Source of the DNA: Phoronis australis | Lineage: Eukaryota > Animalia > Phoronida | Assembly: GCA_002633005.1 (NCBI GenBank) | Contig: NMRA01000035.1 | Span: 719,260-783,259, forward strand | Length of the DNA: 64,000 nucleotides | Direction of reading: 5' to 3' | In this document: positions 1 through 64,000 of the stretch, piece after piece | Layout of the letters: each line of letters opens with the position of its first letter | Position numbering within the stretch: the stretch's first letter is position 1 | Made by a program: the position numbers and the translations under genes | The notes under the pieces: generated by a model | Told to the model about the DNA's origin: nothing | Seen by the model: only the letters and a program-made list of their open reading frames with translations | The model's database searches: none

Positions 1-314
1 GTAACAGAAATGGAATGTTATCAGGCTAAGCAATATTACGAGACTGCCTAACTGGATTTTTGTTTTTAGATAGTTAAACAGCGAGAAATACAGCTTTAAA
101 TAAAATCTAGGAACTGGCATTATCATAAAACAAAGCAATGCTGTTGGATGATGGTTTTTTCTTTGGAGGTCACCAGAAAGTTATTACAATGCCATGCACC
201 CAATGGGTGTGTATCTTGTGAACTTTGTGTCCGTCACAATAAAGTTGCACCAGCGTCATAAAAATGAAGTCAAACGTGAACCCTAATATTTACATAAATG
301 AGCAAATTACTTAC

Positions 315-405
315 ATAATTTATAAGCCTTATTAATGGCCTGTATTTCGCCATTGGATCTCGTACACAGTATCTCAATAAGACAATCTTCGTCAGTACCC
401 AAGCC
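315..405 (-). CDS. ANXA7: Annexin exon 8 ([30 protein letters not shown]); gene continues beyond the window start
   Basis: Repeat-2 GxGTDE motif; 91-nt exon; donor gtaagt. Confidence 0.96.
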
Positions 406-428
406 CTGAAATCGGATGTCACATTTTT

Positions 429-465
429 GTAGTAGTAGTAGAAGTAGTAGTAGTAGTAGTAGTAG
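429..465 (+). repeat. (GTA)n microsatellite
   Basis: Directly visible. Confidence 0.9.
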
Positions 466-694
466 CACTAGTGTGTTTATTTTATGTCATATAAAATACA
501 AGAAAATCCAATACTGAATTAGGGAAGGCCCTGCAAAGAATTTTACAGCCTGCTGACTCCAAGATAAAGAAATGTTATGGGTACCATGAAAATATATCTC
601 AATTACTACGACAGGTGAACATTAGACAAAGAAATCCACAAAGGTTGACAATTACTTTAAAAATATTTTACCCAAAAACCATTTTCTTATTTAC

Positions 695-808
695 CGCCAT
701 AGCTCTGTAGAGTTCCTTGGCATCGTACTCATCAGGTGGCGCCATTAACGCTATGACAACCTCTTCGTATAAGCCTCCCAGTTCACTCTTCAAGTCTTTG
801 ATCAAATC
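695..808 (-). CDS. ANXA7: Annexin exon 7 (DLIKDLKSELGGLYEEVVIALMAPPDEYDAKELYRAMA)
   Basis: DLKSEL annexin motif; 114-nt exon; AG/GT boundaries. Confidence 0.96.
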
Positions 809-2397
809 CTAACACATGAAACAACTCACTGTCAAAGTGGAAGTGGCTTCAGCTATTAACTCCAACAAATATTAACAAGAATGGCCTTATAAGCAAGAAA
901 CATGCAAATATTCTTCATAATGAAATAACAAATGCAATGACAGAAACTTCCAGTTTGAAATTTCAATAAAACACAAAAGCTACTATAATCTTGCCCTCTT
1001 TCAAAAACCCGTAACTTTTAATTTTGATTACTAACCACCTTTGCTATAAAACTGCTTTCAACTTGTTGCTCTTTCCTAAGATTACAGGCGACCTCTGGTG
1101 TCTGCTTCTTAAGACAGAAATTCAGTCTCACACTCCCACTTCAAAAATGCTAAATAAAGGTTTAGATAAGCAACTGAGAACACATCATTGTTTAGAAATG
1201 ATTTACAGAAATTCTTAGAGACTGCGCTTTTGCTCAATTGAGATTTGAATACTGCTCAGAAATGCTTGGGCAGCGTGTAACTCCGAACTTCTGACTAATG
1301 TAAGTCTACAGTTATTTTTCATAAAACAGATCCCTGGTCTTGGAAATAATTGACAGTACAATATTGCTCAAGGCCATGACTGAAGCATACTCATCGGATC
1401 AAGACAACCTACTGAGCAAAGACTGGAGCAATACAAAATTTCCATTCATTTCAAGATTGCTTCTTATTCATTTATATCTTTGTTAGTTTCTGTGATCGAT
1501 AATAGGTGTCACCGTATCTTATATTTCCTTGATGCTTAAATTATTAACACATGCGGCTAGTCATTCCTGTGGTGCATTGTGTTTTTCAAATTAAGGTTTT
1601 ATTACTTTAGCTTTGTGCCTCACAATGAACAAACGTTTGCTCGAAGATCAAGAATTAATACATCAAATGTTCAATCTGTATAGTTGACCACGTCTGCCAT
1701 TGGTCAGTTACTCAGTGGATAAAACCTAGATTACGACGCTTTATTTCATCTTCTGGAACGAGTGAATATAAGAAGTTTCAAGATTCTAGAACACAAACCC
1801 CAACTCAATAGAATGTCGTCATCCTATGACATCCAGCTATTCACACAGTTTCTGTAATTTTCCCGACATATGTTTTGCATGTTGTGTGTATTCATTCTAA
1901 TGATAATACAGCTCAGTGGAAGTTGTGAAACGTCGAGTACTTGTAATAAAGATGGAATTCTTTATTCACCTCTTTCACGAACGCGGGGCGCTGCTGTCGT
2001 GTTGATCGAAAACGAGGCGCCTTGACAAACATGGCATCGTCCTGCAAGGTGTTGTGGTCAAAAGACTTATCAACGTTACCAAAAATCAAGTTGTCTGATG
2101 TTGAATCGATCTCCAAAAACATACCAATACTTACGGCAACTAGACTTTTACCCTCCTCAGCCATTCCTTAGTAGTTTTCCCTCTTTTGAAAAAGTGTGGA
2201 AGTCAGGGATATACCCAGGCTTTTAGTCTTGAAAAACCCTACTCGCCAGCTGGGCGAGTGCCGGAGCCCGGCAGAAAATCTACTCGCCAAGCCCGAAGTT
2301 CGGTCACCCGGCCGTTGGCGCCAGTCACTACAAACTTGCTGCTAATTTAAATAAAAATCATCGTTTCGTGCACTGATGTCACCATCTATTAGGGCTA

Positions 2398-2725
2398 CCG
2401 TATTCGCTCTAATAAGCGCTCAGGGAGACTCTTTTTGTAGCCTACGGCAGTTAAAACCTGGTCTCCGAAACGGGTGAAATCGGAAGCTAGGATTCATCAA
2501 ATTTACGCGCTGTGAAGTATGTGTAACCTATGACAGACTAGCTACAAAACTGTGGTGCATTGCTATCAAACTTTGTTGTTAAATTACGATCTATTTAAAA
2601 AAATGTGCTGAAATCCCAGGGCGAAAACTTGCCGACTGATGCGTCGCTGCTTAGCGATCGTCGATAGGACAACTTGAATTCTTGAGTAAAAATAGTTTCG
2701 ACTCAAATTAACTGAAATCCTCCCA
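2398..2725 (-). mobile_element. Truncated Tc2/pogo-like MITE end, related to 27662-29087
   Basis: ta+CCGTATTCGCTCTAATAAGCGC terminus; internal stretches (aaactttgttg, aaatcccagggcgaaaact, gtttcgactcaa) match the reverse complement of ~28790-28910. Confidence 0.75.
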
Positions 2726-2731
2726 AATAGC

Positions 2732-3620
2732 CTTTCCTAAGATTNTACAGGCGACCTCTGGTGTCTGCTTCTTAAGACAGAAATTCAGTCCCACACTCCC
2801 ACTTCAAAAATGCTAAATAAAGGTTTAGATAAGCAACTGAGAACACATCATAGTTTAGAAATGATTTATAGAAATTCTTAGAGACTGCGCTTTTGCTCAA
2901 TTGAGATTTGAATACTGCTCAGAAATGCTTGAGCAGCGTGTAACTCCAAACTTCTGACTAATGTACTAAGTCTACAGTTATTTTTCATGAAGCAGATCCC
3001 TGGTCTTGGAAATAACTGACAGTACAATATTGCTCAAGGCCATGCTTGAAGCATACTCATTGGATCAAGACAACCTACTGAGCAAAAACTGGAGCAATAC
3101 AAAATTTCCATTCATTTCAAGATTGCTTCTTATTCATTTATACCTTTGTTAGTTTCTGTGATCGATAATAGGTGTCACCGTATCTTATATTTCCTTGATG
3201 CTTAAATTATTAACACATGCGGCTATTCATTCCTGTGGTGCATTGTGTTTTTCAAATTAAGGTTTTATTACTTTAGCTTTGTGCCTCACGTTTGTTCGAA
3301 GGTCAAGAATTAATACATCAAATGGTCAATCTGTATAGTTGACCACGTCTGCCATTGGTCAGTTACTCAGTGGATAAAACCTAGATTACGACGCTTTATT
3401 TCATCTGCTGGAGCGAGTGAATATAAGAAGTTTCAAAGTTCTAGAACACAAACTCCAACTCAATAGAATGTCGTCACCCTATGACATCCAGCTATTCACA
3501 TAATCTCTGTAATTTTCCCGCCAAATGTTTTGCATGTTGTGTGTATTCATTCTAATGATAATACAGCTCAGAGGAAGTTGTGAAACGTCGAGTACTTGTA
3601 ATATAGATGGCATTCTTTAT
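2732..3620 (+). repeat. Near-identical duplicate of 1071-1965 (annexin intron)
   Basis: Direct repeat with a single N at 2745; the copies are separated by transposon fragments. Confidence 0.9.
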
Positions 3621-4682
3621 AACCTTGATCATCAATTTTACTCTCCAGTACTACTTCTCATTACATTTTCAGCAAAACATGCTTCTAATCTGAGTAAGGA
3701 AATTTTTAGACAAATTTTGTAAAGGTAAGTGGTCTAAATTATTACATGGAGAGGCCCCAGAGACTCAACTAAATTCACTAAATGCTCTGCATATCTGTGT
3801 CTTTGTTTACTCAAAAATATAGCGTTATTACTTAATCTTTTTTCCAAGCTCTTCTTTTACTAATGACATTTTCTAATTATTTATTTGAAAACTGAGCCCT
3901 TGTTTCAATGCAAATAAATTGGGTCCTTTTCATGCAGGGCACCCCCAGAATAGATTTCTTTTTAATGGCAAGATACAATTTGACACGTCTCAAAATTTTT
4001 AAAATGTCACAAGGAAGTCTCAATTGTCACAGCTTTTTGGTGCTTTTTGCATGGATAAGTCGCATCAACTTTGCTTTCGACACATATGTGAGACACAATA
4101 TTCGTCACTGATAACAATGAATTCCATAATTTTATATTTTGTGAAAAAATGAACCACCACTACATGCACCATAAAATAACTGTAAATCCAACAAAACACT
4201 AACACTAAATATGTGGCACGTAATTCTCAAAATATCACAAAACGTCACAGAATTTCATACAAATTTTGTCCCAGAATGTCACACCGTCACAGGGAATCCA
4301 TTCTCTGCGCCCCTAATATAAGGGCTAAGTCTTTCATTAATATTTTGAATTCAGTATAGTGTTTACTGTCACCATGTATTATAAGCCAAAAATCAACTCA
4401 GTAATCACAATAATATAGCATTCAAAAATACCATAAGTGTAAAGCACAAGTAAACTAAAAATGCAGTGAAATGTTAAGGAACATATTCAAGTCCCACTTT
4501 GGGACTGGATCCTATAACCACGTAAAGGAGACCTGATTAAGTGAAGTCTAAAAAGTTTCATAATGATTTCATTTGACCAGCAGGCAATATATATACATAT
4601 ACATATATATATTATATGCTTAATCATACTGCCAATAACAGACATATAGATTTATGGTAGCATACTCATTTTTGGCGTTTAC

Positions 4683-4777
4683 CTTTCCAAACATAGTCTT
4701 GAATTTAAGCAGAATCTCTTGCCTCTGTGAGTTGGTCCTGTGGGCCAGAATGTCTGTAATAGCCTTCTCATCAGTTC
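4683..4777 (-). CDS. ANXA7: Annexin exon 6 ([32 protein letters not shown])
   Basis: GTDE endonexin motif; 95-nt exon size conserved in annexins; AG/GT boundaries. Confidence 0.96.
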
Positions 4778-5055
4778 CTGCAAAACGAGTTTCTGTCAAG
4801 CAGAGTGTCGAGTGATGGCACTGCAGTGAATTATCCCAACAGATTTCATCGAATAACGTTTAAAGCTCTCCGACGTAAACATATAAAAGCACATACTCTC
4901 AGAATCCTCAAAGACTGAAAATCTTAATTCATGCATATTAAAATAGTTTATGCAATTGTACATGTACAACATACTGTATTTTTGTTTCATGTGACTTGTA
5001 AATATTTATGCTAGAGCAAACTAAAATCTGAACCTCAAAAAATGTATTAAAGGAG

Positions 5056-5349
5056 CTCAGATACAAGCAAAAGTATTTCCTACACATTTAGCTCTCGTCC
5101 ACCATGGGCGGAGGACTTCGTCAGAATGACAATGACTTCCTACACAGATGGCACACGCACAGTCAGCACCCGATCATAGATATGTGGCAACTTAATACCA
5201 ACACCCCTGTTTATAGTGGGGGCACTGAGTTCCCAAACATCTACGATCGGGTGCCACCTGTGTAGGAAGTCAGTGTCATTTTCACGAAGTCCTCCACCTG
5301 TGGTGGACGAAAGCTAAATGGGTAAGAACTACTTTTGCTCGTGTCTGAG
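5056..5349. mobile_element. Foldback MITE (near-perfect long hairpin)
   Basis: Arms of ~110-130 nt are reverse complements (ctcagatacaagcaaaagta...gtccacca...ggaggacttcgt / acgaagtcctcc...tggtggac...tacttttgctcgtgtctgag). Confidence 0.85.
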
Positions 5350-5442
5350 AAGCTTTGCAACAATGCAACACCAAGCTGATAAACTATCGTAGACTGAAAA
5401 AATATGAACTCAAATTAATCCTACCTCACAAACAATACCTAC

Positions 5443-5524
5443 CAAGACCCTTCATTGCTTTCCTCAATTTATTGGCATCATCTTCTGCGTTAAATGGCGA
5501 GTGTGGCTTCACAGTTCCTTTATT
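5443..5524 (-). CDS. ANXA7: Annexin exon 5 ([27 protein letters not shown])
   Basis: Start of annexin repeat 1 (LRKAMKGLG motif); AG/GT boundaries; 82 nt. Confidence 0.95.
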
Positions 5525-6298
5525 CTAAAAGGACAAGAAAATACAAACCATTCTTACTTTCACAAAGCAGTTACGTCTGAAACAAACAATTCTATGCTTA
5601 CAAAATTGCGTGAATGAACCAATCATGAATTTTATAATACAACCATTTTCACATCCCTTCTTTCATCGTAATAAAAATTTCAAAAAGATTTCATACTTTT
5701 TTCTACACAAGCTTTTCGCTGATAAATTCATTGACGACAAGAAGTACTTACTTACCTTGAGTGTAGAATTTCAGGTTGAACTGAATGCTAACTATAATAA
5801 CTACAATTGATGACTACATTAAAATAATTAAATCCAAAAACAATTGTGGAAATTTCCATTAATTAAAGCTTTTTTCCGGGTGTTTTCTGGAAAATTTATG
5901 GCACTTCACAAACAGTGCCTTTTGGAAATGGATGATTCACTTCATTGGAAATTCACAGAATTCTGAAACAAACTGTCAAGCTACGTATTTACCTAGGCCT
6001 GATTACGAGCGAGTTGCTAAACCTTGGGAAGGTGGGGTAAACAGTCAGTTCAGTGTCATCTCCAGAAATGCTCTCCATCATCTCATTCTTGAGGAAGTTT
6101 TGTCTTAGACAACAACTTGTCTGAACACAGCTCACCAAACTAACCTTACTACACTCATATTCACGATATCGTTCCATTTTATTGTGATTTATTTGCATGC
6201 ATACATTTCTAATTGGGAGACCAAAGTTCTAAAATGAAGAAGCCACCCAGATTGAATGACATAAACATACAATCTTTTCAATAAAAAACATAATTTAC

Positions 6299-6543
6299 CT
6301 CCGGTTTCAAACTCATGTTCTGCATAGCTGCTGTGGGTGGTGCATGTGATCGCATACTCGCTGCATGACCACCTGAAGGGTAACCAGCACTGCCACTAGG
6401 GGGAGCTGCATAGCCACCTGCAGGATAGCCACCTCCACCACTTGGGGGAGCTGTAGCCCCAGGGTAACTGCCAGCTGGCTGAGGTGGGTAACCTCTTCCT
6501 GGGGCAGACGGTGGGGCATAACTTTGCTGAGGTGCTCCATATG
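6299..6543 (-). CDS. ANXA7: Annexin A7/A11-like exon 4 (AYGAPQQSYAPP...MQNMSLKPE)
   Basis: Acceptor atttcag and donor gtaaat; 245 nt; lies within ORF 6278-6586. Confidence 0.9.
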
Positions 6544-6623
6544 CTGAAATCAATAACTGAATGTTAAGTTGAAGGACTATGAACATGTAACTTTTAAACT
6601 AGCATGGAAATATGGATTTATGG

Positions 6624-6878
6624 ATTGCAAACATTTTTAAGTCTGGTCTGCATGCCACTTGTTGGCCACATCACGTGACCAAAGACTGATCAGATTTCTG
6701 TGATTGACTGGTGGTCATGATGACCCAGTGGACTAGAGAATCTGCACGGTTAGCAGAAGGTCCCAGGTTCGAGTCCTGGTCGGGGCAGAAATCTTTTCAG
6801 ACTAATGTCTTATATTCATTAGGACACATCATGTGTCCAACAGGTGTCGTGCACACCAGAATTAAAAATGTTTGCGAT
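6624..6878. mobile_element. MITE with ~54-bp imperfect TIRs carrying an internal tRNA-like module
   Basis: Left arm attgcaaacatttttaagtctggtctgcatgccacttgttggccacatcacgtg; right-arm reverse complement atcgcaaacatttttaattctggtgtgcacgacacctgttggacacatgatgtg. Confidence 0.8.
6714..6787 (+). pseudogene. tRNA-like sequence (pseudo-tRNA / SINE head)
   Basis: A-box-like TGACCCAGTGG; stem TCTGC/GCAGA with non-canonical loop ACGGTTA; variable loop AGGTC; perfect T-arm CCAGG-TTCGAGT-CCTGG; weak acceptor and D stems. Confidence 0.75.
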
Positions 6879-7236
6879 TAGTTTGAGGTCATACAATATT
6901 TGAGATTTGTAAATCTGAGTGCTTAAAAAATGTAAACGTATTCAATATTGTATCTTCATGATTTAAAAAGCCTTATTACATACGCCTAAGGTGAAAACAA
7001 ATGACAGAGGTGTCTTAATGATGATGAGAAGAAAACACGAAAAATCCATTCTGTATAATCTTCATCTCCGAAAGTGACTAAGTTTAATGCATGACTAAAT
7101 AAAAATAAATGCTTCTTTTTTAGCACATCTCACTCTTGCAGCACAAAGCAAGTTGACAAAGTTGGAAATCTCATTTCTACCGCTATTATAACTTCTGATC
7201 TCAAAGCGTATTGTATGGCATAGTAATCTGTATTAC

Positions 7237-7408
7237 CAGACGTGCTTGTAGGGTATCCAGGCTGAGCAGCGGGAGGCGGGTACCCAGCTTGTGGCTGTGC
7301 TGGTGGATATCCTGGCTGAGACGGCGGATAGCCTGCTGCAGGGGGGTACTGTGGTGTGGGTGTGTTGTATGAGGCTTGTGTAGGCGGATACCCTCCTGGG
7401 GCAGAATT
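7237..7408 (-). CDS. ANXA7: Annexin A7/A11-like exon 3 (NSAPGGYPPTQ...PGYPTSTS)
   Basis: Acceptor gttttag and donor gtaata; 172 nt; GYPP repeats; phase fits both flanking exons. Confidence 0.88.
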
Positions 7409-10361
7409 CTAAAACATTAATGAGCATTTTAAGAAGTCATAAAAGTATACCGTACATGACGTAATTGAATAACACTTTGATGAAGATGACAACATCTCAT
7501 TAAAACAATAAGTTACTTGACTTTTGCTTACAAATGGTATTTAGTTTACTAAATATATTAGTGTGAGCATATGGACCCGTTTTGCTACTTTCCCCCCTTA
7601 TTCATCGTTTTGGACCAGTCCACCAAGTCCTTTGAGCAGGACTGCACGTTGCGTTCCCAGTTCCCAACCTTCTCATTGGACTATGTTATCACGTGTCTCG
7701 AGTTTGGTCAGCTTTTAGTTTAATCTTATGTTTCAGTTCAACTTCTTTGTGAAGGCCACATCAACGTGCATTCTCAAACTTATCCATTTTTACCCTCCCC
7801 ATTTCTCCGTTTTTATTGTACTTCTGTGTGGCAAGCGCTTTTTATTGCCCATCTTTCCAGAGATCATTATTTTTTAATTATTTATATCGTATTCTCTATC
7901 CCTTGTAATTGTATTTGTCGCTAATAAATGACCTTATATCGCCTACCTCGGTCTCCTTTTCTTCTCTGTTATTGACTTTGTCACGCACGTATCACTTAAT
8001 GTTTTATTCAGGAAATATGTCGATCATAAAAAACAGATCTTCCAATTAAGAGCTACACGCTTAGTACTCAAACATTGGCCCATATTGACTGTGATGAATA
8101 CAATACCACTAAAATATCAACAGCAACAGTACCAATTTACTTGTCCGTTTTAAGCAAATTTGGGTACATGAAATGGGACGCAAAGGGACAGTCGCTCCCC
8201 TCACTTTTTTATAGCCAGGGACGCATCCCCTCAACAGAATTTATTTCTACGTTGGTGTTATCAAAATTAAAGTAAATTTCATACTGTGTTTCATTTCGTC
8301 AGAAACAATGGATTTTGTTACAAAACTAAAAGCCATTGTCCAATAGCATCTTTGTTCGTGTTTATTTTCTATATTCTCCAACTACATTTCCTAGAACTAC
8401 ACCACTGATCTTCAACACCCTAAATATGCACCACACCTGGTATTCACCCTATTTTGAGAACATTGCCATGCTCAGCAATATATTGACGAAAGGCAGCACG
8501 GGTTTATGTAGTGAGCCTTTGCCTTTACGCGTCAGTTTGTCCAACTGGGTTAAAGTTCGATGCAGCACAGTAAAAAACTCATTTTTTGAGGCCAACTTAA
8601 AAAAATAATTGCAGGCCTCTCAGGTGACCCATTGCACTGATCACCTCAAACAATTCTAATGCTTTATTAAATATGCACTTTAAACCAAGCTGAGGAGCTA
8701 GAGACCTGGCTCACATATACCGCTAAATTTTAGTTTTGTAGAAATATGCTCAGGATTGGCAATAAGGTCCTACATCCTAGTCCCAATTTTGGGGACCACT
8801 TTACATATACATTGGCTGAAGTTCAGATTATAATTTAGAAACAAGCAGCTCTCAGTGAAGTCAAGTCATGAGGTATATGTTGTATTAGAGGTGTACATGC
8901 TATTCAAATAAACAAAATCTAACAGCTTTAAAACTAGTCCTCTAAGATGCTACCCTAGCACATGACAACAGGGTTAACATACATGCAATTTCATAAGGTG
9001 ACCAAAAAATACCATGAGATTAAACAAGTTCCGTGACTTATTCGGGGAAATACGACTTCAAGATTTTTTAAGCTACCACTGCAACCTGCTTCTGTTTGCA
9101 ACACTTGACAAATTGTTCATGTTTCACTGAACATTTGACCGTAATTATTCCTCTTGTTCACCGTTACCTTTCAACAAAATGGCCATTTACAATGGACTTG
9201 TAGAGAAATACACTGGTTGCCATATTTGCCATGTTTGTACATAGCCATAAGTTTTAATGGCAATCTGTAAGGTTCTGTTCTGTTATCAGAGTTCATTACT
9301 GACATTTAACAAGATAATTAGGTTTACACTTGTCTTAATTGCAGACAGCTTCCTTTAGTCACCAATACACAACAATATCAGGAAATCATGAAATATTTTT
9401 CCTTACAACCCAGTTGCCTCATGTACAGTGATGTGATATGTATTTTACAGATTTTTATTGTTTTTTCCCGAAAAAGTGGGTATTCAACTAAAAACTAGTA
9501 GGGAAAATTTAAAGTGGCAAAAACCTATATTTCATCAAAGAAACTAAAAACTGTAGACCATTTACCATGGCAATCACTACATTGTGTTTTAATTTTAACC
9601 TTACAGTTTGTTATTCCTTGAGAACATGCAGCAAATAAAATGACATGCTATGGTGCTATGGTGAGTCAAGTTGTAGAACTTGGTTCTCAACAATAACAAA
9701 CTGTCAGTTCTGCTGGATGCCAGAAATTGCACGATTGAGACAAAAGAACAATTTGAGAGCAATTATTTCATAAATATAACGCATCTCAACACAGAATTGT
9801 TCTTTGTATCTATAGGCGCCGTAAAAATGACATTAAGGTAGAAAGATTATCTATTCACTTTACTATCAAAAATTTTTACTTTAATGGAATTGAAGTCCCC
9901 ACGGCAATTTCAAAGTAAATTTCTTGCTGAATTTGTTGACTAAGACAGAAAACAAAGACTATAATAGAGATTCAAACCCGAGAGATTCACCCACTGTATA
10001 TATTTGTTAGTATTACAAAACTAACTACTTTTCTATGCATATAAGGCTGCCAAGCGTCAGATAACACATTACAGCAACTACTGAGTATCCTTAACAGAAT
10101 AATCTGAAGCAGACTGTTAGTTAATAATCCTGTCCAACATAACTTCAAACGTAAGGTGTATAAACCAAATGTGAATTCACCGGCAAAGACCATCTGATGG
10201 TAATGAACTAGGTAAAGTATTTTTATTACAGGACTCAGCAAGAAGACACTTAATAGACACACTTACAAGTACCAGCACATCATTCCACTCTACAGTTTTG
10301 AGCGGGAGTACTTGACTCCATATCAAATGAATCTTTGACGTGGTCCACTTTTAACATTCCA

Positions 10362-10515
10362 CAGGGCCGGATCCAGGGTTCTTAAAAAGGTGGAGTCGGA
10401 TCAAGGATTTTTCTAAAAGGGGGGTCCAAGTCAACAATTTGAAAATTCTATATTTGATATCATTAAAATCAAGGGGAAGCGGAGGGTCTGGACCCCCTTG
10501 TCCCCTGGATCCACC
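10362..10515. mobile_element. Short MITE of CAGGG..GGATCCAG / CTGGATCC type
   Basis: Termini cagggccggatccagg and cctggatccacct; internal ggggtcc/ggacccc; a related right end lies at ~60135-60168. Confidence 0.6.
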
Positions 10516-13500
10516 TAAGTTCCACCTTTAACACTCAATATGAACACAGGAACTAACTCTAAGAATGAAAACCACAGCAAACTATCATGCATTGCACCCA
10601 ATACAAAAACGCACACACAAACACTGGTGAGTCCACGCTCAACATACCATAGCAGACATATGTGGTTGTGGTGGATATGGAAGGTTATTCTGAAACCAGT
10701 TGCCATGGTAATGAGAGAAATGCTGATGACTAAGGCAATCATCAATCCTCATGAAGTTGTTTCAGACTTCATCAAATAATTTCTAACTGTTTGTTTAGAC
10801 TTAAGCATTGATTGTGTATGAGGCATCTATTTTAAGCAGTTAAAAAATTAGCAAATCTTAAGTGTAAATCTGTTCATATAACAATAACAATGGCAATAAT
10901 AATTATAATTTGTAAGATTAGTAACGTCCTTAGATATTTTAACTTAGAAGTTACAAAAATGATTAACTGATACGGATCCAATGTGATCCATAATTCACAA
11001 ATTGCTGAGCTAAAAATCATGAGGTGAATGTTAATCCGAACATGGGGGCATAGCAATGAAATGTTTGAGATGCCGAGGGTGGGCGTTTACTTGAACGGAT
11101 GATCAAGGAACTATATTGACATTGGACTTCAGGTGCAAGAGTCAATTAAAACATCGGTAGGTTATAAGCTGACAATGTAATAAGGGGCTTAGTGCCCAGA
11201 ATAGAATGGAATGGATTGATCGCCCACAGTTATTAAGTTCAGTAGCATTACCCAGATTCCAGGCTCATTTTTTATGCAGTATATCTTTAAACATTCCAGT
11301 ACCAACTTTATTATGCAAAATGCTTTCACTGTTCTTTGTACACAAATAAGATAATTTTAGAATGCGCATGTATCAAAAGAACCATTTCATTCCTCTTCCA
11401 GTTGAGTTCGCTAAATATTCTCTAATTAGGGACGGTGAAAAATTAATTAGTTTGCTTAAGTTCGGAGTTTGGCCCACCTTCTACGAATAGGCAATATTGG
11501 CCGGCTGTAAGTCAAGAATCCTCAGAAAACACGACAAAATTACCCACTCTGTAGTTTGAAAACGCCTTGCTCGAAACTTCAAAAATATGGTGAACTTAGA
11601 CATCAACCTTGCCCAAATTGCACAATCAAGATAATTCAACATCGTTTTCAAAAATCAGGCACATTTTCGTGTCTCTCATTGATGTCGGGAAGGCAAAGAA
11701 TTTCACATCAACAGGTATTTGTTCAGTTTATCAAACTTTCTCACGCCAAAGTTGCACCCCACAGCACAGCAGCAATACTTTGTTGGCATTTGAAGGACAA
11801 ATAGAGAAATTCAACCGAGAAAAACTTGCAAAGAATCAGACAAATAACACGTGAAACTCCCATGGTATGAAAATGAGGCAGCAAATGTGCCTGACAGATG
11901 TTTACAGCATGGTGGGTAAATACAGCAAGATTCGAGTGTCGCTGTGTAATCCAGGATGTCCCAATTGGACAATTCTTTCCGTAAGTGTATTATATCATCC
12001 AAATAAGGCAAGGACCTGCTGAAAGTGACCGATTTTTTCTTATAGGTGGGTGAGCTATGGAATTTGTGGGCACTTGAATTCAGATGATACAGACATTCAA
12101 ACTGACAAAGCCACTTATACGGAATTGTCGGTGACACAAATTGAGGGCAAGCAAGGACATTTAAAAGAGAAAATTTGGTATGCACATGGTGTGAAGGAGT
12201 GTGTTTCTGAAAGAATCGAATGTCAAAAGGGTGGACTGAGATTCAGCCAATCACATAAGTAGTCCAAGTTTCCCGACATTTGACAAGATCAACACAAACG
12301 ACTTTGCCGATTAGATTTTTCTTTCAATTCTCAAGTAAGTTCAAGAAATAATTATTACTCTTCCATATCAATGCGTCTGAAAATTGTAATGAACCGCAAT
12401 GAAAATTATTGATCTAGATTATAAGTTTATACAATATATTATTATTATTATTAATATTAATGCTTTTGGAAAATTCTTCACCAAAGGTTGGCAATTAACT
12501 TAGTAAACAGCTGCCACTTTGCTCCTTTATAAAGAACGGTCAACAATGAAGAACGTTGTTAAACAATCAAACACGTCCAGCTCAATTAGCCATTTTTACA
12601 ACTTACACATCATTATCATTAAAAATATCCTTATTGTTATCATTATCATCATCATTATTATTACTATATATTCACTTATCAAGTGCTTATTCTTCAATTG
12701 CTTTATCAAAATGGATGCCTCATCCATACACAGATAATGGTTAAGTCTAAATGTAGAATCATACGATATTTATTGATAAGGCACGGTATCAGGGAATTAA
12801 CTTTTTAAGTAATACCGTTATCATTTCCATAATCGTTACCGTTATAGTCTCCATAGTAATACCCATGTTAACAAATTATACGCAAGAAAGACAGAGCATT
12901 GATATGCAGCCACCGAGTGCATCACTAACAGCAATAACACAAAGGGTGATCTATATTTTGGGCATGTCCAAAGGAGGAATGAACACTAGACTAGAACTGC
13001 CACTAGGGAACTTAACAATGGTCGCATGTGGCGAAAAATCAATGTCAGCTATGCAATCTTCAATAGGAAAACTTGTGTGAAACTTCCTGATGATTCCCAA
13101 AGCCAGATAAAGAAATAGAGGCACAAAACAGACAATAAAATGCTCAAATTGTCACTGGGGGAGCCCAGCATAGGTCGAATTCGTCTGAAAATGGACAAAA
13201 TGCACACCTCTCCATAATTCAAGGACACCTGCCAAATTCAATCATAGTCCTTCAAAAAATTAGCAGATACAAAGGCAGACAGAAAAGGTCAAATTGCCGC
13301 AAGGGGCACAGCAGCAGTTGAATCCATTCAAAAGTTGGCGCATGCCGCACTCTTCATAATAGAAACCTAATCGAAAAATTTTCACAAAGATCCCTCATGA
13401 GGTTTGCGAGATAGAGAGGCAGATGTCATACAGAGATGGCAGCAATATGCACTCACATATGAATCTATTCACATATGAATGCACTCACATATGAACAATA

Positions 13501-13707
13501 TGTAGGCGCTATTGTCTTCCAATAATGAAGAGAAACTATTCCAACATTGCCGTACTTAGCCCAGTATAGTTTCATTTAGGCAAACAGTCTACTCAAAAGT
13601 AGAAAATGCAGTGCCTTAATCTAAATATAACATACAATGTTATTTACTCGGCAAGTTTTCCTCAAAATTCCAACACGAATATAAACTCTAGGTACATTTC
13701 AACTTAC

Positions 13708-13887
13708 CCCAAATCCCAGCTGCCCTGGGCCAGTGGGATTTACTGAATATGGCAGACCTCCCGGGGGTCCTCCTCCATAAGGCTGGGGCATTCCACCGGG
13801 CTGGGGCATTCCACCGGGCTGGGGCATTCCACCAGGCTGGGGCATTCCACCCGGCTGGGGCATTCCCCCAGGCTGGGGCATTCCACC
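13708..13887 (-). CDS. ANXA7: Annexin A7/A11-like exon 2, (GGMPQP)x6 repeat exon
   Basis: Acceptor tttttag and donor gtaagt; 180 nt, phase 0-0; open frame GGMPQP...PGQLGFG. Confidence 0.88.
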
Positions 13888-14901
13888 CTAAAAACAAAAT
13901 ATTTGCAATTATCATGTTACAACACATCAACTGGGTGACACCTTTCTGAGTGACACATTCCATTCTATGGGAGTACCCCCCCCCAGATCAGCACCCCAAC
14001 GTCACGTTTCTTAAAGACCTGCCACAGTGGTTCCTCCTGCAACAATACAGATCTAAATCACAAACATTTTTTAAGTCTAGTCTGCAAGCCACCTGTTGGC
14101 CATCACGTGACCTAATACAGATCTAAAGAACAACACAATATGACGTCAAATATTTAAACTGCAGCTTTAAGAAGTAGCTATAAACCCGCCTCCTCTCAAA
14201 AAAACAAACTGATTAAAACGACTCACTGATCAAAAATGAGTACCAAACAGGCTCTAATTCAGATGCGGAGTGATTCAGGGCTTGCGAAGAAGCATAGATC
14301 ATGGCTGCTAGAGAACAGGCTCAATAAGTAGCACCTTCGTGTAAACTGACAGGTTTAATATGCAAGCATGACCTTAAACAACGAGCTACCAGTTCTCACT
14401 AAGTCCAGATATCCCTACTTAGAATCCAAGTAGGGAACAAGTGAAGACCACAGTGAGAGGTCAACATTAAAAGTTTGCCTTTTTAAGCACAAGTTGGGTT
14501 CATAGCGCCTCTAATCGTTTCTACGATCTTATGTTAACTGGAGCATTATTTATATTGGAAATGTTGGTTGTGCTGATTTATTGTTTAATCTCCTAATGAG
14601 CAAAGCACAACTCACAGTGCCTACTTACCTTCTATACCAATGTGCATGATTCACCAAATAGTTTTTCCAATTCATGAAATCTTATACTTTTCATATCTTT
14701 GATGACTACAGAAACACAAAATTAAAACACTCTGGCATTTATTTTTCCATGATTTTTCAATGATGCACTTCCATAGAAAAGTAATAAATTTGATTATAAA
14801 TACCTGTTAAAAAACAGACAATTCGCTTTAAGAAAGTACATCAAGAATACTTGTAGTCAAATTGCAATTTTATAATTATTTATCCTTAATAGTATACCTA
14901 C

Positions 14902-14979
14902 CCCTGGGTAGCCAGGAAAGCTGCCACTAGTTGGTGGATAGCCGGGACCTCCGGGTGCAGGATAACCACCCCATGACAT
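14902..14979 (-). CDS. ANXA7: Annexin A7/A11-like, first coding exon (MSWGGYPAPGGPGYPPTSGSFPGYPG)
   Basis: Acceptor ttacag 4 nt before ATG; GYP-rich N-terminus typical of ANXA7/ANXA11; donor gtaggt; 78 nt, phase 0. A7 vs A11/B11 orthology is not resolved. Confidence 0.88.
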
Positions 14980-15122
14980 GATGCTGTAATTACAAATGAC
15001 AGTTTAAGGTGATATCATTGGCAACATTCTCTCGTCCGTCTATGTGCAATTCAGAAGTAATCTGTCTCCAGGATCTGTTTCATGAATATTCATTGGCTAA
15101 TGACCTACCGTAAGTCAGAAAT

Positions 15123-15494
15123 TTGGCCATGATACACTACCACTTCACAATTATTGGTCACGATACACTACCACTTCACAATTATTGGTCACGATACACT
15201 ACCACTTCACAATTATTGGTCATGATATACTACCACTTCACAATTATTGGTCATGATACACTACCACTACACAATTATTGGTCATGATACACTACCATTT
15301 CACAATTACTGGTCACGATACACTACCACTTCACAATCATTGGTCACGATACACTACCACTTCACAATTATTGGTCACGATACACTACCACTTCACAATT
15401 ATTGGTCATGATACACTACCACTTCACAATCATTGGTTACGATACACTACCACTTCACAATTATAGGTCATGATACACTACCACTTCACAATTA
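15123..15494 (+). repeat. Minisatellite, 31-bp unit x12 (ttggtcaygatacactaccacttcacaatta)
   Basis: Directly visible head-to-tail repeats with no spacers. Confidence 0.97.
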
Positions 15495-16486
15495 TTGAAC
15501 AAAGGCTTAGCCATGTAATTATTAGCACATCACAGTCTAAAAATAAATCCGTACACAAAATATCTCAGAAAATCTCAAAGACTTTGTTCTTTTGGTGCAC
15601 GTAACATGATCGCATCCAACATGCCTCAGTTTCGTGTTTAGACGTATAGTTGAAATGGTGCGAGATGATAAGGTGCAAGTAGCTCTACCTCAAAATCTGG
15701 TGACAAAAGTTGACACCATGGGGTCAGGTGCCTCAGGTCAACAGCTTCATGTAGTGTAAGCAGCAATGTTGATGAGTTTCCAATTTAAGATTTAATGACT
15801 ACTTCACAAGAATAGAGGAGACACAAAAATATTCAGTTTTTAAGTCTAACTTCAATGGAATTTTGGTGTTTTAGATGTACCGGACTAACCAGATAGTCCT
15901 GGCAATTAACCTTAGTAAAATAAGATCACTCAAATGTACGCTCGTTAAATGATAGGTGAAGCTGCATTTTGTGTCATGTTGCGTCACCGCGAAATGCCAG
16001 CACAAACAACAAAAGGCCGATAACATTTGTATTGAATAGGGGTCTGAATAGAGCACCATTGCGTATGGGTGTTATAAGCAGCTGTGATTCTCGCGGTGAC
16101 GTTGACAAAAGCAAGCCTAACAGTGTGTTACGTGTGGCAATTTATAGCACTAGTGGGCTCAGAGCGATGCTCTTAACATAATGTAGGAACCAAGTTTACA
16201 GGTGTTACCATTCAAGACCTGTGCAATTACAATGGATCTTCACCTGTGCCTATACATGAAACTGGTGAGCATGAATCTATGCGTGTAGAATACTAGAGCA
16301 AATACAATTTTTTTGCAAAAAGAGCATCTATGAAATTTTGAATACCGGCATTCAGTGCCGAATAAACACAGCAAGTCATCTCATCCCATCAGCATTCAGC
16401 ACTTCACAAACAAGTTGTACAAAAATCAGTTTGTTGTTCAAGCAGAGACCATTTTCATCATAACATATCGATAAACACTGACTGAC

Positions 16487-16660
16487 CTCCAATGAAATGG
16501 GTTGCAGTTTCCAGGAGGCCTATGAACTTAAAACCCGCAACTGATTATCAGAGTCAATCCTGAGCAACAGGTTTGTTCGGGATTCCTTTCAATCCTTAAT
16601 CGAAAAAGAACAACCACAAGTTCACCATCCTCCATCTGGACCCGAATGTACTTCCGAATG
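16487..16660 (-). other. Possible non-coding first exon / promoter of the annexin gene
   Basis: The ATG exon begins with a splice acceptor, so a 5'UTR exon must lie upstream. There is a donor-like GAG|gtcagt near 16486 and an ETS-like acttccg near 16650. The TSS is not determined. Confidence 0.35.
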
Positions 16661-16729
16661 TTACCAACTTTGTGTTGTTTTTCTAGAACAAGAACTTTTG
16701 CATCCCAATACAGGATTTCCTGGTTTTGT

Positions 16730-18956
16730 TCAGCTTATTTTCCATTTGGCAACCTAGGAATTTAGCCAGGTTGCATTTGGCGAGTTGATGTTATTGCCAA
16801 CCGTCTAAGACCTGTGAGTGTGATACAATTTCTCAGCTCATAATTTGTTGAAAGTCAAACCTTTAAACCTCATCTATTTTAAACAGGGGCAGTGCAATTT
16901 TGTAATGTGAAAGGAAGTTCCTTCGCCTAAAATACAAAACTAAAATATGACAGCAAAAATGCATATTTTCATGGAAGATTCTTTCTGGCTCTCTCTTGCG
17001 ACCTGAAATTTGGATAGGCGAACTGAGATTTTTGTCAGCTCGTATCAAGTCACAAAATGCGACCTGGAATTTCCAACGAATGCGAGCTGAGTTTTTACAC
17101 TTCTCGGCAGACACCTGACAAATGTAAAGCAACTCTTGTTAATCTGACCGTTATTTGGTTGTTGCCAAGTCCAAGTTCAAAAGAACACTAACCGAGACTT
17201 GTAAGTAAGTCGCGTGAACATGGGATATGCAGAATTGATCTCGGACACGTTTCATTGGCTAACATTTTCGGCCACTTTTGCAAATTTCCAGATTCGCCGA
17301 AGAAAGTTTCGGGCCACTGCATAAGGAGTGATAAAACGTCACAAAACAACGGTGTTTCTTCTAATTCTTAAGCGATCAACATACCAAACTTTGTGGTGGA
17401 CAAATTTGTTTATTGTTCGCATAAGATGTCCTTATTACATGTACCAAACATCCACGACAATATCCCTGTGGCAACGTTGTTAGACAATCATGACTTAGAG
17501 ATGTGCGTCTCATTTTTATTGCATATTCAGTCAAAGTGAAAATGACAACCCTATTAATCGCCAAACGACGGTCACGCCTTTACTTACTTTCAGTTGCCAA
17601 GAAATTCTCAAACCGCTTTACTTGTTTCTGGGGCTACGTATGCGAAATAAGATTTGTCTTTCACAGGTTGCCAACATAAAGTGTAGGCCTACTCCAGCAA
17701 TTCAGGTGCGTAAACTCGCGCGTGCGCACCACTTCAAAGCTGCACATCAAAAGACAACAGCGACAGTTCTAAATGAAAGAGTATACCGGCTTGGCTCTGT
17801 CTTATTTGAAAATGAACTCATAGATTCCCAGCCGTTGAAAAAGACCCGATGCCCCGGGACCGATATAATTCAGAACTGATATTTTCTTGTTCCGATATTT
17901 CCTGAGGTCGATGTTCTCTAAACCCTGTATTCTATGCTCGTAGCCAGCTATTGCAACTAAACAGGTACTAGATGCGAAATTGTGGTTAGCAAACTTTTTA
18001 TTCTTCTCTTCATACACCTCCCCCCGGTAACTTTTCTCTCCCCGAACCACTGTCACCGTAAAATGTTCAGACTCCTATAGAAACAACTTTGTCCCGGCTG
18101 AAGCAGGCAGTTAAAAACAAAATTATTCCCGGTGGCTAAAAAGCATACAGTGTAGGTAGTAACGATATCCAGAAAGCCACCCTACTAGATGGAGTTTGCC
18201 TCGCAAAATCGTATTTTTATAACGTTTCTTACCATTGGTTTTAATATCTTATTACTGCAAACATTCAGCTTAACGACTGCGCTCATGCACAAGCCTACTC
18301 CCTACCTTTGAAGTGTTTCATAATAAGCGCGCACTGATCTACTAAGAGTCCCCCTTACATTTTAAGAATTTCCAATTAAGCGCCCCAAATGGGTCATTCG
18401 GTTAGGGAATCGTTTCACGGATTTTTTTTCGACAGATGTTTTTCAAACGTCGAGTTAAATTGCAAAATTTGGGCTGCAAACAAAAAGTGGAAGGAATTTG
18501 CACTCCGAGTTAGTTTGAATCTTTAACAACTTTGATGACAGCCAGTATCAGGTTAGACCTAGAAAAATCCTGAACACTTTTTCAACGGGCATTTTCTCCC
18601 TTTTCACATCGCAAACTTAGCTACTCGAATGCACGTTTCAGTTAGAGAGCACTAATTCAACTTTAACATCCGCAACTTGCCTTGGGCTCTAGAGCCTTTC
18701 AATAGCTGTCGTGAAGAACAGTAACACCGTACCTGCATGAACGAAGTCAATTTTGCAATCTGAAATTAGTGAGTATTTACTGCTGCAGGTAAGAGCATAA
18801 TCTAAACATTTTCTCGATGATCTAAAAAATCAATTTTGACGTGTAAAAATGGCGGGAAAATTTTGCAACCTGGCGAGCTGGATTTTGAAAATGTGACCTG
18901 GGATTTTGGCTAGGTCGCAAAATGCGACCTGGCGATTTTAACAGCGTCAAGCTCTG
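16730..18956. mobile_element. Non-autonomous hAT-like DNA transposon, copy 1 (left end approximate)
   Basis: Colinear homology with 35234-36868; subterminal tgcgacctgg repeats; right end agcgtcaagctctg. Confidence 0.75.
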
Positions 18957-19865
18957 ATTGTATTCCAAGACATGAATTTGAAGTACCGGTATTCCTTAAG
19001 GATTGTATTGTCAAAGTCATAGAAATATGGTGTAAAAGGTCTTGTACGTGATAGCACTTTGTGGCATTGAATCTCATGCCCAAGTTACTAGCCCATATTT
19101 CTAGGTTCTTCAAATCTTTCTGTAGTTTGACTTTCAAGTGGTCTGTCTGTGATCTGATAGGCCGACATAAAACAATAGTCTGCGAACAATCTCACTTGAG
19201 AACTCACACGGTCTGGTAAATCTTTGATGGCAAAAGAAAAGTAGTAGGCCAACCACTATGCCCTGGAAGACACCCCAAGTCTACACCAGGCCTTTATCCA
19301 GGATTTTGAAAACTGGGTGTCCAAAATGGGGTTCCCAATATTCCAGGACGTCAATAATTCCGATGCGTAACCCCCCACCCCCAGCAATACCCCCAAACAC
19401 ACAATTTTTTTACAAGTTAATGCATACATCAAGGTTTTTACATCTAGTTTATAAAACAGCCTTCTATGGTGAGCATTTTTACTAAAAAAATGTGTAGACC
19501 AAGACTTTTACAATGCTGTCAATCAAGTGTCAAAATAGCAACAATGCATATACTTTGTATACACATTGTATATTTCTTCCTGCTTTGAAAAAAGAACCCC
19601 CACTGTAAGCCTTCAGAGGCTTCCTAGTATTCATTACAATGTGCGAGTCCAAACTTGAAAGGTTCCTATTGACAGTGGGCGACCAAATGATACATTGGGC
19701 GTCCTTGCCAGGGCGTCCAAATTAGTGCCAGGGCGTCCATTTGGACAGCCAGGACGTACGCTAAGGCCTGGTCTACACTGACCTTCCTCCCTTCGAAAAC
19801 GAATCCTCCATCGCAACCCTCATTCTCCAGGGAGATAGGAACGAACTGATCTAAGATGATACTTT
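18957..19865 (-). pseudogene. Decayed LINE (CR1/L2-group) reverse-transcriptase fragment
   Basis: Minus-strand remnants GVFQG (from GVPQG), DLPDRVSSQVRLFADY (from FADD) and LQKDLKNLEIWASNLGMRFNATKC, with frameshifts; interrupted by a hAT MITE. Confidence 0.85.
19287..19770. mobile_element. hAT MITE with perfect 8-bp TSD
   Basis: TIR caggcctt/aaggcctg; TSD gtctacac at 19279-19286 and 19771-19778. Confidence 0.92.
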
Positions 19866-20460
19866 TCTACAATTAGTAGTTACCTAAAGAAGGTTATGCT
19901 TTAGGAATATATATTTTTGCCTAGAAGGTAGCTTTTCTCTCGTGAACAAGTGAAGAATAAAATGTTGGTCACCTGCAGTCATCACAAATTGCGCAATTGC
20001 ACAACCCACACCTTTACTAATTTTTACTCGTCCACTTGGCAAAAGGCATAACAATACGTCTCAATCCCAGGTCTTATCAACTTGTGATAACCAGGTAACC
20101 TGAAATCCCTACATTAACTTAAAAGCTCACATTGAACCTATGGAGTTGAACATTGTTGTCATGTTGTCATGTTGAACACAACTTGACACAACTTTCACTT
20201 CCAGAATCAACATTTTTCAATTGGGCCTGCCCTAAAGCAAAATAAAATGGAATGGGCTTTGATTAATTCCAATGAAGTTAGTGAGAAAAATACGCCATTT
20301 TCTGTAAGACCAGCAAATACTCAAGCACTCTAATCATACCTGCCTTGAGCTTCTCACTAATTATTGAATGAGAGGTTTATGGGTCGACAGACTTGTTGTC
20401 GAAGACAGAACGTGACTATTATCCTGCCACAGATCTCGGAGATAACGAGTTTCTCACTGA

Positions 20461-20499
20461 ATCTCACCCTTTTCCGGCAGCCATTAATCTGTTGCGATC
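20461..20499 (+). promoter_or_regulatory. RPS24: RPS24 polypyrimidine (TCT/5'TOP) initiator and short 5'UTR
   Basis: ctcacccttttcc tract ~30 nt before an ATG that is immediately followed by a splice donor, the usual layout of ribosomal-protein genes. Confidence 0.75.
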
Positions 20500-20502
20500 A
20501 TG
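20500..20502 (+). CDS. RPS24: RPS24 exon 1 coding part (ATG only)
   Basis: atcATG|gtgag; ATG-only first coding exon as in vertebrate RPS24. Confidence 0.85.
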
Positions 20503-21236
20503 GTGAGAATATAGTGGTTGTTTTAATCTTGAGAAATCAACCTCATAACCTCGTCATCTGTGTGCATTACCTTTTAAATAACAAAGGAAATAAATAGCCT
20601 GTACATTACACTATTTACTGGTTTTATGGATTCCGTTTGGGTAGATACAGTGATACTTAAAGTTTGTTAATTGTACTACAGAAAATTCCGTTTTCGTGGA
20701 CACCGACCCCTTGTATTAAAATCCAGTTCTACTGGGCGGTCATTTCTGCGTTTATTCAGTGTAAACGTTTACAAAATATATTGCGAGGACCAATTTTTTC
20801 GGGCTCCGATTCGAGAATCAGATAGGTAATGCAATGTCAATGTCAAATCGATGTGATTGTATTGTGACCTCTGACTGTGTTTGACTTTGCAAATTTTCAC
20901 GTCATTAAATGACGTGAAAATTTGCAAGTGGCAACTGGGCAGTGTTATTGTTACACAGACGCAAGGCACAGTTATGACTGAAAATAACTTGTTAAAGTTG
21001 TGAGGCCTTGTGTTTTCAGCATGCATTCTCCCCTCCCCCTTACCCCTCAGTTGGTCATTTGACTTTAAACAGGGTTTGGAAGTCCATGCATACTGAAATT
21101 GTAGAATTTAGTGTCGTCACACTGGAATTGCACATCAGAATATAACCTGCATGTTTTGACATTGCAATCATGTGAGAATTTGTTTTCAATCCAACACTAT
21201 CAATGTACATACTTCATACTATTTTCTGAATCGTCA

Positions 21237-21358
21237 GTCATTGATGATGATTCCAAAAATGTATTACCGTACTCGACAATAACCCCATATTATCTTCCGT
21301 GGGAAACTGGTTGGATATAGTGGTCCTGATTTTGAGATCCAGGTGATCACTGAATGAC
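21237..21358 (+). ncRNA. Candidate intronic box C/D snoRNA (copy A)
   Basis: gtcat-tg-ATGATGA (box C, 21244-21250) ... CTGA (box D, 21350-21353)-atgac with a 5-bp terminal stem. It lies in the sense strand of a ribosomal-protein intron, ~110 nt before the 3' splice site. Confidence 0.6.
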
Positions 21359-21469
21359 GGGCTAAAACTTGTGGATAAAACTGGTTCTCAAAATCAGGGA
21401 CTGCTTTATCCGCCCAGTGCCCTTGTATGGTAAATGGACTTTAGCTTAATTTTTGTACTTGTTTTTTAG

Positions 21470-21535
21470 GCTGATACTTGTACGCTAAGGACAAGGAAGT
21501 TCCTGGTCAACAATCTCCTCCGCAGAAAGCAGATG
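21470..21535 (+). CDS. RPS24: RPS24 exon 2, copy A (ADTCTLRTRKFLVNNLLRRKQM)
   Basis: Acceptor ttttag and donor gtaagt; 66 nt; eS24 motif RTRKF...LLxRKQM. Confidence 0.92.
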
Positions 21536-22175
21536 GTAAGTTGAAAATGTGTGTCTACAATTTTTAATTCTTTTACTATTTCTGTTGTCCTTTAAGTTAA
21601 ATATCAGACACGAAATGAAGGTTTGGTTCTTTTCTGATATAGCTTAGAGATTTTTTGCAATCTGGACCATTTTTGATTTTTCTACAATATTGTGTCATTG
21701 GTGCAACCCAGTTAGGGGTCAAAGCCTGACAAAGTGTAATGGTGATAAAAGCCAGCATTGATCAGGATAATGAATCTGAATGAATATTATTTAGAATTGA
21801 GATACATATGGAAATGAGGGTTAAAAAAAGTGGTGAAGGTGTGTTCAAATAAGAGGGAATTTGGGTTGGTTTTCTTTGTGGTTTTGAGTTGTCTGCCTAT
21901 CAAAAAACAGCTGTGTTAACAAAGAAGATGCGGATGGAAACGGTGAACGTGATGGGGAGCTACTGGAAATATGAAAAATCTAATGTGGCAATGGCTTGCT
22001 GAAGTAGCGTATCATCAGTCGCCTATTACTTTCCAATAGTTGGCTGGCCCAGGTTTGGGACAGCTGTCTTGGTGTGTCTTTTCAGGCCATATATTTGAAG
22101 TATTGTTACGAAATTTGACAAATGTGTTTCTAATGGCAGATATTTGGACAGTTTCGACTGCTTATGTGCCCCTTA

Positions 22176-23103
22176 CAGGGCTTGGAATTTTCCGCGGAAA
22201 CGCGGATTTCCGCTTTTTTGAAATGTGCTTTCCGCTTTTTTTATAATATTTCCGCGTAAAAAAATCGGATTTGATATGAAATTTCCGTCAAATTCCTTTC
22301 TTACCGCGGCGTTGCAGACGACGTTCACCTCGGAAAGCGGAAGTTGCTCTTTATGTTTGGAGGAATGTAAATTGTCAACATTGCCGGGGCATCTGGGTAA
22401 AGCATGGTGTGATTCTCAATGGCGGCTCGTGTTATTGTTAAGCGCGGCGACAAATACTACCGCTCTGCAGCCAAAATTGTGCGGGTTGGGAGTGGACGGG
22501 TGAGCGAAAAGGACGCAGACGCATGNAAATCTTTTTCCACAATGAAACCATCTCATTGAACTGACAATATGTCACTGAACCCCATTTTTTCGTTTGTTTT
22601 TAAACTCAAGTCAAACCCCGACCGCGCACGTGCGGGTGTCATATCAAGAAGCCTAAGTGATACTAAAAACTGCAGTGAGTTAGCACGTGCTTTAGTCGTC
22701 TGCCCTAATTCATCGAAACGACTTGGCGCCGTCATCAGATTTCATTTTATGGACAATTTTGTTGCGAATGGACCTGGGTTCTAGCAGCATATATGTCAAA
22801 ACACTCGAGCTGAAATTTGGCGACAAGGTGCCCGCGGCCATTACGAGGTTAATCAGTTTTCCGCGATGTGGCGTATGGAGAAACATGGTGTCCGATATTT
22901 AGGTTCTCCGAAGGTTTGGTTGTTGTGTTTTTTGAAGATCAGTCGGAACATAAATATGGCTTTCAGTGACAAGATATAGTAACAGAACAATTCCGTGAAG
23001 GTAAATCTTTATTTCAGCAAAGAATTTACAACAATCCTTAGTATTTTCAATTAAATATAATGCAAAATGTGCCAAAACGTCCGATAATTAGGTCACTTGA
23101 CTG
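22176..23103. mobile_element. hAT-like element fragment between the RPS24 duplicates
   Basis: Begins CAGGGCTTGG with subterminal ttccgc repeats; no matching right TIR seen; single N at 22526. Confidence 0.6.
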
Positions 23104-23298
23104 TACCCCTCAGTTGGTCATTTGACTTTAAACAGGGTTGGAAGTCCATGCATACTGAAATTGTAGAATTTAGTGTCGTCACACTGGAATTGCACATCAG
23201 AATATAACCTGCATGTTTTGACATTGCAATCATGTGAGAATTTGTTTTCAATCCAACACTGTTAATGTACATACTTCATACTATTTTCTGAATCGTCA

Positions 23299-23420
23299 GT
23301 CATTGATGATGATTCCAAAAATGTATTACCGTACTCGACAATAACCCCATATTATCTTCCGTGGGGCACTGGTTGGATATAGTGGTCCTGATTTTGAGAT
23401 CCAGGTGATCACTGAATGAC
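23299..23420 (+). ncRNA. Candidate intronic box C/D snoRNA (copy B)
   Basis: Duplicate of 21237-21358 with boxes and terminal stem intact. Confidence 0.55.
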
Positions 23421-23531
23421 GGGCTAAAACGTGTGGATAAAACTGGTTCTCAAAATCGGGGACTGCTTTATCCGACCAGTGCCCTTGTATGGTAAATGGA
23501 CTTTGGCTTAATTTTTGTACTTGTTTTTTAG

Positions 23532-23597
23532 GCTGATACTTGTACGCTAAGGACAAGGAAGTTCCTGGTCAACAATCTCCTCCGCAGAAAGCAGATG
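23532..23597 (+). CDS. RPS24: RPS24 exon 2, copy B (identical duplicate)
   Basis: Identical 66-nt exon with intact splice sites inside the 1.15-kb duplication. Confidence 0.8.
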
Positions 23598-24535
23598 GTA
23601 AGTTGAAAATGTGTGTCTACAATTTTTAATTCTTTTACTATTTCTGTTGTCCTTTAAGTGAAATATCAGACAGGAAATGAAGGTTTGGTTCTTTTCTGAT
23701 ATAGCTGAGAGATTTTTTGCAATCTGGACCATTTTTGATTTTTCTACAATATTGTGTCATTGGTGCAACCTAGTTAGGGGTCAAAGCCTGACAAAGTGTA
23801 ATGGTGATAAAAGCCAGCATTGATCAGGATAATGAATCTGAATAAATATTTAGAATTGAGATACATATGGAAATGAGGGTGAAAAAAAATGGTGAATGTG
23901 TGTTCAAATAAGAGGGAATTTGGGTTGGTTTTCTTTGTGGTTTTGAGTTGTCTGCCAATCAAAAAAACAGCTGTGTTAACAAAGAAGATGCGGATGGAAA
24001 CGGTGAAAGTGATGGGGAGCTACTGGAAATATGAAAAATCTAATGTGGCAGTGGCATTGTCTCTTAGGTCTTCTAATTAGCATGTTGAAGTAGCGTATCA
24101 TCAGTCGCCTATTATTTCCAATAGTTGGCTGGCCCAGGTTTGGGACAGCTGTCTTGGTGTGTCTTTTCAGGCCATATATTTGAAATGTCGTTACAAAATT
24201 TGACAAATGTGTTTCTAATAACAGATATTTGGACAGTTTCGACTGCTTATGTGCCCCTTAGTGGCCGTTTTAATTTCTGCATTTGCCTCAATATCTGTAA
24301 AGTTTTATTAAGAATCTTCATGAAATTTGGTAGTTAATATTTTGTCTAAAAAATACTTACCTATTTTTGGACAGTTCTTGGGCTGTGCCCCTGGAGCCAA
24401 TTTTAAGTATTCCTTGTTTGGTATTCTCCTCTATGTCCACTTATATCATAGAAGAATCATCACATGTTTCTGTTGGCGTATAATGGTTTAGTCAGGCCCC
24501 GATGCCTGTGTATGAAGCTGCATTAATATCCGGAG

Positions 24536-25662
24536 CAGGGTTTCCCCTGCGTGTAAACTTCTGGGCCACCCACCACGCTCCTTTTTGGCCCCGCCACTCG
24601 TAAATCATACTCAAATTGACCGCCACACACCTAATCGTGATGGGGAAACTTCACCGCCATGCAAAAATCGCTAGTAAAAATGATCGCTAGTAAAAATGAA
24701 TCGCTTGTAAAAATGATCGCTAGTAATAATGAATAAGTACAAGTCACACGGCACCTTTTGCTGTTTGTGGATCAAAAGGAAAAAATAGTAATTTTACAAT
24801 GGAATCTTGAATTGTGTCCCCGTTAAACACAGTCATTCAATCCCCAATCTCCTTTCGTACCTCGTTTCTGCCTGGTTATCCGACAATGCATATATACTTA
24901 ATACAGCCGGGGACCAGGCAACGACTTCGATACGAATTTTTGTAAAATGGGAAAGTGCCTGGGCTCGCTAATGAAGTAAGAAACAGTAAGATTTCTGCTT
25001 CATTCATTTTATCGTGTCCGAGTTTACAAAAGACATTGAATTATACTGCAGGGCGTGACATCCAACTGTTTAATCAAGCGCTAAAATGACGATATTGAAT
25101 GTTAACCAGTCTCAGATTTGTCTGCATGGACTGTATTATTACGTCGTCTGCTACGCCAATCCACTATCACTGATTTATGTTTAGCAAGACGGTATCAACT
25201 GAAGTTACGTTACACGAATTAGTTGATTTCGTTTTCAAAGTTCAAATATTTTTTGTTCTATGTTTGTCACTTTGTGGTTAAACTGAATTTTGACACTGGT
25301 TTTTTGTACTCAAGTGCAACAGAGATCACACTATGCCAGACACTTCATTGCGAAATTGTCTTGCGAAGTGTTCTTTACCCAGATACTTCCACTACATGAT
25401 GCTCGGGTTAATTTCTTGTCTATGTTGTCTATGATGAGCAAACTGCACCCAATTACATCTAATTTTCAAATTTTGCCTGAGGAAGGTCATCCTATGCTCA
25501 CATGTGGTGCCAGGTTCCGAATCCGCGTCGAGCATTCACCACCAGGCTCCTTTATAAACCCAGCTAATTATCCCATTCCTCATATTCGCGTGCAGCAACG
25601 GGCTTTGCACCCCGTTTTGGTCATTCACCACCACGCTCTTTGCAAAACCCAGGGAAACACTG
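24536..25662. mobile_element. Non-autonomous DNA transposon (hAT-like TIR)
   Basis: Termini cagggtttccc / gggaaacactg; internal 16-17-bp repeat atcgctagtaaaaatg x4; TSD unclear. Confidence 0.7.
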
Positions 25663-26314
25663 CAGAGTGAGGTGCACGTGCCTATTTATAAAACGATTGA
25701 GTGAAACCAAAAAGCAGATTTTTCAAAGATTGTGTGAGGGAATCATAGCATATTCAATTCAAGTCAATATTCACTATAAAATGAAAACTAATTAGTGAGA
25801 AGCTTAAAAGAGCGTATTTTAAGATATGCACATATACAAAGTATACCCTACCTTCGCCAATAAGTGAAGCATAGGTGCAGAATATTTCTGAGTCAAAATA
25901 TTTCTATGAAAAGGCATTATTTTGAATGCAGGTGCAGGGACCTAGATATGCACATATACTGTCAGTTGAGCATGACTGGCATCGTTTCTTGGAAGAAAGC
26001 AACTGCTGCAATGCCGCCCTTTGATAATTTTAGGTTGATCTCATTTACCAGCTGCATAGCATTTGCCCATTTGCGAATGACTATCACTGCACATTGTATA
26101 CTCTGTTTTAAGTTTGTTATAGTTACTCACTCTAATGTGTGGAAACAAAATAGCACCCATTGTATTTTTTCCTGTTAGCGTTATGAAAAAATTATAATGA
26201 AGTGACTTGCAAGTCAACCAATTCACTTCATTTGCTTGTGTTGTCTTGTACTTAAGTCCCCATTCTATTATAACATGTTCTCTTCAACTGATCCCCGCGT
26301 TGTTTACTTCCCAG

Positions 26315-26524
26315 GTTGTTGATGTCCTCCACCCCACCCGGGCCACAGTCCCCAAGAAAGAGGTGAGAGATAAGTTGGCCAAGATGTACCAGACAACCTC
26401 CGATGTCGTATTCGCCTTCGGCTTCCGTACCCAGTTTGGCGGTGGAAAGACCACAGGTTTTGCCCTTATCTACGAGAACTTGGATTTTGCAAAGAAATTT
26501 GAACCAAAATACAGGCTATCTAGG
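26315..26524 (+). CDS. RPS24: RPS24 exon 3 ([14 protein letters not shown]...[19 protein letters not shown]...KYRLSR)
   Basis: eS24 signature [13 protein letters not shown]; 210 nt; AG/GT boundaries. Confidence 0.98.
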
Positions 26525-27259
26525 GTTGGTAGTGTTGATTTCTCAACTTTTCTTTGCCTTTGCGAGTCGATGATCATAATGAATATTTTTTTTAGAATTA
26601 TTGTCCTTCAGATTAAATATATTTGTATTTGGACTGATGGTTCGTTCATGTTTTTCTCTGTTGGTTGTTTATCAAGGCTGTAGATAAGTATTGGAAACTT
26701 TGATATTAGAAACGAACAATGTCCGTCGTATTTCTTAGCAAACCTGTGTTAAAGGAGGTGCAACAATTTTTGATGTTACGTTTAGTAGAATTTCTGTGTT
26801 AATTATTGTTCACTGGCATGTATTTGCTATCCGTTAATAGCCCACATCATCTTGGTTCTGCATGCTTTTCCTATTGAACACAGTCTGTGCTGATCATTAG
26901 TGCTTGCTGGAAGAATCAAGATACAATCCGTTCACGTCTTTTTCTTATTGTTCCATGGATTTTACAAACACGCCTTGGGAACAATAACAACATAGACATT
27001 TCTCTCGTAAATAACTAGGGATCTGCATTTTTGCTCAAGGTAACAGCAAAACAAGTTGCTTTCACGTTGAAGGTCTGCCAAATTGACTTGGTGGTGCACA
27101 TAGCAACCCTTAGTCGGACGTGGAAATGTGTTGACCTGTGTTGACCTGTTCACCATTATGCTGTGTGGCAACATGTGCTCTGTGACCGACATTTTTGTAT
27201 TGGCTTGTTGCATGGTTTCATTGGCAACAGTTTTATGTGCAGTGTTGTTTGACTTGCAG

Positions 27260-27373
27260 CAAGGCCTGTACGAGAAGAAGGCTGGTATGGCTAGTAAGCA
27301 GAGGAAAGAACGTAAAAATAAGGACAAGAAGTTCTGGGGTGTCAAGAGAGTTAAGAGAACTAGGGCTGATAAG
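27260..27373 (+). CDS. RPS24: RPS24 exon 4 (QGLYEKKAGMASKQRKERKNKDKKFWGVKRVKRTRADK)
   Basis: Acceptor ttgcag and donor gtatgt; KQRKERKN motif; 114 nt. Confidence 0.95.
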
Positions 27374-27661
27374 GTATGTTTACACCAGTGGTAAAACTAG
27401 TCGAACGTGGCGCTCGCAAAACCACGTTAAGATGCATTCGTTTGGGTAGTCAGTTGGAAATGTTGTTCCTGAAATTCTCCTGTTGTCAGGTGTGCAAGAT
27501 ACTCCAGCTAATGTAATCATTGTTTTCACAACATGAAGTTCAAAGGTGCCTTGGCCTGTTGGGGCAAAAACTTTAGGCCACTAGTATTGAGCACTGCGTT
27601 AGTGGGTTGAAAATGTCAAGATAAAATAAGAGTGAAGCGTTTTACGAAGCCGAAAGTAATA

Positions 27662-29087
27662 CCGTATTCGCCCTAATAAGCGCCCATGCCCCTATAAGTG
27701 CCCCTCTATGCATTTTCAGACTTTGCTAAAATACGCGCCCAGTCCTTGAATGCGTGTATGTGTACCTACAGTAATTCTACAGTAATGTCTTCGATTTATC
27801 AATAAGATCCGACAGTCATGAGAAAATCATTGTGCGCAGAATTTGAAGGCCACGAGCCTCGCTGCTATGTCGGTATTTAGCCGTGACTACGCACTTCAAA
27901 CTTCGCCGTGTTTCAATAAGAACGCAAAAGTTTTGCTGATCTTACGAGGGACGTGTCCTGGTCTGGCCTTTCGGAACAGAAGCAGCGTATCTGTCTACAG
28001 GGTTGTATTGTTTCTTTCCCGTACAGATCTCCCTCAACAGGAATCCAAATGTCTTTGTGTACGTGAAAACCATGAATCGAAAACTAATAAAAACTTGACC
28101 TTTGTTAAAAGCACGTGGCCAGGAAGCGCACGCTACATACGAGTACCTGTCATCGAAGATAAGTCTTCGGGAACTATCTATTCAAGAAAAGGGTAACATA
28201 GCATCGGCAAGAAATAAATACTGGCATTTATTTCCGAAAGTTTCAAGTACCATTAAAAATGTTTGCGTTATTTTTAGGAGGAATTATTAAACTAATTGTA
28301 TTTGGTGTTTTTAAAGCAAAATGACCCACTGATAGTGAACACTTCCACACCCTTACACCCCCCGAATCTCCCGAAAAATAACTGCTAGACTGTCGCGCAT
28401 CCAGTCACCCGGCGACTCAATATCGGCCGAGAAAATTCTCGAACATTTTTTAACAAATGAGATCAGCAAGTGCTAAATACCTTCTGATTTAGTGCTTGTG
28501 TTCGTTTCTTCAGTTAAAATGCACACCTAGATCATTGCAACGTGTTTACTCTAGCAAATGAACTCTGATGACACACACACACGCTCGCTCACTTTCACAC
28601 GCAGGTGAACTTCAAAACAAACATCACGTGACAACAACATATGTGTTCATCCAGGGATTTCTCTCGTGTTGCGGAGTACGATCTAGCCCAGATTTGGACT
28701 TAATATGCAGTTAATCCCGACTCCACTAGAACTAGAATGTTAGGGACGCTATTTTTAAAACTGAAAGGGGACTTCAGGTAATTTGTTGAGTCGAAACTAC
28801 ATTTTTACTCGAGAATTCAGCGATCGCGAGGCAGCGAGCATCATTCAGCGAGTTTTCGCCCTGGGATTTTCTAAAAAATGCTCGTAATTTAGCAACAAAG
28901 TTTGATAGCAACGCTCTGCAATTTTGTAAAAACTGTCATAGGTTACAGGTGCGTCACAGAGGGTAAATTTGATAATTCTAGCTTGCGATTTCACCTGTTT
29001 TGGAGACAACTTAGGGCTATAATAAGCACCCCCTTTCTGAAGAGAGTTTTTCTAAGCTAGCCTAGGTGCTTATTAGGGCGAATACGG
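27662..29087. mobile_element. Tc2/pogo-like non-autonomous element with TA TSD
   Basis: ta|CCGTATTCGCCCTAATAAGC ... GCTTATTAGGGCGAATACGG|ta, a perfect 20-bp TIR. Confidence 0.92.
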
Positions 29088-29247
29088 TACCTATGAGCTC
29101 TGTTTCAACCATAGTATAATAGAAAACAAGAAATGTCTATTTTACAGCTTGATTTTTTACTGTTGTCATTGTGTGAAACGCTATGTTCCCACGTGATAGT
29201 CATATTACCCGTACAACAATCCCTATACCTTTGAGGGACAGAATAAT

Positions 29248-29461
29248 CATGTGCGTACCCAGCCTTCAATGTTGGGGGGCTCGAATTTCTGTCCACTTGC
29301 TGACAAAATATCGGCAGGACTAAAAAAAACGGGGTACTACCTTCAAAACTGTAAACTGTGCATCTGGGTCTTTTTAGTGGACTTTTGCCTCGTTTTCTCG
29401 GAGTTTTTGTTTCTCTGAGGCGGACCTTTTTGCCCACTTCGCCAAATTGGGGTGGNACGCA
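29248..29461 (-). mobile_element. Short dispersed repeat; inverted relative at ~41585-41750
   Basis: Reverse complement of 29370-29450 matches gtgggcaaaaag...cagagaaacaaaaactcc...caaaagtccactaaaaag at 41670-41745. Confidence 0.7.
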
Positions 29462-29920
29462 TAATTGTCTTAATGTTGGTGAATCAAGGATTTGTCTTGT
29501 GTTAGAAAGTGTTCAATAAGTCATTAATCATTGTGGTCCGGTAAAATGTCACTGATTTAAGGCACATTGTGGTGGGCAAGTGAAATGTTATTCTGGTGTA
29601 AAGGACAATCATGGAGCATAGAATGGATGCTACCAGCAGAAAATGTGAAAAAATGTGAGCACAACAATGTTAGAACACGTCGAAAACAGAAAATGGTAAT
29701 TTTGACAATTATTTTCGTCTGAAATTGCGACCTCTTAGATAAGGGGGCATCTAAAGGTCATTGTGTAAAACCAGGAATACCCTTTTTGGGGAGAGGGTCG
29801 GGTCTTGTTTGCGAGTTGCCTAAAGGTGGAAATAGACATGGGTGTTATGTTGTTAAACTCTATGTACGGGTATGAAGTCGGAGGAAAGATCAATAAAAAC
29901 GTTTCTGTTTTCTATTGCAG

Positions 29921-29926
29921 TCGTAA
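29921..29926 (+). CDS. RPS24: RPS24 probable terminal exon coding part (S-stop)
   Basis: Strong acceptor tttctgttttctattgcag|TCG TAA; AATAAA at 30018-30023. Confidence 0.7.
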   Translation, partial: S

Positions 29927-31835
29927 GCTGTGGTGTGGTGGACAACACGACAGACTCTTGTTTCTCAAGGACTATGAAGTGGTTAGGCTCATTTGTCTGT
30001 CAACTGTAAAAATTAATAATAAAAAAATCTATAAAAGTCAGTATTTCTCATGGTTTCTATTTTCCCTTCCACGAGTCCAAGAAATAATGTTCAAAATTTT
30101 GATACAGCAAGAAGTGGAAAACAAAACTGACGCTAGTGTGCAGCATGAAAGAGTGATTTGCATTGAGCTTTCTGTACCGATATTTTGTTCCATTTTACAT
30201 CAGGATATTTGCCTAATGTCAAAATGTTTTTGTTCTGTATTTATGTTTTTAGTTTTCACTTCAGGATTACAATCGAGATTTAATTTCCGTGTCACCCTAT
30301 TCAGCTGGCTTAAACGAAATTTGAATTGTCTTTTACTGTCATAAAACAGATTTAGTAATATTCCATACTTAAGTCTCGTAGGCAGTGTGCCATTTTGTAA
30401 TGTGCAATTTTAGGGTTGGCGAACCTCAATAAACAATTGTTTTCTTTAGTCTCTGATGGTTTGATGCACTTGTTTGTAATGGCAATGGAATCCTGTCTAA
30501 TATTACAAACGATTTATGAGAGTATAGGGCCCAATATGATTTCTTTAGCCCGTTAAACTGAGCAAATTCAGTAGGCTGAAAATCAAATTGGGCCCTTTAC
30601 TTTCATAAAAGCGATATAATAATCCTTACTTGGACAGGATTCTATTTGTGTTGCATACAAGAACATGGAAATCATCGGTGACTCAAGAAAACGTTGAGTC
30701 TGCTGAGGTTGGCCAAGATTGCAAATTTGAAAATGGTGCATGTGCATATTACATATGTAATGCGATCCTTGCACAATTGTGAGAATGATTTTATGAGAAA
30801 AGACTCGATGCAATTTTTGCTTTTAGCCAACTAAAACCAGCAAAATCTCGCAACAAAATGTTGAAACCTGTTAAACCAAGAAATCTGAAAAGAACCAATT
30901 CTGAAAATCATTGTATTCCCAAAAATTGCCATTATACAATCCTAATATGCGAGATGTCACTTGGCATAAATTTGTGTCCCCTTTTTTCAAGACAAGTTGC
31001 AACATACAAATTTGCGTTCATTTTTTTGAAGTCTACAGTCGTTTCAGTTCTGTAGTGAAATCGTATTTTCAACTGAACTGTTGATGCGTGGTGCCTATTA
31101 ATGGCAAGTAATGGGGTTTTACTGCCAAAAAGCCGTTTTTGGGGATTTTTGTTGAATGAGATGGGACTTCTTGGAAGTTACTAACTACGACCAGAGCTAT
31201 AAAACAACTGAATCTGTTGTGTACTAGTCATTTTATTACAAATCGCCAATTCTCATCGTCTGCCAGACGGCTGAATTCAAGGCTCTTGTCTACCATTTTT
31301 AATACTCTGCCAGTTCTAAGAGTACGATTTAACTCCCCCAGGGTTTGGCTGCAACGCAACAGCCAAGGTCGCAGGTTTGATTCCGCGCAGAGGATTATTT
31401 TCGAAAATATCTTCCTGCTACTCATGTCACTTTAATTAGTCAGCTCGTAAAACGGTTGCAGTTCCCACAATCCAAACACGTGCCTTGTTGCATAAGAAAT
31501 AAACACCAAAAAAATCTACAGTGTAATTGGTACCTACATCTGCAAAACGTCTCGAATGTCATTGTAGATATTAATAATCAGTGTCAACTCAAAAATGGAA
31601 GGCACAATTATTGAAATTACGTCTTGAGCTTAGCAGCATTTGGCGAAATCTGCCAGCTAAGAACATTGCAGAAACGGGTATTCGAATGCCGCTGTTTTCA
31701 GTGGGTTATTCCCACAAGTAGGTCTTTTTTCTTGAGGCTGAAACCAGATGGCGCCACAGACTGGAATTGTGATTTTTAAAATAATCTAAAAAGCTCCGCA
31801 TAAAATGTGTTACGTATTAGGAAGTCATTCTTTCA

Positions 31836-32024
31836 CTAAGTTCTGTCCTGTCTTGACTTCACTCTGTACCTTGTCTTTGCTACGGACATCATATCCTTGA
31901 ACGGTGTGAGGCTGTCCGAAGGTAATGCGGGTAGACGAATGACACGGCGTATAGAGGGCAGCTTCATCATCACATTCTGTGACAGACCGACAGCACTGGA
32001 GCAGAACCAATACCAGCACATACT
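31836..32024 (-). CDS. COX18: COX18 last exon (SMCWYWFCSSAVGLSQN...SDSLTPFKD...stop)
   Basis: YW..SS..GLSQN and SDS.TP.KD motifs; acceptor ttcacag; TAG stop. Confidence 0.95.
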   Translation of the reverse strand, partial: SMCWYWFCSSAVGLSQNVMMKLPSIRRVIRLPALPSDSLTPFKDMMSVAKTRYRVKSRQDRT

Positions 32025-33323
32025 CTGTGAATGACAACAACAGTAACATGAACATTTTATTATATATGGTTCCAAGGTGCCATAAACCCACCTTTTGTTA
32101 TGAATAGGCTGTCAACTTCAAGAATAGAAATTACTTCTGGACTTGGGAAGAACTGACTAGTTGTTAGATGAGAATTTGCCCACGGCATAAGATGGGCCTC
32201 TGAGTTAGGCCAACCTTTTGAATCTGATGGATGAGAATTTGCTTTGAGCATAAAATGAGCCACTGGATAGCCAACTTGTTGAATTTGATTTCGAGCACTG
32301 ACAAACTGTCAATTCTTCTGAAGCCCAAAAGTCACCTCTAAGCTGAGCAAGACCAAGATAACTGTAAGCGGTTCAACCTAGTTATTAAATCAAGGCAGGG
32401 TTATAGTAGCTTTGTACAGAAACACATTCAGTACCATTGTCGTAAACGCATATTCAAACTTCTCTTCACTGAATCTAACATCTGCAGTATTAATGGTCCC
32501 TCACTGGAACTCATGATTTTAATACAACATTGACGTGGGGCATTAAAAATACTTTAAAACAAAAATTTCACACTTACGAGACCAGCATTTTTCATGAAAC
32601 CATTTCTAATTTTAGACACCGTTTTATTAATGTTCCTTCATGCTCAGATTTTATTCAAAATCACAAATGTGACTCCACAGTTTGATAAAAAATACCAGCG
32701 TCTTAGGCGTTAATGTAATTGGCACAGAACATATAAATCAACATTAAGTGAAATACAGGGTAACAACAAAGATGTAATGGCGTGTCCTTGATTTCATCAA
32801 CAAAATCGTGGTAAATAAAGACGGAATGTAAATGCAACCAAATCCAGATCCTGATATGCAGTAAGGTAAATGCTGTTATTTAAAACGGAGAATACGTAAA
32901 ATTTTGTTCATTTCCAGTTCTAAGGGAATATAAAGACGTTTTTTTTAGGACTGCTGTAAATAAGAATGTTGATCGTTCACAATTTTCAGCAAATTCAGGG
33001 TACAAAACATACACTCTTTCCCCCAACCCCTGAAACCGTACAAAATATCTGTTTTTAATGGATATTTACTTTAGGGAGAACGTTCTGTCTCACAGAATTG
33101 AATTTGGCGTATTTACTTAATTTTGAAACTATTTTCAGCCTTATGTAATTTTTTATAGAAATAATATTAACCATTCTTCAAAAAAGTATTGTTACGCTAT
33201 CAGTAAGTGGCACATTGAAACACTGTGTCTGATGGGCCGAATGACTGTTGTATTAGTTATACAGGTTTAACTGATCACCACAGATGCTATGCAGCCAAGG
33301 TAGAATATTGAAAATCAGCCTCC

Positions 33324-33463
33324 CGTTCAGTAACGCTAGGACCTCGCTAAAAAGCAAGACTTCGCGAGATTACGTGAGACATTGCGGTGTATTTTAAATG
33401 AGAACACGTGACTTTGACTAGGTTTTAGCTAGGTCCTAGCATAGGTCCTAGCGTCTACTGAAC
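33324..33463. mobile_element. Small MITE
   Basis: Inverted termini cgttcagtaacgctaggacct / aggtcctagcgtctactgaacg. Confidence 0.7.
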
Positions 33464-34013
33464 GCACGCCAGCTGTTATCTGGGATGCTGAGCACAATAA
33501 TGAGAACAGGAAAGGAAGACGGTTTTCTCCAACAGACTGATATTTACAGAACTAGCTCACTGCACCACATTTCCTTTTTGAGGAATTACTATAATCTGTC
33601 AATTTGAAACTGAAATCGAATAAAAGGGTTCAAAGTACATTTCATAGGAAGTAACATTCGTCATGATATTGAACAGAGATGCCTGCAAAAAGGTTACCAT
33701 ATTCTCCTTAATTGTAGCCTATGCTTTAACTTCAACCCTGATTTTTGTCTGTGCACTGACATGAAAAATGAAAAGATTCCCTTTATTTTGTTGTAATAAA
33801 AAAATACAGAATATAACGCACTGAATTTCGTCTTTCTGTTTTGCAATTTTGATACCGTCACAAGCAAACGACAAAAGCATATCTCAAGTCTACCTTCATA
33901 CAGAATAAGTTACATACACCTATGAAAATGGCGACAAGCGTGAACTGTCCCTACAGTTATTGACAGTACAAGAAATCTAGGATGATTGAGCAAAAAACAA
34001 GACGGTTGCTTAC

Positions 34014-34121
34014 ACTGGGTACAATGGATCCAATTGGAATCATAAGGAGACTGAGACCACGGAGGGCATTAGTGATGTACCTTTGTAGTTTTGTTCTCTC
34101 GCCAGGTCGAAGGGTTTGAAT
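34014..34121 (-). CDS. COX18: COX18 exon (IQTLRPGERTKLQRYITNALRGLSLLMIPIGSIVPS)
   Basis: Matches the COX18 YIT...R..S.LMIPI...VPS segment; 108 nt; AG/GT. The preceding GG.LWF.DLT exon is not visible and probably lies in the gap at 34936-35233. Confidence 0.94.
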
Positions 34122-35233
34122 CTGTAAATGTAAACAGTTGAAACAGTAATAAACCCAAACAATACACAACTGTGTTTGTAGTAATTTCATGTCACAAAGT
34201 GAAAGACGGTCCAAAACATATAGACATAATGGAAAAATACGCCCTAAAGCTGCATTTTCCCCGTTTATCTGCCAATGTTGAATTCTATACCAAAACGCTT
34301 TGGGGTTTGGAAACATTAAACCATGCTCATTCTATCATAAATCATTGCCGAATGAGCCAGCAACAGCAACTCGAGTCACAGGAAACATGCGCCATTTTGG
34401 AATCCACAATTTTAGGGTTGGCTAATCCAATAAACTTTGAGGTATTCGCAATAATTTTGATGTTCTTGTTGATAACGGAAATAGAATCCTATCACAGTAA
34501 GGAATACCACGAGATAGATTTCATGAGACTAAAAGGTTTTACTCGATTTTCGGTTTTTAACAGTTTATCGGAGCAAATGCAGCTTTAACTGGTCTTTGTG
34601 ACGAGGTCAAATGAGGATCGGTGCAATGCACGAAGATCACAAGGACTCATGAAGCAATGGTTCTAGTGAGAAAGTATGTATACATATATGCAGTCATGTA
34701 TCCTTCTAACACCCTAATTTGATGGAGAGCTTTCATAATCTATCAGATAATAAAAAGAACCCATTCTCCATCAGCACCACCGAGTGAGTATCAAGTCTGT
34801 CATTGTCTACAAGTAGCAAAAAGATGTGAGGTGTTGGCAGACCCAAGCCGATTCAAACTAATGAAATAAAGTACCAAAGTTTTGCTTGTTTAATGAAGAA
34901 AAGTCCACAGGAGACAGGATCCAATTAAACCCCCANNNNNNNNNNNNNNNNNNNNNNNNNNNNNNNNNNNNNNNNNNNNNNNNNNNNNNNNNNNNNNNNN
35001 NNNNNNNNNNNNNNNNNNNNNNNNNNNNNNNNNNNNNNNNNNNNNNNNNNNNNNNNNNNNNNNNNNNNNNNNNNNNNNNNNNNNNNNNNNNNNNNNNNNN
35101 NNNNNNNNNNNNNNNNNNNNNNNNNNNNNNNNNNNNNNNNNNNNNNNNNNNNNNNNNNNNNNNNNNNNNNNNNNNNNNNNNNNNNNNNNNNNNNNNNNNN
35201 NNNNNNNNNNNNNNNNNNNNNNNNNNNNNNNNN

Positions 35234-36868
35234 TATGCGAGCTGAGTTTTTACACTTCTCGGCAGATACCTGGCAAATATAAATCAACTCTTATTAACTC
35301 GACAGTTATTTGGTTGTTGCCAAATCCAAATTCAAAAGAATACTAACCGAAAACAGCCCGATGACTTGTAAGCAAGTCGCGTGAACATAGGATATGCAGA
35401 ATCGATCTTTGACGCATTTCATTGGCTAACATTTTCGGCCACTTTTGCAAATTTCCGGATTCACCAAAGAAATTTACGGGCCACTGCATAACACGTGATA
35501 AAACGTCACAAAACAGCGGTGTTTCTACTAATTCTTAAGCGTTCAACTTACTAAACTTTTGGAGGACAAATATGTTCATTTTTCGCATAAGATGTCCTTA
35601 TTACATGTACAATATCCCTGATATCGCACTGCGGCACTGGTCGGTGCCGTTGTTGGCACGCAAGAGGTCCCGGAAGACAATCATGAATTAGAGATGTGAG
35701 CCTGGTTTTTTATCGCCGAAGTAAAAATGGCAACCCTATAAATCGCCAAACGACGGCCACGACTTTACTTTCAGTTGCCAAGAAATTCTCAAACCCCTTT
35801 TAATTGTTTCTGGGGCTACGTGCGCGAAATATGATTTGTCTTTCACACGTTGTTGCCAATGTAAAGTGTAGGCCTACTCCACCGATTCAAATGCGTGAAC
35901 TCACGCGTACGCACCACTTCAAAGGTGCACATGAAAAGGGAACAGTGACAGTCCTAACTGAAAGAGTATAACCGGCTAGGCTCTGTTAAGCACCCGGGTA
36001 CATGCCATTGGTTTATTTCAAAATAAACTCATGTATTACCGGCAGTTATAAAAAACCCAATGCTTTACGATATTCCTCGGAACCGATATACCCGGTAACC
36101 CAGAACTGATATTTTCCTTTGACCATGTTTCCTGAGGTCGATGTTCCCTTAGCCAGCTATTGCAACACTGGGTACTAGATGCGAAATTGTGGTTATTCTT
36201 CTCTTCATACACTAGAGGCTATTCATTTCATGGAAAACTAATTGTTGAGTACGTAAACAGCATAGGTACCACATTTTTGTTATCAAATTTTCACTGAATT
36301 GTTCCCGCGCATCCAAATATGTCATTCGGTTAGAGCATCGTTTCACGAATATTTTTCGACAGATATTTTTGAAACGTCGAGTTTACTTGCAAAATTTGGG
36401 CTGCGAACAAAAAGTGGAGGGAATTTGCACTCCCAGTTAATTTGGATTTTTAACGACTTTGATGACAGCCAGTAGCAGGACAGGCCTAGCAAAATCGCGA
36501 CTACTTTTTCAACAGGTATTTTTTCCCTTTTCACATCGCAAACTTAGTTACTCGAATGCACGTGTCAGTTAGAGAGCACTGATTCAACTTTCACGTCTGC
36601 AATATGCCTTGCGTTCTAGAGCATTTCAATGGTGGTTGTGAACAGTAATGCAGTATCTGCATGAACGAACTCAATTTTGAGACATGCAATTGGTGAGTAT
36701 TAAACGCTACAGGTAGCATAATCTAAACATTTTCTTGATGATCTACAAAATCAATTCTGGCACGTAAAAATGGAAAAATTTTGCGACCTGGCATTTATAA
36801 ATGCGAGGTGAATTTTGAAAATGCGACCTGGGATTTTGGCTAGGTCGCAAAATAGCGTCGAGCCCTGA
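35234..36868. mobile_element. Non-autonomous hAT-like DNA transposon, copy 2 (left end lost in gap)
   Basis: Homologous to 17080-18956; right end agcgtcgagccctg (CAGGGCT-type TIR). Confidence 0.78.
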
Positions 36869-37353
36869 TTTAGTAAAAGCGAAAGTATTTCATATCTTAA
36901 TCTTAGATGTCCAATTAGCTGTACATTTAAGCAAGAAACATACTAGTCTCTGCAGAATATTCAATCATAGAACCAAATCCCAAACATTGAGTAGCAGAGC
37001 ACTTAAGCATATTTATGTAGTAAAAACACCGACCTTCATTTCAGCGAATCTCAGTAAGACAACAATGAAAATTGGCGATTTGTACTAAAGTCACAGAAAC
37101 ACAGTCAATGGATTTTGTTGTTATATAGATCCAGTCAATGCTAATACTTTCAAGAAGGTTGTCCCATCCAACAATGATCCCAAAAATGTATTTTTCGGCC
37201 TTCACACAGATGATATTCCTTTGAATCCTGCATTTGAAATCCCAACCTATGTATAGAACAATAAAAAGTTGTACACACATTAACACTGCAGATCCTGTTC
37301 AGAAAATAAAACACCACTATGATATTAATGTTTCTTTAGTAGCTAGTACTCAC

Positions 37354-37501
37354 TCTCATTTGCAACGACCCAGCCACCACTCATGTTACGTAATGCAATC
37401 GACATGGAGATCCACAGTGGTAACTGGATCCAGGCAACGACGGAGATCTTGAACGGATGACAGTTGTCTCGGATGTACAATTCACGCACTAGTCGCTTCA
37501 T
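37354..37501 (-). CDS. COX18: COX18 exon (MKRLVRELYIRDNCHPFK...WIQLPLWISMSIALRNM)
   Basis: COX18 signature LYIRDNCHPFK and QLPLW; acceptor atctag, donor gtgagt. Confidence 0.96.
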
Positions 37502-38007
37502 CTAGATTTTAGACAAAATACTGGTCAAAGATGGTGCATTTGCAAGAGGGTTTAGATATAAACACCGCAGCCTTATGAACACCTGTTGCTTTTCCATGAC
37601 AGTGAGTTGATGGCATACACCAAACCGTAAATTTTAAAGGCATACTTTCTGAATTTACAGCAACTGGACAAAATATTGTTTTTTCGTTGTGACAGCTAAT
37701 GCTTTTAACAGCAAAAAATTAAAGTGAATTACTATTAGGGTTATAAAATTCTAATTACAGAGTGGCTTACCCACCTACCAAACTTACCTGCTACATCCCC
37801 TTCATTCTCGGTCATGACAATCAATTTGTCTTCCGCCTAGCACTCATGATGGGGAATTCTGGTAATTTTGTCTGAATATTTTTGGCTTGTACAGTAGATC
37901 TAACCTAGAGATTTCTAAAAGCACTAATATTTCCAGCAATTAACACAAGTACCTTACTCGTAAGAGTATTCAGTACGCAAACCACTTGACTAGGTTATTA
38001 CACTTAC

Positions 38008-38670
38008 AGAAAAATCAAATCTGGCTCTGGCTTTCTTCTCACTCCAGTTAAACTGCTTGACAGCCCGAGCCGTCTCAATGCTGAGTTCTTTAGCTAACTG
38101 TTTGATCTCAGGTTGAAGAAGTTCCACACGGGCCAAGATATACTGGGAATAGATGGCAAAGGGTAACGTCACAAACGAACGCAGTGCAAACGTTGTCAAC
38201 ATTATACTGGCCCACCACGGTAGGCCTGTGTAAGTGTGCACCCATTCTAAAAGCCGCTGGGCATACGCAAAAGGTGTGAGATCCGGTGAAAACCAATTGT
38301 TGTAGGTTTCACGAGAAAATGTCCGTGTCTGAGTAAATACATTATGCCCTGAACAGACAGGATCCACATTTGACCGTGATATACTGTGGTAATGTCTCCG
38401 ATGTGATCTACTACATAGTAAGTTGACAGATTGTGGTTGAGCTACACCGAGGAGGTGTTTTTGTACATACAGAACATTCCTATTGTTCACGTGATGTTCA
38501 GCTACATTTGTCAACTTTGTTCTTGATCTCTCTGATTCACTGTGTCCAGAAATTGTCTGCCACGTATTTGTCCTTAGATACTGCTCACATGTGCAGACAT
38601 GCCTGCTGTAGTTTGACAAAACGTTGCTTCCGTGTCTCTCCCAACTAGCTATGTGCGATAATAGTCGCAT
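38008..38670 (-). CDS. COX18: COX18 (Oxa1/YidC family insertase) first coding exon
   Basis: MRLLSH... presequence-like start, then HTYTGLPWWASIMLTTFALRSFVTLPFAIY motif; donor gtaagt; 663 nt; in-frame stop upstream of this ATG. Confidence 0.93.
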
Positions 38671-39241
38671 GTTTCTGGATACTTCCACAGGCTTAAATGA
38701 CGAACACTATGCTTCATTGATTTTGACACCTCCTGAAAATTAAAACCAAAAATATTTTTAACAAATATAGAAATTTAAAAATGCAATAAATAAATAGTGG
38801 GCATTGGTAAAATATAGTGGTCCCAGGGTTCTGTATCCTTCTCAAAATATGGGATAACACATTCTACCACTTATTAGTATATCGCATACATTTGCACTAA
38901 TGCCAAGATCAGCCCCGAGTTTGCTGGCAGTGATGTATGTAAGTTCAGCCGAGACTATAGGAGCCATTGAATATTACCTATTTTGTGCCACCTAAGAACT
39001 CTATCCAAGTACTCTGGTCAATCCCACCAGGCCTGACCAGGGGCAGGGGCAGCAAAGCGACTATGCCAGCCATACTGATGAAATCATAGGCGTCCTTAGC
39101 TTTTGGTCGTCCCGATATACTTTCCTGGGGTGCACAGGGGACGGAAGCTAAGGATGCCTGTGGCTGAAATGAGGCAGAAATGACCATGGCATGTCATGAT
39201 GACAGGACTTTTCAGCTGTCTACAAAGCAGTCTACACTCTN

Positions 39242-40168
39242 AAATGTCCGTGTCTGAGTAAATACATTATGCCCTGAACAGACAGGATCCACATTTGACC
39301 GTGATATACTGTGGTAATGTCTCCGATGTGATCTACTACATAGTAAGTTGACAGATTGTGGTTGAGCTACACCGAGGAGGTGTTTTTGTACATACAGAAC
39401 ATTCCTATTGTTCACGTGATGTTCAGCTACATTTGTCAACTTTGTTCTTGATCTCTCTGATTCACTGTGTCCAGAAATTGTCTGCCACGTATTTGTCCTT
39501 AGATACTGCTCACATGTGCAGACATGCCTGCTGTAGTTTGACAAAACGTTGCTTCCGTGTCTCTCCCAACTAGCTATGTGCGATAATAGTCGCATGTTTC
39601 TGGATACTTCCACAGGCTTAAATGACGAACACTATGCTTCATTGATTTTGACACCTCCTGAAAATTAAAACCAAAAATATTTTTAACAAATATACGAAAT
39701 TTAAAAATGCAATAAATAAATAGTGGGCATTGGTAAAATATAGTGGTCCCAGGGTTCTGTATCCTTCTCAAAATATTCATTCTACCACTTATTAGTATAT
39801 CGCATATATTTGCACTAATGCCAAGATCAGCCCCGAGTTTGCTGGCAGTGATGTATGTAAGTTCAGCTGAGACTATATGAGCCATTGAATATTACCTATT
39901 TTGTGCCACCTAAGAACTCTATCCAAGTACTCTGGTCAAGCCCACCAGGCCTGACCAGGGGCAGGGGCAGGGGCAGCAAAGCGACTATGCCAGCCATACT
40001 GATGAAATCACAGGCGTCCTTAGCTTTTGATCGTCCCGATACACTTTCCTGGGGTGCACAGGGGACGGTCAGAAGCTAAGGACGCCTGTGGCCGAAATGA
40101 GGCAGAAATGACCATGGTATGTCATGATGACAGGACTTTTCAGCTGTCTACAAAGCAGTCTACACTCT
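39242..40168 (+). repeat. Near-identical tandem duplicate of 38317-39240, including the 5' half of the COX18 first coding exon
   Basis: Direct repeat joined at a single N (39241) with few SNPs and indels; likely an uncollapsed haplotype. Confidence 0.9.
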
Positions 40169-43100
40169 GACTACACTGTCACTAGTCTAGTGACTAGGCT
40201 AGTCAGAGAAATCAGAAAAGCCACCCGACGAACTTAAGCTGTGGGCTGCTACTCGACTAACTGATACAGTGATAGCCAGGCAACTAGATGTATATGAATA
40301 AACGTAAAAAACACAGACATGAAACGAATCTTAAGTTAACCAGTCAATTTTGTCTGAATGAGTAAACAAGATATCGTACTAGTACGGTTTGTAGACGAGT
40401 ACTGATAAAAGTGTCTTGAAAGTTGAAAGAAACACGACCAAAGGACCAAGGCGAACATCACTTCCGGTTACAAGGACATCTGGCGGCAACTGTGGCTGGA
40501 CAGGCGCCGTTGAGTCTGGCCTTTCCTCGATCACCACTGACATCAATCACTACAAAATAAAATAGCACCAGTGGCTGATTTTGACCGTTTTTGGCTGTCT
40601 CTGACCCTTGACTGAAAACGCACAACTGACAGAAAATACACGTACTCTATGGGGTTTCTCAAAAATGGAGAAAAACAACACGGTGATGTCTTTTTACCTT
40701 GCTATACATCCACCGCGAAAAAATAGGTGCCAGAAATGACCAAAAAACTTTGGCCATTTTTTATCTAAAATCGCAAATTCACGACTGCACTTGTGCAGGA
40801 AAGGACTGACCATCATCCGAATCTCTTTTACCCTAGATTCCTAAATGTCATTGCAAACTTGTCTGAAGGCGGGTAAATGGATTTGCGCCTATCGCAAGCT
40901 CCGCCCCTTGCGAAAAGTCACGTGACACTCGCCAAAAAAAACAAGATGTCGGAGACAAATACATTCACAAAACGTACCGAGAGTGTCATAGATAGAAAAT
41001 CCTACACGAGTCTCAGGTTCTTATGACATGGGCAAAACCCGGCTTTTGGAAATCTTTGTCAAAATCCCGAGACTTGCTGAAACGATCTTTTTGCTGAAAA
41101 ACTGGACGTGTCCAAAACTTTCAACCACAATGTTCTCACACGGTTGTATTGCCCATTCGACGCTGATATTGTGGTGTAATCGGTGTTATTAACCATTCTT
41201 GTCGTCACGTGGCCAAAAATCGGCACATGACAGCCTTCCCGTTCCGCCAGTGACTTTACCAGACCGGGTACGTAGGAGGTTCTGAGCGTGTGATAACATC
41301 TAGCTTCTTTGTTAACTGCCAAGCACACTCTTTTGTCTCTTATGACAACAAGCAGATCACTTATCTACCAGGCTTATTACAGAACACGTGTGAACACAGT
41401 CAAACTCAGATTGCCGTAACTTCAAGTTCGGTTGCAGTTGGTCCCACGGTTTATTTTCAAATGACAAATATAGACAAGGCCACTGATGCCATATGTTCAT
41501 GTAAAGCTGGATATGTACCTTAAAATCGTAATTATCTGTACGTCATAGATTTCAGAGATTGATCGAAATTATATGTTGCGTTCAAAAGTTGGTCACTATT
41601 ATTCATGCGCGCACCCATGGGAATGGCCAGGGCTCGGAGAGCTCGAACGAGCCCTCCTCATTTGGTGGAGTGGGCAAAAAGTCAAGCTTCAGAGAAACAA
41701 AAACTCCCAAAAAGGTAGAAAACGAGACAAAAGTCCACTAAAAAGGTAGGAACTACCAAATTTCGGCGAATGCACAATTCATGGCTCTGAGCGTTCCCCG
41801 TGAATCTTAGTAAAAGGTTCAGATTCTCGAAAATTTGAGAGACAGTTATGTGTGAATCTTACTCAGAAACCCGTTTGAAAATGCAAAAACGGTCATCATA
41901 TAAAGAGGCTCAACAGTTTTTACAAAAATATAATTTTTTTCTATAACTTTCATTTAAACCGTTTTAAAATTACTTTACTCACTGGAAAAATTTCATTGAA
42001 CCCGTTATGCTCCACCTTATAAAATACTGGCCCGGATAATTTCAAATAAACCATTTGAACACATGTCACCAAGACGTATGAAAGTACATTTTTTCAAGAT
42101 CTAAGGCGGTGACCCTAGAGTTGATCTCGTGGAATGGCAGTTAATGATGCTAAGAACTGAAATCAACAGTTAAAGCATAGGGTAAATTTATCACCGACAT
42201 CAGTGAGTCCTCGTGAAATACTTTTTTCAAAAGTCTCACGTCTGAAATACTTCACGATTTGAATGAACTTCTTAGCCCACTATTTTCTTTCCTTGCCCAA
42301 CGTTTCCCCTTAGCTGCTACTGCCCCACCCTCATCCCTCACCACGTGACCCGCCTTATACTGCTATACTCGTGCTATGTACATGTAGATAACCGCGGCAT
42401 CTAGAAGCGATCTGACACGTGATCGAAGCTCAACGTGAATTTGTACGTTAGGCTACCTATGAATGGGCTCAATTAATTACTACCCCCTAAGGCCCTCTGT
42501 GATGGTTTAGCTCCACGGGGAACTCCATCAAAAAGAATCTGTTCATGTGGTACGCATGGTGGGAACCTAAGTCCATATTTGGTGTGCACGGGGACTACGC
42601 ACCAGGTGGTGGGAGTGGCCTAATTGTGTTTGTCAGCACTGCCTCTTGATTGCATCTAATAGAACAACGGGGATGGGGTACGCTAAGCCCCTGGTTACGT
42701 GACTTTTGCATTTCCCGCCAATGAGATTCAACTGAATATTGCTATTCGAACAAGAGGGACGTGCGATTACTACTGACATGCGAAACATCATTACTACTAC
42801 AACGAGATCTATGGATATATTGTGTGGAGGGTCTGAACAACGTGGATCCATCACCCAGTAAGTACTCAGCTGTTATAACATGTGTTAAGTCGACCTTAAT
42901 TTTTTTTGAAAACGGTTATCAGGGAAACACTAAAAAAGCTGGCCTCAAGCTGGTCAGGTAGTAGCTTCTTCAAAAGGGGGATGTTTGAAGTCTGATCGTC
43001 AATTTATATGACCAAAAAAGTAAGTCACTAAAAAGTTGTGCAAGGATGGTAAAAGTTGAGCAAATTAAGAGTTCAATCAAGTGAGAGTTTTGAAATGACA

Positions 43101-44621
43101 TGTGGTCGCATGCGGACTCTTTATGTGTTTGTGATAATTTTACTTTTCTCTTTTATTTATTGCGGTTCTTCTTACCATTATTAAGTTTTGTTGTCAACTC
43201 ATTCGGCAACAATTCAAGATCGGATTGGTATGTTAATGTTTTCAAGCCCCGAACGCTTCGCAATTCAACATTGACAGCTAAACGTTTGCAACGTTCTTAG
43301 TTGTCTCTGTGTAGTTGAAACGGTAGATCTATTGCAAAATATTTGTTCGAGTTCCTGCAAAATGCCAGTAGGTTACATTTTTGATACTTTGAATGATTTC
43401 AAATTTTTCAGTAAGTATCTTGGATTAACCAACTGCCGTCAAAAAACGTGCAAATATCCTCAAGAACTTTTAAGCATAATGTTATGGTTGATTAACCTCA
43501 AACGATTATGTTGCCTTTATGAAGGAGCTTTTGGGAAATTGGCGTATTTTACTTATCTGAAATGTAGTTTCAATACCTTTAATCGGCTTTTGTAAAAAAG
43601 ATCAAGACACACTTCAATTGGGTCTGACCAGATAGCCCAACATATAGGGTTTCAATACAAGCAAACCGTTAACCAACGTAAAGGTTTTCACGTGTTTGTT
43701 TTTTGGCGCCATAATCGAAAACATCGTCGGAATTTATTGAAAACCCGATTGTTATCGATCATGAGAGATACATCATTCGATCCAGAGGTTTAAATAGTCC
43801 TTTAAGACTATTTAAGTGTAAGCGAGACATGACGACTAGTGACGAACTCCCGTTCGTGCTAAAATAAGAATTAAGTGCTCCCACATCCAAAATATACGAA
43901 AGATTAAGCAAAAATGTAAAAAATGACGTCTAGTTCAAACTTTTTGTAGAAGAAACGATAAAAACAAGAATTGATTCAACGAAGTAAAGTCACTGATTAC
44001 AGATTGTCATTATATTTCCAATACGGCAACTAAAAAGGCCTCACAGGACAAAGAACGGACAAAGTGTTTAAATACATGATGTCATGACGTGCATAACTGC
44101 ATCTTAGTTATACTCTATTAATAATTGTCTGCCATTCGTGTATGAATTTGGGATGCTATCCAACGGTAAAATCTCTATGATCATCATGGCGTGGACATCA
44201 TTGAAACCAAGTATTATTTTCTTAGTTTCACTTTAATTTTCGCTCTATAACAAATTTCATGATGTTCGCAAAGCGCACAGTAATTCGCCCAGTTAAGAGC
44301 ACAAATTGCTCATCAAACAGTAGCGCACTCAAACGTTTGTAATCACTGAGCCTCCTCGAATCTCTCTGAATCTTGCATTACCCCCAACGACATCCCCGCG
44401 GGCCCGCCGCTAAGTTGAAGCGCACTCAATTTCATGAGCCGGTCGGCCCGAAGATTTTGATTACATAGACTGCTGGGCGCAGAGATCACAACACTTAAAT
44501 TCATTACTTATTTGCTACTCACTGTACTAGAAGTCTTTCCAGAAGCCAGGCTATCGTTTTATTTGTGCCTATATATTATACTTCGTACAAAAGTTTAGTT
44601 CGGCAACGCAAGGACCTCACN

Positions 44622-46738
44622 TCTGTGATGGTTTAGCTCCACGGGGAACTCCATCAAAAAGAATCTGTTCATGTGGTACGCATGGTGGGAACCTAAGTCC
44701 ATATTTGGTGTGCATGGGGACTACGCACCAGGTGGTGGGAGTGGCCTAATTGTGTTTGTCAGCACTGCCTCTTGATTGCATCTAATAGAACAATGGGGAT
44801 GGGGTACGCTAAGCCCCTGGTCACGTGACTTTTGCATTTCCCGCCAATGAGATTCAACTGAATATTGCTATTCGAACAAGAGGGACGTGCGATTACTACT
44901 GTTACATGCGAAACATTATTACTACTACAACGAGATCTATGGATATATTGTGTGGAGGTTCTGAACAACATCTTATGTGGATCCATCACCCAGTAAGTAC
45001 TCAGCTTTTATAACATGTGTTAAGTCGACCTTAATTTTTTTTTTGAAAACGGTTATTAGGGAAACACTAAAAAAGCTGGCCTCAAGCTGGTCAGGTAGCA
45101 GCTTCTTCAAAAGGGGGATGTTTGAAGTCTGATCGTCAATTTATATGACCAAAAAAGTAAGTCACTAAAAAAGTTGTGCAAGGATGGTAAAAGTTGAGCA
45201 AATTAAGAGTTCAATCAAGTGAGAGTTATGAAATGACATGTGGTCGCATGCGGACTCTTTATGTGTTTGTGATAATTTTAATTTTCTCTTTTATTTATTG
45301 CGGTTCTTCTTACCATTATTAAGTTTTGTTGTCAACTCATTCGGCAACAATTCAAGATCGGATTGGTCTGTTAATGTTTTCAAGCCCCGAACGCTTCGCA
45401 ATTCAACATTGACAGCTAAACGTTTGCAACGTTCTTAGTTGTCGATGTGTAGTTGAAACGGTAGTTCTATTGCAAAATATTTGCTCGAGTTCCTGCAAAA
45501 TGTCAGTAGGTTACATTTTTGATACTGTGAATGATTTCAAATTTTTCAGTAAGTATCTTGGATAAACCAACTGCCGTCAAAAAACGTGCAAATATCCTCA
45601 AGAACTTTTAAGCATCAATGTTATGGTTGATTATGTTGCCTTTATGAAGGAGCTTTTGGGAAATTGGCGTATTTTACTTATCTGAAATGTAGTTTCAATA
45701 CCTTTAATCGGTTTTTGTAAAAAAGATCAAGACACACTTCAATTGGGTCTGACCAGATAGCCCAACATATAGGGTTTCAATACAAGCAAACCGTTAACCA
45801 ACGTAAAAGTTTTCACGTGTTTGTTTTTTGCCGCCATAATCGAAACCATCGTCGGAAAATATTGAAAATCGGATTGTTATCGATCATGAGAAATGCATCA
45901 TTCCAGAGGTTTATGACTAAAGTGTAAACGAGGCATGACAACTGACGAACCCCCGTTCGTGCTAAAATAAGAATTAAGTGCTCTCACATCCAAAATATAT
46001 GAAAGATTAAGCAAAAATTTAAAAAATGACGTCTAGCTCAAACTTTTTGTAGAAGAAACGATAAAAACAAGAATTGATTCAACGAAGTAAAGTCACTGAT
46101 TACAGATTGTCATTATATTTCCAATACGGCAAAAAAGGCCTCGCAGGACAAAGAACGGACAAAGTGTTTAAATACATGATCATGTCACGACTGCATAACT
46201 GCATCTTAGTTATAGTCCATTAATCATTGTCTGCCATTCGTATATGAATTTGGGATGCTATCCAACGGTAAAATCTCTATGATCATCATGGCGTGGACAT
46301 CATTGAAACCAAGTATTATTTTCTTAGTTTCTTCTGCCTAATTCGCTCTATGACACATTTCATGATGTTCGCAAAGCGCATAGTAATTCGCCCAGTTAAG
46401 CTAGAGCACAAATTGCTCATCAAACAGTAGCACACTCAAACGTTTAGTAATCACTGAGCCTCCTCGAATCTCTCTGAATCTTGCATTACCCCCAACGACA
46501 TCCCCGGGCCCGCCGCTATGTTGAAGCGCACTGAACTGAAAATTTCATGACTGAGCCGGTCGGACCGAAAAATACGATTTTGATTACATACACTGCTGGG
46601 CGCAGAGATCACCACACTTAAATTCATTACTTATTTGCTACTTACTGTACTAGAAGTCTTTCCAGAAGCCAGGCTATCGTTTTATTTGTGCCTGTATATT
46701 ATACTTCGTACAAAAGTTCGGCAACGCAAGGACCTCAC
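44622..46738 (+). repeat. Near-identical tandem duplicate of 42496-44620
   Basis: 2.1-kb direct repeat joined at a single N (44621). Confidence 0.92.
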
Positions 46739-47117
46739 TCTCGGTGGTTCCCTGCATATCCGCTAGGAGGAATAGTAATTTTTATATCATTTTTACTCCG
46801 GCGGTTCTGATTGGCTGGTATATTTGTCAACAGGTAGCGCTTTATGCGTAAACAAACCGGCATGACCGACTCGGGAAGTGGGATCAGGAATCACATAGTT
46901 TGTGGTTTGTTGTACAAACAATTCGGTGCTTAATAGGCATATGTTGGAGAAATGTGAATTGAAAAGTTGTGGTTGAGCCTTTTCTGTGTGCATTTTTCGT
47001 AGCCTGACGGTATTACAGCTAGAGTGCCTTTTTCGGCTTTCGCGATGTCAAGCTCATAAATAGCCTTGGTACAGTCTTCATACAGCTAGCTGGCTGGCTA
47101 GCTCACAAACTGCCCAG

Positions 47118-47522
47118 GGCCCGGTCTCCAATCTTTTTACTAGAAATGGAACTCGATATTATGTTTGGCATTTTCTACTCTATTTTTGGGCGAAATCAAG
47201 ATAAGTGTCTATTATTCTATGCTCGAGTACACAATAACTTACGTAGATAATTTATTGCCCTTTGTTCACAGTTTGTAAACCCAATATTAAAGCAATAAGT
47301 TCGAGTTTGAACTCGAAATTTTGAGTTTTTACTCGAGTTTGTTGCACAGATATAAGGGTCTTCAAGGGCAAACTTGAACTAGAAACTCCTATGCATAAAC
47401 TATAATGTATTCGAGCACAGTCTGATAACCAATTATCTTAAGTTTGCACAAAAGGAGCAGAGAAATTGCCAAAAATACTGAGTTTCGAGTTCGTTTCGAG
47501 TGCAAAGATTAGAGACCGGGCC
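47118..47522. mobile_element. PIF/Harbinger-type MITE
   Basis: TIR ggcccggtctc.aatcttt / aaagatt.gagaccgggcc with a 3-bp CAG TSD on both sides. Confidence 0.88.
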
Positions 47523-50500
47523 CAGGTCACAGAGAACTGTCGCGGTCTTTCTGACGTTACTGATACTCAGTGTAGAGAGAAAACTTGGTTTGAAAAGATT
47601 TTGGCGAGGCTAAAAATCGCTCACAGTCGCCATTTCCTTTCGGATTTCACCTGAATTTAGCTGTCTGTAGGGTAAATTAGTATAAGTACTGGCACTGTTC
47701 AAAAATTCATTAACTGATTTCAAGAGATTACCTGATGAAGTTTTTGGTGGTAACTTCAGTAGGTAAAATTTTGGTTAACTATTGAATACAAATTACAATG
47801 TTTGACGAGATACTAAATTTTGAACTGCTGTTCTAAAACATAATTATCGTCGTAGACTGCTATGTATTTTCAGAGTTTTGGTGAATTTTCATGAAATTTG
47901 ACAGATAGGTGACAATTGTAACTGAAGATGAACATGTTGCAGTAAAATAGTTTATTATGATAAATGTAAAACTTCTAAATTTTAAACTTAAATTCATGTC
48001 TAGAAAGACTTTAATAAACTTATAGTGATGCAGAACAATACTAAGGTACAGCGACCCCTGGCGAGGACTAGCATGATTTATAATTTTGAATGCAGATGCT
48101 TGTATGCATCCCACTCATGGTAAATCAGGATGTGCCGGTCTCGTTATAAGTTCTTAATGGCTGTCACAGAGGCATAAGTTCTTATTTGCAAGTCCATCAA
48201 GAACGATTTCCTTCATGCTCATGGTTTGCGAATAACTTGTACTCAAATAGTAGAAAGTACTTAATCTATTTTGTATTTTGATAGTGACCTGTCACATTTT
48301 AGATATGCGCAGCCTCTAATGTTGTAGCTTTACTTTCTTTAGATGAACATGTCTCTTCAATTTTATTGTAAATAGTCTAATATTTACGATGGACACTTGA
48401 ATATAGTTTTTTTACCGTGTCCTTGTTATGTAGCATTCCCGTGGACCAAGAAATTTCCAACATCACTGTCTGATCTAGAATCAATTTGCCAAACAAGCCT
48501 ATTATGTTGCCACACAATGCTGTGGTAGTAAGGGGTCAGAGGTTACAGTCACACAAAGTAATCAACTGGTGAATTGCTGAGGTCTGGGTTTATCATTGAA
48601 ACAAAAAGATGATTATAAATATTAAGCTATCAAAACATTCAGTTTAAAGTGATATTGAAAACATAATGAGAACTCAGTGGGGGTAAGAATGTTATTTCAG
48701 TCATGTAACTGGAAACTTTAGGGGTGTGTGCATTTTATTAAGCAACAGTTTTGAATATGAAGTTAAATGTATTCATAAGGACTTGGTTGGCAATTTTTGG
48801 CAGAGGAAGTCCGTGTTGAAAAGTATGAAATATTTCTTGTGCATTTATATAGGCCAAATGTCGATGCTGATTTTTTCAAAATATTAAAGATAAAATGACC
48901 CCATCCAGCATTCACAAAACCCTTTGACCTATGTTCATAAAATTTTGCACGTGTTCCATTCCGTCATGAATGGGACAGTAAGAGCGAACTTTCAGGCGGA
49001 TCTGACGTTCAGTGCGCCCTCTAGTGGCAATTTTTTTTTACGTTTAACTCCATCTATCAACCAAACCATTCTAAGGATGATTGTAAAAATTGGCACATGT
49101 GTTCTCAGTGTGATGAGGAAGGTTGACGATGACGACTTTGACTACTGGCAGTTTTGCTTTTTTTCCATAGCTGTATCTCCTAAATCCACAGCAGGGTCTT
49201 TATTAAATTTAGCATTAAGTGTATTTATATGAAGTCGACAACAGATGACAAAGACTGTCAGTTGCATACGAAAACTGCTGTGGCCCCTTGTGGCAATTTC
49301 ATTTTTTTCCATTTTCCTTTGTTTCTCTGAAATTCTTTGGCATAGTTTTATGAAATTTAGGTAAATGGCTTTTTATTAAAGAAACAATGGCATGTTCCTG
49401 TTTTCAGATGGATTCGATGTACTTTGCGCCACCTAGTGGCCATTTTTATCATACAAAAAACACCCCTTAATGCACACTGTTTGCTGTGCATTTGTGGGCA
49501 CATTTCATCACTCTGCGGTGCTCTTGTTGTTATGTTGTTCAAAATTATAATCTAGATTGCTTAAATTACAACAAAACAAACCTAATTCGAAAAGGGAATC
49601 TGAAAAGCTCTTTTAATCTTCTGGATCCATTGAGAATAGCAAAGTCCAAAAAACATGCTTTACATCGTTTAAAAAGACTCCTTGCAAAATGTCTAGATTA
49701 GATTATTTTCTAGTCAGCAATGAGTTTTTTAACATGGTGGAAAACGTAACTCTTAGTCCAGGTTACAGAACACAACACTCAAGTATTTGTCTTTCGTTTA
49801 ACTGTCAGTAGCAATTTTCAAAAAGGGTGCAGTTTCTGACGATTTAATAATTCTCTGCTAGAAGATAATCATTATGTAACCTAAGTTAGAAATGTCACTA
49901 TCGAAGAGTATTCTGCTCTACCATACAATAAGGAACACTTTAATGAAGAATTATTGAAGGATATTTACCTGATTGTTGATGATCATTTTTTTTTATTTTT
50001 TGATGTACCTTTGAACAACATCAGGACAATTACTATAACATTTTCTGTTGCAATGTAAAAATAAAAACAGCTTCAGGAGGAAGTCAAAAAATAGAAGTTT
50101 TTCAAATATTGTTTCAAAAAAATAAAAGCATCAGTTTAAGAAAGTTCATGCAGGAATGCAATGTTCATTTGGAAAAAAGTGAGAAAATTATGTAAAAGGC
50201 TAAAGTTTGAAGAAGGTGATAAGGCAACAATTAAAGTACTTTTGTGGCTTAGAAAACTAAAACTTGGTTAAGATAACAATAACTAAGGTGATAAAGCCCT
50301 CTGGTAAACCTTTGACAAAACAAAAAGAGAGTTTAAGTGAATGAAAAAAATCTTTTTACAAAAAATATATGCTTCTAGAGACAGTTCATGTGGAATTCAG
50401 AATATCAGTGACACAGTGGAAACTCAAAATATCCGAAAAAATTAGCGATATTGATCGAGCAAGTTTAGATACTGGTATTAATCTGCAAGAAAAAAACTCC

Positions 50501-51532
50501 GAGAACATGAAAAATAACTTAAGTTCATGGGTTGATGGTTTTGCAATGTCATTGTTTATGTTGTGCTTAACAACTGAAATGTGTACTGTAATGCCAGATA
50601 CAAAATTTATGACTTGAGTGCCAACAAAAGATTGCACGAACACTTTAATTAACAATTGTTACCTAATCTTGAAAACGCCTTTCATCTGGAGTTGAAACTG
50701 AATGGGGCAGAGCTTTTGACTATTCTAAGAAACTATTTGTGTTAAAAAACAATGGAAAGCAAGCACATTGTACACATGTATAAATTCGAGCTGGCCCACT
50801 TGACAGAATTTCATTTGAACAATCCGGGAAAGAACCCGTTAGGTGTGTGAACCATTTTGCTCCGTGTGATCAATGCCAAGCAAACTCATGATATATAACT
50901 TGCTTTTGTAAAATGTAACAATGGTACATTTCTCTCATGTGCTTTCCAGGTAAACTGTAACAATTACATAAAATGCTACAATTTAGGAGAGGCCTAGCAA
51001 GGTACATGATGTAACAATGGTGTAAAATGGAAGCTGTTGGCTGAGAGCATTGGGCTTTTTGAAAATTATCTTGACCAAAAATTTGCTTAATAACTGATGC
51101 TTGCTGATTGGGGGCATGGTTTTTATGTATACATTTCTATTTCAGGTATGGAGAGAAGTTCCTAGGATGGGATGCAATATTGTCATCAACCATCAGCCAA
51201 TTTACTGCATCCATTGATGAATGTCGTTGCATCTCCGCTTGCCGTCATCAACTAGTCGCATGTAAAGTACATCAAAGGAATGGCACCTGCCTGCCATCAA
51301 CAGTGCATAGTACGTATGAGCTGAAGTTGGGTTATTTAACGTCAAGTGAGTGCCAGTTTGCCAAAAATTTAGTTTTCAAAGCATACGCATTTTGTTCACC
51401 TTTCAGTAACTCGTAATTTCGTGTAAATCCATTTCGCAGTTCACGACAAACACCCGAAGTACTTTGGCTGATGGGTGAGGAATTCAAGGTCATAACCGCT
51501 AATTTTGTCATCATGTCGGGGAATTCCAGGTN

Positions 51533-52816
51533 AGGAGAAACGCAGGTCATTTATTATGACTGATAAAGGTACAGAAATATGAGTGTTTTATCTTTTGCGT
51601 GAGGCTGGAGTTAAATGGGATGTTGAGCAGTAAAGTGTGAACTATGAGGAGAGTGTCTCTTGGGTGTCTCTGGTTTAGTAAAAACTACAGAAACAACAGG
51701 ACAAAGTCCTGCCATGAAAAAGGTAAAACTTTCCTGTCGAATTTTTGACGACAGCTTGTCAATCAAGTAAAACGGGTAAAGTCTTTATGTTGAGTTTTCT
51801 TAACAGCGAATATTACTCGAGTAGAGATTATTGTCATTGCTACCAAACTGAAGAAACGGTGGGGCATTAAATTCAGACAGACTCGCTGGGTGGGTTGATG
51901 ACAATTCTTTCGTTGGTTAATGAATTTGTAACATGTGACGATTTAATGGTGAAGTGGTATGAAAGTGGCGAATCTGTGAAATGCTATAACTAAGTGAAAC
52001 TGTTGAGTAACGAGGAGTGGCAGGAAACATGATTACTGAGAATTAAGGTTAACCCTAAGACACGTGATAATCATCAGCCAATAGGAGCCAGGAGCTGACC
52101 ATACTTGAGGCACATGACAGAAACAAACCAATAGTGAGGCTGCTAGTGAAATGTCCTAGTGCATCGTGTACAAAATGACCGCATGCGAATCTACTCAAAG
52201 GATTAGTGGACCAGTCGGAACAAAGGAAAAAGGGGGTATAAGTAAGACGAGTCTATATTGTCACATAAATATATTAAACGAGTGAAAAACCATTTATGTT
52301 CGAAGTATGTCCCAAAAATGATAGATGCGTTGCAAGCTCCGTTTCCAGAGATAAAAAGGAGAGGTATATAGGAGAAACGCAGGTCACTTATTATGACTGG
52401 TAAAGGTACAGAAATATGAGCGGTATATTTTTTGCATGAGGCTTAAGGTAAAAGGGATGTTGAGCAGTAAAGTGTGAACTATGAGGAGAATGTCACTTGC
52501 GTGTCCCTGGTTTAGTAAAAACTACAGATTTTTTTACGACAGCTTGTCAATCAAGTAAAACGGGTAAAGTCTTCCTCCATGTTGAGTTGTCTTAACAAAA
52601 AATATTATTTGAGTATAGATTATCGTCATTACTAGTAAACTGAAGAAACAGCGGGGCATGAAATTCAAATATGCTCGCTGGGTATAATCATGCCTGGTGG
52701 GCTGATGACAATTCTTCCATTGGTTAATGAATTTGTAACATGTGACGATTTAATGGTAAAATGGTATGAAAGTGACGAATCTGTGAAATGCTATAACTAA
52801 GTGAAACAGTTGAGTG
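51533..52816 (+). repeat. Diverged tandem duplication (51533-52008 / 52370-52816) around a promoter-like spacer
   Basis: Colinear homology with many substitutions and indels. Confidence 0.85.
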
Positions 52817-55718
52817 ACAAACCTAAGAGCGAAACAAAAATGAACCGAAAACACGTAAAAATAAATGAACCAATAAAACACGAGTTAAGGACAAAAAACT
52901 TCCAAATGGTATAAATCAAACGAAACTATGAAAAATTCATGGACCAATATAATGGGAAACTTTAATGAATGCGTAAAATATCACAAGGCCTTTAGGGTGT
53001 GACGAAGCAAAATGAATTTGTAAAATGAGAAGGTGACACATAAAGACATCTGTGTGCTGGTATAAACAAATTGAAAAAGGCATGAACCCGTAAAGTGTTA
53101 CATCTAAACACACTGGTTGAGTGTGATGAATAAAATGGGGGAAATAATTGAATAATTGATAGGACTAAATGAAGCCGTTGAGTGCGATGAAAGAAAGTGT
53201 GAAAAATAAACGAATAGAGGAAAGACGCCAAATATGTAAAGTGGACTGTTGCACTTTACCATTAATCTGGGGAATTTTTCTGTCAAAATCCCATTTTGAG
53301 GATATGAAGGCAAAGAAAATGGGCTCATGACAATTGTCTAAATGCAGCGGTTAATGAATTTGTAACACATGATGAATTAAGGGTGAAATAGTTTGAAACT
53401 AGACATAAAATGCTACGAGTAATTGAAACCATTGAGTGTGAAGCTAAATGCGAAAAATAAATAAAGTAAAAAATGTGAAAATGAAAAATTAATGGACTAA
53501 TGGAATGGGAGTCTTTAATTAATGTGTAAAATGTCACAAACCTTATACGGTATGACGGAGCAAACTGAATGCGAGGTATGATTAATTGGAACTGTTCAGT
53601 GTGACGAAGCTAAATGCGAAAAATAAAAGAACTCAATATGAAAATTAATAAACCAAAAAAAAACAAGTTAATGACATAAACCTGCAAAATAGTTTAAAAT
53701 ATGAAAAATTAATGGACTAATGGAAGGAGAGACTTCTATGGATGCAAAAAATGTCACGCACCCTATAGGTTGTGACAAAGCAAAATGAACCTGTAAAATG
53801 CGAGAAAAGCATGAACCTCTAAAAATAAAAATGAAACAACAAAATAAGAATGAACACACAAAGAAATAAACTGGCAGAGAGATGAAATAATGATGAACAA
53901 GCAAAATGAGTGTGACATCTTTCTGTTGCTACAAAGCAGTGACGCCAAATAAATGGCATCATGATGTGAAAAAATGGTGAAATAGTGCATAACTAATGAA
54001 TCCAAAAATGAAGTCCATATCAGTGTGACGAATCTATATGCGAAACATAAATTTGACATATGAAAATTAGTAAACGAATAAAAGTTCATGGCAAAAACTA
54101 AATGCACAGTAATACAGATCCGACGAAACCATGAAATGTGAAAAATTAATAAAATGATGAAATCTGAGACCATGATGGTATTCTGTCATTCAGCAACTTT
54201 TCCAGACACGAGGGGTTCTGAGCGTGCAATATCATCTAGCTCCTTTGTTCACTGCCCAGCACAGTCCTTTGTCCCACACAACAACAAGCAGGCCAATTAT
54301 CTCCCCGGGATTCAAAGGGTTACTGAAACCTGGAAGAATAGATTGTCTTAACTTCTGTTTTGGTTGGGCGATTTTGGTGATTCAAAAACTAAACATGATC
54401 AGCATTTGACAAGGAATTCAGAAAAGATATTTGTTTATGTCCAAATATGTTATAACTTAACTTTCATTTTTAGCAGCACAGCCCAGTCAGACTAATTAGA
54501 GCAATTATCGAACAAAAGACAGCCAGCCCTCCAACCATCAATGCCAGAGTGGAGTTAATCAATCGTGTAAGATATTGGCTACAGGAGTGGTCTTCCCAAC
54601 TTGTTGGGCTATAGAATTGAACAAGTTGGGAGCAACGGGAAAACGCCATAATGCTTTAATGAATGGCTAAAATGCCAAGAACAAACAAAATCTCCTCGCA
54701 AAAACTAATGAAACTGCAAAATGTGACCGAAATAATAAGTGAACCCCATATTATGTGAAAATTAATAAATGAATAAAGGACAAGTTAATGGCAAAAACTA
54801 GTAGTAAAAATCAAACGAAACTATAAAATATGAAAAAATAATGGTGATATAATGCGTGACATTAATGATTGGTTAAAATGTCACAAACAAAAGCCCTATA
54901 AGGTATGAGGGAACAAAATGAAGCTGTAAAATGTGATAAGTGAACCATAAATATATCCCCTTCTGCTAGCAGACACCAGGTAATATCAGAAAAGTGTCAA
55001 TTAACCTGTATTATGTGTCAAATTAATGAACCCGCCAAATGCAATGAGTGAGTGAATCCCTTAAATTATTTAAAGAACCTGTTAAAATGTGAAAAAGTTG
55101 TATAGTGCAGTGGGACAATTGAATAGATCAGTGAAATGGTTTGGAGAGCATTAATGGTACGATATTTCCCAAATTAAAAATGTCCCCTAAAAATATCACA
55201 GTCATTAAGCTGGTGTAGCATAATGACAGAATGTTAAAATGCGAGGAAGCAAAATGCTAAATATCAGTAAACCTAAAAACTGCAGTAAACAGTGAACCCA
55301 TGAAATACGAGTTAATAAAAAGTAATATGTCGTACTCGTTCAAGAAACATCACAAAAACTAAAAGTTAATGGAGATCATGTGTTAATTCTCAAAATTGAA
55401 TGAGCCCATAAAAAGACTAAATGCAGTATCTCGAAGGGGTGACTTGACTTGTGTACACCAATTGTTATCAGAATGTTTGGAAATTTGAATGGTAAAATGC
55501 ATCATATATTGAAGAAATAGTGCATCAAATTAATGGAGTCCCATGAAGTATAGCAATAATATCTGACTAAATGATGTATCTCCAAGGAGTTATTGTGTTC
55601 TGGAGTGAACAAATTCATGAAAAGTAATGAATTAATACAGCTGAAATATGTTAAACAGAAGGGAAACATACAAAGGCTTAGAAAATTTATATCAAAGATG
55701 TAAAGATTTGCTAAACAA

Positions 55719-56027
55719 GTGAAAAAGGAAAGTAGGGATGGTGAATGAGCAGGAGACAACAAATTCTATAGCTGGCTGACTTTGAATTCAGCCCAAGGGA
55801 ACATGTTTATCAAACAGATTTCTTCACAACTACAGTATTCTTAAAAGTAACTTTGGTACCCAGCTCTTGCTAAATCTAAAGTTCATTCACCATCCTGAGG
55901 CAAAGGGCAATGCAGCATTTTTTTCTTTTCTAATACTCATTATTCTCTGCAGGGAGAATTGACCTGCTAACATTTACTTGGGTTTACATTTATTTTATGC
56001 TGCACCAAGTGGTGGTTCCTTTTTCAC
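55719..56027 (+). ncRNA. Putative structured RNA module, copy 1
   Basis: Nested helices gtgaaaaaggaa/ttcctttttcac, ggatggtgaatgag/ttcattcaccatcc, agctgg/ccagct, ggctga/tcagcc and tgcagcat/atgctgca. Confidence 0.6.
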
Positions 56028-57826
56028 AAATAAACTGATAAAATGATAATGAGCACTCAATATTTTACAAAAGGTACTCAGTGAAAACTCAATTGGTATC
56101 AAGCAACTAGTAAAGTATAATTGACAGTGAGCCCAATAACAGGTCACGTGCGATGAACTATAAATTCTCTAAAAGGTAATCAATTGATGAATTACCAGGG
56201 TGCTAATTAATTAACCAGCCAAAATAAAAATGGACAAACAAAATAAGAATGAACACACAAAGAAGTAAATTGATCGAGATTATGAAATAATGATGAACAA
56301 GCAAAATGAGCGTGACATCTTTCTGTTGCTACAAAGCAGTGACGCCAAATAAATGGCATCATGATGAGAAAATATTGTGAAATAGTGCGTAACTAATGAA
56401 TCCAAAAATGAAGTGCATGTCAGTGTGACGAAGTTCATGGCAAAAACTTCATGTACATTAGAATAGATCAGACGAAACCATAAAATGTGAAAAATTATAA
56501 AATGATGAAATGCAACAAACAAACAAAATCTCGTCACAAAAACTAATGAAACTGCACAATGTGACCGAACTAATAAATGTGAAAATTAACCAAACGAAAC
56601 TATAAAATGTGAAAAATTAATAAGGTGATGTAATGTGTGACATTAACGAATGGGTAAAATATTACAAAAAACAAAATCCTCTATAGCGTTTCAGGGAACA
56701 AAATGAAGCTGTAAAATGTGATAAGTGAACCATAAAAATATCCCCTTCTGCTGGCAGAAACCAGTTTATATCAGAAAAGTGTCAATTTACCTGTGTAATG
56801 TGCCAAATTAATGAACCCGCCAAATGCAGTGAGTGGGTGAATCCCTTAAATCATTTAAAGAACCTGTTAAATTGTTAAAAAGTTATATAGTGCAGTGTGA
56901 CAATTGAATGTATCAGTGGTTTGGAGAACATTAATGGTACGATGTTTCCCCGAATTAAAATCTTCTAAAAATAGTCAATAAGCTGCTGTAGCATAATGAC
57001 AGAACGTATACAGTGTGAGGAAGCAAAATGCTTAATATCAGTGAACCTAAAAACTGCAATAAACAATCATATGGTACTTGTTCAAGAACCAAATACCAAA
57101 GGTTAATGGAGATCATGTGTAAATTCTGAAAGGTGAATGAGCCCATAAAAAAAACAAATCCAGCCAAAGATATCATGTAGCCTTAGCATCTCAAAGGGGT
57201 GACTTGACTTGTGTACACCAATGGTTATCAGAATGTATGGAAATTTGAGTGGTAAAATGCATCATATATTGAAGAAAAAGTACATCAAATTAACGGAGTC
57301 CTGTGAAGTACAGCAATAATATTTGACAAAATTATGTATCTCCAAAATATCATGAATCAACAGTAAATCCGGTATAGTATAACGGTAGAACCTATAAAAT
57401 CAACAAAAGCGTTGAGTTCAATGAAGTAAAGTGCTATAAATGAATTCATAAAATGTGAAAACCAAAAATCCCATGAAGTATGAGTTAATGTCATGGTAAA
57501 ATGCTATAAATAAACGAACCTACAAAATGCGAAAATCAAAGGTCCAATGAAGTATCACGAATTAATATCAGGGTTATCAAAGTCCTACAGTGCTGTTAGT
57601 CAATCGTGTCCCGCCAATGCAAGAGGTTAATGGAAATAATATTAGGGACAACTGACTGAACCCATCAAATGTCAGGAGTTATGGAATTCTAGAGTGAACA
57701 AATTCGTGAAAAGTAATGAATTAATACAGCTGGAATATGTTAAACAGAAACGAAATGTACAAAGGGTTATAAACTAGAAATGAAAAATGTATTAAATAAA
57801 CGGCGTTGCAAACATTTCTTAAACAA

Positions 57827-58139
57827 GTGAAAAAGGAAGGTAGGGATGGTGAATGAGCAGGAGACAAACGACAAATTCTATAACTGGCTGACTTTGAATT
57901 CAGCCCAAGGCAACATGTTTATCAAACAGATTTCTTCACAACTACAGTATTCTTAAAAGTATCTTCTGTACCCAGTTCTTGATAAATCTGAAGTTCATTC
58001 ACCATCCTGAGGCAAAGGGCAATGCAGCATTTTTTTCTATTCTAATGCTCATTATTCTCTGCAGGGAGAAGTGACCTGCTAACATTTATTTGGGTTTACA
58101 ATTATTTTATGCTGTACCAAGTGGTGGTTCCTTTTTCAC
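57827..58139 (+). ncRNA. Putative structured RNA module, copy 2
   Basis: Same helices as copy 1, with compensatory aactgg/ccagtt. Confidence 0.6.
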
Positions 58140-58320
58140 AACTTCTAAAATTATGGAATTCATTGTTATCACTGACAATTAACTTGTGTCTCCGATAGCG
58201 GATTTGCAGCGATGCCATATTGAAATTAGGTTAAAATGGTGCATTGTGGGTGCTGTGATCAGGATTCCGAAAGCGGCCATAGTAACAAGCATAATACGCG
58301 GTACGAGTGCGAAGAAAACT

Positions 58321-59292
58321 CACGGCGGATACACTTGTTGTGTTCCAGGCTGCTTCAAAAACAGCAAGAGAGATAAAAATCTGAGTTTTTATGTGTTCCC
58401 TGCAAACCAAGAACTTCGTGAAAAATGGATAAACAACATTAGGAGAGCTGGGAGTAAGGGGAGATTTAGCGCATTCAAACCAATGCGGGGCCATCTAGTA
58501 GGCAACACATAGCCCCTTGGTTGGCCATATAGGGGCTATAATACTTCCATTCGCTTTCTGTACTCATTTCATTACTTCAGTGTATTTTAAATGGGCCGTG
58601 CCCGGATTTGGTTTACCGATTTTGAGTTTTCACCTCACCTCGTCAAAAATGCATTCTACACTTAAAACTATCATTTAAAAAAACGCTTACTTTCATCATT
58701 GGTCCTTTCTACTTCTATGAATATCTTTAATGAAGCTTAGTTGGGAGACTTAAGTTGACTTTGGCGAAGAATTACAACTCCACTTTTTTGGTTGCCGTTA
58801 ATTTTATCATCGCGTGCGCGATAACCACAAAGCATGTCAACTGAATCACGTGAGTTAGGCAAAGGTTAGTGCGAGACTGAGCGACGCGCATGACGCTAGC
58901 GCGCGACACTCGGGTGAAACTTGTAAGATGTGTGTCCCTTCGACTTTTTATTCGTCAACATGCGTAATTTCACGAAACTTCCTCAAAATGGCACCCGGCA
59001 ACTCGAGCAAACCGTGACAGATTTTCATCGATTTGTTCCAAGTTTTGCTGACTAAATTGTATCCAGAGTCGTGGTTAGTGTTAATTATAACTCCGTGTTC
59101 CTATATGTATGGTTCATTTGATTTTATTTGCTGTATTTTGAAATGAGTAACTTTTTGTGAGGATGTACTATCGCCCCTGACTGCCTGCGGCATCCAGTGT
59201 GATGTAATTGCTTAAGGGCCATCGTACGTGTTTGCAGCGAACAGTTTCCTGGTGGAAAAAAGACGTATGAGAACAACATTTCGACGGATTTC
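58321..59292 (+). pseudogene. Disrupted THAP zinc-finger coding relic (transposon-derived)
   Basis: YTCCVPGC...LSFYVFP...REKWINNIRR...GH, then a 720-bp insertion, then RVCSEQFPGGKKTYENN. Frameshift at the junction and His->Gln at the C2CH position. Confidence 0.85.
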
Positions 59293-61696
59293 ATAGGTGA
59301 ATTTAAGGNGGCCCCCCCCCCCCCCCCTTGGCTACCACAAAAAGATAAAACCGAGCAAGAGCGTAGGGAAATGTTGAGTTTATTAATTAACCCCGGTAAT
59401 TAAAATTATACGGATGAAACAAGATTTAAATGTATGCAGTTATGCAGTTTTAGTGTTTGGTGGGGGGCTCAGATCCAATTTCAAGTGTTAAATTCGGAAC
59501 ACAGCGCATTCGTAACGGAACTATGGCTAAGTATGGGCTCTCCCGCGATATCCAAGGCAACCGGCAGTGGCGCTGCGCACTACGACTCCGTTTCTGTCAT
59601 CTGCTCCACTGTGCAATGAAGAAAATTTACTTCATTTTTTAAAGAAAATGGAACCTGAGTGACGATGAAAAAACAGAAGCTGCTGGTAAGATGTGAATTT
59701 TAATCGAAGCCTGAGTGAATCACTCAGAAACTCATAATTCTCTCTTTCTCAAACCTTAACTTAAGACGGTTTCCAAAGCAATCCCGTCATAATTGCCAAC
59801 ACGAAAAACGGATTTGGTCTTTTGGGCATTTGAAGACTATTTTAAATACAACAAATTTGTTAAGAACCGATTGCACAAAATTTAAAACGTGTAATAAGCA
59901 TTACAAAAAGAAGTAGGTTTCGCATGCAAACGCTGTGGACAATAAACAAGGTCTCTTATCATGAATTTAGTAGCTAAGCCGTGGTGGTGTAGTGGTAAAG
60001 CACGCGCGCTCTAGTTTTTCCTGTTTGACACGTTCTCTGTTTTTTTTGCCTTTTTTCTTGGATAATACTTCAGTGTGCTATGCGCATCTACAATCGTGGT
60101 TTGCGCAAATGCTTACAGCGGGACAAAATGTTGGGCCCCCCCTTGTGATATCCTAGATCCGCCACTGGATTTTCCTCTTAAAATTAATGTCTCTAGCATG
60201 TCCACGGCGAAAGCTACAAAAGTTAAGCAACCAAAGAANNNNNNNNNNNNNNNNNNNNNNNNNNNNNNNNNNNNNNNNNNNNNNNNNNNNNNNNNNNNNN
60301 NNNNNNNNNNNNNNNNNNNNNNNNNNNNNNNNNNNNNNNNNNNNNNNNNNNNNNNNNNNNNNNNNNNNNNNNNNNNNNNNNNNNNNNNNNNNNNNNNNNN
60401 NNNNNNNNNNNNNNNNNNNNNNNNNNNNNNNNNNNNNNNNNNNNNNNNNNNNNNNNNNNNNNNNNNNNNNNNNNNNNNNNNNNNNNNNNNNNNNNNNNNN
60501 NNNNNNNNNNNNNNNNNNNNNNNNNNNNNNNNNNNNNNNNNNNNNNNNNNNNNNNNNNNNNNNNNNNNNNNNNNNNNNNNNNNNNNNNNNNNNNNNNNNN
60601 NNNNNNNNNNNNNNNNNNNNNNNNNNNNNNNNNNNNNNNNNNNNNNNNAAGCAAAAGCACCATATCCATGAAATATGACAAAACGTGGAGGTAACCAAAG
60701 TCCCAATGTGGCACTAGTTCAAGAGATCATGTTGTCAGGGCAACACAAAGACTCGATTTGATTTGTGTACACCATAGATTATCAGAAAGCTCTTAACAGC
60801 CCCAAAGAATGTAGGAATATTTCAATGGTAGAATGCATCATGTATTGAAGAAAATGCATCACATTATATTGGAGCCCTGTGCAATTAAATGAGTCATGAA
60901 ATAAACAGAGAAATAAAGAAGCTGTAAAATTTAAGAAAGTAATGAACTCCTGGAACCTTGCGAATTAAAAAATGCATAATTCGTAGCCTGTCATGGATAG
61001 AGAAACATTTCAAGTGGTAAAGAACCCATGATATGCAAGAAATCAGTGGGGTCTTGAAGTACTGCCAAGTCAATGAAATTGTGAAATTTGTTTAAATCAA
61101 TGAATCTTCAAAATGTGTTGAATGAACAAATCCATCAGCAGGTAATAAAAAATCCAGGTGTAGAAGGCAACTTCAAGGGAATGTATTTATTTATTTGTTA
61201 AAGTAATTGGAAGCTGAAAATGTTATACTGGAGTCATGAAATGTGAATTAAACCACGTAAAGGTGAGAAATTATTGGTTCTGTGTAAAGCATCTTATTCA
61301 TGCAATAGAACAAATTAAAGGAAGGTGCAATAATATGTGACGAAATAATGAATCAAAAGCTATCACAAATTAATAATGAAATTATTATAGAGTGATTATA
61401 GAGCCTGCAAAATAAACAAAGGCATTAATTACAAGCAAGCAAAATGCTAAAAATAAATGTATCATGAGTTAATGTGAGGGTAATCAAAGTCCTAGTGTTG
61501 GATTTCGGAGGTAATAGGGACTACTGATTGAACCGATCAAATGCATTATAATTATTGAATTCTAAAAATTTCTGGAATGAACCAGCTCATGAGAAGTAAT
61601 GAATTAATACAGCTAGAATATGTTATATAGCAAGGAAATTAAAATCGAAAGAGTATTAAATAAACAGAGATATGACGATTTTTTTTTGTTTAACAA

Positions 61697-61966
61697 GTGA
61701 AAAAGGAAGGTAGGGATGGTGAATGAGCAGGGGACAACGAACTGAATAGCTGGCTGAATTTAAATTCAGCCCAAGGCAACATGGTTAGCAAAACCTTAAC
61801 CTTCTTTAATGTAACTGATGGTCCCAGCTTTGGCTAAAACTAAGACTCATTCACCATCCTGAGGCATAAGGGCAATGGAGCATTTTTTTCTTTTTCAATG
61901 TTCATTATTCAGCATTTAGCTGGGTTTATGATTTTTTGCTGCATCTAGTGGTGGTTCCTTTTTCAC
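61697..61966 (+). ncRNA. Putative structured RNA module, copy 3 (diverged)
   Basis: Helices retained while loops are shortened or diverged. Confidence 0.6.
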
Positions 61967-61972
61967 AACTTG

Positions 61973-62164
61973 CAAAATTATGGAATTCAATGCTATCACT
62001 GAACAATTAGTGCTGTGTATCCAATATGTGAGGAAAGCATCTTGTGTTTCTTCATTGAATGGTGCCAAACACCAAAATTATGGAATTCACTGCTATCACT
62101 GAACAATTAGTGCTGTGTATCCAATATGTGAGGAAAGCAACTTGTGTTTCTTCATTGAATGGTG
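61973..62164 (+). repeat. Two-copy 100-bp direct repeat
   Basis: caaaattatggaattca...cattgaatggtg at 61973 and 62073. Confidence 0.9.
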
Positions 62165-62884
62165 GCAAAAACCATCATATAACACGCTGAAATAACAAAA
62201 TGGGTGTCTTGATTTGTGTACACCTTTGCTTATCAGATTAATCTTATTACCCCCACAAGAATGGAGTAATGTATGATGGAGTGAACTAGACTGCCCTGAA
62301 TGGATGGAACAATAAAATGAGTCTGTAGAAGAAATTTGACTGATTGATTATCTGTTTTGGATACTTCAAGAAAGCCCCCTTACAAAAGACCATGTGAAAA
62401 ATCAGAAATGTGATAAATGGAGAGTGAGGATTGTTTGAAATTTGAAGAGAGAATAGTGAATAAACTGAATAACAAGCTAGATGATGATAATGTCTTATCA
62501 AGTGATTATGTTGCCTGAGCAAAAGGGCAACTTGATTTAACAACCCCACCAAAGAATGTATGGAAAAGTGAATGGTAGAATCCATCATAGATTAATTAAA
62601 GAAAACTGTATGACATTAATGGGACACTTGAAGGAGTCTGTAGATTGTCACGATATAACTGGAGTTGGTAAAAGAAAAAAGGCAAAAAAGCGTGAAAACA
62701 AAAACATGCTAGCAAAGGAAAACAGGCGGGAAAACGGGGAAAAGACTAGGAAACTAAAAAAGGCTGGAAATCTGAAAAAAGTGGAAATATGAAAAAGGAA
62801 GGAAACTAAAATGCGAGAAACATAAAATGGCAGAAATATTGAGTATCCATTTTGGTTTGTACGATAACATTTTGTAAATTTTTG

Positions 62885-63580
62885 TTTTTCTGCCTTTTAT
62901 TCTTTTCCCGCTTTCTTTTTCCCGCCTTTTATTCTTTTCCCGCCTTTTATTCTTTTCCCGCCTTTTTTCTTATCCCGCCTTTTTTCTTATCCCGCCTTCT
63001 TTATTCTTTTCCCGCCTTTCTCTACTTTTTCCCACCTTCTTTCTTTTTCCCGCTTTTTTTCATTTTCCCACCTTTTTTTACTTTTTCCAGCCTTTTTCCT
63101 ATCCCGCCTTTTTATTCTTCCCATCTTTTACTTTTTCCCGCCTTCTGTTTTTCCCTGCATTTTTTCTTTTTCCCGCCTTTTATTTTTTTCCCACCTTTTA
63201 TTCTTTTCCTACCAAACTTTTTTACTTTTTCTGGCCTGTTTTTGATTCTTCCCATCCTTTTTTGTTTTCCTGCCTCTGATTGGTGGATTCAATGGAGGCC
63301 TCTGATTGGTCAGTTCAATGGAGGCTTCTGATTGGTCGGTTGAAAGGAAGGCTGTGATTGGTCGGTTTATTGGAGACTTCGTCGGTTTTTCCCACCTTTT
63401 TTCCCCGCTTTTTTCATTTTCCCATCTTTTTTGCTTTTTCCAGCCTTATTCCTATCCCGCCTTTTTTATCCTTCCCATCTTTTATTTTTTCCCGCCTTCT
63501 GTTTTTCCCTGCATTTTTTCTTTTCCCTGCCTTTTATTCTTTTCCCGCCTTTTTCCCGCCTTTTATTTTTCCCCCCTTTT
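62885..63580 (+). repeat. Degenerate pyrimidine-rich minisatellite (ttttcccgcc core, ~18-bp period)
   Basis: Repeated ttttcccgcc/ttttcccacc; an inverted patch of the same motif lies at ~62670-62830. Confidence 0.9.
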
Positions 63581-63587
63581 ATTTAAT

Positions 63588-64000
63588 GGAGACCTCTGAT
63601 TGGTCGGTTCAATGGAGGCTTCTGATTGGTCGGTTTATTGGAGGCTTCTGATAGGTCAGTTGAAAGGAAGGCTGTGATTGGTCGGTTTAATGGAAGCCTC
63701 TGATTGGTCGGTTGAAAGGAGGGCTCTGATTGGTCAAATGAATGGAGGCTTCTGATTGGTCTGTTGAAAGGAAGCCTCTGATTGGTCGGTTCAATGGAGG
63801 CTTCTGATTGGTCGGTTTATTGGAGGCTTCTGATTGGTCAAATGAATGGAGGCTTCTGATTGGTCGGTTGAAAGGAAGGCTGTGATTGGTCGGTTTAATG
63901 GAGGCTTCTGATTGGTCAATTGAATGGAGGCCTCTGATTGGTCAGTTCAATGGAAGCTTCTGATTGGTCGGTTGAAAGGAAGGCTCTGATTGGTCGGTTT
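63588..64000 (+). repeat. 26-bp minisatellite (gaggcttctgattggtcggttcaatg-like), ~16 units, continuing past the window; 4 more units at 63270-63375
   Basis: tgattgg recurs every 26 bp. Confidence 0.95.

What the first reader, a model, noticed from the sequence alone, without database searches (positions are those of the whole stretch)
55719..61966. Triplicated ~270-310-nt multi-helix element with covariation: candidate undescribed structured RNA
Seen: three copies (55719-56027, 57827-58139, 61697-61966). A 12-bp closing helix (gtgaaaaaggaa/ttcctttttcac) encloses two domains. Domain 1 has a 14-bp helix (ggatggtgaatgag/ytcattcaccatcc), an inner helix agctgg/ccagct and a hairpin ggctga..tcagcc. 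Domain 2 is closed by tgcagca/tgctgca. Copy 2 changes both partners of one pair (agctgg/ccagct to aactgg/ccagtt). Copy 3 turns a G-U into G-C (ttcattc to ctcattc) and perfects the hairpin (ggctgaattt/aaattcagcc), while losing loop sequence and while its flanks are far more diverged. Imperfect pairs are mostly G-U on the plus strand, which points to a plus-strand RNA rather than a DNA palindrome. From memory I could not match it to RNase P/MRP, SRP, 7SK, telomerase RNA, snRNAs, or hammerhead/HDV cores. Inference: a selected RNA fold (stability element, ribozyme or RNP scaffold) of a lncRNA or mobile element.
Basis: partly seen in the sequence, partly recalled or inferred. Interest (0 to 1): 0.85.

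Follow-up and report, generated by a model that had tools for sequence, protein, structure and literature searches.

The report
Conserved RNA fold inside animal transposon
A 300-base stretch predicted to fold into a branched RNA is repeated many times in this animal's genome and read from one strand; it likely belongs to a DNA transposon family and likely protects that element's RNA, though neither the fold nor the function has been tested.

Summary
Its one double change lies in a helix that overlaps the hairpin by two bases and appears broken in most related copies. Copies 1 and 2 come from a local duplication. The triplet is a small sample of a large family: DNA contig depth on the helix strands and two junctions is 7.7 times that on the loops, suggesting hundreds of copies that keep these blocks. 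RNA reads over the element are 93-100% one-stranded and run through both edges, so it is an internal part of a longer RNA. A fourth, decayed copy lies in an animal-like contig in a bacterial assembly. That copy and a fragment at window 3946-4307 show hAT-like inverted ends 160-200 bases behind the fold. Best reading: a conserved RNA domain near the 3' end of a DNA-transposon transcript, likely protecting it with a U-tract triple helix. It fails the ENE, Fanzor and retrozyme membership tests. P1 never varies and P2 varies on one side only, so pairing is not proven by covariation; the mechanism is inferred.

The parts
55719..56027 (+). Copy 1 of the fold
57827..58139 (+). Copy 2 of the fold (reference for the coordinates below)
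61697..61966 (+). Copy 3 of the fold; lacks 14 and 23 bases of loop; one G-G break in P5
57827..57838 (+). P1 5' strand, purine-rich; pairs with 58128-58139; invariant in 3 of 3 window copies, no substitution among the 40 variant rows shown
57843..57857 (+). P2 5' strand; pairs with 57994-58008 (15 bp); variants 57846 A>G and 57857 G>A keep pairing on the plus strand
57858..57863 (+). Candidate P2b with 57976-57981 (defined after seeing the variants; one break in copy 3 and one in L006)
57885..57906 (+). Hairpin P4; the common variant 57906 C>A adds a seventh pair; loop is self-complementary; disrupted in L006
58009..58021 (+). Conserved unpaired junction between P2 and P5 (13 of 13 in copies 1 and 3, 12 of 13 in L006)
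   Evidence: depth peak
58022..58029 (+). P5 5' strand; pairs with 58110-58117; common variants 58115 T>C and 58117 C>T strengthen it; 8 of 8 paired in L006
58030..58043 (+). U-tract with a single C (U6-7, C, about U6 in most related copies); candidate third strand
   Evidence: role inferred
58049..58056 (+). Candidate pseudoknot strand with invariant 58120-58127 (chance of such a match 0.34); second candidate 57971-57975 with 58090-58094 (chance 0.06)
   Evidence: hypothetical
58140..58183 (+). Conserved tail behind the fold; continues as 62114 onward in other copies (joint at depth 1034); doubled as a 100-base tandem at 61973-62174
51150..62650 (+). Approximate extent of the non-coding, A/G-skewed, internally duplicated repeat that holds the three copies; RNA reads one-stranded; no Pfam family at cut-off in 43 of 43 frames scanned; no terminal inverted repeat found
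   Evidence: limits approximate
58184..60240 (.). Unrelated high-copy insertion(s) with a THAP-domain fragment (58183-58512) between copies 2 and 3; RNA reads on both strands
3946..4307 (-). Internally deleted family member: left inverted end at 4307-4294, TGTGAC repeats, 3' part of the fold (4204-4142), tail, worn right end at 3946, flanked by a 6-base duplication with one transition

Best explanation
The element is a conserved, predicted three-way RNA fold in a multi-copy, one-strand-transcribed repeat that is likely a non-autonomous hAT-like DNA transposon family, and it likely protects the 3' part of the element's transcript through a predicted U-tract triple helix. Shown: the helices in sequence, the multi-copy family, conservation of helix strands and junctions over loops, one-stranded reads crossing both edges, and inverted ends 161-196 bases behind the fold in one subfamily. 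Inferred: that the fold forms in cells; that the plus strand is the RNA (library convention not calibrated on a known gene); that the long 51-63 kb form belongs to the same transposon; that the U-tract after P5 lies in the major groove of an A-rich duplex, either P1's own purine strand (7 U-A-U, 1 C-G-C and 2 U-G-C triples in register) or a poly(A) tail, and slows decay. Selection would have acted in transposase-expressing lineages, from which the non-coding copies derive. My odds by step: transposon-borne 0.7, RNA fold under selection 0.6, stability by triplex 0.35 overall.
For: Depth on conserved blocks 7,954-22,414 against 1,067-2,534 on loops, ratio 7.7; single-locus contigs show 26-75. 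Copy 3 against copy 1: 90 of 96 paired and 136 of 173 unpaired positions identical, p 0.0009 (partly circular). All 7 of the 37 shown in-element variants that fall in the core helices keep or extend pairing on the plus strand. First mate on minus in 95%, 93% and 100% of depth, 96-98% over 54.9-57.9 and 60.9-62.9 kb against 41-50% in inserted repeats, and about three times more RNA per DNA depth. Left end at 4307-4294 is the exact reverse complement of the right end of the L011 copy, at the point where their homology stops; its first 7 bases equal those of Hermes (PMC3030943, passages); repeated short motif at both ends as in hAT elements (PMC10368747, passages); ATTAAA about 20 bases before the right end in both. 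ENEs lie behind the transposase gene of a rice hAT element (PMC13541005, passages). A pyrimidine third strand with U-G-C triples is among the tolerated forms (PMC7583470, passages).
Against: No compensatory change in P1, P2 or P5. Transitions in the long helices favour the plus strand only 4 to 1 (p 0.19); 8 to 1 (p 0.02) needs P2b, defined afterwards. The L006 copy has 3 of 15 P2 pairs broken without compensation, two extra A in P1, an interrupted U-tract and z -0.19. The closed two-sided U-rich loop of an ENE is missing: the 3' U-run varies (58102, 58105 T>A) and no upper stem closes it. The triplex register has almost no statistical weight, and it conflicts geometrically with the first pseudoknot if helices stack. 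No transposase and no inverted end were found around the 51-63 kb form; only 6 of the 8 target-duplication bases expected for hAT are seen. Only 1 of 138, 4 of 157 and 0 of 44 reads are 99% alike to copy 2, so this locus itself is not shown to be transcribed. Reads are laid through shared words, which hides variants inside conserved blocks; 66 of 106 variant rows were not shown.
Confidence: 0.35

Rival explanations
1. The fold is a scaffold bound by a protein of the transposon family supplied in trans, as Fanzor 'ghost' loci keep their RNA without the gene; the RNA helps the element spread.
For: Sequence-level invariance of helices and unpaired junctions across diverged non-coding copies suits protein recognition; it lies near a right inverted end; ghost loci keep ends and RNA, and mollusc Fanzors sit in cut-and-paste transposons (PMC10432273 and PMC10711439, passages).
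Against: Fanzor RNAs include the right end and run into the flank; this fold stops 161-196 bases short of the end. No such protein found nearby. No discrete RNA ends.
Confidence: 0.2
2. The blocks are conserved as DNA: inverted binding sites for a transposase or host factor. Pairing is a by-product and transcription incidental.
For: No compensatory change in the main helices; minus strand folds as well; L006 breaks pairs; an unstructured upstream block is as well conserved; inverted repeats are common in this window.
Against: Several nested, unrelated helices with G-U-type variants on one strand; conservation starts at the first bases of P1 (depth 1,623 to 9,347); one-stranded RNA above the level of passive repeats.
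Confidence: 0.2
3. It is a repeated module of a host long non-coding RNA family (a protein-binding scaffold, as recalled for NORAD or Firre), a piece of which was captured between transposon ends.
For: The 11-kb form has no ends found, is A/G-skewed and motif-rich, has CCAAT and TATA-like boxes at 52.0-52.4 kb (by eye) and one-stranded reads; tandem units each carry one fold.
Against: Depth suggests hundreds of copies in several subfamilies, with dispersed and decayed members; the TGTGAC motif of the transposon ends recurs on the same strand through the long form (13 places in 49-64 kb).
Confidence: 0.17
4. It is an undescribed self-cleaving ribozyme that cuts tandem transcripts into units, like hammerheads in retrozymes.
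For: Local tandem units with one fold each; invariant unpaired junctions; two possible pseudoknots.
Against: No Rfam ribozyme match to E 10; no place where many molecules begin or end, and many reads continue upstream of P1 into related flank; no circular joint across the element among the joints shown. Depth is low (up to 75), so weak cleavage would be missed.
Confidence: 0.08

Closest known systems
ENE and double ENE stability elements of transposon RNAs (rice hAT TWIFB1, Arabidopsis Evade), MALAT1/NEAT1 triple helix
   Same: U-rich tract next to a helix, with a single C in the U-run; position behind the body of a hAT-like element and before a possible poly(A) signal.
   Different: About 300 bases and branched rather than a stem-loop; no closed two-sided U-rich loop; the A-rich strand lies 5' of the U-tract and is already paired; reads continue past it. 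The passages read name plants, fungi, slime mould and a fish retrovirus as transposon hosts, not invertebrate DNA transposons.
Fanzor omega RNA / right-end RNA and ghost loci
   Same: Conserved non-coding structure near the right end of a eukaryotic cut-and-paste transposon, kept in copies without a gene.
   Different: Does not include the right end or run into the flank; several times larger than the 75-80 bases given for Spu-1; no Fanzor gene seen.
Non-LTR retrozymes of animals
   Same: Non-coding tandem units that each keep one RNA fold (10.64898/2026.07.22.740005, part 1 of 5).
   Different: No hammerhead; units of 1.3-2.4 kb; inverted ends of a DNA transposon; no sign of cleavage or circles.
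hAT DNA transposons (Hermes, hobo)
   Same: End begins with the same 7 bases as Hermes; short repeats near both ends.
   Different: No transposase found; only 6 of 8 target-duplication bases recoverable; ends seen in one subfamily only.
7SK RNA (resemblance recalled, not tested by alignment)
   Same: A long helix closing a domain, followed by a short purine-rich linker and a U-run.
   Different: No Rfam match; an outer helix encloses the U-run; reads cross the supposed 5' end and the U-run.

Membership tests
ENE / double ENE | Closed internal loop with U-runs on both strands | tested here: not met
   5' U-tract conserved, 3' U-run only 3-5 U and variable (58102, 58105 T>A); no upper stem common to the copies
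ENE / double ENE | G-C pairs directly beside the U-rich loop (PMC12501189, passages) | tested here: not met
   The pair next to the tract is A-U; nothing closes the other side
ENE / double ENE | Near the transcript's 3' end, ahead of poly(A) or an A-rich tract | tested here: inconclusive
   161-196 bases before the right end, with ATTAAA about 20 bases before it, in L011 and the 4-kb fragment; no poly(A) loose ends or end pile-up among those shown
ENE / double ENE | Triplex formation and RNA stabilisation | not testable with these tools
   Needs melting, probing and reporter assays
Fanzor omega RNA | Scaffold includes the right inverted end; guide comes from the flank | tested here: not met
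   Fold ends 161-196 bases inside
Fanzor omega RNA | Fanzor gene in the family | tested here: inconclusive
   None in 43 of 43 frames scanned at 50-63 kb; no genome held
Retrozyme / known small ribozymes | Hammerhead or other known catalytic core | tested here: not met
   No Rfam ribozyme match to E 10
Retrozyme / known small ribozymes | Self-cleavage or circular RNA | tested here: inconclusive
   No end pile-up or circular joint at depth up to 75
hAT DNA transposon | Short terminal inverted repeats beginning CAG | tested here: met
   Window 4307-4294 against L011 4870-4883, 14 of 14; not found for the 51-63 kb form
hAT DNA transposon | 8-base target duplication | tested here: inconclusive
   6 bases with one transition beside a worn right end
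hAT DNA transposon | Subterminal repeats | tested here: met
   TGTGAC at 5 places in the 362-base fragment, near both ends
hAT DNA transposon | hAT transposase in an autonomous member | not testable with these tools
   No genome held
MITE whose ends are the fold's own helix P1 | Unrelated flanks and target duplications at P1 | tested here: not met
   Flanks are homologous among window copies and in read loose ends
7SK / Pol III small RNA | Discrete 5' end and termination at the U-run; Rfam match | tested here: not met
   Reads cross both; no Rfam hit

The most novel reading that the evidence does not exclude
An animal DNA-transposon family carries a 300-base, pseudoknotted RNA of its own, with a triple helix whose A-rich strand comes first, that is bound by an element-encoded protein and aids transposition: a new class of transposon RNA beside ENEs and Fanzor RNAs, shared by at least two animal genomes.
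Probability: 0.13. Interest if true: 0.85.

Novelty: new variant of a known kind. Interest (0 to 1): 0.5.

Why it matters
Cut-and-paste DNA transposons are not thought to need a large structured RNA; the known cases are short ENEs in plant and fungal elements and Fanzor RNAs. A 300-base fold kept by many non-coding copies in an animal would extend this to a larger architecture and to animal hAT-like elements. Hundreds of natural variants make the structure cheap to test by covariation once the genome is at hand. If it proves to be DNA-level, it is an ordinary unclassified repeat.

Tried and rejected
No genome is held for the window, so copies could not be collected; family evidence comes from two read lays. 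Rfam: only chance matches (best E 0.83); no tRNA. Exact-pattern scans: 0 hits in 5 of 5 viral scans; 3 of 3 metagenome hits were chance; 4 of 5 genome hits were chance and one, L006, was real. 400 further genomes of the phylum of the assembly holding L006: no match in those searched. Run search: no RNA holder listed; RNA runs came by species label. nhmmer found no further full copy in the window or L011. Coding origin of the A-rich region: no codon periodicity (33/27/26), no Pfam family at cut-off (one frame, 61916-62077, not scanned). A 3' splice-site reading of the U-tract: no joint there. Recalled look-alikes checked by eye and dropped: HDV-like, twister, telomerase pseudoknot, RNase P/MRP, H/ACA, Sm site, kink-turn. 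No covariance model was built: four copies, two nearly identical and one decayed. Literature searches showed no paper on such an element; one search returned 0 papers. Repbase and Dfam could not be searched, so the repeat itself may be catalogued. PMC4864102 was not held; no supplements were read. Earlier-findings look-ups by sequence and place were empty.
Full report
Setting. The window is intron-rich animal-type DNA: an RPS24 exon and a THAP fragment by Pfam, many repeats, no tRNA. No whole genome is held. The lineage was not determined.

The observation. The three copies are at the stated places and fold better than shuffles (z -3.34, -2.96, -2.95). P1 (12 bp) is identical in all three; P2 (15 bp) differs only at its last pair. 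The claimed covariation is weak. The inner helix and the hairpin share two G's. The one double change is matched by 177 of 500 shuffles. Copy 3 carries a G-G break in the domain-2 helix. Copies 1 and 2 lie in duplicated units that are 81-92% alike in the flanks and 93.9% in the fold. The minus strand folds equally well, and strong stems are common in the window.

The family. Laying DNA contigs of run X1 on copy 2 at 80% likeness gave depth 7,954-22,414 on three blocks (P1 and P2 5' strands; P2 3' strand, junction, P5 5' strand and U-tract; P5 3' strand to P1 3' strand) and 1,067-2,534 on loops, a ratio of 7.7. Single-locus contigs show 26-75, which suggests some hundreds of copies; the tool warns that summed depth is no copy number. 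Conservation begins at P1 (1,623 just upstream, 9,347 on it) and tails off behind it. Joints in X1 skip whole units (55558 to 57337, 57367 to 61459, 58183 to 62114), so the triplet and the THAP insertion are local.

Variants. Forty of 106 variant rows were shown, 37 inside the fold. The 7 in core helices all keep or extend pairing on the plus strand: 57846 A>G and 57857 G>A in P2, 57976 T>C and 57978 C>T in P2b, 57906 C>A in P4, 58115 T>C and 58117 C>T in P5. All are one-sided. Counting transitions from all sources by hand, the long helices favour the plus strand 4 to 1 (p 0.19), or 8 to 1 (p 0.02) with P2b, which I defined afterwards. Two pseudoknots fit all three window copies, but their chance rates are 0.34 and 0.06. 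The junction below P2 resembles a bulged-G motif (recalled, untested). Reads are laid through shared words, so variants inside conserved blocks are under-sampled.

Transcription. In three RNA runs of the same species label, the first mate lies on the minus strand in 95%, 93% and 100% of depth over the fold and 96-98% over the surrounding A-rich region, against 41-50% on inserted repeats; RNA per DNA depth is 7.6-8.0 against 2.3-2.6. In most stranded libraries this means a plus-strand RNA; I could not calibrate it on a known gene. Levels are low. No place shows many starts or ends, and many reads continue into related flank upstream of P1. The fold is therefore internal to a longer RNA. Most reads come from other copies; only 5 of 339 are 99% alike to copy 2.

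A fourth copy and the ends. One of 5 hits of a 19-base pattern in bacterial assemblies was real. Its contig, L011, has microsatellites, a minisatellite, a histone-stem-loop-like match and no long gene outside the minisatellite, so it looks like animal DNA in that assembly; whether it is the same species is unknown. This copy is 74-80% alike, keeps P5 (8 of 8) and the junctions, but has 3 of 15 P2 pairs broken, two extra A in P1 and z -0.19: a decayed copy that gives no covariation and counts against a constraint at every locus. Its tail matches window 4204-3947 at 74% over 258 bases. Where that homology stops, L011 4870-4883 is the exact reverse complement of window 4307-4294, about 100 bases upstream of the fragment. 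The match alone has E 0.55; its position makes it convincing (my estimate, about 1 in 1000 or less). The fragment 4307-3946 thus has a left end, TGTGAC repeats, the 3' part of the fold, a worn right end and a 6-base flank duplication with one transition. The end starts with the same 7 bases as Hermes (PMC3030943, passages); hAT elements make 8-base duplications and have subterminal repeats (PMC10368747, passages). The fold ends 161 bases (L011) and 196 bases (fragment) before the right end, with ATTAAA about 20 bases before it. No such end was found around the 51-63 kb form, though TGTGAC recurs there on the same strand.

Mechanism. ENEs lie behind the transposase gene of a rice hAT element and protect RNA by U-A-U triples with poly(A) (PMC13541005 and PMC7583470, passages; PMC12501189, passages). 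The position and the conserved U-tract with one C suggest the same job here. The architecture differs: no closed U-rich loop, and the only conserved A-rich strand is P1's 5' strand, upstream and already paired. The tract can be set on P1 as 7 U-A-U, 1 C-G-C and 2 U-G-C triples (sequence), which would explain why P1 never varies, but this register carries little statistical weight. I put this at 0.35. A scaffold for an element-encoded protein (0.2), DNA-level sites (0.2), a host lncRNA module (0.17) and a new ribozyme (0.08) remain open.

Comparison and novelty. It is not an ENE, a Fanzor RNA (PMC10432273 and PMC10711439, passages), a retrozyme (10.64898/2026.07.22.740005, part 1 of 5) or a MITE bounded by P1, by the tests listed. 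Rfam has no match. Nine literature searches (listings only, apart from the papers named) showed no description; repeat databases were not available. Three earlier scan findings on triple-helix mobile elements in prokaryotes are a parallel idea, not support.

Verdict. A real, family-conserved, transcribed fold in a likely DNA-transposon family; pairing unproven by covariation; function inferred. New variant of a known kind, interest 0.5.

Noticed in passing
window 49053-49448: One unit of a very high-copy repeat (DNA depth 56,000-82,000) with strongly one-stranded RNA (depth 170-290) and a joint from 49448 back to 49053 in 700-1,000 reads per run: a transcribed tandem unit of about 430 bases or a circle. 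No unusual folding (z 1.0), no Rfam match; holds several CTCF-like motifs (recalled).
   Followed up: partly
window 51183-51481: 24-base inverted repeat about 250 bases apart, followed by the GGAATTCA motif also found behind the fold; one-stranded reads; overall z 0.27.
   Followed up: partly
window 52040-52370: Two CCAAT boxes, E-boxes and TATA-like motifs at the start of the A-rich region; a very high-copy motif near 52325. Possible promoter.
   Followed up: no
window 62650-64000: Arrays of a 17-18-base unit with an E2F-like motif (recalled), partly inverted, and a 26-base unit with a CCAAT box.
   Followed up: no
window 57885-57906 and 61752-61771: The hairpin loop is self-complementary in both forms (perfect in copy 3, with G-U in copies 1 and 2), as in kissing-loop dimer signals; not kept in L006.
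   Followed up: no
window 37990-38706 and 39212-39613; about 42.5-46.7 kb: Duplicated exon (COX18-like, name recalled; Pfam gave none) and another 2.1-kb duplication; may be haplotype copies in the assembly.
   Followed up: no
L011 (G001:C55) 1-11896: Contig in a Spirochaetia assembly that looks like animal host DNA; a repeat at 4930-5260 resembles a mollusc tRNA-derived SINE (recalled) and has no match in the window.
   Followed up: partly
window 57711-57750: Block about 80 bases upstream of P1 that is as conserved between copies 2 and 3 (36 of 40) as the helices, without evident structure; absent from L011.
   Followed up: no
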